A stretch of DNA of 64,000 bases from Mytilus trossulus (taxonomy: Eukaryota), in NCBI RefSeq assembly GCF_036588685.1, contig NC_086383.1, forward strand, positions 6,510,001 to 6,574,000. Reading direction: 5' to 3'. This document shows positions 1 to 64,000 of this stretch, piece after piece. Both the position numbers and the translations under genes were made by a program. The notes beneath the pieces were generated by a model. It made no database searches. It had not been told where the DNA came from and saw only the letters and a program-made list of their open reading frames with translations. How positions within the stretch are numbered: position 1 is the first letter of the stretch; each line of letters opens with the position of its first letter.

Positions 1-266
1 GTATATTAGTTTACTAAACAAATGTTTGACATCTTCAAAGATTATTGTAAAGATGATAGTATCTTACATGGCATGAAAATACGGATTTTTTGTGTTATTA
101 AAATTTGCTGTTACAAAATGATAGAAATTATTATAAATTAAGGAATGTATCTCCCTCGTGCAAAGCTCTGATTTCTTTCACGGATTTGGCTATACTTTTT
201 GGACCTTTTGGATTATAGCTCTTCATCTTTTATATAAGCTTTGGATTTCAAATATTTTGGCCACGA

Positions 267-310
267 GCATCACTGAAGAGACATGTATTGTCGAAATGCG
301 CATCTGGTGC
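267..310 (+). ncRNA. Minimal type I hammerhead ribozyme, copy 1 (predicted cleavage after C304)
   Basis: GCAUCA-CUGAAGA-GACA(uguau)UGUC-GAAA-U(GCGC)A-UC/UGGUGC: CUGANGA and GAAA core, 4-bp stem II, 2-bp stem III with palindromic loop, AUC triplet, 6-bp stem I GCAUCA:UGGUGC. Confidence 0.92.
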
Positions 311-617
311 AAGAAAATTAGTACCGTTAATTTTATTTACTACCACTGGGTCGATGCCTCTGCTGGTGGACTTTTAGTCCCCGAGGGTATCACCAGCCCA
401 GTAGCCAGTACTTCGGTACTGGCATGAAAATACGGATTTTTTGTGTTATTAAAATTTGCTCTTACAAAATGATAGAAATTATTATAAATTAAGGAATGTA
501 TCTCCCTCGTGCAAAGCTCTGATTTCTTTCACGGATTTGGCTATACTTTTTGGACCTTTTGGATTATAGCTCTTCATCTTTTAAATAAGCTTTGGATTTC
601 AAATATTTTGGCCTCGA

Positions 618-661
618 GCATCACTGAAGAGACATGTATTGTCGAAATGCGCATCTGGTGC
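618..661 (+). ncRNA. Minimal type I hammerhead ribozyme, copy 2 (cleavage after 655)
   Basis: Identical to 267-310. Confidence 0.92.
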
Positions 662-968
662 AAGAAAATTAGTACCGTTAATTTTATTTACTACCACTGG
701 GTCGATGCCTCTGCTGGTGGACTATTAGTCCCCGAGGGTATCACCAGCCCAGTAGCAAGTACTTCGGTACTGGCATGAAAATACGGATTTTTTGTGTTAT
801 TAAAATTTGCTGTTACAAAATGATAGAAATTATTATAAATTAAGGAATGTATCTCCCTCGTGCAAAGCTCTGATTTCTTTCACGGATTTGGCTATACTTT
901 TTGGACCTTTTGGATTATAGCTCTTCATCTTTTATATAAGCTTTGGATTTCAAATATTTTGGCCACGA

Positions 969-1012
969 GCATCACTGAAGAGACATGTATTGTCGAAATG
1001 CGCATCTGGTGC
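969..1012 (+). ncRNA. Minimal type I hammerhead ribozyme, copy 3 (cleavage after 1006)
   Basis: Identical to 267-310. Confidence 0.92.
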
Positions 1013-1319
1013 AAGAAAATTAGTACCGTTAATTTTATTTACTACCACTGGGTCGATGCCTCTGCTGGTGGACTATTAGTCCCCGAGGGTATCACCAGCC
1101 CAGTAGCCAGTACTTCGGTACTGGCATGAAAATACGGATTTTTTGTGTTATTAAAATTTGCTGTTACAAAATGATAGAAATTATTATAAATTAAGGAATG
1201 TATTTCCCTCGTGCAAAGCTCTGATTTCTTTCACGGATTTGGCTATACTTTTTGGACCTTTTGGATTATAGCTCTTCATCTTCAATATAAGCTTTGGATT
1301 TCAAATATTTTGGCCACGA

Positions 1320-1363
1320 GCATCACTGAAGAGACATGTATTGTCGAAATGCGCATCTGGTGC
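1320..1363 (+). ncRNA. Minimal type I hammerhead ribozyme, copy 4 (cleavage after 1357)
   Basis: Identical to 267-310. Confidence 0.92.
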
Positions 1364-2177
1364 AAGAAAATTAGTACCGTTAATTTTATTTACCTTTTCT
1401 TAACATTATCAAATTACTTTTTTTTGTCACTTTGGTTTACGATATAATGCGATTTCCAATGAGACAACTCTGTAATGTGTACTGTTTACTGCTGTACCCC
1501 TAATTTTGACAAATATATCAATCATGTATGTGTGTTTGTTTACAAATCGCTTTCAATTGAATGGAATTTAATGCGACTGTATTACAAGTAAGAAGTTATG
1601 CTTGCTATAAAGTTCAATCCACCATTTGCTAAATGAAAAACTATGTTGTCTTTACCAAGTCAGGGATATGACAGTTGTTATCCACTCATTTTATGTTTTT
1701 GAACTTTTGATTGTGCCATTTTATTAGGGACTTTCCGTTTTAAATTTTTCTTTGAGTTCAATATTTTCATGACATTGATTTATTTTTGGAAATGTTTAAC
1801 TAGTGATATTATCTTAATTTGTATCCTAATAAGTTTGATAATTGTAAATTGCTGAGTTTTATCAATGCAACTTCTTTTAATTTGTTCATAGTCCTGATCA
1901 CAGCTTTTATACTGCTCCTATTGAAAATTGTTTAAAATATGGATAGACTGAGTGCAGTACTTTTACAGCAGTAATCCGAAACAATTGTGTTTCCGTAGAC
2001 AACAAAATCATCATTAATTACATATTTGTCTAGTCTTCTAAATGTCAACTACTTTAGTCATTATTATACTATATTCGCAGGCAATAGAATTCTTGGCAAT
2101 GTTTTCACCACGGATTTCTCTATTAAAGTACAAGCTATTGAAAGGTTTGTCAAATACAAAATCTGGCAAGTTATATA

Positions 2178-2385
2178 CTGTGAATTCATTATTATTCGTT
2201 GGATATAAATTTTCGTGGATTTCGTGGGAACAGGTTAACCACGAAATTAAATGTTCATCGAATAGCAAATTTTCTATAGGCTGGTATGCAGATTTCACCA
2301 AAACCACGAAATTAAATATCCATGAACATGTAAGATTTCCTTAATCCACGAAAATTGGTACCCATGAAAATAAATGAATCCACAG
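2178..2385. mobile_element. MITE with terminal inverted repeats and TA flanks
   Basis: TA|CTGTGAATTCATT ... AATGAATCCACAG|TA; internal repeated ccacgaaa/tttcgtgg motifs in both orientations. Confidence 0.8.
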
Positions 2386-3574
2386 TAATGGTATTACATT
2401 TTAACATTGTATAAATCAGAACTGATAAACTTGATGAAGTAAAGTTTATTTAAAAAATATAAGAATACTTGGTATAATTGACAATTGAACAACACTCCAC
2501 GGGTTACCAAATGACACATAGAAGTTACAAAAATAGAAATCATTTAAGGCCATCAATGAGCAAAACGTCAGTGAATGGGTCCGAAATAACAAAATGTGTA
2601 ATATGTATATGGACTATAATTGTCTGATTTATAAACAAAGCAATAAAACAAAAAAACAAATAATTGAATCAGCAACAAATAACAACAGCTACATTAATGG
2701 CTCCTTACTTAGGACATGTATTAGTATATTGTTTTTAATTTCCGCCAGATTATGTTGCAAACATTTTTTTTTAAATATCAAGACTACGTAATGTCTGCAA
2801 GCTATCTGTGTGAATTCTCAATGCATAAAGGAATATCGAGACACGGAAATACCAGTCACCTATAAATGTTTGCAAGAAATCTACTTTGTGTTGCAACGTC
2901 AAACCTCATGTCTAGTTATTTTGTTCATTAGAACGTACTTTATATATCGTAATGGTTACTGATCCTACTCACCTAAACATGGAATTGAATATAGTTTAAG
3001 GTGCATATACGTCGGTTTATAAATGGGATTTAACTCGTGTAGGTACAATATAGAATATCTAAAGGGGTAGAACTAATAGTTCCTGCATACTATGCTCTAA
3101 AATATTGTGTTGATAACAAGTACATTAAGTATTAGATGCTCTAGGACACAAAGGGACCTCTGAAAGAATATGCAACACATCAAGAGAAGCGCTTATCATT
3201 AAGAGCTCTAGAAACCACAAATAAAGTATAAGGTCACCGAACCTTTGCCTAAAGACTATACAGCTCAAGAGGAATATAATTTATGAACACTTTGTAAGGT
3301 ATTTGTTTGCTTGTAATAGTATCAGATAAGGAAAATATGTTGTTTACACAAGCATTGCTATGTTTAGACGTCATAACAATGAAAGGTTGAAATTATAGTG
3401 TTGTGACACAATATAACTTCTTCGGAAAAACACTATCTTTTCACAACAACATTTGTTTAGTCTCTTTTTTCGGCCTAGATATGAGTATACTGAAGGCAAC
3501 TCCTTCAGTTAGGAAAATCGCCAATAACAAAAACATCTGTACGAGGTCAGAAACTTATGTTCAGTGGTTATGAA

Positions 3575-4028
3575 AAAGAAGATGTTGTATGATTACACAT
3601 GAGACAACTATCCACAAAAGACCAAAATGACACAAACATTAACAACTATCGGTCACCGTTTGGCCTTCAACAATGAGCAAAGTTCATACCGCATAGTCAG
3701 CTATAAAAGGCACCGATAAGGCAATGTAAAACAATTCAAACAAGAAAACTAACGGCCTTATTTATGTAAATAAAATGAACGAAAAACAAATAGTTAACAC
3801 ATAAACAAACGACAACCACTGAATTACAGGCTCCTGACTTGGGACAGGCACATACATAAATAAAGTGGCGGTGTTAAACATGTTAGCGGGATCCCAACCC
3901 TCCCCTAACCTGGGACAGTGGTATAACAGTACAATTTAAGAAGGAACTATAAAAATAAGTTGAAAAAGGCCTAACTCATCTGATAGACAAAAAATACAAG
4001 TGGATGTGGCTGGGTACTTATACATCCG
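3575..4028 (+). repeat. Interspersed repeat family member (gagacaact...cctgacttgggacaggc)
   Basis: Shares blocks with diverged copies at about 1455-1790, 2460-2720, 6200-6590 (inverted), 7690-7910, 8445-8725, 9745-10005, 37200-37915 and 41660-41822. Boundaries approximate; class not determined. Confidence 0.7.
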
Positions 4029-6199
4029 TTGTCTTTTATTGAAGTGTTTCTCTTCTCTCATTTTGATAAGACCATTGCTTTTACCAGTTTAATGGTTCGA
4101 TGTTAGCCGAGGCTTCGTTTGGAAACCGGTTCACTTTTACAATTTGTAACTTGAATGAAGAGTTGTATCATTAGCACCCAATACCCTTTCTCGTAAATAT
4201 AAAATTTAGCAACCGGTACTGTATACATGTTGCAATGTTGTCAATTTATATGGAATAAACACAGTTCAATTGTCGTGTAACTTGTTGATTTTCATCTTAA
4301 AATATATTACTAGCATCTTATCTCTGAGTTGACAGAAAAGCTTAAACTTCATGTTAAATTAAACCCATTATAGAGATAATAAAACTATTCTGCCTAAACA
4401 AAACTGATGTAGCAGTACACATAGTAAACGTGCATCAGGGCATCCAATTTAATGTTTCAGTTTGTTGTAGAGCAGGCGAACTGACCATGTTTACCAAATG
4501 CAATTAACTTATATATAGTACAAGCATCATGTATGCATGCAACGTGATACATGCATCCATATAAACAGAAGTAACGCACAATACAGATTAAACGACAACC
4601 ATTGTGTAAACGACGTAACCAAAGGGTAGACGTTCACGACATCCATCAGACGCCATATGAATTATCTAGGGTAAAGATAAATACCAGAAACATATATAAC
4701 ATTACACATTCTCTTGTGTTGACTTGAGTTATAATTAATACACGTATGTTCATAATTATAAACTTACCGAAAACAAAACTTTAATTCTTTAAAAATAAAT
4801 CTCAACCTCCTCGTGTTTTATACAATTGATATATTTTTTTAAAATGCCATTCAGTCACTGTAAATAAACTACATATCCTGTATCAACTCTATGGAAGACA
4901 ATTTACCAAAAGTTGACAAATGGGTATATCTTTTTTTATATATATATTTCTATATATTCAAATAAATAAATGCATGTGCACTAGTTCCTTCCTTGTAACT
5001 ATGTTTATAAAATACTTAATGGCTTAATTTAATGACAATATCTTGACATTTAGAACTATCTCAATTTGTATTGACAAACTGATTCACATAAAATGTGTTA
5101 TCATTACAATTGTCTAATGCTTTTATCTTCACAAATACAACTGTTAGGAGTGTCGGAAGTCATCAATCAAATAGAGTTCATCGGATGTCTGAGGTTCATT
5201 AAGTTTTTAATAGTGAGCCTCTTATATGTCACAGCATAATATATTCTTGTCTTTCGTTTGTGTTAATGTGCTTTTTTTACAGGGCTTTTTTGGTTGTCTT
5301 TTGTTTTACATAAGTGCTTCTTTTCGGAGTGATTCAGGTTTTAAATGAATGTTAACTGTTGTACCTCTATTTTTAACATGTTTGCAATGTACCATTTTTC
5401 AATCAATCACTTATTATTGTTTCAAGTCATACATTTACACGTTCTATAACAACTATAGTGCATTGATATATATTCGATCATAACAGACCTTTTTTTCTAT
5501 TTTATTTCTTTGATGCCTGCTTTGTTCTTCAATAATTTGTATACATCTGTAAGGTCTTATATAATTCGATCTTCCTGGTAATTAATACAAATACAATTTT
5601 GTTACCTAGCTTAGCAATAGGTTTTTATTTAATGATCTTAAACTAATTTCTTCTTTGCCCTACACACCTTGTAATAAAAATAATCTATGAACACCACAGG
5701 CCTATTTATAATAAGAAAGTGAGTGATGTTTGCGTAAAGTTTAAGTGAGGTATGTCTTATTCCAATCTTCTTGCTTGTTTATAATGAAATAGAATTAGAA
5801 TTAGCGCTACAGTTTGATGTTGCATTATCAAAACTTTAACTTGCAGGATACTTTTTAAATATTTGTCAAATGTAAGAATCTTATGTATCATTCGTTTAGT
5901 GTTTTGATATATCAAGTTGAAGTTTGTGAACAATTGTTGCATTTACCGTACATGCACCTATTGTATGTTGTTTTACTTTACACGAATAATTTTCATCAAT
6001 CTTTTCTTGACTACTACGGAAGCAAATACTTTTACTTTTACGTCTTGAACTTTATGAGGCTGAAATGTAGCGTTTTTGACTACTTCTGCTACATATTTTG
6101 GCTTGCCTTTCCGATTCAAAAATATAATTTTAATATTCAATGTAAATCAAAACTTATATTCAGATATCGCAGATCAAATTTATTCGTTCATTGTGTAAT

Positions 6200-6590
6200 C
6201 ATACGTTTTTTGATTGAGTTAAGTCTGCCAATTGATATTTTATCGTGTGTTTTTCTAAGTTGTGATATTATGCTATTGTTTCAGAAAAAGGGAGAAGGTT
6301 TGGATCCACTGAAACGTTTAATCCCGCTTCAAATGTTTGCACCTGTCCTAAGTCAGGAATCTGATGTACATAGTTGTCGTTTGTTTTTGTAATATATACG
6401 TTTTTCTCGTTTTGTTTATATAGATTAGACCGTTGGTTATCCCGTTTGAATGGTTTTACACTAGTAATTTTGGGGCCATTTGTAGCTTGTTGTTCGGTGT
6501 GAGCCAAGGCTCCGTGTTGAATTTTCAAATTGTTACTTGGATGGAGAGTTGTCTCATTGGCACTCACACCACATCTTCCTATTTCTATTA
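6200..6590 (-). repeat. Inverted copy of the same interspersed repeat family
   Basis: cctgtcctaagtcagg and gagagttgtctcattggc match the reverse complement of blocks in 3575-4028. Confidence 0.65.
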
Positions 6591-9500
6591 TAAGTTCTGC
6601 AATGTTAATCCTTAAAATAAGGTACATGTATATTACAGTTCTTAATAAAAGTCCTATTGAACTTAGCTTGGTATATTTTATCCGTATCGCCCATAGACGG
6701 TATTGATTTTAAGAAACAGAAGCTATCATATCAGTATTTTGGTAAAACAGAAGCTATTATATCAATATGTCAAATAGCATACCGGAAAAAATGGATTCGT
6801 TAACAAATATTGTGCAATTTAAAATGAATTTGAGCATATTTAATGTTTAAGACTTATCATTGTTAAGGCGCACTTTTCAGTAATGATTTTTGTCACAGTT
6901 TAATTTGTTTTCGTTTGGTGGTTCTTTCTTCATCTAAAAAATCAAAATCAGGTCTGAAAATATTTTGTTGTACATTAAAATTTCTCAATGACTTTAACAA
7001 TGATTTCCCAAACATTAAATGTGTTGTTTATATTACTATTGTAATAAACGGAAGTTATTGCTGTGCTTTTTGAAGATCATGTATAACTTATTATGTTGAA
7101 TATTGGTGTAAAGCGAATTTTGAATTGATATAATTGCAGAATGACACAACATCTGCAAGGTCTCTCAAGTATTGTTACGGACAACAATTTGGTTGACATA
7201 AAAATAATTTCCTTGGTCAATGTGCTAGAGATTTTCCGTTGTTGGAATAGATATTTAAAAAATTAGTATATCCAATACACACAGCGAAAGGTCTCGGGTT
7301 TGGTGTTTCTTGAAGTATGCAATGTGGCATGAAAGGACTTATGATTGTTATGCGAATCTCATCTTTATACGTTTTTTCGTACATAGAATTACCGGAAGTT
7401 TTCATGTGTCACCATTTTTATGTGACAGACATATTAAATGGTCTAACAGACAACTACACCACTGTTTAAAGCTTTGTCAGCAACACTCCGTTAGCAGTCG
7501 TCTGTGTCCATGGGTAGATTTCTCGAGACAAACGTCAAAAAAGGAACAAAAGACAAAGCACAGTTACAGAATATGAAACATTTGTTGAAATGGCATTTCA
7601 GATTTAAGCTGTCACAGTCTATGATTAAAACTGTGATAAAAAGTGTAATTCAAAATACTAATCTCTTAAATGAATGAAAAAAGTGTTGACTGCTGTACCT
7701 GTACTTCTGACATATTCACCTATCATGTCTGTTTGTTTTGTTCCCAGACCGGTTTCAGTTCAATGAGATTTAATAAGACTGTTATACAAGTCAAAGGTTC
7801 GGCTTGCTATAAAACCAGGTTCAATCAATCATTTTGGCAGAAGAAAATGCCTGCTCCAAGTCCGGAATAAGACAATTGTTTTTCATCATTTGACGTGTTT
7901 GAGCTTTTTGGTAGCAGCAATAAACAGTTACGAAAGAAATATTAGAATTTTCCCTTATAAACTTTACCATCCCCTTTTCATTGCTTTCTTATATTTATGT
8001 AATCAGAATCTTCAATAAATTCTATATCCAGTATATAAACTGGTAAAATATAATTTCGTTAGGGTGTTTCCATGGCATCAGTCTGCATTTTTTTTTTTAT
8101 AGAATATTGCAAAAAGGGGGTAAACGGTGTCACATGTTTCCCCCAAAATTTGGCTAAAAGAAGAATTTCAATCGTTTGAAGTAAAACCTTTTTTTTCTGA
8201 AACTGTGTACAGATATCATTCAGCAAATTCAATAAAAAATAAATATGTCTTTCATCTCATTTTTTTGTATAATTGCATAAAAAACTTCGGGTAAAAAAAA
8301 AGTTTTTGTAAACATTACATTAATTTCTGGATAAATGGACCGAGCATCAGACAAAATCCCACGAGAATAACAAATATAACATAAAAACCAAAAACATGAA
8401 TTCGGGATAGACAAGTACCGTGACACGTCGTCTTATTGCAATGTGAATTTACACTAAAAAATAAGAGAAAACAAACGACGCAACGTTAAAATGTAGCACA
8501 CACAGAAACGAACTATAATATAACAATGGCCATATTTCTGACTTGGTACAGGATATTTTTAAAGAGAAATGTTGGGTTGAACCTGGTTGTGTGGAATGCC
8601 AGAACTCGCACTTTCATCGCGGTGTTAAATATAACATCAAAATGACAACACAACACCACAGGACTATAATATAAATAAATTGGAGAACACAATTGACAAA
8701 GAATCACACGAACAACAGCCAACCAGGACATCCCTATTATTTAGAATGATTTATATACTGAACGACACTAGAAACGCAACACTAGATTATGTTTGTGTTA
8801 TTTTTGAATGAATGTGTCAACGTCAAAAGCGATGACTGCCTGTTGCAAACGCCAAAATGATTGTCAAAAAGGTCAACAAATTCTGGATGATATTTTTTGG
8901 GTTCTGTTTTACACCTTCTGAATTTGCATTTGTTCAACCCATTAATTGGTTTTGGCAATTAGGCGGTTGGAACTTGAGGGCTTTACAGGTTTTCCTTCAG
9001 TCAATTCTTTGGCAATGCAGTTAATGGGAATCATTTATGGCATGAATCTGTACTCAATGGCACTCGGCAAATTGGGTAAGCAGTTGACGTTGCGGCCGTA
9101 AACATGTCTGGAAAATGACGTTTCATAATCAAATTCTGTTGATTTTTCATTGTCACTACACGTTGATCTGTTTATTGATGGCCAGCAACAAATCGTGTCT
9201 ACTTGTATCATTGTCGGAAGGACATTCAGACGAGTTTCTGAAGTCATACGGTATGGTTGCAGCACATTTATGTTTTCTTGTTTGCAGTATTATTTGGAGC
9301 TAACTCAGTTTCTTTTAATTCTATTTCTCAGTCTTGGAAAAATGGAGATGCAACATTTAAAAAAAATTTAAGTAAGGCAAAAAGTTGACATAACTGTTTA
9401 ACAGAGCAAAAAAGCTGAATTAATCTTTCATGGGACCAACATTTCGCTATAAGAAATTCGTGCGACTTCAAAAGTTCGGTATGTTCAATAACAACATGTT

Positions 9501-12071
9501 AGTCCAATTTTGATAAGCATGAACAGAAGTTATTAGAGAATCAAAAAAGATTTGTTAAAAAAAAATCAACAAAATGAGTGTTGCGTTTCTAAAGTCGTTC
9601 AGTATATTTGGAAAAGCACCATTATGATACAACAACAAATGTCTGTTTATTTTCGAACTATATGTGAGTGTTATATATTTTTTTTATGTAATTCCGTCAT
9701 GAGGAGAAAATCGCCAATACACAAGCGCATCTGTTCTTAGCCCGGAACATGATGTCAGTGGTTGTCGATTGTTGATGTTGTACATAAATGTATTTTTTTT
9801 TTTTTTTATTTAAATTGTACCATGAGTTTTCCCGTTTGAATTGTTTTACACTAGTCCTTTTTTGGATCCTTTCCAGCTTGTTGTTTGATATGAGCAAAGG
9901 CTTCGTTCTGAAACAGTAGTTTAACCTCTATTGGTTTACATTTCACAAATTTTGACTTAGATTGAGAGTTGTATTATTGGCACACAAATCACATCTTTGT
10001 ATATCTAAATACAGGCAACCTGTAGTTTACTCATATTGTCAATATATTTTGAATATTCACACTAGTTTGAAAAGAAGCCCTGAGTTAAAATTATTGCGTA
10101 ACCTACAGTCGTACTGACATATCATGGTCATCGTTTCAGCTGATTTAGATTGCACAATTCCACTGCAACTGAACAGTTTGATTTATATCTTCAGATATAA
10201 TACCAGCACCTTATTTGATTGACTGACAAGCTGGAACTTAGTATTGGAACCAAACACATAATAGAGATTATACCATTTGCATACTTCAAATGAAAACTGA
10301 TGTGCCTTAAAACAAACTGCTGAAGCATTACACATGCACCACATGAAACTAAATGATTCAGTTTTCTAAAGAGCAGTCAAGCAGACCATGTTCACATGCA
10401 GTTATCCAAAATTTATCACAAACTCAAATTCAACTAGCTAATTTGAAACATTTAATCTCACAACAAAAAGTGTTAAACAAGTATCTAAATAATGTACACA
10501 CATGTAATTGCATACTATATAATAAACTATTTGCTAACATGCAGTTTACATTGAACAAAAGGTATAAAGCAACATTATAACAGAAAATAAAAATACAAAT
10601 AACTTCTAATCTAAATGTTCAATATCATATTTGTTGATTTGTTGTGTTTGACAAAGGAACTGTTCGTAACGTGTGCGAAGAATTTATAATATATCATCAT
10701 TTTATGGATAATGATGAAACTAGGACCTATGAAAGAAATATTAATCCTTTATACATTCCAACTACACCAACAAAGAAAAATACTCGAAGTAAGCAAAAAG
10801 TGAAAGAATGCATTACCTTCTGAGGCTTAATTATTAGTTAAATGTTTGAGTAAAATATTATTTGTTTATGTAACGGGTTCCAAACAACGCGTTTGCTAAT
10901 TTCTCATGTATGTAAAAGGTGTATTCCGATACATGAAGTGCAAACTCAAGTTACCGCCAGGATTCTATTCTATTTCTATTGTAATTGACAGCATGTTCAT
11001 GACATTTAACACAAATTCTCCTGTGAGTTATTCTGAGCCAAAAGACTCTGATCTCTGAAAGCAATAAGTGTCTTTCTTTTTCTGTATATTTTCTAAAGTT
11101 GTATATGTTGTACTCCATTTAAGCATAGGACGCGAGATCGATATGTGCGCAAAAAGACATAACAGAAAATACCAAAGAAACAAAAGCACGGCAAAACAAA
11201 AATTATGTACCCAAACAACAGAACGTGTTGTTATGTAAAGAATGAATCAAATATTCAACTCAGAAATGTTCAGGAATACAACTGGCTGAAAATAAAGAGT
11301 GAACAACGCAAACAACATCTAACACCAGGAGGAACTCACTCTTACAAAGGCTAGTTGAACATTTTTGGAACAACTAATTTTCGATAAAATTGGAAAAGTT
11401 CAAATAAATGTATCATTTCAGCTTTGTTAAATCCCACAAGTACAACCAGAATAAACTCAAAACAAGCTTTTTCTAAGATGATATTATCGTAATTGTTAGA
11501 AAACTTATCAAATAGCACCATAGCAACTTTTTATGGTGTTGATACATTCGTGTGACGCAAACTGCATTATTCTACTTATCTGTGTGTGTGTACTGTCTTT
11601 CTTTCTTTTAAGTGTTCGTTGATATTCTATGTTTTCATATCGTAATGTACTATTATTTATTTTCTTTTTTTCTATTTTAGTTTTTCTGAATTCTGAGTGT
11701 TCTGAGTATTAATGTACACTATATCTCGGTCACGTAATGTTTTCATTGCTTTTCTCTACATGTTCGGTACGACGTCAAGGGGCTGTTGTCATAACATAGT
11801 TCGTTTCTCTGTATTTTGCAATAGCCTTTGTTTTCGTTGCTCTTGTGACTAGAATATGATTTTAAATGTCTGGTAGTCTTTCAGTTAATCAATTATTGTG
11901 TTATCCTTTGGAATGTAACTCACATGTAATTTGCTATAATCAGTTGATTGATCATTAACGAATCCAATATTATTTGGGTATTAACATGATAAAATAACTA
12001 AATATAAGTATTCCCCATATACTATTAGTCATTGAAACAGCTAATTGTACACCTTTATTAAACTGTGAAAT

Positions 12072-13163
12072 TTAAGGAATCCACGATTGTGGAGTTGTTG
12101 CTGTAGAGTTAGGGAGGGAGCATTTGTGATAACTTTGATAAACTTTACTTCTATATGTAAATAACATTTTGAGTTCTTTCCGGAAGTATGCACCTGTAAT
12201 ACTGTACAGGAAAAAGTTAATGCAATAATTCATAAAAAATATTGTCTTTGTAAAATTCAACAAGTTTTGATTTGTTGGTACGAATACACTATCCTCCATT
12301 CTCATCGAACTCATCTGTAGAAAATGTTTGAACCATATAATGGCATATGGCGTGTTGAAAGCGATGAAGCAAAATGATATAGTTATCAAAATAACGGTAA
12401 ATTCTAATCGAATTATACTTTCCTCTGTTATAATTTTGACCTGTCGGTGTCTTTTGTTCCGAATTATTAACTTCCGAATGATCAATGTATTTAGTATTGT
12501 TATAATTAGAAATGGCAGAAATGTGATACACACTCCAAAAATACAGTCATAGATAAATGACAGGTACGTGTGCTCCAATCGTCTGGTGCATGATGGGACA
12601 TCATTTGGACCAACATATCTCACTTCACTTAGCCATGGTCGGAATGAAGCTATCACAAATGAGGTTATAACCGCAAAGAAAACGATTCGTTTTGAAGAAC
12701 GTAGGTTACAGACGTCCTTGCGCTTTAACGGGTGACAAACTCCAACATATCGTTCTAATGTGAAACATGCTACAAGCCAAGCTGAAAGGAAACGGAAAGA
12801 ATACGACATGAACATTATTATCTGACATACTCCATTACTTTCCAAAAAAGGAGCTGTTACCTGTCCGGAACCGATTGGTATTCCTTTTCTAATCCACTCA
12901 ACAAGGACATAAAATATCAATGCCATGATATCAGCTGTTGATAGTGCTGCAAGATATACACTTGCAGATAACTTCCTCATGTTTTTAGTTAGAAACACTA
13001 ATAAGGAAATTGTATTCCCGGTAATTCCTACAGCAAATATCACTGGGGTGACATATGTGAATACATCTGATCCAATTGACCCCTGGCCTGAGATGTGATT
13101 ATTTGTCCACTGGTCATCACATGTTGACCCATTTCCACATGATAAATATTTGGATTGGTTTAT
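12072..13163 (-). CDS. Class A (rhodopsin-like) peptide GPCR, FMRFamide/sex-peptide-receptor-like; main coding exon with all 7 TM helices
   Basis: GITGN (TM1), LSTAD (TM2), C...FTLERYVGVCHP (TM3), CFIAFNTPY (TM6), NYCINFFLY (TM7), N-terminal N-glycosylation sites NQS/NGS. Splice acceptor ttttttatttcag|ATA at 13164/13163, phase 0; the first 16 aa of the ORF-track call are probably intronic. Confidence 0.93.
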   Translation of the reverse strand: MNQSKYLSCGNGSTCDDQWTNNHISGQGSIGSDVFTYVTPVIFAVGITGNTISLLVFLTKNMRKLSASVYLAALSTADIMALIFYVLVEWIRKGIPIGSGQVTAPFLESNGVCQIIMFMSYSFRFLSAWLVACFTLERYVGVCHPLKRKDVCNLRSSKRIVFFAVITSFVIASFRPWLSEVRYVGPNDVPSCTRRLEHTYLSFIYDCIFGVCITFLPFLIITILNTLIIRKLIIRNKRHRQVKIITEESIIRLEFTVILITISFCFIAFNTPYAIIWFKHFLQMSSMRMEDSVFVPTNQNLLNFTKTIFFMNYCINFFLYSITGAYFRKELKMLFTYRSKVYQSYHKCSLPNSTATTPQSWIP

Positions 13164-15567
13164 CTGAAATAAAAAAACATACATATTATTCTCATTACAT
13201 TTATAATACAAAGATGTGGTATGAATGCAAGTAAGACGATTTAAGCGATCAATCAGCGGTTATCAATCAGTCATGTTCGCGTCAAACTGACTTCAACAAT
13301 CCGTCAGACTTATAGTAAAAGTCATTGACTGATCAGACGGATCGGACTGATAGGACCGATCGACCTTTCTGACGGATTGAACTCTACAATCTTACATGAT
13401 AAACGAATAACAATTACGTGTTCGAAGTTTTGTTTTATTAAATAAAAATGGCGACATTTAAAGTACGAAACGTTCAAGTACAACTAATCAAGAACATCAG
13501 TTTTATTAAAATATTCAGCAAAGTTTAATGAATTTAAAAGGAAACATATACAGATTACACATTTATTTGACTATTAACCTAACATAACGGTCATTTTCGT
13601 TCTAATTTATGTTATAAATTTTCCAACCCTGACAGATCTAGAAAGGGTGTTTATTTATATTGCGAGTTTTGTTATTTTTCCGTAAACAAATCGAAAAATT
13701 AAGAAATGAGCAGTTTTGGCAACTGTTGGTGTATTATTGTTTAGTATTTTAAAGTTGTGTATCCTTATAATATTGAAATTCGTTAAAAATAAACAATCTA
13801 GGCCTTTTAAATAACAAATAAATAATAAAATTGCTGCATTACCTTTCAAAAGATAAGAAATATTTTAAAAATGTGAAGATTATTATAGCATATTTTTTTC
13901 TGATATTCTGTGGAAAAATGGAACATAACAAATGATAAACTATAAACATTATAATAATTCTGTGGCGGTTTATAATTTCCATTTAAGTAAGGAAAAAATT
14001 ACGTAAAACATTAACGCCTAAGGTTGAAAGTCCTGTATTATGCAGTGCATCTTAAAATCAGTACATCGTATAAACTGAGTAAAAAGTAACCTCACAAAAA
14101 TGCAGCACGCCAACAGATCAATTGAAAACGGAAATACGTCAAACGACGATTGGATAACATCTGTCATATTCCTGATGACATAAATTTTCTTATTTAGAAA
14201 ATTGTGGAATAAATCTTGTTTTATAGCTCGCTAAACCTCTCATTTGCATGACAATCGCGTAAAATTATTTTATATTGATAACGATGTGTGAACAAAACAT
14301 ACAGGACGAATATATTTAAAAATTTAAAAACTTGATAACAGTAGTCAGCATTATGTTTAAATCTTAATCACCACCAAATAACATTATAGTATTATCTTAT
14401 TGATAACGGGCTAGTAAGTTTGATTTATAGTGGTCGCAATGAATATTTGCTTCTATTTCTTACATAATTGTACATTTGTTTAACATGTTACCTATCGTTA
14501 TATAACACTGAATGCGTATATTAGTTTGACTTCAAAATCCATAAACCTGCGTGATGGTTAGTTGTTGTTAGTTAAAACACTCTGAAGGTATATAAAGCGC
14601 TGAATAAACTGTCCTAGTACTTAAAACAAGAAGAAGCCTCAACTATATGCACCTTCTAACTTAAGCGTTAAATCTCATTACCAAATATCATTATATCATC
14701 AAAAATTTATTATCAAAAATTGATTGGAATAAAAGGTGTAAGTTAAAACGCTAGGGGGAATTAATGCATTATTGGCAATAAATGTCAGGTTTCAAATATG
14801 AACTGAGATTTGTGGATAATTGCATTGCCTTTCGACACTTCTTCCCTTTTAGATTTAAAGGGAAACAGTCTATTCTAACAGTCTATTCTATTTTACACAC
14901 ATGATGCAATAAACTCGATGTAATTCAAAAACATGTACTTAGTAAGAGGTCATGCGTTCGATTTCCAAAACTGTTACGGAGTTTGTATGATTTTTAATAT
15001 TAACGATTGATTGATGAATTGATTGATTGATTGTTAATTACTTAACGATGCACGCATACCATAAGTTTCCTGTTCGGAGGTGACTTCGTACCATTATGCG
15101 TTTATGCAATTCAATCAGGTTGTATCTAAGCTTGCTATTCCAAACAAAACTATTCTTTATGTTTGGCAGTTTTGATGCAGATAACTCCTTGCATACAAAG
15201 TGTTAATACATCAAAAAGAAGTTGACAATAATTGTTTCATATAATCTATTTTTAATTGAAATCAGCAAAATCTCATTAATATATACATGTGTCTTGCTAC
15301 CTATTTATAATTATGAAATTGAAAGTACCCTCATGATTTTCAATACTGAGTGTAAACCAAATAAAACTAAAAAATATAATGCTATGATTTATGAAAAAGA
15401 ATTTTAAATAAATAACAAAGCAAAGCAAATATGATAAATAAAAAAATAGAAACAACGGAACCCCAGGCTTCTAACTTGGTAAATTTACAATGGTTTAGAT
15501 AGCATTAGCCTGATTATGTGTTTATAAGTTTTCACATACTTATTTATATTTGATTAGGAAACAAGTA

Positions 15568-15874
15568 ATCACAACTTATATTATCCCCTTTCAACTTAAG
15601 TGGTGCGATTGCTCCCTTGTAGTGGCACTATCATGCTGTTTTTCGAAATCCACAAGGGTATTTTACATGCAAGATATATTGCTCCTTCTTAACACTGGTC
15701 AGCCATTTATCGTTCCCCTGACGAACTATCATCGTTTCTCAAGACCATACTCGTAAATGGTGTCAATGTATAACCAAAGATTCACAGTCTCTAATTGTTT
15801 CTCTCCGGACATGGATCAAACCGGGAACCCTTGTGTTACTAATCGAATGCGCTAACCACTACTCCATGGCTCTC
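15568..15874 (-). mobile_element. tRNA-derived SINE (degenerate)
   Basis: Minus-strand head gagagccaTGGAGTAGTGGttagcgcattcgattagtaacacaagggttcccGGTTTGATCCatgtccgg has Pol III A- and B-box-like motifs at tRNA spacing, followed by a ~230-bp body; the cloverleaf stems do not pair as a functional tRNA. Confidence 0.7.
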
Positions 15875-18800
15875 TTGTTTATTTACATGTCATATGACAT
15901 ACTACTCGACTGTTATGTTAAGATTATAAGTTGTTACCTAGGAAAACAAATCTACAAATGACGAATGGCACATCGGTTCACGAAGATAATATACAATAAT
16001 ATAATGTAATAGTGATTCCTTATTAAAATCTGTTTTTGAATTATGCAACTTTATATTCCTCATGCTGTGGTTGATGATATACCACAATCATTAGACATAT
16101 ACCGTTTATGTATAATTTGCGTATATAGCGTATAAGCAGTAAAGAGAGGCATTCAGAACTATCATGTTTCAATGCACTTTATCACTTGATAGGTAAATAA
16201 CAATTATAATGACGTTAAACAATTCAGTGAACTGAAATGATCATGCAATACATCAGCCAATAACAGCTTATTCGAAGAAACATTTCCACATGATATAAAC
16301 TATAAATCAGATGTCTTGATTTGTTAAAAAAACATGTTTGTCGTTGCGGTGACGTCTCAACGATACAAAACATAGATTATAGCTTTAGTTGATTGACTAT
16401 GCACGATTGAAAAATAATCATGTAGAACAAAAATTAAGATGACTTCTTCATGACTTCAACATGTGAATTTGATGATAATGTAAGAATATTGCATAACACA
16501 GAACTTAATACAAAAACTCATCATATATAGCACGATTACAATTATGTCCGCCAAACATATGTTCCGTCTACACAAGACTAGTCAGTAAGTACAAATTCAA
16601 ACTACTTAAAACTCATAAGACGTAAATCCATGTACGTACATAAGTATTACGCAAATTTGAATCATGTGTGTTAGAGGACTAGCTTGTATCACCAAAACTT
16701 GTGTATTGTTAAAATCAATCAATTTCAAATATATATAAATGAATTTCAAATAGGTGGAAAGTATTTTTATCTTTGACGAATGTCGTAGTGATAGAGAAAA
16801 GTTCATTGTTATATTTATTGTACGAATATGGTAGTATTAGCACGATGATATTGTAATTATTTAATTTTATAGAATTAAAGATTCTGGAATTGAATTTGAC
16901 TATCCCACTCATTATCGTGGCTTCAAACATACTGTTTATTGACATAGTGCTGTCGGCGTTGCCACTAAATGTCATTTGTAGCGACACATTCAGTATTGCG
17001 ATCCCTAGTAAAAAGTCTCTATGGTCTAGTTTTAAAGGAAATATACTGAGAGTGAGCAACTTGATATTCTTTGAAATGAATCTTGTTATTGCGTAATTTA
17101 TCGTGTATCTTAATGTATATTTTGTGGATGTTCAAGGCACAACCCGTTTTCTTATCCCTATCAGAAATTATCAATGAGTGTCTGCAATGCATACTGATAT
17201 ATGTCTTATAGATATATTTGATATAGGTGTAGTTCAACCCATTGTTCTTCTTAATTACAATAAGATTTCAATTGTTGACAAGCGACGAATACAAATTGAT
17301 TAAAAGAGTTCACAGGATTAACAATAATGGAACATTACATTATACAAATACCAGATAACAGAGAAAGGATTGTATACAACAAGGCAGATAACTACATTAC
17401 TGAATAACGTAAAAGTAGATTTCACTACAACTTCTAAAACAGACAAATGAACGGAGGAAATCTCTAACAATAGCAAATTGCAACTAATTGATATATAATC
17501 CCTTCTTTGAAATTATGAATATGCATGATAAACGATGCTATCGGTTATTACGTTCTACCTACGAGTATAGCTCCCCATTTTTTTAGTTAAACAATTCCGA
17601 TCGTTGGATTTTTAAGGACACAAGTATCCACCAATGAAAGAGTAACACATATTTTACGTGAATAGATTTGTCAATATAGATTGCACAAGTTCTTAATGTC
17701 AAATGCTTACCATTGTATTGATCCTTACAGTAGTTTAATAACATAAAAAGTAGCAGGTGTATATTGATCGATTTAAGTAAGTATGAAATGGTGTTTATAC
17801 AATTGCATTACAAAGGGCATACGATATCAAAATGATGAAAACAAGATGATTGGCATAATTAGCAAACAGATTCCGATTAGATGTTGATTGAATAAAAAAA
17901 AATGGATGAAGGTATTTCAATACAAATGTTAACAATTGTCCCATCACACTATAACCTTTTCTTCGATAACAAATATAAAGCTAAACTTTAGAGCTATTAT
18001 ATATGTATTATAACTAAGTGCTTGAGATTGATAGATCAATATTCAGGTTAGTTTTAATTGGAATACGATGTCAAATTCAATGGAAAGTGACCTTTTGAAG
18101 ATAGCGAAAATAAAAAATAATTGAAAACGATTTAAATATAAAGGTACATATTATGTAATACTAGGGAGATGTTGATTAACATAATATTAACTGTCATATC
18201 CAACTGTTGTACAATTAAGTCTTTTTTTCTTTTATTATGACGAATACAACAATTATATTTCTCAATATGTTCCATTCAAAATTTGGTTATTATTGAAAAC
18301 AGTACATAGAGTTTAATACATGTCCTTTTCCATATCGGTCCGGGTATCATCGAGGTCTAGGTGCTAAGATGGGTCGAAACATCACAAAAGTTCGCATACA
18401 TTTTGACGTTATAATAAAAAATGTCTAACGTCACAATGTAAAGTAAACAGACGATACCGATAATACTGCCAGTAACTTGAACGATATGCACTGTTATGGA
18501 TTTGTTGCACAAGATATACCCTGATCTGGGTTATCACTTAGGGTGGGACATTGTGGCTTGTATACTTCCGTTCATTACACATATGGAAAACCTATCATAT
18601 TAAGTCTAAGTATATGATAACCAGACATACATTTAACATACTGATAATAGTATAGCCATTGACCATAAAACGACACCATTCAGATGCGTTATTTATCTTA
18701 AATATTAGTCACTATATTAATGTCATCCTTTCATTAACAGAAAACTTTTTTTTTGTCATTTATTTTGAAACTTGTATTCAACTTAGAAATTTTTATTCTT

Positions 18801-19194
18801 AATTATTAGGCACTATCAACTGAAAGACTGCGATTACTAGTAATTGATAATAAAACACAAGTACAAATAAACCGCAGCAAGAATGCGGGCATATCTTTAA
18901 AAGTTATTTACCTGCTGATATGTTAGTTATAACTAATAGTCTTCCTACACAGATACTTATTTCAAGTATTTATTTCAACAAAGATGTTACATACTGTGAA
19001 TCTCAGTATTAGTTTTATTTTGTAGTGGTTATATTTGTTTTGTAAATTATCACTTATGTTGTTTCATACAGTAAATGAGCATTATAATTGAACCATTTAT
19101 CACTCAATTTAACGAGTATGTTCTAAATGGCATGTAAAGAAAATACATAACAGAGTTCACTATGTATATTAGTATTGACAGATCAAACATTGTA

Positions 19195-22100
19195 CATGCA
19201 GTCCGTTTATTTACATTTTTGTTTGTTTCTAGAATATCATGTGTAGGTACACTTGAAATTGAACGTCAAAAAATCTAAACAAAGCTGAAAGACTATCAAA
19301 AGTGGGTCAATTGTGGGTCAAATCTTTATCGTACAAACGGAGTGGGAAAATACGTTTGTATTGCAAAATAACAAATTTTGTTAAAACAAAATGTGTCTCT
19401 GTTGTGTTTCCTGAATACATTTTCACTTATAGGTTATCTTTGAAATATATACAAAGTGATCATTTTGATTTGTTTTAGCTTTGGCCCTTTATACATGTTA
19501 TAAGGTACAACAATTTGTTAAACAAACCAGCACTCATACATCGTATATGTAGAATGCAGTGTGACAGATCAACATGCAAATATAGTCTTTACGTGTTCTT
19601 ATGTATCACAAATAGTTTCTTGTACCATTTGGTAATTTAACTTTAATCTTAGAATAATATGTACATGATGTATTTGTTTTTCTTAGTTCATCAATTACAC
19701 AATTTTGATATTCTTTTAAAAAAGAATATACTGTCCTTTATGTTCTAATGGCATAACAGTACTTTGTAACTTTATCATTAGACAATTTTGATTTTTTCTG
19801 CAGACAAAATACTACTGTCTTTCTAGTTAAACTATACATTAACTATATTATCATGGTTATATAAGACATTAATTGTTAAAACACCTCATTACCTTTATAT
19901 CTTTTATAAAGTCATTCAGAAAATCACGGATATAATTGTCTCTGTCATCTATTTTTTTTGTTTTCGAATTATTAATCAAGGGTAATCTGGTAATAAATAC
20001 AAATAGTTACAGCATAATTTGATGTATTCACTAGTGTGGTTATCACGACGAATATTTTATTTGTTAATGTATTGCCTAGTTCCATATTCCCGTTTAAAAG
20101 ACTGACGGTATAGACAATTCCATATATTTTCTGTCTATGAAAAGGTATAACTCAGATTGTTCATGGTTTAGTTAGTTTCCATAACTTTGTTTTTATCACA
20201 AACACGAATACTCATTTACCATGGAATACAATTTGAGACAACAATATTAGTTAAATGTTATTCAAGTTTAATCCACAGGCTCTGTTAATAAATCAGAGGC
20301 TATATATTCAATTTACTACAGCTAATAACCTTAAAACATATGTAATACTCAGATCAATGATCAACAAGACGTGTTACGTCTCTTATGAAGAAAAGATGCA
20401 ATCAATATAACTATATATATAATGTACCTCCGCTAAAATCGACCTATGTTTAATTAAATGATGCATACAAATTATTCACTTCAAAGCTGTATTGTGTACA
20501 TATAAAATGCCTTTGTATATAGTAAAGGCTCTATATTGTATGTATTAAACAAATAATAATAATACATATAACTAGTTTTTCGATTTTTTAAGCCTGAATA
20601 CGTTGCGTGCCTATTTTTTTTTGTATTCTTTTTTTCATTTGTTTTTCCGTCTTTTTTTTTTAAATATCTCAAACATGGTGTTTGTGCTTAATTGGAAAGC
20701 AACAATTTTTCAAAAGGTTTTTAAAATATGTTAAGGAACACAAAGAGGGAGTTTATTTAGTTTCATATTCGGATATTTCAACATTTTAGTATATGCCAGA
20801 TTTGTGCACTAAGGGGCAGTAGAGTATTTGTTTCACTAAGCAACTTCAATGTGTTGTGTCGTTCAATTTAAAGGTTAAGCTTGCTATACAACAAGGTTTA
20901 GTCCATCAATTTCTATATAAGAAGACATGTACTTAGACAGGATAAGTACAGTTGTAATCCATTTTTGTTACTTGTTTCAGCTTTGGAATGTAGTATTTGA
21001 TCAGGGATTTTCCATTTTGAAATTTCTTCTGACTTTGCTATTTTTGTATTTTTGTTTATGAGTAGAATTCAGTCGTAACGACTTTTAAACATGTTTTATT
21101 GGAACAACACAAGATTGATACCGCAAAATTAACTGATATTTAATTGACCAACAAGCGATTGATTGAATTTTCAACTATGATTTTGCAGAACGTAAACATC
21201 ATTTTTCTTTTACATGCAGTCCTTGTATTAACAATTTTTTATCTCTAGACTATCATGTTTAGGTACAAATGAAATTGAATGTCAAAAAGTCTAAACAAAG
21301 CTAAAAACTATCAAAAGTTGGTCAATTGTGGATAGGAAATAATGTTAAAGTGTACCATTATGCGGTTGTTATCTGTATACACGACATATAAGCACGACAA
21401 TTTGAAGAAAAAAACATATATTTAAATATATTTTGCACTTCACTTTATTATAGACATTTGAAAAAACGTCAGTATTGTAATATAAAACATTTTGTTAAAA
21501 CAAAATGTGTCTCTGTTGTGTTTCCTGAATACATTTTCACTTATAGGTTATCTTTGAAATATACACAAAGTGATCATTTTGATTTGTTTAAGCGTTGGTC
21601 CCTTATAAGGTACAAATATGTATTGAACACACCAGCATTCATACATCATATATGTAGAATGCAGTGTGACAGATCAACATGCAAATATGGTCTATACGGT
21701 TTCTTGTATAATAAAAATAGTGTCTTGTACCATTTGGTAATTTTATTTTAATCTTAGAATGATATATATGTTTTTTTTCTAAATTCAGCGATTAAACAAT
21801 TTTGATTCTTTAAAAAAAAAAGTACTGTCCTATATGTTGTTAAGGCATCAAGGTATTTTGTAACTTGATCATTCTCCTATTTTATTTCTTCAGAAGAACA
21901 AAAATAACACTGTCTTTCTAGTTAAACTAGACATGAATTATAGTATCATGATTATATAAGATATAAATAGCTAAAATAACTCCCTACCTTTATATCCTTT
22001 ATAAAGTCTTTCAGAAAATCACGGATATACTTGTCTCCGTCATCCATGTTTTGTTTCGAATTATTAATCAAGGGTAATGAATAGTTGTAGCAGAATTTGA

Positions 22101-23385
22101 TGTTTTCACTAGTATGGATAACACGACGAATACTTCATTTTTTAATGTATTGCCTAGTTCCATATGCCCGTTTTAAGGACTGATGGTATAGAATATTCCA
22201 TATATTTTCTGTCTATCGAAAGCTATAACTCAAATTTTTTATAGTTTAGTTAGTTTCCATAACTTTTTTTTTTATCACAAACAGGAATACTCGTTTACCA
22301 TGGAATACAATTTGAGACAACAATATTAGTTAAATGTTGTTCAAATTAAATCCACAGCCTCTGTGTTAATAGATAAAAGGCTATAAATTCAATTTATTAA
22401 AGCCAATCACCTTAAAACATATGTAATACTCAGATCAATGATCAACAAGACGTGTTACGTCTCGTATGAAGAAAAGATGTAATCAATATAACTATATATG
22501 TATATAATGTACCTTCGCTAAAATCGACCTATGTTTAATTAAATGATGCATACACATTATTCACTTCAAAGTTGTATTGTGTACGTATAAAATGCCTTTG
22601 TATATAGTATAGGCTCTGTAGTGTGTGTATTAAACAAATGATAATAATGCATATAACTATTTTTTTTTATTTTTTAAGAGTAAATACGTTGCGTGCAAAT
22701 TTTGTTTTTGTATTCTTTTTTCATTTGTTTTTCCGACGTTTTTTAGATATCTCAAACATTGTTTTTGTGCTTAATTGGAAAGCAACAATTTCTCAAAAGG
22801 TTTAATCTGCTAAGGAACACAACGACAGAGTATATTTAGTTTCATATTCGGATATTACAACATTTTAGTAATCTGCCAGATTTTCGCACTTAGGGGCAGT
22901 AGAGTATTTGTTTCACTAAGCAACTTCGATGCGTTCTGTCGTTCAATTTAAAAGTTAAGCTTGCTATAAAAAAAAGTTTTAGTCCAACAGTTTCTACATT
23001 AGAAAATACTTGTACTAAGACAGGATTAAGACAGTTGTAATCCATTTGTGTGATGTGTTTCAGCTTTTGAATGTAGTATTCGAATAGGGATTTTCCGTTT
23101 TTAAAGTCCTTCTGACTCCTATTTTGGTAAAATAAATATCAGTAGAATGCAGTCGTAACGACTTTTAAAAATATTTGTATTGGAACAAATATACCCTTGC
23201 ATTAGTAGAAAGTACAAACAGTCATTAAGCTACAAATCCTCCATTTTCTTTATTCCCAATGATAAATATGCAGTTTATTATACCTGATTGGTACCTCAGA
23301 ATTGATATTTAATTTACCAACACGCGAATGATTGCATTTTCAACTATGATTTTACAGAAAGTAAACAGTATTTCCCTTTTACATT
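19195..23385 (+). repeat. Older ~2-kb tandem duplication (about 19195-21210 vs 21211-23385)
   Basis: Colinear shared blocks, e.g. aaaacaaaatgtgtctctgttgtgtttcctgaatac at ~19383 and ~21497, taaaacatatgtaatactcagatcaatg at ~20332 and ~22413. Confidence 0.85.
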
Positions 23386-25878
23386 CCCTTTTCGGAAAAA
23401 AATATTTTTATGCTTCTTCTGACATAATTTAGAAGGGTAAACGACTGGCATATGGATATGTTGGTTTTGAGTCTGTTATATGCTAGTTGTTTTTCAATCG
23501 GTTTGCGCTTTTTATCTTGTCATTTAATAAGTACTTGCTGCTTTAAATTTTACGAAGGATTCAATTATCAACAAACATTGAAATGGACAGACAGGAAACG
23601 AATAATAAATAATCTAACACATTTACTGACTGTAGTTTATGTGATATTTTTATATGGATTAAACACGTGGTAATATCTTTCTTTTTCTATTTTTGCAGAA
23701 ATAACACAACTTATTTGACATAGTATTTTGTTGGAAATATTGCATGTATTGGACTAAGTAAACTCTTGTCCCTTGAATTTGATAACACAAACATACGACA
23801 TAAGGATATGTCCAACAAACTATGTTGTTGAGATTAAAATAAGTTAATAGTACTGCTCATACATGTATTGTTAGCAGTCAATATGAGTTCAAGTACTCTC
23901 TAATTGACGTAGAAACCGCCATGACAAACATATGTTATCAAACACTCAATTCAAATGCAATCAGTTGGTGTCATTCATAACAATATATATCACTGGCAAA
24001 TCAGTCTTGCGTGAGAATCAACGAGTTCATGAACTACTTTATATTTATAATTAGCTTTTGCTTTGATCTTAGTATGTTCGAATTAATTAAGCTTACAAAC
24101 TCTTCTATTGGATTTTTACATGAACATGTGATCAGAAATTCATAGTAAAGTTTGTATATATAGAAATGTCATCAACACATTGCTTGGTATTTGAAGTAAT
24201 TATTAAAGTAGAACGTAATGGAAAAGTTATCACATCACAAAATATGGATAAAAAAGAATCAAGTTGCTGTGCAAAATACAAAAATATACACTACATAATA
24301 TAATTTCATCAGATAAATACTTCAAGATTGACGTAAAACGTATGTTTTAGAAAAAAGTGCAACAGACAGGTTCAGTAGAATTAAATGTCATACACGAGCT
24401 TTTGCTTAACTGTCATAGTTTGTCAACAATGTGTTGGTGTGTACGTATTCGTGTAACTTATATTTGCATCCACATTTCTTCAATACTGAGTTCATTTGTA
24501 ATAACAATTTTATTTTTACGTTATATGGTTTATTCTCATCGGATTTTGTTTAATGCTTAGTCCGTTTCTGTGTGTGTTACGTTTTAATGTTGTGTCGTTG
24601 TTTTCTTATATATAATGCGTATCCCCCAGTTTTAGTGTGCTACCCCAGTTTTGTTTTTGTCCATCGATTTACGAGTTCTGAACAGCGGTATACTACTGAT
24701 GCCTTTATTTTAATATTTCATTGATCGAAATTTGAAATATCATAAATGAACAGTCATTGCAATGGTCTAAATGATCTTTCCGCATGGCAATACAAGTTGA
24801 TAGAAATAACCGTGCAAATGTCAAATGAAATGGATTTATCCTAATCAGCTTATAGACTGGAAATTGATATATTAACGATATCATTCAGATAGAAGAATCT
24901 GTTTTTATGCGGTAAAGATATGAAATAAATTGCTATTGCACAATGGAGAATCAGTGACATGTTATTATTAATGACAAAAGAAAAATAACTTCTTTGGTAT
25001 TGCGTAGTTACTATTTTACCATTATGTACAGCTTGTTGATGCTGAAGGCCCAATCTTTTAACGTATCCTTAGTTTCAATTAAAAAGATTGATGTCGAGAT
25101 ATAGTGCCATATTTAATTGTTTTCGCTATAGGTCATTGTATTTGATTTTGTTTAGAGCAATTGCACTTAATGTCAAACAGGGATACATACAAGGCGAATT
25201 TAACATGTTATACATTTAATTTCTTTGAAGCAAATATCTTAAAGGATAGTCTAGGTCGTGGTTACAGACTTTATCAAACCACAATTAGTTTTGCTGAATT
25301 AACATTGTAATGTTCTAATTGCAACAAATCGAATTTATTTCATAAATTCATTAATGTCTATGTGGACAATTTCTATTTGAATTAAACAGTCAATTTGAAC
25401 TAAGTGTATATATTCTAGAATTTTCTAATTTTTATATTTAGCCAACCAATCAAATAACAGATATTTTATGACGTAAAAATTTATCTTCGACAATAAAGTT
25501 CGCAAACATTTCTCTGGACAGTTTTTGATTTATCAGTTTGGTTACATTATATACACTCTGGTGATACTTCATTCACATAACAACATTTTGAATCATTTGT
25601 TTATGGATTAATATTATTCAGCGAGAGGTCAGTACAATAGTTAGTAGTTTATATATATTTAAAGTCATCAAGACTGTTGACCTACATTTACCCACGCAAA
25701 TACTCCGTGATCGATGAACTATACATTTGATGCTGACAATATTCATTAACGATCTGCCAGTATATAAGAAGATAACTATAGTAATTAACTTGAGATGAGA
25801 ATTTATTATATTCGTTACGAACTACAAATCCGTTAAAATAGTATTAGAAAGCAATTCGTGTTCACATTATGTAATAGT

Positions 25879-25982
25879 CATTCTGTTATGAAAGAACCAC
25901 GTGACATTCTGTTATGAAAGAACCACGTGACATTCTGTGATGAAAGAACCACGTGACATTATGTTGTGGAGGAATCATGTGG
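25879..25982 (+). repeat. 26-bp tandem repeat x3 plus one degenerate copy, containing CACGTG
   Basis: cattctgttatgaaagaaccacgtga at 25879, 25905, 25931 (one substitution); degenerate at 25957. Confidence 0.9.
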
Positions 25983-26040
25983 CAGTTTGACCGACTTTTA
26001 AACGTAAATAACTTCGGTGTAAACAGCTAGTATATTCATC

Positions 26041-26445
26041 ATGGAGAAGTCCTCATCTGGGAATATGATACACATGACTTTATTGGGTCACAGTTTTATA
26101 AGAAGGTTAAATCGCTTGATGAATAGTTGTGACATATTTGAAAATCTGTGTTTGTTGAAGTGTAACTTTTTAATTAATTGTCGTGCACAGGGTGGACTAA
26201 CTGTAGCAAGACTAGCTCAGCAAAAACAATTATGTTCTTTTAGTTGTCACCCTCACATAATTTTTATACAGATAGGGGGAAATGATGTTGCTAATAGGAG
26301 ATCTAATGCGTCCCAAGCTGCTCAAGACATTTTTGCGTTTGCGATGTATTTACACTATGGTTTGAATGTAAATCATGTCATAATTGGACAATTTTTATGT
26401 CGGAGTGAATTGGTAACATATGCAGGATACAATAATCAAGGGTAA
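26041..26445 (+). pseudogene. 3'-truncated SGNH/GDSL hydrolase-like ORF, probably transposon-derived
   Basis: Blocks LLGHSF, QGGL and IFIQIGGNDV are present; the C-terminal DxxH block is absent because the ORF runs into the duplication breakpoint at 26433. Confidence 0.7.
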
Positions 26446-29132
26446 TGAAGAGTTGTAGCAGAATTTGATGTTTTCACTAGTATGGATAACACGACGAATA
26501 CTTCATTTTTTAATGTATTGCCTAGTTCCATATGCCAATTTTAAGGACTGATGGTATAGAATATTCCATATATTTTCTGTCTATCGAAAGTTATAACTCT
26601 GATTTTTCATAGTTTAGTTAGTTTCCATAACTTCTCTTTTTTTATCACAAACAAGAATACTCGTTTACCATGGAATACAATTTGAGACAACAATATTAGT
26701 TAAATGTTGTTCAAATTTAATCCACAGCCTCTGTGTTAATAGATAAAAGGCTATAAATTCAATTTATTAAAGCCAATAACCTTAAAACATATGTAATACT
26801 CAGATCAATGATAAACAAGACGTGTTTCGTCTCGTATGAAGAAAAGATGTAATCAATATAACTATATATATAATGTACCTTCGCAAAAATCGACCTATGT
26901 TTAATTAAATGATGCATACAAATTATTCACTTCAAAGTTGTATTGTGTACGTATAAAATGCCTTTGTATATAGTATAAGCTCTATATTGTGTGTATTAAT
27001 AAAAAGATAATAATACATATTTTTTTTTATTTTTTAAGAGTAAATACGTTGCGTGCAAATTTTGTTTTTGTATTCTTTTTTTCATTTGTCTTTTCGCCTT
27101 TTTTTCAGATATCTCAAACATTGTTTTTGTGCTTAATTGGAAAGCAACAATTTCTCAAAAGGTTTAATCTGCTAAGGAACACAAAGACAGAGTATATTTA
27201 GTTTCATGTTCGGATATTACAACATTTTAGTAATCTGCCAGATTTTCGCACTAAGGGGCAGTAGAGTATTTGTTTCACTAAGCAACTTCGATGCGTTCTG
27301 TCTTTCAATTTAAAGGCTAAGCTTGCTATAAAACAACGTATAGTCCAACAATTTCTACATAAGAAAATACTTGTACTAAGATAGTTGTAATCCATTTGTG
27401 TGATGTGTTTCAGCTTTTGAATGTAGTATCCGTTTTTAAATTCCTTCTGACTGCTATTTTGGTAAGAAACATATCAGTAAAATGCAGTCGTAACGACTTT
27501 TAAAAATATTTGTATTGGAACAATTATACCCTTGCATTAGTAGAAAGTACAAACATTCATTAAGCTACATATCCTCCATTTTCTTTTTTCCCAATGATAA
27601 ATATGCAGTTTATTATACCTGATTGGTACCTCAGAATTAAAATTTAATTTACCAACACGCGAATGATTGAATTTTCAACTATGATTTTGCAGAAAGTAAA
27701 CAGTATTTTCCTTTTACATGCCCTTTTCGGATACAATTATAATTATATTTCTTCTAACATATTAGAAGGGTAAACGACTTGCATATGGATATGTTGGTTT
27801 GGAGTCAGGAATAGGCTAGTTGATTTTCAATCGGTTTGCGCTTTTTTTCTTATCATTTAATAAGGACTTACTGCTTTGAATTTTACGAAGGATTATGTTA
27901 TCAACAAACATTGAAATGGACAGACAGGAAACGAATATATAATCTAACACATTTACTGACTGGAGTTTATGTGATACTTTTATATGGATTAAAAACGTGG
28001 CAATATCTTTTTCTTCTAATTTTGCTGTAATAACACAACTTATTTGACATAGTATTTCGTTGGAAATATTGCATGTATTGGACTCAGTAAACTCTTGTCC
28101 CTTGAATTCAATAACGCAAACATATGACATAAGGATATGTCAAACAAACTATGTTGTTCATATCAAAATAAGTTAATAGTACTGCTCATACATGTATTGT
28201 TAGCAGTCAATGTTAGTTCAAGTACTCTCTAATTGACGTAGAAACCGCCATGACAAACATATGTTATCAAACACTCAATTCAAATGCAATCAGTTGGTGT
28301 CAATTCATAACAATATATATCACTGGCAAATCAGTCTTGCGTGAGAATCAACGAGTTCATGAACTACTTTATATTTATAATTAGCTTTTGCTTTGATCTT
28401 AGTATGTTCGAATTAATAAAGCTTACATACTCTTCTTTTGAAATTTTACATGAACATATGATCAAAAATTCATAGTTAAGTTTGTATATATACAAATGTC
28501 ATCAACACATTGATTGGTATTGTTGTGTAAATGGAATTGTTATCACATTACGTATTCGAGTAACCTATATTTTCATCCACATTTCTTCAATATTGAGTTC
28601 ATTTGTAATAACAATTTTATGTTGATGTTATATGTTTTATTCTCATCGGATTTTGTTTAATGCTTAGTCCGTTTCTGTGTGTGTTACATTTTAATGTTGT
28701 GTCGTTGTTTTCTTATATATAATGCGTATCCCACAGTTTTAGTATGTTACACCAATTTAGTTTTTGTCTATAGATTTACGAGTTTTGAACAGCGGTATAC
28801 TGTGTACTGATGCCTTTATTTTAATATTTCATTGATCGAAATTTGAAATGAACAGTCATCGCAATGGTCTAAATGATCTTTCCGCATGACAATACAAGTT
28901 GATAGAAATAACCGTGCAAATGTCAAATGAAGTGGATTTATCCTAATCAGCTTATAGACTGGGAATTGATATATTAACGATATCATTCAGATAGTAGAAT
29001 CTGTTTTTATGCGGTAAAGATATGAAATAAATTGCTATTGCACAATGGAGATTCAGTGACATGTTATTATTAATGACAAAAGAAAAATAACTTCTTTGGT
29101 ATTGCGTAGTTAATATTCTACCATTGTGTAAA

Positions 29133-29378
29133 TAGTTATCAAAAGTACCAGGATTATAATTTTATACGCCAGACGCGCTTTTCGTCTACATAAGACTCAT
29201 CAGTGACGCTCAGATCAAAAAAGTTAAAAAGCCAAACACATACAAAGTTGAAGAGCATTGAGGACCCAACATTCCAAAAAATTGTCCCAAATACGGCTAA
29301 GGTAATCTACTCCTGGGGTAAGAAAATCATTAGTTTTTGGAAAAATTCAAAGTTTTGTTAACAGAAAATTTATAAAAA
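29133..29378 (-). mobile_element. Hammerhead-bearing retrozyme fragment (second family) inserted in one duplicate only
   Basis: Absent from the paralogous site near 25030. Minus strand 29209-29166 reads GCGUCA-CUGAUGA-GUC(uuaugua)GAC-GAAA-A(GCGC)G-UC-UGGCGU, with one stem III mismatch; flanked by tgtaaa on both sides. Confidence 0.8.
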
Positions 29379-30067
29379 TGTAAAGCTTGTTGATGCTGAA
29401 GGCCCTTTTAACGTATCCTTAGCTTCAATTAAAAAGAGTGTTGTCCTATATTACTATATTTAAGTGTTTTCGCTATAGGTCATTGTATTTGATTTTGTTT
29501 AGAGCTATGGCACTTAATGTTAAACAGGGATACATACAAGGCGAATTTAACATGTTATACATTTAATTTGGTTAAAGCAAATATCTTAAAGGATAGCCTG
29601 GATCGTAGTTACAGACTTTATCAAACCACAATTAGTTTGGCTGAATTAACATTGTAATGTTCTAATTGCAACAATATGCAACTGAACTGAGGACAATACT
29701 TTCTAACACATTTTCAAATCTCATAAATAAAACTAGATTCCCTTCCTTCTAACGTGAATAGGTATGCTATTCATTGAAAGTTCTTTATAACTTTCTAGAT
29801 GAGACGTAACTGCTTTCATTAACACTTTTACAGAAAAGTTAAATCATGAGTAATTGGCCAAAATCATTCTACACACATGTATTGATAACTATGTTAAATG
29901 TACAAACGATGTGTCATACCAACGCAGGAATATACAATGTAATGTATTTAAAATAATAGTCATGAGGGTTGATAATGTCTTGTTAACTTTGGTAATGTTA
30001 TCTTGCTATCAAAATGAAAATATATTTTTTTTGTAATGTATATAATTATAAATTACGATTCTTTGAC

Positions 30068-30158
30068 AATAGTTATCAAAGGTACCAGGATTATAATTTC
30101 GTACGCCAGACGCGAGTTTTGTCTACAAAAAACTCACCAGTGAGGCTCATATCAAAAG
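30068..30158 (-). repeat. Degenerate fragment of second hammerhead family
   Basis: Matches 29131-29220 but the core is mutated (CUGGUGA, stem II disrupted, CAAAA in place of CGAAA). Confidence 0.7.
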
Positions 30159-32885
30159 TATACTGTCACAGGTTTTCAAGTAAAATAAAATATAAATTAA
30201 ACGTTATCAATTAGACAATGTTGGTTCTTTTGAAATCACATACTTACACATGTGTGCTAGTACTGTTCTAGACACAAACTATAATATATAAGATATTAAG
30301 TGTTTAAACAACTCCTTACCTTTATATCCTTTATGAAATCATTTAGAAAATCACGAATATAAGTATCTTCAACATCCATCTTTTGTTTCGAATTATTATT
30401 CCAGAGAGTTACGAATAATTTAAGAACAATGTGACATATTTACTGGAATCGGTAAAAAAATCAATACTGCGTTAATTAATAGAAATTCCCTAGTCATAAA
30501 TTTCCGTAAATAGAACTGTTGGTATTACCTATTCCATATATTTTCAAATATTTATCTATCGAAAACATAACACAGATTTTTCATAGTTCTATTACTTTCC
30601 TTAACTTTTTTTCTACCACAAATAAGAATACTCATTAACCATGGAATAAAATTTGAGAAAACAACTCGAGATAAATGTTGTTAATTATTCAAAATTAAAT
30701 CCAAAGGCTCAGTAAATAGATAAAAGGCTATAGATTCAATTAGTTAAAGTCAATAACGTTAAAACATATGTAGTACTCAGATCAATGACCAACAAGACGT
30801 TTTACATCTCTTATGAATAAAATAGTTAATCAATACAGCAATATATTATCTGCCTCCGCTAAAATCGACCTCTGTTTAATTAAATGATGCATACAAATTA
30901 CTCTGACAAGTTGCATTGTGTACAACTTCAAAGCCTTGTTTTATCTAAAGATGTTATGATATATGTAATAAACCAATGATTATATATATATATTAAGATT
31001 TATTTAAAAAAAAAAAATGCTATCTGTGCCATTTTTGTGTTTGTATTTTTATCATTAAGTTTTCCCTCTGTTATAAGATTTCCCTTTGCTTTTGGTTTAA
31101 ACTGGAAAATATTAAAGGGTTTAATCTACTAAGAAACGCAAACACGGAATACATTTTATATCAAGAATAATTTTAACTCCGTTTGGCCTCTGTATGATTC
31201 TTTTAGATTTTCACAAACTACCATTGTCCCATATTAAAGTGTCACGTATGACGTAGACTTATCGTGTACTCTATTCCATTTTTCATCAATACTTAGTTCA
31301 TTTGTGATAACAATTTAAAAATGTGTTTTATTCAGAATATGATATATCGTAAATGTGAGTGAAACATTATCACAAATGTTTGACTGATCGGTATGCATGA
31401 TTATAAGAGTTAATAGATAGAACTGTTCAAATGTCACAAGAACTTGATTAATCATAATCAGATTATAGACAGGAAATTGATATCTAATAATATCATTTAT
31501 ATATTGGAATTGCATGAACTGGTTTTATGCACCGGATATATGACAACAATTGCTACTGCACATGGTAGTATCACTGATATTAAAATGATAAAAGAGATAA
31601 ATCTTCTTAAGTAACTTTAGTTATAAGGAAATATCATGCTCACATTATAATTTTCTATTGCAATTACGCTATAATTAATGCATATATAAAGATTTGTTTG
31701 GTCATAGAACATCCCCTGGGGTTGTCAAGACTGATCAAACAAAAGGCCGACCGTAGGGAGGTCTTTCATAGTGTAATTATGTCATACGAGGTGTGTTCTG
31801 CGCATTAAAAAATGCATTTGTTTTCTTAAAATTTAGAAATTATTCCGTGCATTAATTTTTGCAATTTTGTCATTCTCTAGTAAAATGCAATTAAAATTTT
31901 TGCGATATAGAACTAAAAATCCTGTTTGATTCATATCATCAATTTCAAAAGGCGTGTTTGAATTTATTGCAACTATAAACCAGTCACGTTATTCGCAAGA
32001 ACAAAAACATCGCAATAATTTCTGAATTTACAGTACATTTATATCTTATTTTCTTCAATCAGTAGCAGAAAAAAAACATCCTATTTTATATAAATGAGAT
32101 ATTCCTTTCTGATGCCTTAAAGCATTATACATCGTGGTATCTTCCAGTTTATTCTTTCTTTCTTTTAATCTTTTATTTTCAAAAGAAATTGTATATCTTT
32201 TTGACAGAAAAAAACTACATATAATTATGTGTACTTTCTTCAAGCTTTTTGAAATGATAAAACTATGGTATTTTAAGAAACACAAATATGTACTGTTAAA
32301 TTACATTCCCCCATGATCTTTAGTAACTTCCTTCCAAATACTATTTCGTAAGGTTACATACTTGTCATACATGTATGTATAATCAACTTTACAAAAATCT
32401 GCAGAAATGATATGATGATTTTTTTACAACAAAATACCACGGATTCATATCCATTGATTCGCTTTGATAAAATATAGCAATCAAACACTTTGTCACAAAT
32501 TAAATATTAATTATCTCCATCAAACCAATTAAAGTTGCTATTGTTGCATTGTATGTAATACAGATGTGTATCGTTTGTTTATATAAATGTATGTAGTAGG
32601 CACAATAGGTGGAAACAGAACACTATATTTGTATTATAAGGGTAAACTGCTTGGACATGCTTTATTAAATAGCTGGCTTTCAAGTGCTAAATCCCTTAAA
32701 AGTTATCTAAAAATTTGAAAAAGGACAAACTCACAGATCAATTTTAGGGGAACTCTTACCAAGACATTATAACAATTAAAACAAATTTACGTCATAGCCA
32801 CAGGAAAGAAATCTTGACTTTGAAAATAATTTTTCAAGTTCCATCTGTAAATGAACTCATTTATCTAATCATATCAATCTAATTA

Positions 32886-33220
32886 GGAGATAACTGTATT
32901 GTATTTTAAGCTCCGACGGCATCAATTGGGGATTTGATGGTCGCAAATTAAGTTTACTGGCGACGCGTTAGCGGAGACAGTAAACGGGTATTTGCGACCA
33001 TCAAATCCCCAATTGATGCCGTCGGAGCTTAAAATACAATATTGTTATCTCCATTCTAATGAAACTGACAGAAAACAACGTTAAAACATGCATTTAAAAT
33101 CTGTCATATGCCGTCTGCGCTTGCGCGTAGGTCCCATAGCATCAATTGTCAATTGATGCCATGTAAGAAAGTGACGTTATCCAATCAAAATGAACGTTAC
33201 AAACGTTGTTGCATTAGAAT
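32886..33220. mobile_element. Non-coding double-hairpin (dumbbell) element
   Basis: 63-bp inverted arms 32886-32948 / 32990-33052 (2 mismatches) with inner stem gtttactg/cagtaaac; second pairing attctaatg (33053-33061) / cattagaat (33212-33220). Confidence 0.7.
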
Positions 33221-34137
33221 GAACTATTGCATGTTTTGATTTTTTTACTGATTCATTCATGTTGTAGCATTCGTCTTAATTCGGGACGAGCTAGAAGGCC
33301 ATACGTTGTAAAGAAAATCATGTCGATTTACAACAATATTAAAACAATATCACACTCTTGGTTTTTTTTTGTTTTATTTTGCTGTATGCAGAAAACTATA
33401 AGTATTTTGTTGTTTATGGCGGTCGGTAGCCTGACATTAAAGCCAATGTATACAGTACCAATGCCCATGAGTATTCCCACAGTTCACGTGTTTTATGGTG
33501 AGAGAATAAGTGAGAACTAGTCGTAAATCTATGAAATGAGACTTTTTATCGTGTAATGTAATGTGTGATGATGATGTGGGCCTAATTCATTATTCTTATC
33601 CATATTAGTAATTACAAAGAATGTCTGCGAGCTGTACTTATATAATAAACTATTATCGCTATGGTTCAATTTATTTTATTTAATTATGACTTACAAACAA
33701 TACTTTAAATGTCAACAGGTGATAAAAAAGGCAAAATAAATTTAAGTGATAAAATTGTCAACATTTAATATAATAGATTGACACCCAACAGACCAAAATT
33801 GTCTTAATATCATGCATAAGATATAATAAGTTACTTAATTGATAATTTTTCATTTGACATCAAACCTTTAACAAAATACAAATGAATGGGGGAATTTCTA
33901 ATAATGGATGATATCTTCATATTTCATGTACTACTGCTACCGTATTATTTGCTTGGTGGTGTGCAAACTAATTGATGTCTGATATACAATGACAAATCCT
34001 ACTGCATTTCTAACTTAGATGTACTCTTCGCCAAGTTAAATACTCCCGATCGTTGGATAACAAAAAAATTCAGGTATTTCACCAATAAAGTAATTATAAA
34101 CCTTTTACGTCAATTAGTTTGTCAGTATAGATTGTTT

Positions 34138-34435
34138 GAAAGAGGGACGAAAGGTACAAAAGGGACAGTAAAACTCATACATCGAAAATAAACTGACAAC
34201 GTCATAGCTAAAAATGAAAAAGACAAACAGACAAACAATAGTACACATGACACAACATTGAAAACTACAGAATAAACAACACGAACCCAACCAAAACTTA
34301 GGGGTTAGCTCAGGTGCTCCGGAAGAGTAAGAATATACTGCTCCTCATGTGGCACCCGTCGTGTTGATTATTTGATAACAAATCCGATAAATAGTCTAAT
34401 TAACAGGTCACATTCATGACATGAAAGGGGATTGT
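34138..34435 (-). repeat. Copy of Penelope-like 3' UTR-derived repeat
   Basis: Reverse-complement match to 42530-42790 (ggtgctccggaag, tggcacccgtcgtgtt); another copy at ~52540-52715. Confidence 0.65.
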
Positions 34436-37400
34436 TGTTCAACATATCAAGTTACTGTCTTTATATTCAGCCTTTTGGTTTGTTATTAAAATAGTAACAT
34501 GAAAGCAACTATGTAGATATCGATCAATATATTTTTATAGATACAAATATCAAAATCCACATATCTTAACTAGCTCTTTTATTTATCTCATTGAACCGCA
34601 AATGTCACTAATTTTTTTATAGTATTCTTAATATCATCAACAAATAATTCAGATGTTTTAAAATTTTACTTCAAACTACTATTTTTTAAATTAAACTGTG
34701 TACATTGTAATATTATGTACCCTTTCCCAAATTATATCGATACTTAGTACCTTTGTATTAACCATTTTAAATATATGTTTCATCGGAATATAAAACTTTG
34801 TAAAATTGAGTGAACTTTTGTCGCTCAGATCAGAATGATCTTTCCACATGACATTACACATTAATAGAAATAACTGATCAAAAGTCACAAAAAATGGATT
34901 AATCATCATCATCGTATAGACAAGGAATTTGTATTCAATGATATCATTTAGATGAGGATTGCATAGACTGGTATATGCTTTAGATATATGACAACTATTG
35001 CTGCTGTACATTGTGGTATCATTTAACATATTGTCTGATTAATGAGGGAAAAAACAAATCTTCCTAAGTATCTTTATAATTAGGAAATAACATGCTTCCA
35101 ATTACAATGTTTAATTGCGGTACATAATGCTTAATATCTTTTAGCCTTTTGAAATAATACAGGTACTATATTATACAGTAATGCAACAATGTAGTCGATT
35201 ACGTATTGATAATCAAAATGATGTGAGTGTATTTGATCATGAATGCAGACCAGTAAATGGCCATTTGTAAACGTTTATACAAACAAACTCGTGTATGAGA
35301 AAACAAGTACAACAAATTATTATTGACGAAGAAACGAAAAATCACTCGGGTAACAGGTCCCTCAAAATGTTACATTTGATAGAGTGAATGAAAAATGTCC
35401 TGGAAATCAGCCTACTGTAAGAATATCGTATGATAAAAGACGTTTTCTGATTCAGTGTTTTTGTCTGTTTTTCAAATCTTCAAAAATAAAAATAAAACAG
35501 TCTTTTAGATAATTTGTTTTACGCATGTTAATAAGTTGATAACTTTCCAATGACATTTCATTTCCTGACAATAAAGTGAGGCGTATATAGTATTACCGCC
35601 CACGATAATTCTCACTGGTCGTGTTTTATGGTAATCGAATAAGTGAAAAAAATCGTAAAACTTTGAAATAGATCTTTTATAGCGTAATTTTATGCGCGGT
35701 GGTGCCGTAGGCCTAAGTCATTTTACTAATCCCTAAAAGTAATTACAAAGTCTGCAGGACATTCTTATATAAAATAGTCTCAGTACCATAGGTAAATCAA
35801 TTTTACTTATTACTTACAATAATAACATATGGCAACAAGGGATAATCACAAGCCGAATTAAAAATGTGATACATTAGTGTTTTTTGCAATTTTACATCTT
35901 ACACAATAGGTTAAGCAATAAAACATGTTTTGCTATCAAATATAACACGAGAAAACAACATAAGAAAAATATTGTTATCGCTTCAACTATTCCACATGCT
36001 TGAGTAAGTAGGATCAAAGACTATAAATTCAATCAATCAAAGCTAATTACGTTAAAACATATATACTTCTCAGATCAATGATCCACAAGACGTTTTACGT
36101 CTCCTATAAACATATAAACAAAAGAGTCAATCAATATGGGAAAAAAGTAATCAGCTTTCGCTTTTAACTTTATTTGTTAAGTTCAATTATAAACCTCATG
36201 TTTGATTTGTGTTTACCGGACATTCCGTTCAAGCTCAAATGTGTAATATTTAGACTAACTTACGCGTGTGAATGCGAATGCAGTTGATTTTTGATAAAAT
36301 AAAGAAAGAAATGCAATCATTTTGCTTACCCTCGAATTTTAACCTTACATGTAAAAACTTGTGTTGATGGAAAACAGATATGTACATTCAGGATACTGCG
36401 TAATCAGTGTGTTAAGAAATGTCCTTTTTGGAAGCAAATAGTGTCAAATGTGTAATGTCTAAAAAGTGGAATAAGAACCAAAATAATAACGTTATGTTTA
36501 CATTTGTTTGATGTGTTTTAAATTTCTTTTTTGCCATTTGATAAGCGACAAACCTTTTAGAATATTTCTCGAAGTTCAATATATTTTGTGATTTACATTT
36601 GATTTCTATTCCTTCGATTATCGTTAAAGGGTCATAAGTGAAAGGCTCTATCATTAATATAGCAAGCAAATCAAACCTGTATTGTGTTTTAAAACTTTAT
36701 GTACGTCAACCAGTAGTTTTGTTGTCGCAAATTAAGTCTACCTAACGACGCCTATATCAGAAAAAAAATCGTGATTGCTAATGTCAAATACATTTAGTTC
36801 AACTTTGAAATCTATTTCCATAGTGATTTCATACAGGAATAACTACCAATTTCAACTATTGCATATCATGCATTTAAACACTAATTATTCTTTTACTATA
36901 ATCATATCTTAAATATCAATAAATTAAGAGCTAAAGGGACACACATGTCTGATATAGCCAATAGTTTAGCAATGCTGTAATCTAAAATATCGAAATCGGG
37001 TAACACTCAATAAATAAACACAAACTTGTTAAACCGTATATAACTCAAAAATGGAGCCATACTTATTTTGTCAATCACAGTAACTGTTGTAAAAATGTTA
37101 TTTTAATTATGATGTGCACAATTGTGATCTTGACAAGTTCATTCCTTAAACATGAAGAGGGTTTAGAAATAACAATATAGATATTATGCAGACATTAAAT
37201 TTCAATCAGTTTAATTGAAGTCTTGAGTTGGCATGTCAATTAACTGCTAGTATTCTGTTGTTATTTATGTATTGTTGTCATTTTATTTATTTACTGTTGT
37301 TACATTTTTCGATATCGGACTCGGACTTCCTTTCAGCTGAATTTTAATTTGGGTATTGTTATGCGTTTACTTTTCTACATTGGCTAGATGTATAGGGGGA

Positions 37401-39660
37401 GGGTTGAGATCTCATATACATGTTTAACCACGCCGCAATTTTGCGCCTGTCCCAAGTCAGGAGCCTCTGACCTTTGTTAGTCTTGTATGAATTTTAATTT
37501 AAGTTTCTTGTTTATAACTGGGAATTTAGTATGACATACATTATCACTGTGGTTGTAATCATAGTTTTACGGGGCCAGCCGAAGGACGCCTAAGGGTGCG
37601 TGAGTTTATGCTGCATTGAAGACCCATTATTGGCATTTGGCTGTTGTCTGCTAGATATTGTCGGGTTGTTGTCAATTTTATCATATTGGGAAATCCTCTA
37701 GGATGTAATGCAAGTTGAAAAAAAAAAATTGAGAATGGAAATGGGGAATGTGTCAAAGAGACAACAACCCGACCAAATAAAAAAAAACAACAGCAGAAGG
37801 TCACCAACAGGTCTTCAATGTAGCGAGAAATTCCCGAAACCCGGAGGCGTCCTTTGGCTGGCCCTTAACAAATATATACTAGTTCAGTAATAATGGACGC
37901 CATACTAATTTCCAAGAAGACTTTTTTATGACATAAAAGCCGAGGATACCTAAGAGAGTAAATATGACGTCCGATTTTTTTATTTTATTTCTAAATAATT
38001 CATAAGGTTACAGCAATTTGGACCATGTAGTATGTATCTAAAGATTCTTGGTCTCATGTTTATATATACAAAATTTGCCTTTTCGGCTTAAAATTTTGAA
38101 TCAGACGACCATTTAAACTGATAAATGGTATTATAGATGCATGAAGACATTCAATTAGTAAATGTTTCACACAGTCCAATATTATCAAATATATTAAACG
38201 GGCTAAGACGCACCTGATACTCAATCAAGAGTGTAGGAAATTTAGTTTTCTAATAATAAGAACGATTGTGATTTTGACAAATGTTTACTTTAAACATAAA
38301 ATTCGGTCTATAAACAAAGAATTACAGCAATGAAAAAATAATTTCGATGTAATACAAATTGAAGGTTTTATTATAATATGATGTTATCAGAGGAGGATCA
38401 AAGAAATCATTATATCATGTATGCCTTCTTTATTTGTACTTATGGCTTATTGAAAACAATACAATCTTAAATCAGAATAACTTTGACGTCTTATTCCTTC
38501 ATTTGTTCTCTCCAAAAAATACCTTTGTGTAAAAGATAAGTACAGAAAACGAAATAATTATTTCAAACGCTTTCAAGAAAATTGAGCAAACTAAACAATC
38601 GACTAAACGACAAAACAAAAAAAAAACATTAAAGGACGACGCAATATGAACTACACGAAAAACATTTGTCATCTGAGCTACTTTATGTGCGGGCGTAGTC
38701 CCTGCGTTCCATGTTACACCCGTCGTGTTGCACTAGTGAAAGGATATTTACTTGCCGAATGTTGTCTTATTTGCAAATATCCAAATAGCATGAATGGACA
38801 TTGTAAGTCTTTATCACATACACCATGTTACCTGTTTGCTCTATAGGAAGTATTAAGGTCGTGTTTAAACGTTTAACTTTTTATAATCAGTAACTATGAA
38901 TGATATATCATGTCAGTAGAGAAAGTATAGTATACTTTGCAGTCATGTGTGTTTTTGTCTATAGAATAATTTCCATAAAGACATTACATATCATTAGTTA
39001 ATTAGATCATCAGAATGTTTAAATTCGAAACACTAAGGGTTTTCTATTCCAGGAATAAGAGCTGTATGTAGTTGATTATTTATATTATTATTTTCATCTA
39101 TCATTGCTCTGGAAATGTGTATATAATTAGACGTTCCATGCGTATTGCTTTAAATACATCTGATGATTATAATCCATATGCAACGTGCATCGGTCATAAC
39201 ATATTACAACCCTGGTATCTTAATGAGCTTTGGAAAGATATACAATTGGGATAGAAAGTCTATAATTAAAATATTTAGTTTGACATCGTTTGTACTTAAT
39301 GACATTTTATCCTACTGTGCTGCTATATCAGAGAATGCAGTCACAACGCTTTTATTATTAATTAAGTATGCAAAACAAGATAAACCATTATTAATATGGT
39401 TCAAACGTTCCATTACACAAGTAATTATTTGCTGTTAAATTATACAGCAATTGATTATTCATACTGTGCTACTTAGATAGAATTACGTAGATATTACTAG
39501 AAGTTACCGTAATTTTTTTTTATGATTCAATTATTGAAGATGAAAAGAAATGATATATATATATACTGCAATTTGGCAGCACATCGACGCCAAACAAAAG
39601 AACAAAATAATCATCATCTCTATATAAAGTTGTATTATACAAAATAAAACAACAGCCTAG

Positions 39661-39679
39661 TATATATATATATATATAT
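39661..39679. repeat. (TA)n microsatellite
   Basis: tatatatatatatatatat. Confidence 0.9.
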
Positions 39680-40804
39680 TATAAGTGTCTATTATACAAA
39701 CACATGTCCATTTATTTGGTTTTTAATAAAGACTATTGATACTAATGCTATTGTATTAGTTAACCCCTGTAATCAGTACTTTTAATCGAATTGATTGACG
39801 ATAAGTCAGTACACAGAAATGTTCAATGAAGGAAGACACATCAAGTCACATCTTAGTCAATACTTATAAAGAGTTTGCGTATATATATTTCAAATTAATT
39901 AAATAACTATTTTTCATATCTAGTATCTTAAAAAAAATCCGAATAGTTTAAACAGATGGATATTTATAATATTATTATTTTTCCCTTGAAATATGCGACA
40001 TTGGCCGTACACAAATACATTTACTCCTCGTTTTACCGCTCTATGCAGCAATGATTCAAAATTTATTTATCAGGATTAAAAAAATGTAATGACATCATTT
40101 AAACGGTTAAACTAAACGCTACAAAATGCAAATGGCGCTTGACATTTAATTTTGAATCGCAGGATTTAATATTTTCCAGACACTTCTTTCTATTCCATAT
40201 TATAATGGTAATTAGAGAATGATTTCATAACGGCTTTTTTACATATCAAAAGTTAACAATAAAGGTCGAGAATGCACGATTTGGCACGAGGCAACGCTTC
40301 AATTAAAAAAACCGCCATATTTCAATTTTGTTTCAATAAAGCCTCGATGGGTAACATTTAACTAAGATATAATATATTTAGGAGAAATTCAATATATATA
40401 ATTACATCAAATGCAATATTAAAAAATAAAACAGTTTTAGCGTAAGGGGTTGAATTAAGATGTAAATGTAAATATGTGTTGTCCTGTTCAAAGCAGTTTT
40501 TGGCATACAAATCATGCAAATTATGATATTTCATTCAGAATTTTAAATGACGACTTTGCAGAATGATTATAATTTGATTCATTATCACATTCAATTGTTT
40601 GATATTATTCCCCATAGAAATGTTTCTGAGTCGATAATAAGTGAAAAGCCTGTTTATTAATCATGACTATATGTTTGAAAGTGGCCTTATTTTTAATTTA
40701 AATTGTCAAATTAGCGGTACATTATACTACAATTTGCTTATTTTTATAACTATTCCTGATGTTTATTGTTATTGATAGAAACATACATAAAGAAATTGTC
40801 TTAC

Positions 40805-40867
40805 CTTAATTTCATTAATGAAGTCATACAGAAAATCCTGAATGTAATTGGTGCCTTTCGTCATCAT
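40805..40867 (-). CDS. Candidate first coding exon of the GPCR (MMTKGTNYIQDFLYDFINEIK)
   Basis: ATGATG preceded by in-frame TAG, 21 codons ending AAG|GTAAGA (phase 0 donor) compatible with the phase 0 acceptor at 13163; TATATAAG on the minus strand at 40957-40964. No transcript evidence. Confidence 0.5.
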
Positions 40868-42394
40868 CTACTTTAGATTGCATCAGTTATAATTCATCCC
40901 GTTCTCTTGATTTAGAGATACTGCTTGACGATATCTATGTTCAGGTGCTGCGTCGTCTTATATAGTATGAACCGGTCAACAGTTCTCTCAAAGTTCAAGT
41001 TTTTACAACAATCAAAACACATGTCCAAAAGAAGGATGTCCGGTAATGTCTTCAATTAATGTCGCAAATTATACTTAACATCTGTCTGATGAGAAGCAAC
41101 GGTCGAAAAGACGATGTATGTATTTTTGCAACAACAGACGATAGACAATATAAATCATTATGAATATATATAATCAGCTTCGTCATTCGTTTCATACTTT
41201 TGAATTAAATGTGATATATAATTTGTAAGTATTCACGTGAATCAACATGTAACGAATACGACTGTCTATCGGGTAGATCTATATATAGATCACAATGTTA
41301 TATATAATTGTTGTAAAACATTTTCTGCACAACATACTGGCATATATTATCTTACACATGTACAATTAAAAGCACTTATTTCCAATAACGCTTTGAATGT
41401 AGCTAAATTTATCAGTGCCACATATGTTAATTGTAGTACATGTATAACAAGCGGTAGGGTTGGTTTTATCTGGTTCTTATTATTATAATAACTGTTGTAT
41501 TGATTAAAATACATGTTATACATGTTATATAAACAAATGTAGAAAATGGTGGATTTAATCTTGTTTTAAAGCGTTAAACCTCTTACGAAACCTAAACGAA
41601 AGGAAAACAAACGTCACGTCATTATTAATGTAAAGTACTCTAAGTGAGATAATTAGCGCTTTCAAACCAGATTTAATCCACCATTTTATACATTTGAAAA
41701 TGCCTGTACCAAGTCAGGAATATGAGAGTTTTTATCCATTCGTTTTTAATGTGTTTTGTTATTTGATTTTAGACTTTCCCATTAGATTTGTCTCTGAGTT
41801 CAGTATTTTTGTGATTTTACCTTTTACACGACGTTACGTTGTTTTATATAGATACTGAATTATTTTTCAGACCATGTTCTCATATGAAATTACGTCATCG
41901 GAGAACAGTAATGCATACGATTAATCGTTGACCGATTAACCGGTGATGTGCCAATGCATATAGACAAGCAATGCAATGCGTTATGGTAACCGCAAATGAC
42001 CACATACTAAATGTATGTTGGTCAAATTGTTTTCTGATCTGAATACAAATATATCTGTTTTGAATATTTCATATGCCTATTTTGATATATTATTCGTGTT
42101 TGCACTATTTTAGTACTTTTGTTGTAGGTATCAGCGAACTGATATAGAACTATCGATGTCCTTATGGAAAACTGACTATATTAGTAAATTAAAAAATAAG
42201 CCAAACGGATGTAGCTTGTGTGGGGTTTGAATTTAAAATGCCAGGATTGAATACTCGTGCAGGCAACTACTAATTTATACTATTTAGATCTTTTTAAGTA
42301 AGTTATCTTGTGATTTTTGTTTTTTCCTGTTTTTTTATATGTGTTTTATTGCCTGACAAATGCTTGGTTGTCATAATAGCGTTTTGCATATCTT

Positions 42395-42789
42395 AGGAAG
42401 CTATTAAACCAAGAGTTCCAAATGGTGAAGTTGAAATCATCCCTTCGTAAATTTTACGGACGCCATCACGAGTTAGTTGACCGTTATGGAATAACCGTTT
42501 CACAAATGATATCGGATATGTTCCTTACAATCCCCTTCCCTTTCATGAATTTGACCTACCTACTTAAACTATTTACCGGATTTGTAATCACATAAGAAAC
42601 ACGACGGGTGCCGCATGTGGATCAGGATCTGCTTACCCTTCCGGAGCACCTGAGATCACCCCTAGTTTTTTGGTGGGGTTCGTGTTGTTTATTCTTTAGT
42701 TTTCTATGTTGTGTCATGTGTACTATTGTTTTTCTGTTTGTCTTTTTCATTTTTAGCCATGGCGTTGTCAGTTTGTTTGAGATTTATGA
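42395..42789 (+). mobile_element. 5'-truncated Penelope-like retroelement 3' end (RT C-terminus plus UTR)
   Basis: Frame from 42395 reads RKLLNQEFQMVKLKSSLRKFYGRHHELVDRYGITVSQMISDMF, which I recognise as resembling the C-terminal region of invertebrate Penelope-like RTs; the downstream part is repeated elsewhere in the window. Confidence 0.65.
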
Positions 42790-42896
42790 ACAGGCATACA
42801 TTACTTTAGTCGTATTTGGCACAACTTTTTGGAATCTTGGATCCTCAATGCTCTTCAATTTTTTACTTATTTGGCTTGATAACTATTTTGATATGA

Positions 42897-42940
42897 GCGT
42901 CACTGATGAGTCATATGTAGACGAAACGTGCGTCTGGCGT
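42897..42940 (+). ncRNA. Minimal type I hammerhead ribozyme, second family, intact core (cleavage after C42934)
   Basis: GCGUCA-CUGAUGA-GUC(auaugua)GAC-GAAA-C(GUGC)G-UC/UGGCGU within a retrozyme fragment at ~42790-42972. Confidence 0.85.
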
Positions 42941-43154
42941 ACTAAATTATAATATTTGTACCTTTGATAACTTTTACGGCTACGTTGAGGAAACATTTAT
43001 AGCCGTAGGGAAGGATGATGAATGAAATAATCGGTTAACGTACTCATTTGTCGTTTTTTAACCATACACATATTGTCGGCTTATTTCACCCTGTCAGGCA
43101 TATTAATCATTAAATCACAAGTAAATTCACATGTAAGAGGGAGATCAAACATCA

Positions 43155-43620
43155 TAATAGGTATACCGAAAGTGTCGACTCTTTAAAATCAAGGATCTTA
43201 CTAAGAAAATATGTATGCATAATATGCCCAGTGTTTAGATCAAGGATCTTGACTACTAAAATAGGTATGCTAAATTTGTTGATTGCATTAATTCAAATTT
43301 ATTAAAAAAGACAATAGGGTGGCTGAATGTGTTACGTGCTGTAGTAAAGGATCTTAAACAAGACAATAGGTATCAAATGCACCGAGTGTTTTTGATAATG
43401 TAAACCAGAAAAACAAAAGTTTTACTGGCTATACCAAGTGCTTTTATAAGTGCTTTATATTATTTAGATAAACCAAGACAATAGGTAAGCCAAATATGCC
43501 TGTTGGTATAGATTAATGTAATCTGTAAGACAATAGGTATGCATAATTTGCCGGTTGCCATAGACAAATGATAGATAAATGAGACCAAAAAGACATGAGA
43601 TACGCCGGATTTGCCGATTA
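43155..43620 (+). repeat. Degenerate minisatellite (~50-60 bp unit)
   Basis: Recurring aagacaataggta / caaggatctt motifs. Confidence 0.6.
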
Positions 43621-44461
43621 ATATAAAACAGCACACTAATTGCTGTTCTAGTTTAGGGAAATCGGTAGAGGGAAAGTAGAATTATATAAGGGTTATTAGA
43701 TTAGTTTTTCGTTCACCGCTCTTGTATCTCGGTGTTTGTTTTTTGTTTAATGTCAGTGTTCTTGCTGTTCCGTTGATTTCTCCTTAGAGTTTATGTCCTT
43801 CTTGCGTTTTATGTTTGAAATCCGGATTCGTTTTTTCCCAATCAATATATTTCTTTTGAACAAGGTATAATACTGTTTTCTGTTTCAGGTTTCTAATAGT
43901 GTTCAGTTCTGCGTGTAGTTGTCTTGACTTTTTTTTACCTTTTTGTTACATGTGTCACTAATAAGTCTGTTTACAGGAACGTGTGTTTTTGATCAAAATC
44001 AAATGTCTGGTATCTATAATAAGGCTTGTTATCATAATCATTAGGTATCAACCACAACTTTTACTTGTTATCATGGTCAATATTTATTTAAAATATATAT
44101 ATATTATACATGTATGAACGATTAAGTCAAATTGCAGCAACATTATTTGTATTTGAGTGGGTTTACCTCACGGAATGATGTAACTGACCGAGAAAAATTG
44201 ATATTTTATAAAAAAAAAAAAAATGCTATCAATTACTCGTATGTTGGCTTGTTTTAAATAACACTAGAAAACAATTTTGCGGGGCATATACCGCTTGTAA
44301 CTGTTGTAGGATGAATTGTAAAATATATTATGACTGGCGAATTTTATATAAGGTATCAAAAGCCCTCTCCCATTTTTGCCAAAGTCCGTTATGTGATTTT
44401 TCTCTGTTAAATCCGATTATTTTTCAGTTTTTGGTGTTATACCAAAAGTATTCTTCCCCTT

Positions 44462-44740
44462 GCTGACATGAATTGTCATTGATATAGTTATATTTATCAA
44501 TTTACTGTTTACAATTTTTTTAATTTTTTGAAATACTTAGGCTTTTCTACCTCAGGCATAGATTACCTTATCTGTGTTTGGCAAAACTTTTAGGAATTTT
44601 GGTTCTCAATGCTCTTCAACTTTGTACTTTAGTTTTAGTTTTTATTTTTTGTATTCGAGCGTAATTGATGAGTCTTTTGTAGACGAAACGCGCATCTGGC
44701 GTATACTTAATTTAGTCCTGGTATCTATAATGAGTTTATT
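44462..44740 (+). repeat. Degenerate second-family retrozyme copy, hammerhead core mutated
   Basis: gagcgtaaTTGATGAgtcttttgtagacGAAAcgcgcatctggcgt at ~44657-44702: C3 changed to U, mismatches in stems I and III. Confidence 0.75.
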
Positions 44741-45082
44741 TGCTACAATGCACTTTTTGGCAAAAGTCAAATTAAATTAAAGATTTGCACCGCTTCAAAC
44801 ATGAAATAAATGAAACTGCTTAAAGACCATTTTTATTTAAAAAGTGAGCTTCTATGACCATTCATCAGTAATTTTCCTTCTGAGAGCCCTATTAGCATGT
44901 CAATGATAGGATTTGAATCTCGTATAAATGACAAAGGCTCATTTAAGGGGTCGCATGAGGGGGCAATATCCCGAATTCCCGGACTTACAAACACGAAATC
45001 CCGAAGTGTGTATTTTAACGAAATCCATATCCCGACATCCCAAAATTAAAACAAAACTACTTTCACTTTAAACAATATATGT

Positions 45083-45454
45083 GATTGCCCATTTATGGGA
45101 ATTATGATTTCTAGTCTGTTCGTTTGTTCTTCTGTCCTTCCGTCCGGTTTCAGGTTAAAGTTTTCACTTTCAACTATACATTGTTATGCCCTATTTATGG
45201 AAATAATGTTTCCTAGTCTGTTCGTTCGTTCGTTCGTCTGTCCGTCTGTCCCGCTTTAGGTTGAAGTTTTTGTCGAGGTAGACTTTGGTGAATTTGAAAT
45301 CCAACCAAACAGAAACTTAGTAAATGTGTTTCCTGCTGTAGGATCTTCCTAATTTGAATGCCAAATTAGACATTTTACCCCATTTCACGGTTCACTTAAC
45401 CTAGTAAAAGATAGTGCCGATGTGGCATCCGTATACTATAGACACATTCTTGTT
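45083..45454 (+). mobile_element. Non-autonomous Helentron/DINE-1-like element with partial 5' duplication
   Basis: ttatgccc start, (gttc)n/(gtcc)n microsatellite, subterminal inverted ggcat and 3' gacacattcttgttt end. Confidence 0.55.
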
Positions 45455-45638
45455 TCCACATGTTTTACTTATTTCAATATTTGTGCAACTGGTATGACCC
45501 CTTAGATAGTAAATATTTCAGAAAAAAGTAGACAGAATACAGTCTCTGTATATTATAGTAGTATAATGTTCCTTCATCCAAGCATATCTTGGATGTGCAG
45601 GATGAAGGTCATTCTTAGAATATGAGCCTGAGGCTCGA

Positions 45639-45786
45639 AAGTAATGAATTAGCTTAACTTCTCTATGAGGGATGAAGTTAACATGTAATATCTCTGTTTA
45701 AAGAAACGAACTATAGCCATCGGACTATAGATAGCCAGTGACCTTGACCCTAGTATATAAGCACCTGTTCCATAATAACTCGTCAT
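45639..45786. repeat. DIRS 3' inverted terminal repeat
   Basis: Reverse complement of 50881-51028 with one mismatch (45717 vs 50950). Confidence 0.95.
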
Positions 45787-45866
45787 AATTTAAAGCAAGT
45801 TTGTGTCGACCAAAAAACTCATAAAAAAAGGGTGGGTCTAACTCATAATCCCTAGGGTGGGAATTA

Positions 45867-45990
45867 ATTACTTTCGAGCCTCAGGCTCATATTCTAAGAA
45901 TGACCTTCATCCTGCACATCCAAGATATGCTTGGATGAAGGAACATTCTTATTCATATTTCGCCTTCGGTCTCAAGTAATGAATTAGCTT
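45867..45990. other. DIRS internal complementary region (ICR)
   Basis: 45867-45947 is the reverse complement of terminus 45565-45645; 45945-45990 is the reverse complement of terminus 51012-51057; the two overlap at ATT (45945-45947). Confidence 0.95.
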
Positions 45991-46065
45991 GTTTAAAGTG
46001 TAGACACAAACTAAAAACAAAAGCATACAAATGCAACATTTAATAAAGCTTAAACAAATACAAGA

Positions 46066-47073
46066 TCAAGCATTAATAACTGCAGAAGCAAAGTCTGTAT
46101 TGCCAATATCATTAAATTCTCTGTTATAAAACTTATAAAATGTATTAGCACATGTCCAATTAGCTGTTGCCATAATGTCTTTCACAGAACATCCAGAAGC
46201 TAACGCAGCTGAAGTAGAGGCACCTCTAAATGAATGTGCCTTGAAAATGTTAATATCTATGCCCACTAAAAGTAACACGGTTTTTAACCATCTAGATAAC
46301 GTAGAAGTAGAAACTTTACGAAAAGTTGCATAAGAAATGAATAAACTAGAAGTCTTCCTGACATCTCTTGTACGTAAAACATAATTAATCAATGTCTTCA
46401 CCACGCAAAGTTCTGGTTTAACAAAACGCTTAAACACCACATTAGGCAGACTAAAACCAGGTCTAGTAGTTTTCAAAAGTTCCTGTATATGTAACACTAT
46501 AATCCCTTGTCTTTGACTAAAAGACATAAAATTTAAATCTAGTGCTGATATAGATTGTGCTCTAGCAGCTGTGGTCAAAGCAACTAAAGCTACAAGTTTA
46601 AAAGTCAAATTTTTCAATGTTAAATCCTCCAAAGGATATAAAGAACTCAAGAACGAAAGTACTAAATTTACATCCCAAGTGAAAGAGTATCTTGCTCTTG
46701 GCGGATTCAGGTTAAAGCAACCTTTCAACATACGTTCAACAAAAACAAATTTAGTAACCTCTACTCCAAAAAAGGATAAAGTCTGTGTCAACATTGACCG
46801 AGTAGTATTTAACACTGAATATGAAAAGTTACTGTTTTTCAAAAAATTTAAATAATCTATTACATCCTTTTCAGATGGTCGAAAATAATTGGTTTTCCTT
46901 TGAACACACCAAATAACGAATTTTCTCCAAGAATATTGGTATTGCTTGATTGTAGAAGGTCTCCAAGATGCAATGATGACATCTGCAGATGATTCTGAAA
47001 ATCCTCTATCAAGTAACGATTTCCGGATACAATACACACGGTTAAACTTAGTCTCTTCCTTAATGGATGGCAT
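46066..47073 (-). CDS. DIRS tyrosine recombinase (335 aa)
   Basis: N-terminal core-binding region (WRPSTIKQY...W) and catalytic residues AAR, LKT, HSFR, ANW, FYKFY; overlaps the end of pol. Confidence 0.95.
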   Translation of the reverse strand: MPSIKEETKFNRVYCIRKSLLDRGFSESSADVIIASWRPSTIKQYQYSWRKFVIWCVQRKTNYFRPSEKDVIDYLNFLKNSNFSYSVLNTTRSMLTQTLSFFGVEVTKFVFVERMLKGCFNLNPPRARYSFTWDVNLVLSFLSSLYPLEDLTLKNLTFKLVALVALTTAARAQSISALDLNFMSFSQRQGIIVLHIQELLKTTRPGFSLPNVVFKRFVKPELCVVKTLINYVLRTRDVRKTSSLFISYATFRKVSTSTLSRWLKTVLLLVGIDINIFKAHSFRGASTSAALASGCSVKDIMATANWTCANTFYKFYNREFNDIGNTDFASAVINA

Positions 47074-49034
47074 TCTCCTGTATGCGGCATCATTACTAAA
47101 TCTTTGTGTTGAGGCAGTCTAACTGGCAAAGAAATTAACATTGGTATTAGTAAAGAAAACCAACTTTGTGCAGGCCAAAATGGAATAATCAAAATAGCCT
47201 TCTCAACCTTGTCACTTAAAATTTTCATTAAAATTTTCCCCAACAAAGTAAAAGGTGGGAAAATATATGGTCTAAAATTAGACCATGAAATAGTAAAAGC
47301 ATCAACATAAGTAGCTTGTGGGTCAAATGACCATGATGCAAATCTAGGGACCTGAAAATTCAAACGTGAAGCAAACAAATCAACGTTTGGAACAAAGAAA
47401 TGTTTACAAATTCTATCAAATATTTCTACTTTCAATTGCCACTCTGTGGAATCTGTAAAATTTCTAGACATATGATCAGCATCAAAATTTTCTATTCCAG
47501 GAATATACTGAGCTGTGATAAAAATATCTCTTTCTGAACACCAAGCCCAAATCTCTGCAGCAAGCCTGTCAAGTGACAATGAGGCCATGCCTCCCATTTC
47601 ATTAATATAAGCTACTGCAGTAGTATTGTCTGATCGTATACCAATATGGCATGACTTTTTGTGACTAAAAAATGCTCTTAAAGAGAAAAATATAGCCAAC
47701 AATTCTAAGAAGTTTATATGAAAAGAGCGTTCTGACAAGCTCCATCTACCACCAGCAAATTGTCCTTCAAAATTAGTTCCCCAACCTTCTAATGAAGCGT
47801 CTGTTTCAATCCAAAAGTTAATTTGTATGGGTCTTATCAGTTTTCCATTCTCAGATCTTAAATTGTTAACCCACCAAAAGATTTCAGTTCTTGACTCTTG
47901 TGTGATAAAAATTTTTGAGTCAAAATCACCATGACAACTATTCAGTGCTCCCACTTTATTTCTCTCCATGTTTCTGTAATGAAGTGGTCCCACAGATACT
48001 GCATTAAAAGCATGTACCACAAGACCAATAAATGATGCAAAGCATCTTACAGTAACACACTTCTGTTGAAGAATAGTTTTCCCAAGGGAGATAATTTTAT
48101 TCAATTTCTCATCTGTCAGAAAAATCTTAAATAACTCAGTATCAATAATGAGACCAAAGAAAACAATGCGTTTTGAAGGAATAAGGACAGACTTCTTAGT
48201 ATTAATTCTGAAACCAAGTTCATCAAACTTCTGCACCATTTTTTCTGTATTTACAATACAACTTTCTAAATTCTGATCCATAACAAGAGAATCATCAATG
48301 TAATAAATACATCTAATGCCATTTTTCCGAAAAAATGCATAAACAGGTTTTAAAACCTTAGTAAAAACTCTTGGTGCAGAAGCCAATCCAAAACAAAGAA
48401 CCTGAAATTCATATAAATGTCCTTTCCACATGAAACGCAAATATCTCTTAAAGTCATTATTTATACTTATACTAAAATAAGCATCTGTGAGATCTATGGA
48501 TGTTAGATAATCATCCTTCTGAATTACATCTAAAACAAATGATAAATGTTCTTGTTTAAAATGATGATAAGCCACAAAATTGTTTAAATATTTTAAATTG
48601 ATAACAGGCCTTGAAGACCCATCTTTCTTAGGAACTAAGAAAATATTGGAAATAAACTGGTTCTCCAATGATTCAACTTTTTTAATAGCTCCCTTAGCCA
48701 ATAATTTTTGGACTTCTTCTGAAATAATTTCAATCTTGTGAACAGGGAAATGTATTTCATGCATAAAAGATGAAGCTTGTGGCTCAACATCAAATTCAAT
48801 TTTATAACCATTTCTAACTGTATCTAATATCCATAGATCACTTGTAATACTTTCCCATACGGGATAATTAAGTTCTCTCACCTTAACTATTGTCGATAAT
48901 GGTTGTTCTGGTTGAACCCTCTCTGAGAGTTGTGACCTCTTTGGGACCCTCTGTTCCCTGTCTGGAAACCTCTCCCTCTGCCTCTGAGGGAGGGGAATTG
49001 TCGTCCGCCCTGTCGACCGACAGGGCCTCTGGAG
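46860..49034 (-). CDS. DIRS pol: reverse transcriptase, RNase H and Dam-like adenine methyltransferase domain; no ATG at its start, frame open up to 49055
   Basis: RPVINLK, DLTDAYF, FGLASAPRVF, YIDD (RT); TDASLEGWG, HINFLEL, SDNTTAV, ADHMSR (RNase H); DLFAS...DAF...YIFPPF (MT). The ORF-track start at 48881 is GTG. Confidence 0.93.
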   Translation of the reverse strand, partial: LQRPCRSTGRTTIPLPQRQRERFPDREQRVPKRSQLSERVQPEQPLSTIVKVRELNYPVWESITSDLWILDTVRNGYKIEFDVEPQASSFMHEIHFPVHKIEIISEEVQKLLAKGAIKKVESLENQFISNIFLVPKKDGSSRPVINLKYLNNFVAYHHFKQEHLSFVLDVIQKDDYLTSIDLTDAYFSISINNDFKRYLRFMWKGHLYEFQVLCFGLASAPRVFTKVLKPVYAFFRKNGIRCIYYIDDSLVMDQNLESCIVNTEKMVQKFDELGFRINTKKSVLIPSKRIVFFGLIIDTELFKIFLTDEKLNKIISLGKTILQQKCVTVRCFASFIGLVVHAFNAVSVGPLHYRNMERNKVGALNSCHGDFDSKIFITQESRTEIFWWVNNLRSENGKLIRPIQINFWIETDASLEGWGTNFEGQFAGGRWSLSERSFHINFLELLAIFFSLRAFFSHKKSCHIGIRSDNTTAVAYINEMGGMASLSLDRLAAEIWAWCSERDIFITAQYIPGIENFDADHMSRNFTDSTEWQLKVEIFDRICKHFFVPNVDLFASRLNFQVPRFASWSFDPQATYVDAFTISWSNFRPYIFPPFTLLGKILMKILSDKVEKAILIIPFWPAQSWFSLLIPMLISLPVRLPQHKDLVMMPHTGECHPLRKRLSLTVCIVSGNRYLIEDFQNHLQMSSLHLGDLLQSSNTNILGENSLFGVFKGKPIIFDHLKRM

Positions 49035-50398
49035 TTTAAAGACTGATAATGGTCTCTACTAAAGTTGCTTGGAGCACTAAAGTTGTTGGACCTAGATCCT
49101 CTACCTAGGAATCTAGGACTAGCTATTGGAATCTTGGTGTAGTCACCAAGTTCCTTCATCTGCTTCATGCAGTCAGCCCCAAAGAGTGATGAATCCACCG
49201 GTACATCAGAATTACATATAGGTTTAAACTTGTCATTAAAATAAGGTCTAAGTGCTGAGCGTCTCCTCTGTGTCAGAGAGAGAAAACCATGGCCTAACAA
49301 ACAAATAGAGTCAGACAAAAGCTTTCTAGTGTTGTCGACATTTAAAGGCTCATTCCTACAGCACTGATTGGCCAACTGAACAATAGGGGTCAACCCCTTA
49401 ACAAAATATCTTTGAGTTTCTTGCATTTTGGAATCAACAGTGTGGGCCTGTCTAGGCAAAGCGGTCCAAATCTCCTTATTGACCCTAGGAACACAAAGGT
49501 TCTCACAATTTTCTGGCCGTAAATATCTCTCCTCGATCAATTTAATACTCTCGTAATTTGATTTAACCGACATTGCAGCATTAACAGCCTTTGAAAGCCC
49601 AGAAGATAATTTTGGCCCAGTCTTCTCTTCAGTATTCAACTGTGGGATTTCCCAATCAAAATCATATTGTTCACCCTGTTCAACAACAGGTTGAGAAAGT
49701 GGTACATTAACCTCACTAAGAGGAGCCCTAAAGGCATTAGAAAACCCTAGGGCTGGGTCAAAAGAAGTGTCAAAATCAACTGGTGCTGGACTGTCATCAG
49801 CCCTAGCAGAGACTCCAGAAGGAGGTAAATATACTGGATCCTCCAAGTAATCCATATCAAAATCCTGAACAGAATCTGTATTTAAATTAGCATCTAAAGG
49901 CAAAATTTGAGTGTTAGAGGATACAGCAGCAGGGTTAACAACCTCTGCTTGAATGGAAGACTGTGAAACTGTCTCACACCTAGGGGCCCTTACAGGCTCT
50001 TTCCCACAATTATTAATAAATCCTCTAAAAAGATGAGTCAAAGTGTCAATTGACTTGCCCATTGTAGATATGCCCATTTTATCCCTCAACACTGATAATT
50101 CCTCAGGAGATAAATCCTCAACTCTAGGAGATTTAGTGGCTTTACTAGTAGCACTAGTAGCCTTAGCTTTCCTTTTGACTGATTTAGGTGCCTTGTCACT
50201 CGAAATGGCAGTGCCTTTTATAATTCTATTAGGCTTTTTAGGAGGTTTATTGACACTACCTCTAGTTTTCCTATTCAAATCATCATTTTTTATTTCATTA
50301 GCAACATACAGATGCTGAAAATCATAGCCATCGGCTTCATTATCAATATCATTTTCATCATGCAAAAGCAAAACATCTTCATTTTCAGACTCAGTCAT
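48887..50398 (-). CDS. DIRS gag-like ORF1 (503 aa)
   Basis: First ORF of the element; RPENCENLCVPRVNKEIW core and RG-rich basic C-terminus. Confidence 0.88.
   Translation of the reverse strand: MTESENEDVLLLHDENDIDNEADGYDFQHLYVANEIKNDDLNRKTRGSVNKPPKKPNRIIKGTAISSDKAPKSVKRKAKATSATSKATKSPRVEDLSPEELSVLRDKMGISTMGKSIDTLTHLFRGFINNCGKEPVRAPRCETVSQSSIQAEVVNPAAVSSNTQILPLDANLNTDSVQDFDMDYLEDPVYLPPSGVSARADDSPAPVDFDTSFDPALGFSNAFRAPLSEVNVPLSQPVVEQGEQYDFDWEIPQLNTEEKTGPKLSSGLSKAVNAAMSVKSNYESIKLIEERYLRPENCENLCVPRVNKEIWTALPRQAHTVDSKMQETQRYFVKGLTPIVQLANQCCRNEPLNVDNTRKLLSDSICLLGHGFLSLTQRRRSALRPYFNDKFKPICNSDVPVDSSLFGADCMKQMKELGDYTKIPIASPRFLGRGSRSNNFSAPSNFSRDHYQSLNSRGPVGRQGGRQFPSLRGRGRGFQTGNRGSQRGHNSQRGFNQNNHYRQ
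49007..49040 (-). promoter_or_regulatory. Predicted -1 programmed ribosomal frameshift signal (U UUA AAC + 7-nt spacer + GC-rich hairpin)
   Basis: Gag frame TCT TTA AAC; the -1 frame TTT AAA CTC is the pol frame; hairpin GCCCTGTC-GGTC-GACAGGGC at 49026-49007. Confidence 0.8.
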
Positions 50399-50545
50399 TT
50401 TAAAAGTTTGAATAATATAACGTGTACCTGTGCAGGTAAAACACGTGCTAAACCTGAAGAGTACAAGCGACCTTCAGTTAAAGAGAAATACACCTGTAAT
50501 TATCTACCTGTTTAACAAACAGGAGTAAAATAACAAACTAACAAC

Positions 50546-50751
50546 TTGCCGTACTACGTAGGCAAAAACTTTAATGAAAAAACTTGTCATACAACGTAGA
50601 CAATATTTATTTATTTATTTACAACAACACTTGTCGTACAACGTAGACAAGAAATTCGTTATTTCTAATTAATATCAACACTTGTCGTACCTCGTAGACA
50701 AGAAATTCTTTATCTAATTAATATCAACACTTGTCGTACCTCGTAGACAAG
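50546..50751 (-). repeat. Five-copy bulged stem-loop array in DIRS leader
   Basis: (C)UUGUC-UAC-GNN-GUA-Y-GACAA(G) at 50546, 50584, 50630, 50681, 50730. Confidence 0.85.
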
Positions 50752-50879
50752 AAATTCTTTAATTCTCAAGACAATGGGATTTAAGAAACTTGGAAAAAAT
50801 AACTTACCAACCAAAAAAACTAAAACTATTAAGAAAAATAACTGTGAAGTAAGTGGTTACTTCACCCCTCTAGAAAAAT

Positions 50880-50928
50880 AATGACGAGTTATTATGGAAC
50901 AGGTGCTTATATACTAGGGTCAAGGTCA
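50880..50928 (-). promoter_or_regulatory. Predicted DIRS core promoter (TATA at -31, Inr TCATT, adjacent DR0-like motif)
   Basis: TATATAAG 50913-50906; TCATT with A at 50882; GGGTCAAGGTCA at 50917-50928 (plus strand). Confidence 0.6.
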
Positions 50929-51028
50929 CTGGCTATCTATAGTCCGATGACTATAGTTCGTTTCTTTAAACAGAGATATTACATGTTAACTTCATCCCTC
51001 ATAGAGAAGTTAAGCTAATTCATTACTT
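50881..51028. repeat. DIRS 5' inverted terminal repeat
   Basis: Reverse complement of 45639-45786. Confidence 0.95.
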
Positions 51029-51145
51029 GAGACCGAAGGCGAAATATGAATAAGAATCGTAGTTTACATGTGGATCAATGTGAAAACATAATTGTCTCTA
51101 AGGGGGTATAATAGGTGTGAGTCTTGCGATCTAAAAACCATGATA

Positions 51146-51597
51146 TGGTCCGAGTACACAGTTATTTCGTAGTGCATTTCTTTTAGACAATAAATGTAAA
51201 TAAAAAAAATCCCACCTGCGCTTCCTCAATAACATGTTTACAGTATGTTGTACTACTTTTGGGACAAATTATATCAAATTTATAGAAAACTTCATCAGCT
51301 CTAACTCAAAATATGGACAATTTTGTGTTAAGGGGGTCATGAAATCTTTTGACAGCTTCCGAAGTGCTAATTTTTGACCTTTTTCAGCTGAACCTAATCA
51401 CTACTTTACCTTAATATTTATGACCCAAATTTTTTTACAGTGTCATTTCACCCCCAACTTGCTATATGAGGCATAAAACATGAAGAATTAAATTTGGAAG
51501 GGGTATAACAAAAATTGGCAAGTAACACACTGTCCACATTAAGGACTATATTTGTGGACAACGAAAATCAAAGGACGATAACTCTGTACTCGGACCA
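51146..51597. mobile_element. MITE / non-autonomous DNA transposon with TIRs and TA flanks
   Basis: TA|TGGTCCGAGTACACAGTTAT ... ATAACTCTGTACTCGGACCA|TA. Confidence 0.85.
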
Positions 51598-53885
51598 TAT
51601 GGAGAACGCTCTGATTGGCTTATTTATTTTTCATGTTTAGTTATCTAGCATACGATTGGTTGTTCTTGTGCATGTTTAAAACCGGTCTTTTCTTTGAATA
51701 AAAGTCAGTCTGAATACGGAAACAATATCCGGACAACTGTGTTGTCGTTTTTCTCCCAAAAAAACTGAATCGGAATTTTCATTAGAATGGAGAACACATC
51801 GACTTGATGATTAATTTATTATGGAAGGAAGAGAAGCGACATACAACTTAAGGTTTCCTCGTTTAATAGTAAAGATACCCACTCACTTTGTTTTTTTACC
51901 AACTTCTGGAGTAGTTGGTTAATTGATTCATTGTGATTTCTATATTCATCAACCGACAATTTGATATGTTTAAGTGAAGATTATTATTCATTCCCGTAAT
52001 TGTTCTCAGATCTGTAATTGTAATGAAACAGTTAACCTTTCCATTTGAATTTTTGTTGAAAGATAACATGAAATTAACACTAGTACAGATTCTTGAAGAT
52101 TTCAAATTTGAAGAATTTTCCTTTAGAAAATTTCAAAGGACATCCAATCAATTAATAGTATTGCAATTATATTCTCCCCCTTCACTCATTATACAAGTTT
52201 GGAAAAAAAAAGATATGATTTGAATATTATAATGTATTTTAATGAACTATTTTGGGCTTTTTGCGGTTTATCTTTGATATTTTTGTATTATTTTTGTCAA
52301 TGTAACCCCCTTCTTCTGGATATTATATCCGACATGACGAGTTATGTGATATTGCAGCTAATTAACAACATACATGTATCACTACGTTCAAGTTGTATTT
52401 GTGTTGTTTTTGAAGAATTTGCTGATCGTATAATATCATTGAATGATAAAGACACGTTAATGTTACACTATTGACTAACGTTAGTACAGTTAGTTGCGAA
52501 ATAAAACCAGCATACAAACTTATATTTGTATTTTGGTATGTAAAAGAGGGACAAAAGATACCAAAGGGAGAGTCAAACTCATAAATCTAAAGCAAACTGA
52601 CAACGCCAAGGCTACAAATGAAAACGACACACAGAAAACCCATAGCACACATGACACACCATAGAAAACTACAGAATAAACAACACGAACCCCACCAGAA
52701 ACTAGGGGTGATTTAGGGATGAGGTGAACAAAACTGATTTTAGAAAGGAGAATCACAATCAATGAAACTCATCAGTGATAAATAACTGACAATCTGTCAT
52801 GCTAATAAATTGTATGTATTATTGACATAAGACCTTAACCAACGTAGCATAAAATTCAAAAGTATAAAATTAATATGTCTCATGCACAGTTCTGTTGTGT
52901 GTGCTTGTCTTAATACACTCCGAGAAAGGTCTTAATTATCACATTCCACATTTAAATTGTGGACAATTTCAGGACAACATTGACTGTCTTCCGTCAACTC
53001 ATAAACACAACATTATACTTGGCTGACGTAAAGCAATTCCTGATAAGTCTCCTATTTAGGAACAGGCATATGAAAATATGGAGTTTTTTTTGGTCCTATG
53101 TTTGTATAGCATTTGCAAATAGTTCATCTTTTATTTATTCGATCAACAGCTAGGAACATGTATTGTTGGAACGTGCTTTTTGTTCTGTAAAATGAGAACC
53201 GTCATTGTTATTGATACATGTATCTATAGGATCCATTTCAGTAAATGAACAATGAAAAAAAACGCGGTTTGTGAAACAGCTGTATTTACACAAAGCAACC
53301 TATGAATAGATATATTATTCTTGATAAAATACTTGGATAAATAACTTTAAATAGTTTATGGATGTTTAACTTTCTTATACATACTAATTTCGCGGATACG
53401 GTGAGTTGTGTTATGACCGCTAATGAGGATACCATCAATTCAAGCATACCTATATCTACAAAATCTAAACGAATTAAAGCTCAATCGAAGAATGATATTG
53501 ATAGAAAAATAAAGAAGGCTGTTAATGCACATACGAGATATAGGTATGGAAAATCCGTTTTAAAACCCGCTTGTACTCCCACAAATCCCAAGAAATAAAT
53601 GCTTAATAATCAGATCTTTAAGATTTCATACACGGACGAATAGCTTAAGTGTATAATAGTGTACGTAATGTCCTTATTTCACAATTGTTCTTATTAGAAA
53701 GGTTTAATAGCTGGTATGTCGAATGTTCCAAACTATGTTTGTGATTATGTACCCAAAAACATACAAGATAAATGACTCATTCAATAGTTTTACTTTCTTC
53801 AATATGTTTCTAGAATTGACATTTGAAAATAAACTCATCATAGATAGCAGGATCAGTATTTTATAGTTACGACTGTTAATCAATT

Positions 53886-54097
53886 CCTGAGGTAGTAAAG
53901 CCTTAATTTTTTTTAAATTCAAACAGCTAATATATAAATATGAACATATCAATGATAACTCAAGTCAATACAGAGGTGTTGACTACTGGGCTGGTGATAC
54001 CCTCGGGGAAATAAATCTTCACAAGCATAGACATCGACCCAGTAGTTGCAAATGAATTCTTAATAAATACCAGGCTCAATATTTTATATTTACGCCA
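53886..54097 (-). repeat. Retrozyme fragment beginning at the hammerhead cleavage site
   Basis: Minus strand starts TGGCGTA, contains ccccgagggtatcaccagcccagtag shared with the 351-bp unit, and continues into sequence shared with 44462-44560. Confidence 0.75.
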
Positions 54098-56459
54098 TTA
54101 TTCATTTTTCATCATTTATATTTAAAAACAGACCAATTGATATACATAAATGCGTACATATGTGACAAATGTGTGATACGTACATATATACAAATCAAAC
54201 ACATTACTAATTAGTGACAAACGTTACATTTTTGAGATTTTGTCTAACATATTAATTAGGAAAACTGCTTACACCGACACTATATAATATTTTATGATGG
54301 CCACTTTGGTTGACCGTTGCGATATATTTTCGCACACAGATCTTACTATGCAATACAAGATAGGCAACATATAGGAAAGGGATTTTCAAACTCTTAATGA
54401 ATATGTGCATAGCTTGATTGTATTTTATGAGTGATGTTCTTTGAATTTTACATTAGTACATCATTTCCAGAAACATGTAGGTTTGTATGTTGTCCATTGT
54501 ATATGTTTCAAACTGCGGAGGATGAATTGGTAATATCATATTAATTTTGAATATCAGTATTTATTATGAAACATATGTGTTAACTAACTTTGATTATTCT
54601 CTTGAAATATAGCTAAATTACATTATACTTAACCTATTTACACTAGTAGAACTAATAAATTCAGTTTGATACGTTGTGTTATAATTTCAAACTGTATATA
54701 TCAATCCTAAGTATTCTTGTAAAAACGAATTAAAACTAATTTTCCTACCTCCAAATACGGGATAAATTAGCTCCCACTGCTTTATTCTAATCAGTAGATG
54801 ATGTGTTTTCCTAGGGCAGTAATTCTTTCATTGTCATGAATAATTATTATCAAATCACATTCTTTTCACTTTTTATTACAAATTCAATTATACACTATGT
54901 CTATTTCTAAATATATTATTCTAATATTTCATATTGACGAAGGGCACACAAAAATAAGGCTTAATAGTTAACAAAATGAAAATGTTTCAAAATATGTTAA
55001 GTTTGCTCTAGTATTTCAGTTTTTTTGTTATCTTTATGAAGCATTACCGTTTTGTCTTGTGTCGATTATAATTTTTTTTTTATTTACAAGGCACAACTTG
55101 GTTTTCTTTTGTGGGAATATCAAGACATGTTTAGCATGCTCACAGTCACGCAACTTTCCGATGAACTGAAACAGTGGAGACAAAGTACAACATTAAGCTT
55201 AATGTTTAAAACACGACGATTAGTGTTCACTGAACATATTTATACAACTGAGAAAAGTACAAAGTACGTATGTAATTATATTTTGATTATTGATATATAT
55301 AGATTCTACCACTGCATAGAGTGTGATATGATATTTATTCACTCGAGACAGTTTAATTTTCAAATATTTAAAATTTAAGAGTGGATACATATCGTATTAC
55401 ACGAGATTTGGTGGTGAAATATGTCTCTCTAATGATTTTCTAACATTATGCAGGCCAACCTATTCTTTCTTGTCGAATAATCTACAAAAAGATGTGTTCC
55501 TTTTATGTGACGTCATCAGGCATGGTCGTCTTTTTTCATGCCGTCACAGAAGGAATTTCAGAGGAAAGCAAGAAATTTGACGTCATAATCGGATTTAAAC
55601 CGATGAAGTACTGACATAAAACGAACCACACGTTTTTTTTATACAATGGGTACAGAAAGGGATAAGTTGACGAGAAATTAGAGAAACTAATATTTATAAT
55701 ATGTTTGCCTGACAAATATTAACTTGGTTTGATAACTGATTCACCTTTTATTTTCCGAAATGGCTAGGAGGAAATGTTGAACTAAAAGTATTTCATCCAT
55801 ACATAAGTGATTTATACAAATATGAATATGGAAATTCCTACATCCTACATACAATATATAAACTGTGATTAAATAAAAAAAAGTAGATTTCAGTTTTAAA
55901 TTCCCTTTCGATATTTTCATTTACAAAAAAAAAAGGAAAACAAGATAACTTGAAAACAAAGCAACTTGGTACTCGGAGAAAGAGTAAGGTGGGTATTTTT
56001 CCATCAATCTACTGAATCCAATATTATAAAAAAAAATTAAAAAAAGATATTTGTCTGCAGCATTATATATTATGTTGTTATTTAGAGCATATGCCACATA
56101 AATCACCAGATATACTTTAAGAGGTTAAATGACTGTCTGGTACAATCTACATTTGTATTGTATAAGCTGGTTGTATCGATTTCCATTATGAGATAATGTT
56201 GATATGAACGCGACACTTGTCATCATACAGTGACTTTAGGTGGTGTTCATATAATAAATCATTTAATAATTCTCAACCAGTTTCAATTCATATAAAAATC
56301 CCACAAAGAGTCGTCTAAATTTTTGTTCATTCACATTCGTCGACTTTCAATCAAACCATTGTGACTAATTTTATCATAATGAGGCAGAAGTATGCACTTA
56401 TGTTTTTTTCGGATCACATCACTCTCTCAAATCAATTTAATAAAAACAAAACCTGAAGA

Positions 56460-59400
56460 ACAATACGTAAAAGGCTATAGATTCTAGTAATTGAGGCCAA
56501 TAACGTTAAAACATATGTAACACTCAGATCAATGACCAACAAGACGTTTGACGTATCTTATGAGGAAATGAAGAAATGAGTTAAACAATATACCAACATT
56601 TGTATATGTTATCTGCCACCGCGTAAAGCAACTTCGTTTTACTGAATGTTGGATTGCGTTTCAAGTGAAATTTCACATGTCGTTTGGAGGTATATACTGA
56701 TTTTTTATTTATATTCTGTATGATCCATGATGAAACTGCAACATCTTTTAGTCAAGTTCCTTATCAGAGGATCTGACATCAATAGTTCAAATCTCACCAT
56801 TTGTTTTTTATAACGCTTTAATTTCAACAAATGAATAACAAAGTATGTTTTCAAATGTTAACAGTACATCTTTAGTAGGGATTTAATTTGATATGCGATG
56901 AAATTATTGACAGGACAGGTAAAACTTGTATTTTTGTTGGTTTTACAATTACATATACTGTATGCGTACTAATATCACGAAAAAAAAATTCCGTGTGAAA
57001 TGAATAAACATCTAATGGTGTATGTTTCTTAAAATCATTCTGCATTGTTAAGGTTGTTTGAGTATTAAACGATAAACTACCGAGTGCTGCTTTAACCGTT
57101 TGGTTATCAGTATAACTGTTGTTCATTGGCCACGATCGAAAACTGATAAAGTTTTGTAATTGAAAATCATACCACATCTGTTTTGTAAATACTATTATTG
57201 GCTTTCTCTGTCTGAGCTTGTCCAACTACGGTTATAATTCGTGCTATTCTGTTTGATCTTTAACTCACTTTGTACATTCAAACTACTATTTCTCATATAC
57301 ATCTGTAAACGTGGTATTATCGTGTACCCTATTCCATATTTCAGGAATACTTAGTACATTTGTATAAATCATTTGAAAATAGTTTTCTTTATCAGAATAA
57401 ACAACACATCGTGAATCCAATTCGACTGGTTTTATTCACTAAATATATGACAATAAGTGCTACTGCACATTATGGTATTATGTGACATATTGTCTGATTA
57501 ATGAGGAAAAAGACTCTTCTTAAGTATTTGTTTAATAAGGATATAACAATATGTTTCCAAATATAGTTTTTAATTGTCATCAGAAATGTGTAATATTTGT
57601 CTTTTGAAATTATAAAGATACTATATTACAACATGTATAAAGAATAAAAGGATAAAGTCAAGTAACTGTTTATAGTCAAAATAACGTAAATGTTTTTAAC
57701 AATGGATGTAAACTAATTAACAACAAATTACAAAATGTTAATACGAACATACTTGTGGGTGACAAACCAACTACAAAACAATATGATTGACTTGAATAAA
57801 CGAGCAAAAAATACAGGAATACAGTCTCCTCAATTTGGTAAATTTGACAAAGTGAATAATAAATTCTTGAAAAATAGCTTGATGGAATTGTTAAAATACC
57901 ACATGCTAAAACGACTGTTCTGATTCAGTGTGCTGGAATATTCAATCCTTGAATTAAACAACAATATCCAAAAAAAATCCTTTCTTTAGATAATTTGTTT
58001 TCCTCTTTTATCTGTTGATAACATTCCAGTGCTATGTCGTTGCCTGACATTCGGTTGAAGAGTATATGGTATCACTGCCGATGAGTATTATAAATGATCG
58101 TGTCAAATGGTCAGAGAATAATTGAGAAAAAATCGTAAATCTTTAAAAAAACATCTTTTATCGAGTTATGTAATGCCTGGTGGTACTGTTTGCCTAATTC
58201 ATTTTACTAATCCTGTAAAAAAATTACAAAAAAGTGTCTGTGAGCTAAAGTAATACAAGGCATTGTCATTGTTATAGAGCACTCTATTTTACTTATGACT
58301 TACAACAACTACATTCTATTTCAAAAAGGGACAAATATGAGAGGGATTAACAATGTGTTAATTTTTGTTTTGCAATTTTACATCTTACACAATAGGTTAA
58401 GTCGTATTTTTTTTCTATCAAATATAACACGAGAAAAGAACATAAAAAACCCACATGCTTCAAAAGTACAAAAGACTATGAATTCAACTAGTTAAAACTA
58501 ATAACGTTAAAACATATGTAATTCTCAGATGAAGGATCCACAAGACGCATGACGTCTCTAATGAACAAAAGAGTCAATCAATTTGAAATACGTATTCTGC
58601 TTTCGCTTTTAATTTTTTCTGTTAAATTGAATGGTGCATAAATTATATGAGCTCTGATATTGCTCTATGTATACCAACAGATTCCGTTCCAGCTAAAATG
58701 TGTAATATATAGACTAAATTGGCAGAGTCTTTGTATTGATATGATTCTTGTTACATCTTCCTGTCGAAGCTATTTTTGTTTTGTTTGTTCTGATAAAAGT
58801 AAATCAGAGTTAAGGTAAATTATGCCTTTTGAAATTTAATGTCGACATCTTTTACGTCATGTCTACATCATAATTTGTTTGATGTGTGTGAACTTTTGAT
58901 TTTGCTTTTGATAAGGGCCTTTACTTTAAAAACTTTCTTCGGAGTTCAGCATCTTTCGTAATTTTACTTTTGATTTATTTTCTTCCAATTACCGTTAAAG
59001 GGTCATATATGAAAGTCTCTATCAATAAAATAGCAATGAAACCAATTAAGAGATATTTGCATTGTATTTGAAACTTTGAGGACGTACATCAATAGCTTAA
59101 CTGTCTCACATTTAGTTTACCTGGCGACCCGTAACTGAGATAGCAAAACTATAACAGGGCACCCACAAAGCTTCAACTGCAATACATTTATATCTATTAT
59201 AATGCAAAACAAGTACATAATTCAATTTCAGTGAAAAATGTGAATTTACCAAAATTCCGTGAAAAAAGATGTTATCTTCTTTGGCCCAAAACTACGTGAC
59301 GTCATAGGTATGTTTTCGACATCACACGTAATCAACTAGCGTGTTCTGTTTCCTTGACCGCCTTATAATGTAAATATAATTTGATAAAAGAAAATGCTAG

Positions 59401-61150
59401 ATGCTAATAGTGAGGCTTTTGTTTTGCTTATAATTGTATAAAATACATGTTAATACATTCTGCAATTTAAAATGTCGGGGTCCTAAGTTATAAACAAGGA
59501 GAAAGAGAGTTTTACGCTTACTATGATGTAATGAAACGGAGATAAAAGACATCACATAAGCAATCGTGTGTATTATAGGAAGGGATTATTGATTATATAA
59601 TATGAATGGAATTACATTCAAAGAAAGTTATCAGGACACAAATGTCTAACATAGGCTATTGAAGTTTATCGTTTTTTTTCAATCTGAAATATCGAATAAA
59701 GATTAAATTAAATAAATAAACAAACTTTGCGGCTAGCCTTAGCTCCAAAAAGGAGCGACACTGGATTCTTCATTACAAGTTGTGCAACTTTTATGCTTCT
59801 TTTGATATGCACAATGGTGATCTAATTAACTTCATACCTTAAACATGTTTAAGAAGAAGTGGTTTATTTATAAAATAATCTCACTTTAATGTAATGCACG
59901 TTGGAGGTTTTATTATGATATCATGAAATATAAGTCGAGGGCCAATTAAATCATTAGAGCGCTAGCATGCATGCCAAGTCATTTGTACTTATAGCATTGG
60001 TGATTGCAAACAATAAAATCTAAAAAGGTTGGATACCTAATTAGAACAAATATGACGTCTGATTTTTTTTAAGTGGTTTGTTAGATAACGTCGTTCCCAA
60101 AGATGTGTGTAATACATGTACTGTAACGTGTTGTATGCATTTGTCAAACAACTTTAGTCTTATCATTATATTCCAAAAAAAAAATCGGCCTAACATTGTT
60201 TAACAGATAATTAATTACACTCAAAATAGTTTTTTTTAGATATCCCAAATCTCGAAAGCAAATTTCGTTTACCACGTCAGTTCTCATTAAAAAAAAGGTT
60301 GTTACATAAGTATGCTTATTTATGTCCCCAACCCTTAATACAAAATGGGTCTACCATATAAACATAGTTCTCTTAAACGAAAACTTCATTCTGTTTATCA
60401 TATTACACATGATAAAATGCAAGTTAAAAATTGAAAATAGTTCACTGTCATTAAGAAAATTAATAGATTGGAAAGTACAACACTTGAATTGGAATAAGAG
60501 AAATAATCAAATCATTATTAATCGTAGCAAATTAAAATAAAAGCCATCATTGTTTTTAAATTCATATAATTATATTTTGACGTCCAATGTGTATTTATTT
60601 AAATGCACTTTATGGGTCTTATCTTTATGCAACGTGCATCAGTCATAACTATTATGACACTTCCATTTATATGGTTTTGAATGTGACGTAAAGTATAGTA
60701 TTGCGTTTTTAATTAAAATATTCAGGTTGACATCATTTCTATCTAATGGCATATGATTCTGCTGTGCTGCTAAAGTATAGACCGCAGTCACAGCCTTTTA
60801 GTATTAATGAAATACGTACGAACAAGATAAACAATTAGTGATAGAGTTTAAACGTTTCATTATAATAGTAATCATTTGCAATTGATTATACAGCAATTGA
60901 TTAGTCACACTGTGCTAATGGACCGTATTCTGTACTGTATACAGACAGCTATATGTCTGTTGTTGTTAATGGCGTTGGGTTGCATGACAATAAAGTGCAG
61001 AGTATATCGTATTACTACCAACGTGTAATCTCACAGGTCGTGTTTTATGGTAGGAGAATAAGTGAGAACAAGTCATAAATCTTTGAAATGAAACATTTTA
61101 TCGCAGCATATAATGCGAGGTGATTTTTTTTTAGGTCTAATGTATTTGAC
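56460..61150 (+). repeat. Ancient diverged duplicate of blocks in ~30700-39500
   Basis: Colinear matches, e.g. 35440-36700 vs 57910-59130, ggatacctaa...tatgacgtc at ~37944 vs ~60031, tatgcaacgtgcatc at ~39177 vs ~60626. Boundaries approximate. Confidence 0.7.
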
Positions 61151-61197
61151 TAATCTCTAACACTAATGCAATCGAGTGTCTGCTAAATATACTAATA

Positions 61198-61837
61198 AAT
61201 AACATTGTCATGGCATGTTTCATATCGCAGGGCTCGAGGTCTGAACTTGACCGAGGGCTGATAATACATGTGAAATGAACAATGACATGTTATGATCTTT
61301 TTATCATATACTTCAACAATGAAGAAAAAATAACTGATTCATATATCGATCCTTTGACGTGTATCCAAAATAGAATTTCAAAGAATGAAAAGCCCACTCA
61401 CCATGCTCACGTCGGGCCCCTAATTTAGTACATTCGATATGAAATCTTTTAATAATATACCTCAACAGAGTAGAAAAATATTTCAATATGGACGAATCGA
61501 CAAAATAAAATACTTCAACATTATACATAGTAGACACTGTTTGGAAAAGACAACTGTTTTTAAATTAACTTTCTAAATTATGTTTGAAACTATTAAAACA
61601 TGTATTTATTTAATAATCTGTTTGTTTTGTTTATTTATATTTTGTTTATTTTTTTTTTCTATTGCTTAACAGAATATTATTTCCAGTATTCAAATAATGT
61701 TTTATACACTTCTTTGATTTTTTTTCATAAAAAACGTAGCATAGAGGTGTATTTTCCGGAATATGCCGATCATCACCGAAATGCCACGAGTTAACGTTAC
61801 GAAAAGGCATGTGATAACAATGGAAGCATGTGATAAA
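61198..61837. mobile_element. Degenerate dumbbell-type non-coding element
   Basis: Left end ataacattgtcat pairs with internal atgacatgttat (~61282-61293); the nearby tttatcatatacttc pairs imperfectly with right end gaagcatgtgataaa. Confidence 0.45.
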
Positions 61838-62871
61838 CTTTTCAAATTAGCACGGTAAGCACCAATTCGAAAAATATGTAATTAAAATAATTCTAATGCT
61901 TTTATCATACAGTAAAATGCATATGTTATTTAGTATAAGTATATGATAAAAGAACTTATAGTCTTTGCATGATGCTGTTCGTTTCACTATGTGTTTTGAT
62001 GTTATTCCTAAACACCCAATAAAAGGACTTAAAAGGCAATGCAAACTATATTATTTATAAATGTTTCAATACCAAATACGCGACACTTTATATATGTCTG
62101 TATATGTATTGTTAATGTATGTACGTTGATATAAAAAAAATATGATTGCCAAGGACAAAACTCTTCATAAGAGACAATAATAACAAGAACTCTAGTGCAA
62201 GGGCTTGTCTGTCAACACAATCATTGTCACTTCTTTTTTCCAGATGATTTGATTGAATAGGATCGTTAGTGTTGTTGAAAGGTCTTTTATTCACGCATCT
62301 TTTCATTACTTAAGCTAGACAAGGCTAACAAAGATATTTGTATACTCATTGAATCCTCATTATTGTTGGAAGTTATATTTTGAACATTCGACATCTTTAC
62401 GGCAGGAGTGTCTCTGGCTCCAATGCAAGAGACGTATACACATTACATTATGGTATTTGTTTTACACAACAGTCGCAGAAATAAATTAAAAAGAAAGTAA
62501 CGCGAGTTAACACAACTATGTATGAGAATGAATTATTTGCAATTTCAAAATTTAATCTTCTTGAACCTATTGGGAAATTACTCTGATACAAAAATCTGAT
62601 AACAAATAAGTTCAATATACAAATTAATTGATAAGACTAAATGAGAATGGCATATAACTTTTTTTTTCTTTTTCTTTTCCGTGTCTTATCAACAACTATG
62701 ATTACTTTATAATGTACTTGTTTCACAATATTCCGTTGGTCTCAACATACAGTAGGCGTTAATTTTCAAACTAATCTTAATAGAAAGAGTTTCTAGCTTG
62801 TCGTTCAATAAATGACCAGCAAATCCACAGTAAGTCACATATATATCTTAATCGGTTAATTTACACATATA

Positions 62872-63856
62872 CACAAAGAAAAAAGTTAAGCACCCCCACG
62901 TTTTTTTCCGAAATGACAAATATTACAATAAAGGTCATATGAACTCGGAACAAATGGTGTCAACACAGTAATGCAGCCTGTTATGACATTACATTAACTT
63001 TAAGGAAAACACAAGAAAATGAAACCAAAAATTATATTTTTATGAATAAATTGTCACAAAGACCACAAGTCGAGTTTAAACACTAAAACATGTCCATTTT
63101 GAGTATGGGTCTTTTGAGTCCGTTTGCAAGATGCTTTTGTTATTTCACTCAGAAAACGTTCAACGTAAGTCTGTTAACAATATTCATAGTCCAATATCCA
63201 TTATCTGGTGAAACCACCACGTGATTTGATGCAGTCGTCATTCCTGCATCTCATCCATTAAAAGTTTTTGTCGGATTATCTTCTGTGAGTTTTGCCGCCA
63301 TTCCCGGTGCAATGCTGATTTCAAATGACGTAATTTTTTTACAGGTTGTTCGGCTGCCTGTACCCGACGGCCTAAAGTGTCCCAAATTTGCTCTATCGGA
63401 TTCAATTTCGGGCTCATTGCAGGCCATGGAAGAGCAGTAACTGTTTTTCGCGTTATTTGTTTCGATGTTTTTTTCGCACAAGCCTGCTGAATACAGAACA
63501 TTGGTAGCCCATTTGACGTCCAATAATATTCAGATAATCCTAATGACTGCATACCTATAAACAGCCACCTTTGAGCCTCAGAAGTTCGTCTTCGTACCAT
63601 GTTCACAGAGTATGAATAAAATATTCAAATCACCGGATTTCAATACTCAAATTTGAAGCGCGGGGAAAATGCATTTTGTAATTTGTATGGGGCTGCATGG
63701 TCCACGTGCATGATACATCGATATCTTAATGACTGGTCACACCTGTATGGTCTCATCTTGTTAAAATTAATATTAATATCCAATGTTTTTCTTCTTTTTT
63801 TTGGTAAAAGAATTTAATGCAATATATCAGGGTGTTGTTAATTTTTTTTCTTTGTG
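62872..63856 (-). mobile_element. Internally deleted Tc1/mariner transposon
   Basis: TA|CACAAAGAAAAAA...CACCC and GGGTG...TTTTTTCTTTGTG|TA TIRs; ORF 63238-63606 joins a transposase-like N-terminus to WPAMSPKLNPIEQIW (Tc1 SPDLNPIE motif with D to K). Confidence 0.9.
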
Positions 63857-64000
63857 TATATCTTTGGCTTAATTCATCTCTCAGGATTAAAAATTATTAG
63901 ATGACGATTTATGTCAGGTGCAGTAGTGAGATCAACCAACAAAAAAGATAAACCGAAAGAGTGGACTGCTTTAGAGTAAGGATCCTACTAAGAAACTTGG

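What the first reader, a model, noticed from the sequence alone, without database searches (positions are those of the whole stretch)
69..1393. The 351-bp 'satellite' is a tandem hammerhead-ribozyme (retrozyme) array predicted to release 351-nt monomers/circRNAs
Seen: four identical minimal type I hammerheads at 351-nt spacing, all with intact CUGAAGA/GAAA core, full stems I and II and an AUC site; the few inter-unit substitutions fall outside the ribozyme. Stem III is only 2 bp around a palindrome (AUGCGCAU), the form known to cleave as a dimer, which tandem copies would allow. Inference: a plus-strand transcript self-cleaves after 304, 655, 1006 and 1357, giving three unit-length RNAs that can be circularised and re-inserted as multimers by rolling reverse transcription; the non-integer copy number (3.8) fits this. 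Non-LTR retrozymes of this kind are an established class reported in mussels and other metazoans, so the class is not new, though this locus may be unannotated.
Basis: partly seen in the sequence, partly recalled or inferred. Interest (0 to 1): 0.9.

Follow-up and report, generated by a model that had tools for sequence, protein, structure and literature searches.

The report
Mussel hammerhead retrozyme array, Penelope-mobilised
This is a young 3.8-unit copy of an abundant mussel "retrozyme", a non-coding mobile repeat with one self-cleaving hammerhead ribozyme per 351-bp unit; the kind is already known, but its ends point to a Penelope-like retrotransposon in the same genome as the element that copies it.

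Summary
Window 69-1393 is a 351-bp tandem array (3.8 copies, 98% matches) with four identical type I hammerheads. They score 31.2 bits on Rfam Hammerhead_1, just under the cut-off of 34, and predict cleavage after C304, C655, C1006 and C1357.

It belongs to the published mussel non-LTR retrozymes. It shares a roughly 70-nt structured block with the cloned M. galloprovincialis Mg353 element. This hammerhead type has 7,363 genomic copies and is abundant in RNA-seq, while the unique flank has no reads.

New here:
- Of 21 arrays of this family, 17 end at the same unit phase, 33-37 nt after the cleavage site; an 18th does so by eye.
- Their 5' ends are scattered.
- The related 354-357-bp family follows the same rule.
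- The shared end lies just upstream of the conserved block.
- The same block sits just upstream of the 1000-aa ORF of a young, abundant Penelope-like element. That ORF has an N-terminal GIY-YIG nuclease and a C-terminal reverse transcriptase (Naiad-type).
- That element's own truncated copies end at the same spot.

This fits the internal initiation of reverse transcription shown for a Penelope-like element in 2024.

Not shown: transcription, cleavage or circles from this locus, and circular versus multimeric template.

Earlier notes of this scan reached a similar reading on other DNA of this genome.

The parts
69..1393 (+). Whole retrozyme array: a 5'-truncated unit, three full units measured cleavage site to cleavage site, and a 36-nt 3' tail
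   Evidence: TRF; blastn of the unit
69..304 (+). 5'-truncated first unit (unit coordinates u116-351, where u1 is the first base after the cleavage site)
   Evidence: 5' ends of other arrays are scattered
267..310 (+). Hammerhead 1, predicted cleavage after C304
   Evidence: Rfam RF00163, 31.2 bits, model 1-45
618..661 (+). Hammerhead 2, predicted cleavage after C655
   Evidence: identical motif at +351
969..1012 (+). Hammerhead 3, predicted cleavage after C1006
   Evidence: identical motif
1320..1363 (+). Hammerhead 4, predicted cleavage after C1357
   Evidence: identical motif
341..404 (+). Conserved structured block, copy 1 (branched hairpin). It is shared with the other retrozyme families and with the Penelope-like element; proposed RT recruitment/initiation signal
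692..755 (+). Conserved block, copy 2
1043..1106 (+). Conserved block, copy 3
405..422 (+). GC-rich hairpin with a UUCG tetraloop following the block (also at 756-773 and 1107-1124). The commoner family keeps it through two compensatory pair changes
   Evidence: MFE fold; unit alignment
1358..1393 (+). 36-nt 3' tail ending in TTTATTTAC: the start of a fifth unit cut off directly before the block. Inferred site where reverse transcription began
   Evidence: 17 of 21 arrays (an 18th by eye) end at u33-37 (P about 5e-24)

Best explanation
The array is one insertion of a non-autonomous, non-coding retroelement of the mussel non-LTR retrozyme class.

Shown:
- Each 351-bp unit encodes a canonical type I hammerhead. 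All three of its helices are kept by compensatory changes against the sister family.
- The family is dispersed on many contigs, has thousands of copies, and is present in RNA.
- Arrays and solo copies of this family and the 354-357-bp family end at one fixed phase, 36 or about 44 nt after the cleavage site and directly before a conserved structured block of about 70 nt. Their 5' ends vary.
- The same block lies just upstream of the ORF of a young, very abundant Penelope-like element of Naiad architecture (N-terminal GIY-YIG nuclease, C-terminal RT, about 1000 aa, tandem period 3,370 bp).
- That element's own 5'-truncated copies end at the same position before the block.

Inferred:
- The Penelope-like protein binds the block in retrozyme RNA and primes cDNA synthesis on nicked target DNA from the UUUAC just 5' of the block. 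This is the internal initiation shown in vitro for the Anolis element PAc.
- It then copies across the hammerhead site for several rounds and stops at a variable point, here after 3.8 units.
- Because the cDNA starts 36 nt downstream of the cleavage site and runs across it, the template was either a religated circle or an uncleaved multimer, never a linear cleaved monomer.
- The hammerhead's benefit would be to turn a short transcript into a circle, an endless tandem that always carries both the start site and the block.
For: Hammerhead:
- Rfam alignment.
- On alignment A1, 12 pairs are 95.9% paired against 13-45% for slid controls, with 4 pairs changed on both sides and the core invariant.
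- Two copies cofold into a double hammerhead at -27.3 kcal/mol, against -7.8 for the best monomer fold and -3.7 for the canonical monomer fold.

Class:
- The block matches the Mg353 clone.
- The unit is about 72% identical over its whole length to the 357-bp family.
- Unit GC is 0.38 and there is no long ORF.

Dispersal:
- 248 matches were scored of 2,490 first-look candidates, on many contigs.
- The hammerhead has 7,363 copies; the commoner type has 18,232.

Ends:
- 17 of 21 arrays end at u33-37 (an 18th by eye), while 5' ends are scattered.
- 27 of 31 terminal copies of the commoner family end 38-46 nt after cleavage.
- One array interrupts the RT domain of a LINE ORF, so it was inserted there.
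- One array abuts an inverted 5'-truncated copy, as described for Penelope-like elements (PMC8557442).

Partner element:
- L054 reads [RT C-terminus, stop][3'UTR ending ...CTCTTTTATTAC][block][ATG, GIY-YIG ORF].
- The nuclease and RT parts lie in the same 1000-aa frame.
- 12 of 13 complete 3' ends of this element stop within CTCTTT(TATTAC).
- The junction carrying the block is found at 40 or more places at 98-99% identity.
- The block structure is 94.8% paired, and one pair appears as GC, UA, AU and GU.

RNA:
- Summed over both read directions, unit depth is about 200-720x in a 6% sample of each of two runs; the unique flank has 0.
- There are 151 and 115 unit-to-unit junction reads, biased towards plus-strand RNA.

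Mechanism precedent: PMC11167929.
Against: - No read of the two RNA runs crosses 1393|1394, and unit-specific variants of this locus are in only about 1-2% of reads. This locus is therefore not shown to be transcribed.
- No pile-up of molecule ends at the cleavage site, so in vivo cleavage is not visible in these libraries.
- About as many reads leave the unit at u33-36 into unrelated sequence as continue into the next unit. Part of the signal is therefore read-through of terminal or solo copies.
- The RNA runs carry a different species label (organism A) from the best DNA holders (organism B).
- Similarity between retrozyme and Penelope-like element is limited to about 70 nt plus the TTTAC-type end.
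- Target-site duplications are short and only weakly above a permuted control: mean 5.4 against 4.7 nt.
- Flanks are no more AT-rich than the window.
- Binding of the block by the protein is inferred, not tested.
Confidence: 0.8

Rival explanations
1. The hammerhead and circles play no part in insertion. The Penelope-like enzyme copies uncleaved multimeric transcripts of existing arrays, and the ribozyme serves another purpose or merely hitch-hikes.
For: [quoted passage not shown] Here too no ends pile up at 1357|1358, and many reads run from terminal units into flanks. The partner element itself has no canonical hammerhead between its stop codon and the block (PMC8557442).
Against: All three hammerhead helices are kept by compensatory changes, and the ribozyme has no column with 5% or more minor alleles among 111 units. 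Northern blots show abundant circles of mussel retrozymes (PMC7229834). Unit-to-unit junction reads are about 2.5-4 times commoner, relative to flank-joined reads, than a rough count of genomic copies predicts.
Confidence: 0.35
2. The array grew in place. A single short insertion, or a terminal fragment of a Penelope-like element, was expanded to 3.8 units by unequal crossing-over or replication slippage, as for satellite DNA (the model favoured in bioRxiv 10.64898/2026.07.22.740005).
For: Some arrays of the family show higher-order periodicity that only local duplication explains (L045, L057 and L062). Within-array identity (0.971) is only slightly above between-array identity (0.962).
Against: Local growth does not explain why independent arrays and sub-unit solo copies of two families share one 3' phase while 5' phases vary. 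This array has no higher-order pattern, and its units differ only by unit-specific single changes from the family consensus.
Confidence: 0.2
3. A dead satellite: the hammerhead-like motif is a relic without activity and the RNA is background transcription or DNA carry-over.
For: The Rfam score is below the gathering cut-off. The canonical monomer fold is weak, -3.7 kcal/mol. Depth per genomic copy is low, roughly 500x spread over 7,363 copies.
Against: Strand bias of up to 5:1 in one run. Four compensatory pair changes with an intact core. 100 of the roughly 125 copies of this family's hammerhead found in the sampled loci are identical. The cloned sister element self-cleaves in vitro (PMC7229834). 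Units diverge only about 0.8% from the consensus.
Confidence: 0.05

Closest known systems
Non-LTR retrozymes of Mytilus galloprovincialis (Cervera & de la Pena 2020, PMC7229834; genomic clone Mg353)
   Same: Tandem units of about 350 bp, low GC, non-coding, one type I hammerhead per unit with a short palindromic helix III. The same conserved block follows the ribozyme, and the RNA is abundant.
   Different: The hammerhead differs at core position 7 (A for U) and by compensatory changes in all three helices. The tail is 36 nt, against 43-44 nt in the commoner family here (the Mg353-type tail looked longer still, by eye). I could not check whether this variant is one of the paper's two consensus types, because the figure is not held. 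The paper does not describe the fixed 3' end.
Penelope-like elements: internal initiation and 'tail' (Frangieh et al. 2024, PMC11167929); Naiad clade (Craig et al. 2021, PMC8557442)
   Same: Fixed 3' end downstream of the hammerhead site, a 30-40-nt tail, strong 5' truncation, tandem and occasional inverted arrangement, and a required RNA element lying 3' of the start site.
   Different: The retrozyme has no ORF. The partner found here is Naiad-type, a clade reported to lack canonical hammerheads, so the ribozyme is not inherited from this partner's own repeat. The start site lies upstream of the ORF rather than inside it.
SINE-LINE partnerships that share a 3' tail
   Same: A short non-coding element borrows the RT of an autonomous element through a shared cis sequence of about 70 nt, with 5' truncation of copies.
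   Different: The shared element lies 3' of the initiation site and is copied only in later rounds. That works only on tandem or circular templates.
Newt satellite 2 and Schistosoma Sm-alpha hammerhead repeats
   Same: Type I hammerhead in tandem repeats of about 330 bp. Helix III is too short for efficient monomer cleavage, so a double hammerhead forms.
   Different: Different sequence families and hosts. No comparison of ends was made here.
Plant LTR retrozymes
   Same: Non-autonomous elements with hammerhead-processed circular RNA intermediates.
   Different: They have type III hammerheads, LTRs, a primer-binding site, a polypurine tract and 4-bp duplications, and are mobilised by Gypsy-type elements. 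None of these is present here.

Membership tests
Hammerhead ribozyme type I (Rfam RF00163) | Conserved core CUGANGA ... GAAA ... UH with helices I, II and III in type I topology | tested here: met
   Full-model alignment 1-45; sequence read directly; pairs counted
Hammerhead ribozyme type I (Rfam RF00163) | Score at or above the curated gathering cut-off (34 bits) | tested here: not met
   31.2 bits. The commoner type in the same genome reaches 40.9 bits. The shortfall comes from this family's variant helices, not from the core
Hammerhead ribozyme type I (Rfam RF00163) | Site-specific self-cleavage | not testable with these tools
   Needs in vitro transcription. RNA-seq shows no ends at 1357|1358
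Animal non-LTR retrozyme (PMC7229834) | Short tandem repeats of 150-450 bp with one type I hammerhead each, GC below 45-50%, no LTR/PBS/PPT, no coding capacity | tested here: met
   Period 351; GC 0.38 and longest open frame 96 aa in a trimer; no terminal repeats other than the units
Animal non-LTR retrozyme (PMC7229834) | Sequence homology to a published mussel retrozyme | tested here: met
   The block is shared with Mg353, compared by eye with the printed sequence. About 72% identity over the whole length to the 357-bp family
Animal non-LTR retrozyme (PMC7229834) | Expressed as unit-length circular RNA | tested here: inconclusive
   Strand-biased RNA with unit-to-unit junctions. A tandem transcript gives the same junction, and nothing is specific to this locus
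Non-autonomous partner of a Penelope-like element | Fixed 3' end with tail, variable 5' truncation | tested here: met
Non-autonomous partner of a Penelope-like element | Cis element shared with an autonomous element of the same genome at the corresponding position | tested here: met
   The block is 80-89% identical. Both kinds of copy end directly before it. Architecture of the partner ORF:
Non-autonomous partner of a Penelope-like element | Mobilisation by that element's protein | not testable with these tools
   Needs a reconstituted or cellular assay
Non-autonomous partner of a Penelope-like element | AT-rich target preference and target-site duplication | tested here: inconclusive
   Flank AT 0.69, equal to the window. 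Longest shared flank word 5.4 against 4.7 nt in the permuted control

The most novel reading that the evidence does not exclude
Hammerhead retrozymes of mussels parasitise a Naiad-type Penelope-like element, a clade that itself lacks hammerheads. They do so through a shared structured RNA block of about 70 nt that marks where reverse transcription starts. The ribozyme's job is to make a circle, which supplies the 'more than one unit' template that internal initiation needs. That would name the long-sought RT of animal retrozymes, give the hammerhead a reason to exist, and offer a compact 351-nt substrate for studying Penelope-like internal initiation.
Probability: 0.5. Interest if true: 0.65.

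Novelty: new member of a known kind. Interest (0 to 1): 0.42.

Why it matters
Retrozymes make some of the most abundant small circular RNAs in invertebrates, yet which enzyme copies them back into DNA, and how, is still open. The only direct argument so far is phylogenetic and comes from frogs (a 2026 preprint that says invertebrates were not examined). The boundary rule found here, together with the shared block in an apparently active element with intact 1000-aa ORFs, turns that question into a direct experiment in mussels. There is also a practical point: Rfam's cut-off misses all 7,363 or more hammerheads of this family, so standard annotation will label these arrays as plain satellite DNA.

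Tried and rejected
- The Rfam gathering scan of the whole window and the E-value scan of 1-1800 did not report the hammerhead. It appeared only when 81 nt were searched.
- ARAGORN found no tRNA-like gene in 1-3000, so the block is not a recognisable tRNA-derived SINE head.
- I looked for a Penelope-like ORF next to 30 high-scoring hammerhead loci. There was none, and two long ORFs gave no relevant Pfam hit.
- The window's own large ORFs are a DIRS-like element and a GPCR, not a Penelope-like element.
Later searches therefore returned coordinates only.
- The target-site duplication test was weak.
- The AT-rich target test was negative.
- The circular fold of the monomer is only modestly more stable than shuffles (z = -1.65, mononucleotide shuffles), and its MFE does not contain helix I of the hammerhead.
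- A pol III terminator as the cause of the fixed end was considered and dropped. Copies run past the T4 run, and the commoner family has no T4 run at the end.
Full report
**1. What is there**

Window 69-1393 is a single tandem array of period 351: 3.8 copies, 98% matches, no indels. Each unit contains the same 44-nt segment, at 267-310 and then every 351 nt. It reads as a type I hammerhead:
- helix I of 6 bp;
- core CUGAAGA;
- helix II of 4 bp closed by a 5-nt loop;
- core GAAA;
- helix III of 2 bp around the palindrome AUGCGCAU;
- cleavage triplet AUC.

Rfam Hammerhead_1 aligns over its entire model at 31.2 bits (E 1e-6 for the 81 nt searched). That is under the curated 34 bits. Scans of the whole window and of 1-1800 did not list it. 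In the terms of PMC4209133 this is the canonical metazoan type I architecture, not the 'minimal' variant.

**2. Is the ribozyme under selection?**

The genome is 1.30 Gb. It holds 7,363 copies of this 42-nt motif within 2 mismatches; the reversed control gives 0. It also holds 18,232 copies of a second type, CUGAYGAGUC...GACGAAACGCGCGUC.

I aligned 45 distinct hammerheads of both types taken from the window and the fetched loci (A1):
- The core is invariant.
- The 12 base pairs are formed in 95.9% of cells, against 13-45% when the partners are slid.
- Four pairs differ on both sides between the two types: one in helix I, two in helix II and one in helix III.

These are few evolutionary events, but they fall in every helix.

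Within the family, 111 full units show no ribozyme column with 5% or more minor alleles; the other 307 columns have 23 such columns.

Two 44-nt copies cofold into the classical double hammerhead, with an 8-bp intermolecular helix III, at -27.3 kcal/mol. A single copy prefers a non-hammerhead fold (-7.8) over the canonical one (-3.7).

**3. Which family**

Cervera and de la Pena 2020 (PMC7229834) describe, in M. galloprovincialis:
- repeats of 350-390 bp, each with a type I hammerhead;
- about 5,000 copies;
- in vitro self-cleavage of a cloned copy;
- abundant circular RNA on northern blots;
- RtcB-mediated circularisation.

The sequence of their genomic clone Mg353, printed in the supplement, carries the same conserved stretch after the ribozyme as this unit. 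The unit also aligns over its whole length, at about 72% identity, with a 357-bp unit of the commoner family. The stretch after the tail is about 90% identical. The unit has GC 0.38 and no meaningful ORF.

The array is therefore a member of the published class. It is a sister family whose hammerhead I could not match to the paper's two consensus types, because the figure is not held.

**4. RNA**

I laid two raw RNA-seq runs on window:1043-1800, which is one permuted unit plus 407 nt of unique flank. The runs carry the label organism A; the best DNA holders are labelled organism B.
- Summed over both read directions, unit depth was about 200-720x in a 6% sample of each run. The flank 1407-1640 had depth 0.
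- The commoner read direction exceeded the other by 3-5:1 in one run and by 1-2:1 in the other. If the library is of the usual stranded type, this means mainly plus-strand, ribozyme-sense RNA.
- Reads continuing from the unit end into the unit start were frequent: 151 and 115 for the main joint.
- No excess of molecule ends was listed at 1357|1358.
- Nearly as many reads leave the unit at about u33-36 into heterogeneous sequence.
- This unit's private variants occur in only 1-2% of reads.

The family is expressed. This locus is not shown to be, and circles cannot be told from multimers with these data.

**5. The ends of the arrays**

I number the unit from the first base after the cleavage site (u1). 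This array then runs from u116 to u36.

I fetched 20 further loci and mapped the array limits.
- Of 21 arrays, 17 end at u33-37, always in ...GTACCGTTAATTTTATTTA(C). An 18th does so by eye. The probability under uniform phases is about 5e-24.
- The 5' ends lie at u1, 3, 14, 21, 23, 26, 29, 34, 41, 44, 74, 84, 90, 108, 116, 160, 162, 185, 189 and 300.
- The commoner family obeys the same rule: 27 of 31 terminal or solo copies end 38-46 nt after the cleavage site, in ...GATAACTATTTAC.
- By eye, two copies of the Mg353 type also end at the homologous point.

In every family the end lies directly before the conserved block, so the last unit never includes it.

A fixed 3' end with variable 5' truncation is the signature of target-primed reverse transcription. 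It is not the signature of satellite growth. Further support:
- One array interrupts the RVT_1 domain of a LINE ORF (L044).
- Sub-unit solo copies are common, including three in this window.
- One array abuts an inverted 5'-truncated copy (L055).

Because synthesis starts 36 nt downstream of the cleavage site and crosses it, the template cannot have been a cleaved linear monomer.

Target-site duplications are short at best: the longest shared flank word averages 5.4 nt against 4.7 nt for permuted pairs. It is often TTAC-like, which overlaps the element's own end. The flanks are not more AT-rich than the window.

**6. The partner element**

In locus L054, 1.5 kb downstream of a retrozyme array, a copy of the block (88.6% identical) lies in a different context. 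The order there is:
1. the C-terminal part of an ORF;
2. a stop codon;
3. a 3'UTR ending ...CTCTTTTATTAC;
4. the block;
5. about 90 nt of further sequence;
6. an ATG opening an ORF whose N-terminal part is a GIY-YIG nuclease.

Evidence for the two domains:
- Nuclease: Pfam gives only 15 bits, E 0.027. The language-model neighbours are GIY-YIG clusters at 0.90. The motif is visible in the translation.
- RT: the upstream ORF part has a weak RVT_1 hit and RT clusters as neighbours at 0.96.

Genome searches with both parts place them in the same 1000-aa open frame, nuclease first, in tandem copies 3,370 bp apart. Many copies are 96-98% identical and uninterrupted. First-look candidates number 53,975 for the 3' part against 4,561 for the 5' part, which indicates heavy 5' truncation.

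This is the Naiad architecture of Craig et al. 2021 (PMC8557442). That clade is said to dominate bivalve genomes and to lack canonical hammerheads. I saw none between the stop codon and the block.

Two further points tie the block to this element:
- 12 of the 13 complete 3' fragments of the element in my loci stop within CTCTTT(TATTAC), directly before the point where the block begins in L054. Two of these lie in this window.
- The full junction with the block recurs at 40 or more scored places at 98-99% identity, including upstream of intact ORFs.

The block folds into a branched hairpin that is 94.8% paired across 25 diverse copies, against 34-52% for slid controls. The loop-closing pair occurs as GC, UA, AU and GU. 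In the Penelope-like copy, one pair is CG changed to UA. One caveat applies: the structure was derived from one of these sequences.

**7. Mechanism**

Frangieh et al. 2024 (PMC11167929) worked with a purified Penelope-like protein from Anolis. They showed that:
- cDNA synthesis starts at internal sites of the RNA, downstream of the hammerhead cut;
- it needs RNA lying 3' of the start;
- this explains the 30-40-nt 'tail' of genomic copies;
- hammerhead cleavage is dispensable in vitro;
- no RNA-seq reads end at the cut site.

The mussel data reproduce that pattern in genomic form, both for a Naiad-type element and for its presumed parasites.

My reading is as follows. The protein recognises the block, starts at the UUUAC just 5' of it, and copies round a circle or along a multimer. 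It stops preferentially within or after the structured block and the ribozyme junction: 16 of 21 5' ends fall in u1-116, P about 6e-5. The first step is inferred from shared position and structure. The last is an observation with an inferred cause.

A circle made by the hammerhead and a host ligase would always contain both the start site and the block. That gives the ribozyme a plausible selective value for a 351-nt element. An uncleaved multimer would serve equally well and cannot be excluded.

**8. This array in particular**

Its three full units differ from the family consensus by 4, 1 and 3 private substitutions and share none. The units were therefore identical when the array formed, and the array is young (about 0.8% divergence). 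It shows no higher-order pattern. Some other arrays do, so local duplication also acts in the family.

**9. Comparison and novelty**

The class, and its presence in mussels, are published. The link between retrozymes and Penelope-like elements has been argued from co-occurrence and from phylogeny of terminal repeats in Xenopus. That preprint states that invertebrates were not examined. It favours local amplification and does not mention tails or initiation sites.

As far as the held literature shows, the following are new:
- the fixed 3' phase of retrozyme arrays;
- the shared block;
- the identification of a Naiad-type partner.

Two earlier notes of this scan, on other DNA of the same genome, reached a similar reading for other families. 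A first-stage note on this window (42395-42972) is confirmed in passing.

**10. Limits**

- Only 21 arrays and 31 terminal copies were sampled. They were chosen from the best search hits.
- Copy numbers are lower bounds.
- No DNA of intact partner copies could be fetched.
- The comparison with Mg353 was made by eye against the printed sequence.
- Nothing here tests catalysis, circularity or protein binding.

Noticed in passing
window 42395-42977 (+): 42395-42789 is the 3' end of the Naiad-type Penelope-like element (94.6% identical to L054). It is cut about 40 nt before its usual end and joined directly to a 5'-truncated unit of the commoner retrozyme family (42790-42934) plus its 44-nt tail (42935-42977). 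This agrees with the first-stage note s1-827551.
   Followed up: partly
window 29126-29380 (-) and 30068-30108 (-): A solo 5'-truncated retrozyme unit of the commoner family with an intact-looking hammerhead and a 46-nt tail. About 700 bp away lies an isolated 41-nt piece that matches only the tail.
   Followed up: partly
window 44461-44750 (+): Another solo retrozyme fragment (79% identical to the commoner family). Its tail resembles that of the published Mg353 clone and ends at the homologous point before the block.
   Followed up: partly
window 34139-34439 (-) and 52541-52712 (-): Two 5'-truncated 3' ends of the Penelope-like element, both stopping in CTCTTT(TA), the element's normal terminus.
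   Followed up: yes
window 53921-54088 (-): A retrozyme-like fragment spanning tail plus block plus about 60 nt, without a hammerhead. It crosses the usual 3' end, so it is an internal piece of something longer. Its origin was not resolved.
   Followed up: no
window 46066-50398 (-): Three adjoining ORFs (503, 673 and 335 aa) with RVT_1 and a weak tyrosine-recombinase match: a DIRS-like retroelement.
   Followed up: partly
window 12072-13211 (-): An uninterrupted 379-aa ORF with a rhodopsin-family 7TM domain (Pfam E 1e-23): probably an intronless GPCR gene.
   Followed up: no
window 1641-1770: A short stretch in the array's 3' flank is covered by RNA reads from both directions (about 25-40x summed over both directions) with loose ends on both sides. 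It is another dispersed repeat; its identity was not determined.
   Followed up: no
L044:19-5248 (G000:C10:22762500-22769500): A 4.65-unit array of the same retrozyme family sits inside the RT domain of a LINE-like ORF with an APE nuclease match, with no obvious duplication of the target. It is a good locus for defining the insertion site if an intact LINE copy is aligned.
   Followed up: partly
genome-wide: Rfam's gathering score (34 bits) excludes this hammerhead family (31.2 bits), although it has 7,363 or more copies. Hammerheads of the commoner family reach up to 40.9 bits.
   Followed up: yes

Follow-up and report, generated by a model that had tools for sequence, protein, structure and literature searches.

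The 64,000-nucleotide stretch of Mytilus trossulus DNA analysed here (the window) carries a candidate retrotransposon of 5,493 bp at 45565..51057, and raises the question of what this element is, how recently it was inserted and how its proteins are made. We conclude that the best explanation overall is a complete, young and autonomous-looking DIRS1-like element in a Mytilus mussel (probability roughly 0.85). The element itself is routine: it is usual to find complete DIRS1 copies whose junction can be read, and molluscs are already known to carry them. All features described below lie on the minus strand.

Termini, inverted repeats and ICR

The element reads ATT...ATT, beginning with the 5' terminal trinucleotide at 51055..51057. 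Its left terminus (51012..51057, 46 bp) is the exact complement of one half of the ICR, and the outer 29 bp of this terminus constitute the 'divergent ITR'. The left conserved ITR (50881..51028) and the right conserved ITR (45639..45786) are each 148 bp long and, as the preliminary description had reported, differ at a single position; a second repeat scan gave an ITR of 153 nt, with an extra mismatch at the inner edge. Beyond the right conserved ITR lie the right divergent ITR and a right extension of ~45 bp (45565..45638), which ends in ATT at 45565-45567. The 5' leader contains a tandem repeat (50582..50761) in which a 49-nt unit occurs 3.7 times, with two copies identical.

The ICR (45867..45990, 124 bp) spells the end-to-end junction. 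Its claimed perfect complementarity to both ends was borne out over 81 bp (45565-45645) and 46 bp (51012-51057), and the two halves share an AAT at 45945-45947. Because both matches end precisely at the element termini, the boundaries are base-exact. AAT (ATT on the coding strand) is indeed present at both ends, where the flanks read gtagtat-AAT and AAT-cgtagtt; elsewhere in the window it occupies 4% of positions. The junction, previously described as fully resolvable, can be read exactly; this does not set the element apart, since according to Table 3 of PMC3266345 it is the rule in the superfamily. The ICR folds as one long hairpin (z -7.69; 0/200 shuffles as good), and the last 50 nt of the right end, on the 45565 side, also fold as a hairpin (z -4.87; 0/300 shuffles), a 3' structure seen in 3 of the 4 DIRS elements examined. 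A 26-mer from the element flanks had no match in metagenome contigs, and the 64-kb window held no flank paralogue.

Repeats present in many copies may be homogenised in assemblies, and collapsed or polished copies could make the ITRs, the ICR and the ORFs look too clean. We regard such an artefact as extremely improbable: the element sits within contiguous, N-free host sequence, its ends are exact to the base, and one mismatch between the ITRs persists.

Coding capacity and class membership

The three ORFs, which had been described as uninterrupted, are all open from stop to stop. ORF1 (open frame 48887-50473, 528 codons) is gag-like, encoding 503 aa with an RG-rich C-terminus from an ATG (48887..50398). 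It has no Pfam family match; over 148 aa it is 35% identical (E 4e-28) to ORF1 of another DIRS locus, L002. ORF2, or pol (46860..49055, 731 codons), comprises RT, RNase H and a PCIF1-like methyltransferase domain. ORF3 (open frame 46066-47118, 350 codons) encodes a tyrosine recombinase of 335 aa from an ATG (46066..47073) and shares up to 259 nt with pol.

With pol residues numbered from 48878, the RT carries D129 and YIDD (193-196) and the RNase H carries D360, E392, D417 and D468. Pol matched Pfam RVT_1 above the cut-off (E 7.5e-20), and its structure model matched both the Ty3 RT (Z 22.1, rmsd 7.7, 353 aligned) and the RNase H fold (Z 15.3, rmsd 2.7, 119 aligned). Outside these two domains the top fold match was CAPAM: residues 476-672, which include the motifs DLFAS and YIFPPF, aligned with the cap adenosine methyltransferase 6irx (Z 10.1, rmsd 3.3, 147 aligned) and also with several rRNA adenine methylases (Z 8-9). 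By Pfam alone the methyltransferase domain is weak (E 0.046-0.073); across 32 aligned pols, however, the PCIF1 family was matched in 24 and Dam in 12. All 32 have the F of FPPF at the catalytic position where active enzymes carry N/D, and the domain is probably not a DNA methylase. Pol deviates at 9 of 191 conserved columns, none of them catalytic (members: median 6, range 1-16).

In ORF3, R171, K201, H280, R283, W306 and Y316 are unchanged across 31 aligned proteins; by analogy with Cre, we take these six to be the catalytic R-K-H-R-W-Y. The structure model (pLDDT 92) matched Cre recombinase (E 1.2e-11, TM 0.68), and the Pfam Phage_integrase score of 23.8 bits fell under the 27.1 cut-off. Deviations occur at 5 of 51 conserved columns, again at no catalytic position (members: median 3, range 1-8).

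Together, these results establish that the element is a DIRS1-like tyrosine-recombinase retrotransposon, of which we are virtually certain. It has inverted terminal repeats with a right extension, and an ICR that is complementary to both ends with a 3-bp overlap equal to the terminal trinucleotide. Every defining domain and repeat is there, and RT, RNase H and recombinase all keep their catalytic residues, so the description of the element as intact holds. Neither a DDE integrase nor a protease emerged from the Pfam and fold searches, in which ORF1 received no fold assignment over its N-terminal half. Two other classes were considered and rejected. A Ngaro-like or PAT-like YR element needs split direct repeats, and here the terminal repeats are inverted; the sole exact direct repeat common to the ICR and a terminus is 17 nt. 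A Ty3/Gypsy LTR retrotransposon would have direct long terminal repeats, which this element lacks, and its RT is Ty3-like in fold only.

A candidate -1 frameshift signal at the gag-pol junction

The gag/pol junction contains a slippery signal that is absent from the preliminary description; it is the element's one less ordinary feature, and is common to many relatives. Pol lies in frame -1 relative to gag, overlaps it and has no usable AUG: the earliest in-frame ATG is at 48764, and conserved pol residues 8-33 precede it. The -1 frameshift cassettes of retroviruses, LTR retrotransposons and coronaviruses consist of a heptamer X XXY YYZ, a 5-9 nt spacer and a downstream structure. We found a canonical heptamer, U UUA AAC, in gag phase within the gag/pol overlap (49034..49040), followed after 7 nt by a G+C-rich, 8-bp hairpin (49007..49026) that is a candidate stimulator (z -2.58, with 2/200 shuffles folding equally well; z -1.57 in a 45-nt window).

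Taken on its own the mussel heptamer is weak, because gag holds 3 further heptamers in phase beyond the overlap and 3 of its 8 upstream windows also score; by shuffling, it would arise by chance in 9.5-11% of cases. Of 16 elements with a -1 overlap, 11 carry an in-phase canonical heptamer (2.1 expected from shuffles), and the set draws 11 of its 16 members from a single source, G185; without the mussel element the count is 10/15. The other two phases of the same overlaps yielded 2 and 0 heptamers, the 12 elements with a +1 overlap yielded none in phase, and upstream gag windows of the same length contained one in 13 of 136 cases (Fisher P 4e-7 versus 11/16). The heptamer-bearing elements are only 47-61% identical in RT to their nearest neighbours. 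Downstream structure with z < -1 followed the heptamer in 4 of the 11 (mean z -0.62, in pseudoknot-free folding).

These data make it likely that Gag-Pol arises by -1 ribosomal frameshifting at UUUAAAC. Gag (503 aa) would be the main product; slippage of some ribosomes at 49040-49034 would yield a Gag-RT-RNaseH-MT fusion of, from the coordinates, ~1,180 aa; and the recombinase would probably be produced separately from its own ATG (47073). Alternatively, pol could be translated from a spliced RNA, from a start codon other than AUG (GTG at 48881) or by re-initiation at 48764, with the heptamer incidental. A donor-like AAG/GTGAGA and the GTG codon are found at 48881, and the leader holds donor- and acceptor-like sites; furthermore, the canonical heptamer is missing from 5 of the 16 -1 elements, an ATG precedes the pol core in 4 of the 16, and among the 12 +1 elements 8 likewise lack such an ATG yet show no -1 signal. 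Still, the enrichment is phase-specific and limited to -1 elements, a start at 48764 would lose conserved pol residues, and a donor at 48881 would take pol out rather than supply it. We therefore consider these routes improbable.

Frameshifting would set the Gag:RT ratio, and the signal offers a testable answer to how DIRS pol, often without a start codon, is translated. We propose only tentatively, at somewhat less than even odds, that one RT clade among animal DIRS1 elements makes its reverse transcriptase as Gag-Pol by -1 frameshifting at canonical slippery heptamers, with a +1 sister clade that relies on a different mechanism and single lineages in either clade that have gag and pol fused in frame, and that no earlier demonstration of this exists. 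Our literature search, whose scope did not extend to key reviews, returned no account of gag-pol frameshifting for DIRS1, and the main text of PMC3266345 does not discuss pol translation.

Age and expected polymorphism of the insertion

The preliminary description held that the element was very recently inserted. Because each cycle resets the identity of ITRs and ICR, the single mismatch dates the insertion as young: divergence is 0.68% between ITRs (1/148; 95% CI 0.02-3.8%) and 0.37% over paired bases (1/269; 0.01-2.1%), so the estimate of 0.4-0.7% is bounded only loosely, with upper limits of 2-4%. Three open ORFs imply decay below 1.3%, even when indels are ignored. We are thus highly confident that the insertion is young, with under ~1.5% decay.

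In M. galloprovincialis, heterozygosity is 1.73% and 36.78% of the assembly is hemizygous (PMC7653742). Polymorphic insertions are to be expected in mussels. The insertion is most likely younger than typical mussel allele divergence and hence probably not fixed, although the upper divergence bounds (2.1-3.8%) exceed mussel heterozygosity and leave room for fixation. By this comparison the site would be polymorphic with good probability. Under the standard model, the empty site would quite probably read gtagtat-AAT-cgtagtt, as was predicted. That this copy is still mobile, judged from its sequence, is rather doubtful. The same element could instead be intact yet fixed or near-fixed and silenced by small RNAs or methylation, being neither polymorphic nor mobile. 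One ITR mismatch is present and its confidence interval reaches 3.8%; intact copies are frequent, with no stop in 19 of the 25 pol matches from G185; ITRs are 100% identical at L004 and L005 and 98.5% identical at L003 despite a stop in the L003 pol; and Dictyostelium DIRS-1 is tightly silenced by RNAi (PMC7192593). We nevertheless consider this unlikely, since the point estimates of 0.4-0.7% are lower than the heterozygosity of 1.73%, and hemizygous sequence is widespread in mussels (PMC7653742).

Putative promoter and replication cycle

The left ITR contains a TATA-like box, TATATAAG (50906..50913). An initiator-like TCATT follows 31 nt downstream, with its A (50882) placed 1 base within the inner border of the ITR. 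An initiator-like motif occurs 1-9 bases from this border in 4/4 left ITRs examined; a TATA-like box occurs in the left ITR of just 1 of 3 relatives. The right ITR bears the identical box, directed back into the element. On these motifs, RNA polymerase II is predicted to start at the inner edge of the left ITR (~50882), in which case the RNA would lack the left end.

Under the family model, this RNA would be copied into single-stranded cDNA, possibly primed by the 3' hairpin; the left ITR would be rebuilt off the right ITR and both ends off the ICR, giving the junction ...GAATAAG-AAT-GTTCC.... The recombinase would then integrate a double-stranded circle through a crossover between the AAT of the junction and an AAT in the genome, after which an AAT would stand at either end. 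PMC7192593 summarises the Cappello model and demonstrates the ICR requirement for Dictyostelium DIRS-1. It also reports that Dictyostelium cDNA is mostly linear and that inverse PCR failed to recover the junction, so the circle remains a model, and it states that target choice by DIRS recombinases has had no experimental test to date. A young copy with base-exact ends would let a single PCR check the trinucleotide-crossover model.

The neighbouring GPCR gene

The element had also been placed ~4.6 kb upstream of a GPCR first exon on the same strand. The geometry is right: the element lies 4,701 bp from the ATG at 40864 and ~4.6 kb from the TATA-like box of that exon. The exon (40805..40864, with a GT donor and the TATA-like box 100 nt upstream) is, however, only one of four tandem copies, and the most divergent. 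The main coding exon of this rhodopsin-family GPCR (12072..13163) is identical at 363/363 residues to the closest database protein, P0421, and 96-97% identical to other Mytilus proteins. P0421 uses the first-exon copy at 21988..22047 (20/20 residues), 23.5 kb from the element; when the copies are compared with Mytilus models, the one at 22047 agrees at 20/20 residues and the one at 30379 at 19/20, against only 12-13/20 for the one at 40864. The element could act as a promoter or enhancer for exon 40864, which has an ATG, a GT donor and a TATA-like box and lies 4.7 kb downstream on the same strand, where read-through from the left-ITR promoter would head. Because that copy matches poorly and the closest protein uses the distant one, the link is weakened, and the promoter motifs of both ITRs point inward; we judge such a regulatory role very unlikely.

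Comparison with known systems

We compared the element with the mollusc DIRS1 members AcaDIRS1/2 (Aplysia) and LgDIRS1-3 (Lottia) of Piednoel et al. 2011 by published features rather than sequences. In PMC3266345 these are 4.7-5.8 kb long, with three ORFs that lack long overlaps, ATT termini in 4 of 5 rows, right extensions of 46-49 bp and ICR halves of 39-46 and 67-88 bp; the mussel element has these features in common with them, along with YIDD, H-S-x-R and a short motif that recurs in both ITRs and both ICR halves. Table 3 lists, for example, an ICR of 45-88 and an extension of 48 for AcaDIRS1, and a conserved ITR of 141 and an ICR of 46-67 for LgDIRS2. The mussel sizes (divergent ITR ~29, conserved ITR 148, extension ~45, ICR 46-81, ATT/ATT) fit these rows, and therefore the element is an additional member of a known superfamily. 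Its 148-bp conserved ITR is near that of LgDIRS2, whereas the remaining four have 31-36 bp, and its recombinase has HSFR where the published mollusc elements have HSTR (PMC3266345). A relative in Mytilus coruscus (P0250, CAC5385901.1), a gene model stitched from pieces and so compared by protein stretches only, is 79-94% identical in amino acids over four pol and recombinase stretches; from these sequences, the lineage exists in a second Mytilus species.

Dictyostelium DIRS-1 likewise has inverted repeats, a junction-spelling ICR and a 3' terminal hairpin, and has the left-repeat promoter that is predicted for the mussel element, but differs in its 304-bp ITR, TTA ends and 88-bp ICR; it forms centromere clusters and has proven mobility (PMC7192593). 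For the PCIF1/CAPAM-clade adenine methyltransferase of DIRS elements, the mussel FPPF fits the 'likely inactive' reading of PMC4738411, and contrasts with the mostly NPP motifs described for eukaryotic DAM domains (bioRxiv 10.64898/2026.05.21.726589). Poulter and Butler 2015, quoted in PMC13003380, proposed that the recombinase ORF of Ngaro elements uses a -1 frameshift; as quoted, the proposal does not include a gag-pol version.

The predicted mussel cassette resembles those of retroviruses, LTR retrotransposons and coronaviruses in having UUUAAAC in the frame of the upstream ORF, a spacer of 7 nt, a stable hairpin and a -1 polymerase ORF, and differs in belonging to a tyrosine-recombinase element. 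If the clade-wide proposal is true, these DIRS1 elements would repeat the gag-pol strategies of LTR retrotransposons, and the mussel copy would be a ready test case and would also be a segregating insertion.

A complete DIRS1-like element

The DIRS1-like element occupies 45565-51057 on the reverse strand (5,493 bp), and its three ORFs are open from stop to stop (528, 731 and 350 codons). We found that its conserved inverted terminal repeats (ITRs; 45639-45786 and 50881-51028) are mismatched at 1 of 148 bases, and that the internal complementary region (ICR; 45867-45990) is perfectly complementary to the final 81 bases of the element and to its initial 46. The two halves of the ICR share an AAT overlap, and pairing ends exactly at both element termini. 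The preliminary description was correct in all of these statements about the sequence (ORFs, ITR difference, ICR pairing and AAT), but it had missed the -1 frame of pol and the heptamer and hairpin discussed below. Assignment to Ngaro, PAT or LTR elements is ruled out by the orientation of the repeats. By eye, inverted recombinase-binding arms were not found around the junction, nor any likeness of the flank to the junction beyond AAT, and an Rfam search of 45400-51200 returned no matches.

The ICR folds into a single long hairpin (z -7.69), and a hairpin is also formed by the final 50 nt of the element (z -4.87). Hairpins are also present at the 3' ends of the related loci L001 and L004 (z -3.32 and -2.62), and a third locus, L003, is without one (z -0.31, with its end corrected). 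A primer role has been suggested for the 3' hairpin of DIRS-1. Because the cDNA of DIRS-1 is predominantly linear and inverse PCR was unsuccessful (PMC7192593, available in part), the circle intermediate stays a model. Over 124 bp the genomic ICR matches the predicted junction exactly, and with the ITRs inverted a short amplicon would not separate the two.

On the reverse strand, the leader carries a consensus donor, G|GTAAGT, at 50807 and acceptor-like sites at 50454 and 50427 (the latter identified by eye); between them lie the 49-nt tandem repeats together with two ATGs upstream of gag. From these motifs, the leader may contain a 5' UTR intron.

The gag-pol overlap and probable -1 frameshifting

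The pol ORF lies in the -1 frame relative to gag, with an overlap of 166-169 nt, and its first ATG (48764) is downstream of conserved residues 8-33. Programmed -1 frameshifting follows a slippery heptamer rule. Within the overlap, at 49040-49034, we found U UUA AAC in phase with gag; after a further 7 nt comes a hairpin of 8 bp (z -2.58, equalled by 2 of 200 shuffles). Since about 10% of shuffled overlaps also contain an in-phase heptamer, and since the gag of this element has three more upstream, the heptamer of the element alone is weak evidence; we therefore examined its relatives.

Of 52 related loci, 33 entered this test, the others being further hits to a place already counted, incomplete or disrupted matches, or unrelated sequence. 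Among the resulting 34 elements, including the mussel one, 16 have a -1 overlap and 12 a +1 overlap; in three, pol is open far upstream or off the contig, and three more, which have no spanning upstream ORF, were dropped. A canonical in-phase heptamer was present in 11 of the 16 -1 elements, where 2.1 were expected, and none of 200,000 simulations reached 11. The other two phases of the same overlaps held 2 and 0 heptamers. Similarly, the elements' own upstream gag sequence predicts 1.7 (hits in 13 of the 136 windows tiled across it; Fisher P 4e-7). In contrast, no canonical in-phase heptamer occurs in any of the 12 +1 elements (-1 versus +1, P 2.5e-4). The signal persists when the mussel element is excluded (10 of 15), and the heptamers are of five kinds. 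For the 15 -1 elements placed in an RT tree, the nearest RT identity is 47-61%; in that tree the -1 and +1 elements fall into separate clades, each of which includes a single in-frame fusion. As for the limits of the comparison, 11 of the 16 -1 elements come from one source (G185), the canonical heptamer is absent from five of the 16, and downstream structure is convincing in only four of the 11 heptamer-bearing elements. From these sequence comparisons we judge, with a probability of roughly three in four, that pol is made by -1 ribosomal frameshifting.

In the main texts of the DIRS literature searched, as far as these were available, we found no statement on gag-pol frameshifting; the reviews of Poulter and Goodwin (2005) and Poulter and Butler (2015) may well propose it, and Additional File 3 of PMC3266345, a paper available in part, could bear on it. 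For the recombinase ORF of Ngaro elements, frameshifting was proposed by Poulter and Butler (2015), as quoted in the available portion of PMC13003380. We consider that most of the value of the element lies in the frameshift signal and in how easily the element could serve to test the target-site model.

The related clade with pol in the +1 frame (L039-L049, L051, L004 and L006) is mostly without an ATG and lacks -1 heptamers, and visual inspection of where the 12 +1 overlaps end showed no conserved motif. At L005 and L029, gag and pol share one frame.

The encoded proteins

ORF1 had no Pfam matches, and it is 35% identical over 148 aa to the ORF1 of another DIRS locus (E 4e-28). In pol, Pfam identified RVT_1, and a search gave 1,266 homologues with E values of 1e-20 or less, the top ones being 65-66% identical. 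The predicted structure of pol (pLDDT 86) resembles Ty3 RT (Z 22.1, rmsd 7.7, 353 aligned), RNase H (Z 15.3, rmsd 2.7, 119 aligned) and the cap adenosine methyltransferase CAPAM (Z 10.1, rmsd 3.3, 147 aligned); a PDB sequence search with the pol alignment gave only RTs among the 60 matches listed. The link of the DIRS methyltransferase domain to PCIF1 is already known, and the DIRS copies were called likely inactive (PMC4738411, in the portion available). The methyltransferase motif here is YIFPPF, with F in all 32 aligned pols. According to the accessible part of a 2026 preprint (bioRxiv 10.64898/2026.05.21.726589), most eukaryotic DAM domains are argued to keep NPP, and DAM domain activity was not found in E. 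coli.

Recombinase residues R171, K201, H280, R283, W306 and Y316 are all present and are invariant in 31 proteins, and the predicted model of the fold resembles Cre (E 1.2e-11). The element departs from the family at 9 of 191 conserved columns in pol and 5 of 51 in the recombinase, which is inside the range of family members.

Age and activity of the insertion

Under the family model, most of the left repeat is missing from the RNA, and the right repeat and the ICR supply the sequence for restoring the ends (PMC7192593, in part); identity among ITRs and ICR is therefore reset in each cycle. The left ITR contains a TATA-like box (50913-50906) and, 31 nt on, an initiator-like A (50882) that sits a single base within the inner border of the ITR, an arrangement that fits this model. 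An initiator-like motif lies 1-9 bases from the inner border in all four left ITRs examined, against a background of 1.3-2% per site. A TATA box at the border is rejected as a general feature, as only one of three relatives has a TATA-like box.

Divergence is 0.68% between the ITRs (95% CI 0.02-3.8%) and 0.37% across 269 paired bases (0.01-2.1%). The three open ORFs set a 5% bound on decay of 1.3% from substitutions alone, or 0.3-0.75% with assumed indel rates. In M. galloprovincialis, heterozygosity is 1.73% and hemizygous sequence 36.78% (PMC7653742, available in part). Set against these values, the age of the insertion probably lies below typical allele divergence, and it is therefore probably segregating, though the bounds fall short of proof; if so, this would be unremarkable.

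A 26-nt right-flank pattern had no match among metagenome contigs, and the flanks have no paralogue within the window. A search of sequencing runs listed 20 runs from 9 studies, under four organism labels plus a gill metagenome, whose share of the words in a 9.5-kb query (58% element, 42% flank) is 0.40-0.69. Eighteen of the 20 exceed 0.42; on an even spread of words, such a level would have to include some from the element, and it carries no inference on the site or on horizontal transfer.

The GPCR neighbour and surrounding repeats

The GPCR exon at 13163-12072 shares 96-97% identity with proteins of M. edulis and M. galloprovincialis and agrees at 363 of 363 positions with the M. trossulus protein record P0421, which places the host among Mytilus mussels. 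Upstream of this single main exon, we found four tandem copies of a 20-codon first coding exon, all on the reverse strand and each followed by a GT donor. In the first (19893-19952), ATA replaces ATG, and Mytilus record P0419 is the best match (19/20). The second (21988-22047) is used by P0421 (20/20), and the third (30320-30379) is closest to the M. galloprovincialis model (19/20), with record P0121 as best match (19/20). The fourth (40805-40864) lies 4.7 kb from the element, and Mytilus models match it at 12-13 of 20 residues. Mytilus protein records thus differ in which copy fits best; the copies may mark alternative promoters or may remain from tandem duplication of the gene. The element had been placed about 4.6 kb upstream of the GPCR first exon: the proximity is real, but the nearest copy is the least typical of the four. 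The promoter motifs of both ITRs point into the element.

Nested local duplications (about 19300-31700, and 33400-39500 versus 56400-61200; 70-93% identity) surround the GPCR first exons and flank the element on both sides. A MITE-like pair of 23-bp inverted repeats (96%), 412 bp apart, lies at 51143-51600, 86 bp off the 5' end of the element. Two 102-bp tandem units and a tetranucleotide-like tract (45061-45270) lie 300 bp off its 3' end; we take the units to resemble a non-autonomous mussel repeat. The window opens with a 351-bp tandem array (69-1393; 3.8 copies, 98% matches), and a decayed ORF pair at 63238-63624 has, by eye, the look of a Tc1/mariner transposase fragment.

Comparison with known DIRS elements

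Searches with the pol query found no relatives in metagenome contigs (38 candidates), and the pol alignment and terminus pattern had no matches in viral contigs. Complete or near-complete DIRS elements were present within genomes filed as bacterial (L001-L007, and L028-L052 from G185); of 25 pol matches in G185, 19 are without a stop. Microsatellites and low-coding sequence surround L003. Most likely these elements belong to DNA of the host that was binned together with its symbionts, and they could mislead claims of prokaryotic DIRS. The L003 copy (4430-9326) ends in TTG and GTG, and its ICR junction reads TTG, so that one terminal base is off the junction, consistent with crossover with an imperfect target.

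In the available text on DIRS in Mytilus, or on full-length or recently active bivalve DIRS, we found no description of a Mytilus family. DIRS elements have been reported from bivalves, where their copy number is low (PMC10294476), and Xenopus commonly carries copies that are putatively functional (PMC9210276), each source being available in part. The public M. coruscus "Tyr recombinase" (P0250, CAC5385901.1) is a gene model in which pieces of a DIRS relative, from its pol and recombinase frames, are stitched together; it is 79-94% identical to the mussel element over four stretches.

Every testable defining feature of DIRS1-like elements is present in the mussel element, and we conclude that it is real, complete and ordinary, and probably young. 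Its repeat sizes and ATT ends fall among those of five mollusc elements (Table 3 of PMC3266345, in the part available). Related loci share the same plan: the ICRs of L001, L003 and L004 match their own ends at 97.5-100%, and the ITRs are identical within each of L004 and L005.

Follow-up and report, generated by a model that had tools for sequence, protein, structure and literature searches.

In DIRS1-like elements, such as DIRS-1 of Dictyostelium, inverted terminal repeats (ITRs) together with an internal complementary region (ICR) with a 3-nt junction accompany gag-like, RT-RH-MT and tyrosine recombinase (YR) ORFs, and a short overlap of the pol and YR frames is reported for molluscan elements (PMC3266345). 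The available part of that overview gives no mechanism for the expression of pol or YR. For another group of YR retrotransposons, Ngaro, programmed frameshifting was proposed at the overlap of RT/RH and YR (Poulter and Butler 2015, as quoted in the accessible text of PMC13003380). Among -1 signals, U_UUA_AAC and A_AAA_AAC belong to the shiftiest heptamers, according to the part of PMC5009743 at hand, and the signals of HIV-1 gag/pol, HTLV-II gag/pro and human astrovirus combine a heptamer, a short spacer and a simple G+C-rich stem-loop (PMC7618472, available sections). Neither a gag/pol slippery site nor a spliced Gag-YR message was found for DIRS elements in the literature searched, that is in the accessible parts of PMC7192593, PMC13003380, PMC5009743, PMC9210276, PMC3266345, PMC6681497, PMC3783388, PMC5633606, PMC7618472 and bioRxiv 10.1101/2022.06.16.496473, or by a term search of PMC8547959; subscription papers, Repbase entries or supplements may mention one. 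What appears to be new here is a likely gag/pol frameshift signal across DIRS families and, plausibly, a spliced Gag-YR message that would depend on the same shift.

The window analysed, a stretch of 64,000 nucleotides from Mytilus trossulus (NC_086383.1, positions 6,510,001 to 6,574,000), carries on its minus strand a complete DIRS retrotransposon (about 45565-51057) with ITRs, ICR and gag, pol and YR frames. It agrees with the DIRS1-like elements in all features named above including the short pol/YR overlap, as seen from its inverted repeats I1, I3 and I4 and from its set of ORFs (gag-like, RT-RH-MT, tyrosine recombinase), whose order and homologues fit as well. The left terminus with the left ITR lies at 50876..51057 (minus strand, repeats I1 and I4), the right ITR with a right extension at 45565..45791 (minus strand, I1 and I3), and the ICR, consisting of two halves with a 3-nt overlap, at 45862..45990 (no strand assigned, I3 and I4). 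ORF1 (48887..50398, minus strand) encodes 503 aa counted from the first ATG and ends in an RG-rich tail; it is recognised as gag-like by homology to ORF1 of other copies, while a Pfam search of it gave no match. The pol frame (46860..49055, minus strand) comprises a transframe region followed by RT (RVT_1, E 7.5e-20), RNase H-like and methyltransferase-like regions, and the YR ORF (46066..47118, minus strand) lies in the -1 frame of pol; the matches of the RNase H-like region, of the methyltransferase-like region (PCIF1-like) and of YR (Phage_integrase, E 4e-5) are all below the curated cut-offs. This YR ORF has a single ATG of its own, at codon 16. Another YR protein, P0249, known at the protein level, has a long N-terminal extension. 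Over the junction, the window element shares 99-100% identity with five further genomic copies and 96% with one more, and a named protein of Mytilus galloprovincialis shares 96% identity across part of the window pol.

An earlier note on this DNA had proposed that a coronavirus-type -1 frameshift signal fuses Gag to Pol, and its account of the frames was borne out. The pol frame is open back to a TAG at 49058-49056 and thus opens at 49055; its overlap with gag, given as about 170 nt, amounts to 169 nt, pol being in frame -1 relative to gag. An early ATG is indeed missing: the first one is codon 98 (48764), 31 codons beyond the conserved Trp opening the RT region, i.e. inside that region. TTTAAAC (49034..49040, minus strand; U_UUA_AAC) matches, as claimed, the X XXY YYZ phase of gag, and no other canonical heptamer occurs within the overlap. 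After the described spacer of 7 nt follows the 8-bp hairpin (49007..49026, minus strand; stem GCCCUGUC/GACAGGGC), the predicted stimulator, with pair probabilities of 0.98 and a z of about -2.6 compared to dinucleotide shuffles. The locus has the canonical -1 frameshift architecture named in the note, an in-phase heptamer in a -1 overlap with a predicted 8-bp stem after 7 nt, and the fusion, estimated there at about 1,180 aa, would have 1179 aa by count. A second stem described in the note (48972..48992, minus strand) is predicted by folding, too, but its top pair is peculiar to the window copy, an A being found there in 6 of 7 aligned close copies, which makes this stem weaker evidence than the hairpin. 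Codon shuffles of the window overlap contained an in-phase heptamer in 1909 of 20000 cases, and an in-phase heptamer plus a Watson-Crick hairpin of at least 8 bp starting 5-9 nt downstream in 2 of 20000. In a single element the heptamer by itself is unremarkable; its combination with the hairpin is remarkable.

The term "coronavirus-type" holds for the heptamer, which is identical to that of the coronavirus 1a/1b element, but not for the stimulator. The coronavirus element uses a pseudoknot, whereas at the window site a stem-loop is predicted without a convincing H-type pseudoknot: a simple H-type scan of the site yielded only 4-bp second stems, most of them with G-U pairs, and an Rfam search of the site matched no frameshift family. 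In its predicted structure the signal resembles the retroviral stem-loop signal and not the coronavirus-type pseudoknot element, sharing the heptamer, short spacer and simple G+C-rich stem-loop of the HIV-1, HTLV-II and astrovirus signals as far as these are covered by the sections of PMC7618472 at hand. It differs from them in that the fusion contains neither a protease nor a DDE integrase and that the shift is predicted to feed two enzymes via alternative splicing. With Ngaro the element shares the proposal of programmed frameshifting for a YR retrotransposon; however, the Ngaro proposal, in its quoted form, concerns the RT/RH-YR overlap, while the signal in the window lies at gag/pol and the pol/YR overlap is unenriched, and the termini are of the ITR/ICR kind instead of split direct repeats. 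Compared to the available text of the DIRS1-like overview, the proposal for the window adds a frameshift signal and phase-locked splice signals.

For comparison we used 140 loci together with the window, consisting of 40 of 150 own-genome pol matches (picked mainly for long open frames before the junctions were seen), 79 metagenome loci (out of the 80 best among 554), and 21 loci found in records of bacterial genomes; one locus from viral contigs was kept outside this set. A pol match was present in 131, and 91 passed the intact-junction filters and formed 60 families at 85% identity, whereas 40 were dropped as truncated, broken or fused in frame (5 in-frame fusions, handled separately). In 47 families pol lies in the -1 frame, in 12 in the +1 frame, and in one it is in frame behind a stop.

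An in-phase canonical heptamer was detected in the overlap of 41 of the 47 "-1" families, compared to 5.3 expected from the rate in the gag body and 8.8 by codon shuffle, the P value of the latter overstating independence because the families are related. The other two phases contained 11 and 5 heptamers and the adjacent upstream window 4 in 47 families. By source, the heptamer is present in 11/12 own-genome, 23/25 metagenome and 7/10 other families. The conservation among related elements, which the earlier note had named as a check, was found. The six families without a canonical heptamer comprise three with U_UUU_UUG, one with a stop just before a heptamer and two with none. "+1" families, in contrast, are at chance level (3/12, 2.9 expected). 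On a quick tree of 44 families, 14 of its branches being open, the heptamer switched identity at least 13 times, and the objection from relatedness is thereby answered in part. This turnover, together with the 41 of 47 in-phase heptamers in "-1" families as against the chance level in "+1" families, makes -1 frameshifting likely. The window thus shows an in-phase heptamer with a hairpin, a -1 overlap and no early pol ATG, and the same layout recurs in most of the related families examined.

The commonest heptamers are U_UUU_UUA (21) and A_AAA_AAC (14); U_UUA_AAC occurs in 3. The coding of the respective amino acid pairs is strongly biased: in the overlap, slippery codons are used for Phe-Leu in 21 of 24 cases (gag body 4/47), for Lys-Asn in 14 of 25 (2/53), for Leu-Asn in 3 of 3 (0/83) and for Pro-Asn in 4 of 15 (0/31). 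Constraint on the protein is no explanation for so marked a synonymous bias. T-rich runs followed by AG could instead be 3' splice acceptors, with a spliced RNA setting an upstream ATG in the pol frame; 16 of the 21 U_UUU_UUA sites are indeed followed by G, giving TTTTTTAG, and acceptor scores above 3 were obtained in 14 of 47 overlaps compared to 4 of 47 upstream controls. But the G is missing at the other 5 of 21 sites, A_AAA_AAC, C_CCA_AAC and U_UUA_AAC cannot act as acceptors, the best acceptor score in the window overlap is 2.8, and what all motifs have in common is slipperiness in the gag phase, so we regard this explanation as very improbable. Still further from the data seems transcriptional slippage, by which a base added on A or T runs would open the pol frame: although six T or six A are present in 35 in-phase sites, 42 of the 48 runs with at least six bases share one gag phase at their end, whereas a slipping polymerase needs no phase, and the window site has no such run. 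We consider it close to negligible.

All 12 "+1" families possess a pol ATG and appear to use it. This raises the possibility that in the "-1" class, too, Pol and YR each have a start of their own, reached through leaky scanning, subgenomic RNAs, a non-AUG codon or reinitiation past the gag stop, and that the heptamer is incidental. In 17 of the 47 "-1" families a pol-frame ATG before the RT Trp could also serve, and the window has near-cognate ACG, ATT, ATA and GTG codons before this Trp in addition to the ATG of YR. The remaining 30 of 47, however, have no such ATG, and independent starts leave the phase-specific heptamers, the synonymous bias and the turnover unexplained; we therefore judge them improbable. 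Frameshifting as the route to DIRS Gag-Pol is, judged from these sequence comparisons, likely. A nested clade in which gag and pol are fused in frame indicates furthermore that Pol tolerates fusion to Gag.

Predicted folding is more stable downstream than upstream of the slippery site (mean z -1.25 and +0.12, respectively; z below -2 in 12/44 and 1/44), with 25 of 44 families having no clearly stable downstream stem (z above -1) by simple folding without pseudoknots. In the nearest family, L101 (71% identity), heptamer, 7-nt spacer and stem are kept, the stem with one compensatory change and one G-U change and with a different loop. Stem covariation, a further check named in the note, was thus found to the extent that pairing is kept despite changes in this one family, the closest protein relatives (60-66% identity) being known as proteins only. 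A degenerate sister family (L012-L030) with U_UUU_AAC and partly paired stem changes was not counted; it contains many stops, and two of the changes are at CpG.

Five nt past the gag stop, the window copy contains a splice-like donor (48875..48881, minus strand; pol phase 0), absent from the earlier note, which suggests that the shift also serves the recombinase. With the donor lying behind the gag stop, the junction would be crossed in frame only by ribosomes that have shifted. Splice sites were scored with generic consensus matrices rather than ones trained on this organism, and their phases were tested in those 38 "-1" families whose YR frame is short. Within 45 nt past the gag stop, 36 of 38 families have their best donor in pol phase 0, compared to 27 of 1026 control windows; its distance from the gag stop varies and the region is poorly conserved. 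Over the 300 nt leading up to the YR core, the highest-scoring acceptor has YR phase 0 in 35 of 38, while the phases of other good AGs within pol are split 47/37/50. Both phases are thereby compatible with a spliced Gag-YR message in nearly all families. Most acceptors coincide with an FPPF-Ser motif (located in 33/38 families), whose Ser is encoded by AGY in 25 of 26 cases compared to 421 of 1617 elsewhere, and many share one homologous position across families, which counts against the splice reading. In several lineages the acceptor is shifted downstream with phase 0 kept, the YR frame usually closing just upstream of it.

In the window the predicted in-phase acceptor (47119..47135, minus strand) ends in the TAG at 47121-47119 that bounds the YR frame (YR phase 0). 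It is second best, and the window is one of the three acceptor misses because an out-of-phase AG 4 nt upstream (47124-47123) scores higher (5.1 vs 3.3); in two related families this competing AG is missing. The out-of-phase best acceptor, the YR ATG at codon 16 and donor-like sites in the 5' UTR would also fit a real Gag-Pol shift with YR made separately, either from its own ATG, with the RNA being spliced at a donor in the 5' UTR or past the gag stop, or through a second -1 shift where pol and YR overlap, like that proposed for Ngaro (Poulter and Butler 2015, in the quotation in PMC13003380). However, pol-phase heptamers are not enriched in the pol/YR overlap (11/38 as against an expected 7.5, and the window has none), a YR-frame ATG ahead of the core is missing from 14 of 38 families, and strict phase 0 at donor and acceptor would be needless. 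We hold separate expression of YR to be unlikely, though it deserves consideration. Splicing to YR behind the shift is, on the strength of the phases, somewhat favoured for the clade, and somewhat less so for the family of the window.

Transcript data bear little on this point. Three raw RNA runs provided 57 + 25 + 23 = 105 reads, with no splice joint listed, none over the slippery site and almost none near the donor, too sparse for a test; a single contig, which may or may not derive from RNA, covers the element in unspliced form and shares its heptamer and first stem. Independent support comes from the RefSeq model XP_072015819.1, from a relative of the in-frame fused clade, in which Gag is joined to YR at the predicted donor and acceptor positions; this is an annotation-level gene model, one of 19 long YR matches. 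Two Gag-YR models among 149 representative matches have junctions differing from the predicted ones, and a Gag query of the in-frame fused clade gave 7 matches, all with RT and none Gag-YR. Own-genome queries for 7 families (35-40 candidates scored each, 10 partial copies inspected) revealed no intron-less copies. A deletion starting exactly at a predicted donor was rejected as splicing evidence: its other end is at a short direct repeat and not at an AG.

Taken as a whole, the site is probably a programmed -1 frameshift signal by which Gag is joined to Pol on unspliced RNA and would also be joined to the tyrosine recombinase on an RNA spliced as predicted. Most ribosomes would complete Gag (503 aa). 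A minority would be held up at the hairpin, slip backwards by one base and pass the gag stop, yielding Gag-RT-RH-MT (1179 aa). Splicing from the donor at 48881 to the YR-phase acceptor might remove RT and RH (1763 nt in the window), and on this RNA shifted ribosomes might produce a Gag-transframe-YR protein of 856 aa by count.

Copia of Drosophila sets its ratio of Gag to enzyme by splicing, with neither a frameshift nor a tyrosine recombinase, and the in-frame fused DIRS clade appears to set this ratio in the same way. We see about even chances that DIRS elements make their recombinase as a Gag fusion, having swapped among three recoding schemes. In the clade of the window, one -1 frameshift combined with alternative splicing would give Gag, Gag-Pol and Gag-YR. 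In the nested clade with in-frame gag-pol, a tandem splice donor, found in 4 of 4 families, would take the place of the frameshift. In the third scheme pol would start at its own ATG and a long YR frame right behind a UGA-C gag stop would be reached in a readthrough-like manner; the gag stop is UGA-C in 9 of 12 "+1" families, and in 8 of the 11 mapped the gag stop is where the YR frame opens.

In the accessible parts of the literature searched, the expression of the overlapping DIRS frames is unaddressed. If the proposal is true, it would pinpoint, in a large clade of animal DIRS elements, the frameshift cassette that serves Pol and the splice junction that serves YR, and ATG-based annotation would place the starts of DIRS pol and YR at wrong positions. 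It would also add dozens of natural -1 signals whose heptamers turned over repeatedly. A single -1 shift would then supply two DIRS enzymes, reverse transcriptase and recombinase, and both Pol and YR would be brought into particles by their fusion to Gag, with no protease.

In the '+1' class of DIRS families, gag ends on a UGA-C stop in nine of 12 families (loci L064, L066, L068, L070, L072, L076, L105, L196 and L198), compared to only one of the 47 families of the '-1' class, in which pol lies in the -1 frame of gag. Furthermore, a long tyrosine recombinase (YR) frame opens directly after the gag stop, and in the gag frame, in 8 of the 11 '+1' families mapped. This position of the YR frame is the pattern that readthrough of the stop would predict. 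Gag and a long YR frame share one ORF in each of the proteins P0143, P0145, P0281, P0287 and P0299.

Gag and pol are fused in frame in a clade formed by L107, L112, L158 and L171. A strong in-phase slippery heptamer is absent from this clade, and a tandem donor is conserved in it, with phases 1 and 0 located 5 nt apart. 

The genomic copy L225 (G000:C14:73367000-73373500) carries an in-frame deletion of 1227 nt starting exactly at the predicted donor; its far end lies at a short direct repeat and not at an AG.

The 5' UTR of the element in the window contains four copies of a 49-nt repeat (50566-50761), one unit of which is missing in one contig. Donor-like and acceptor-like sites flank this array. 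The element lies between the arms of a 123-nt inverted pair (42667-42789 and 52579-52701, 90% complementary), and may have inserted into another element.

DIRS-like loci were also detected in bacterial genome records (21 loci, L180-L200), several of which derive from invertebrate symbionts or marine samples. These loci are probably host contamination.

In the degenerate sister family (L012-L030 and further copies, about 71% identical), stops and indels are common to many copies, suggesting that this family spread as a non-autonomous element.
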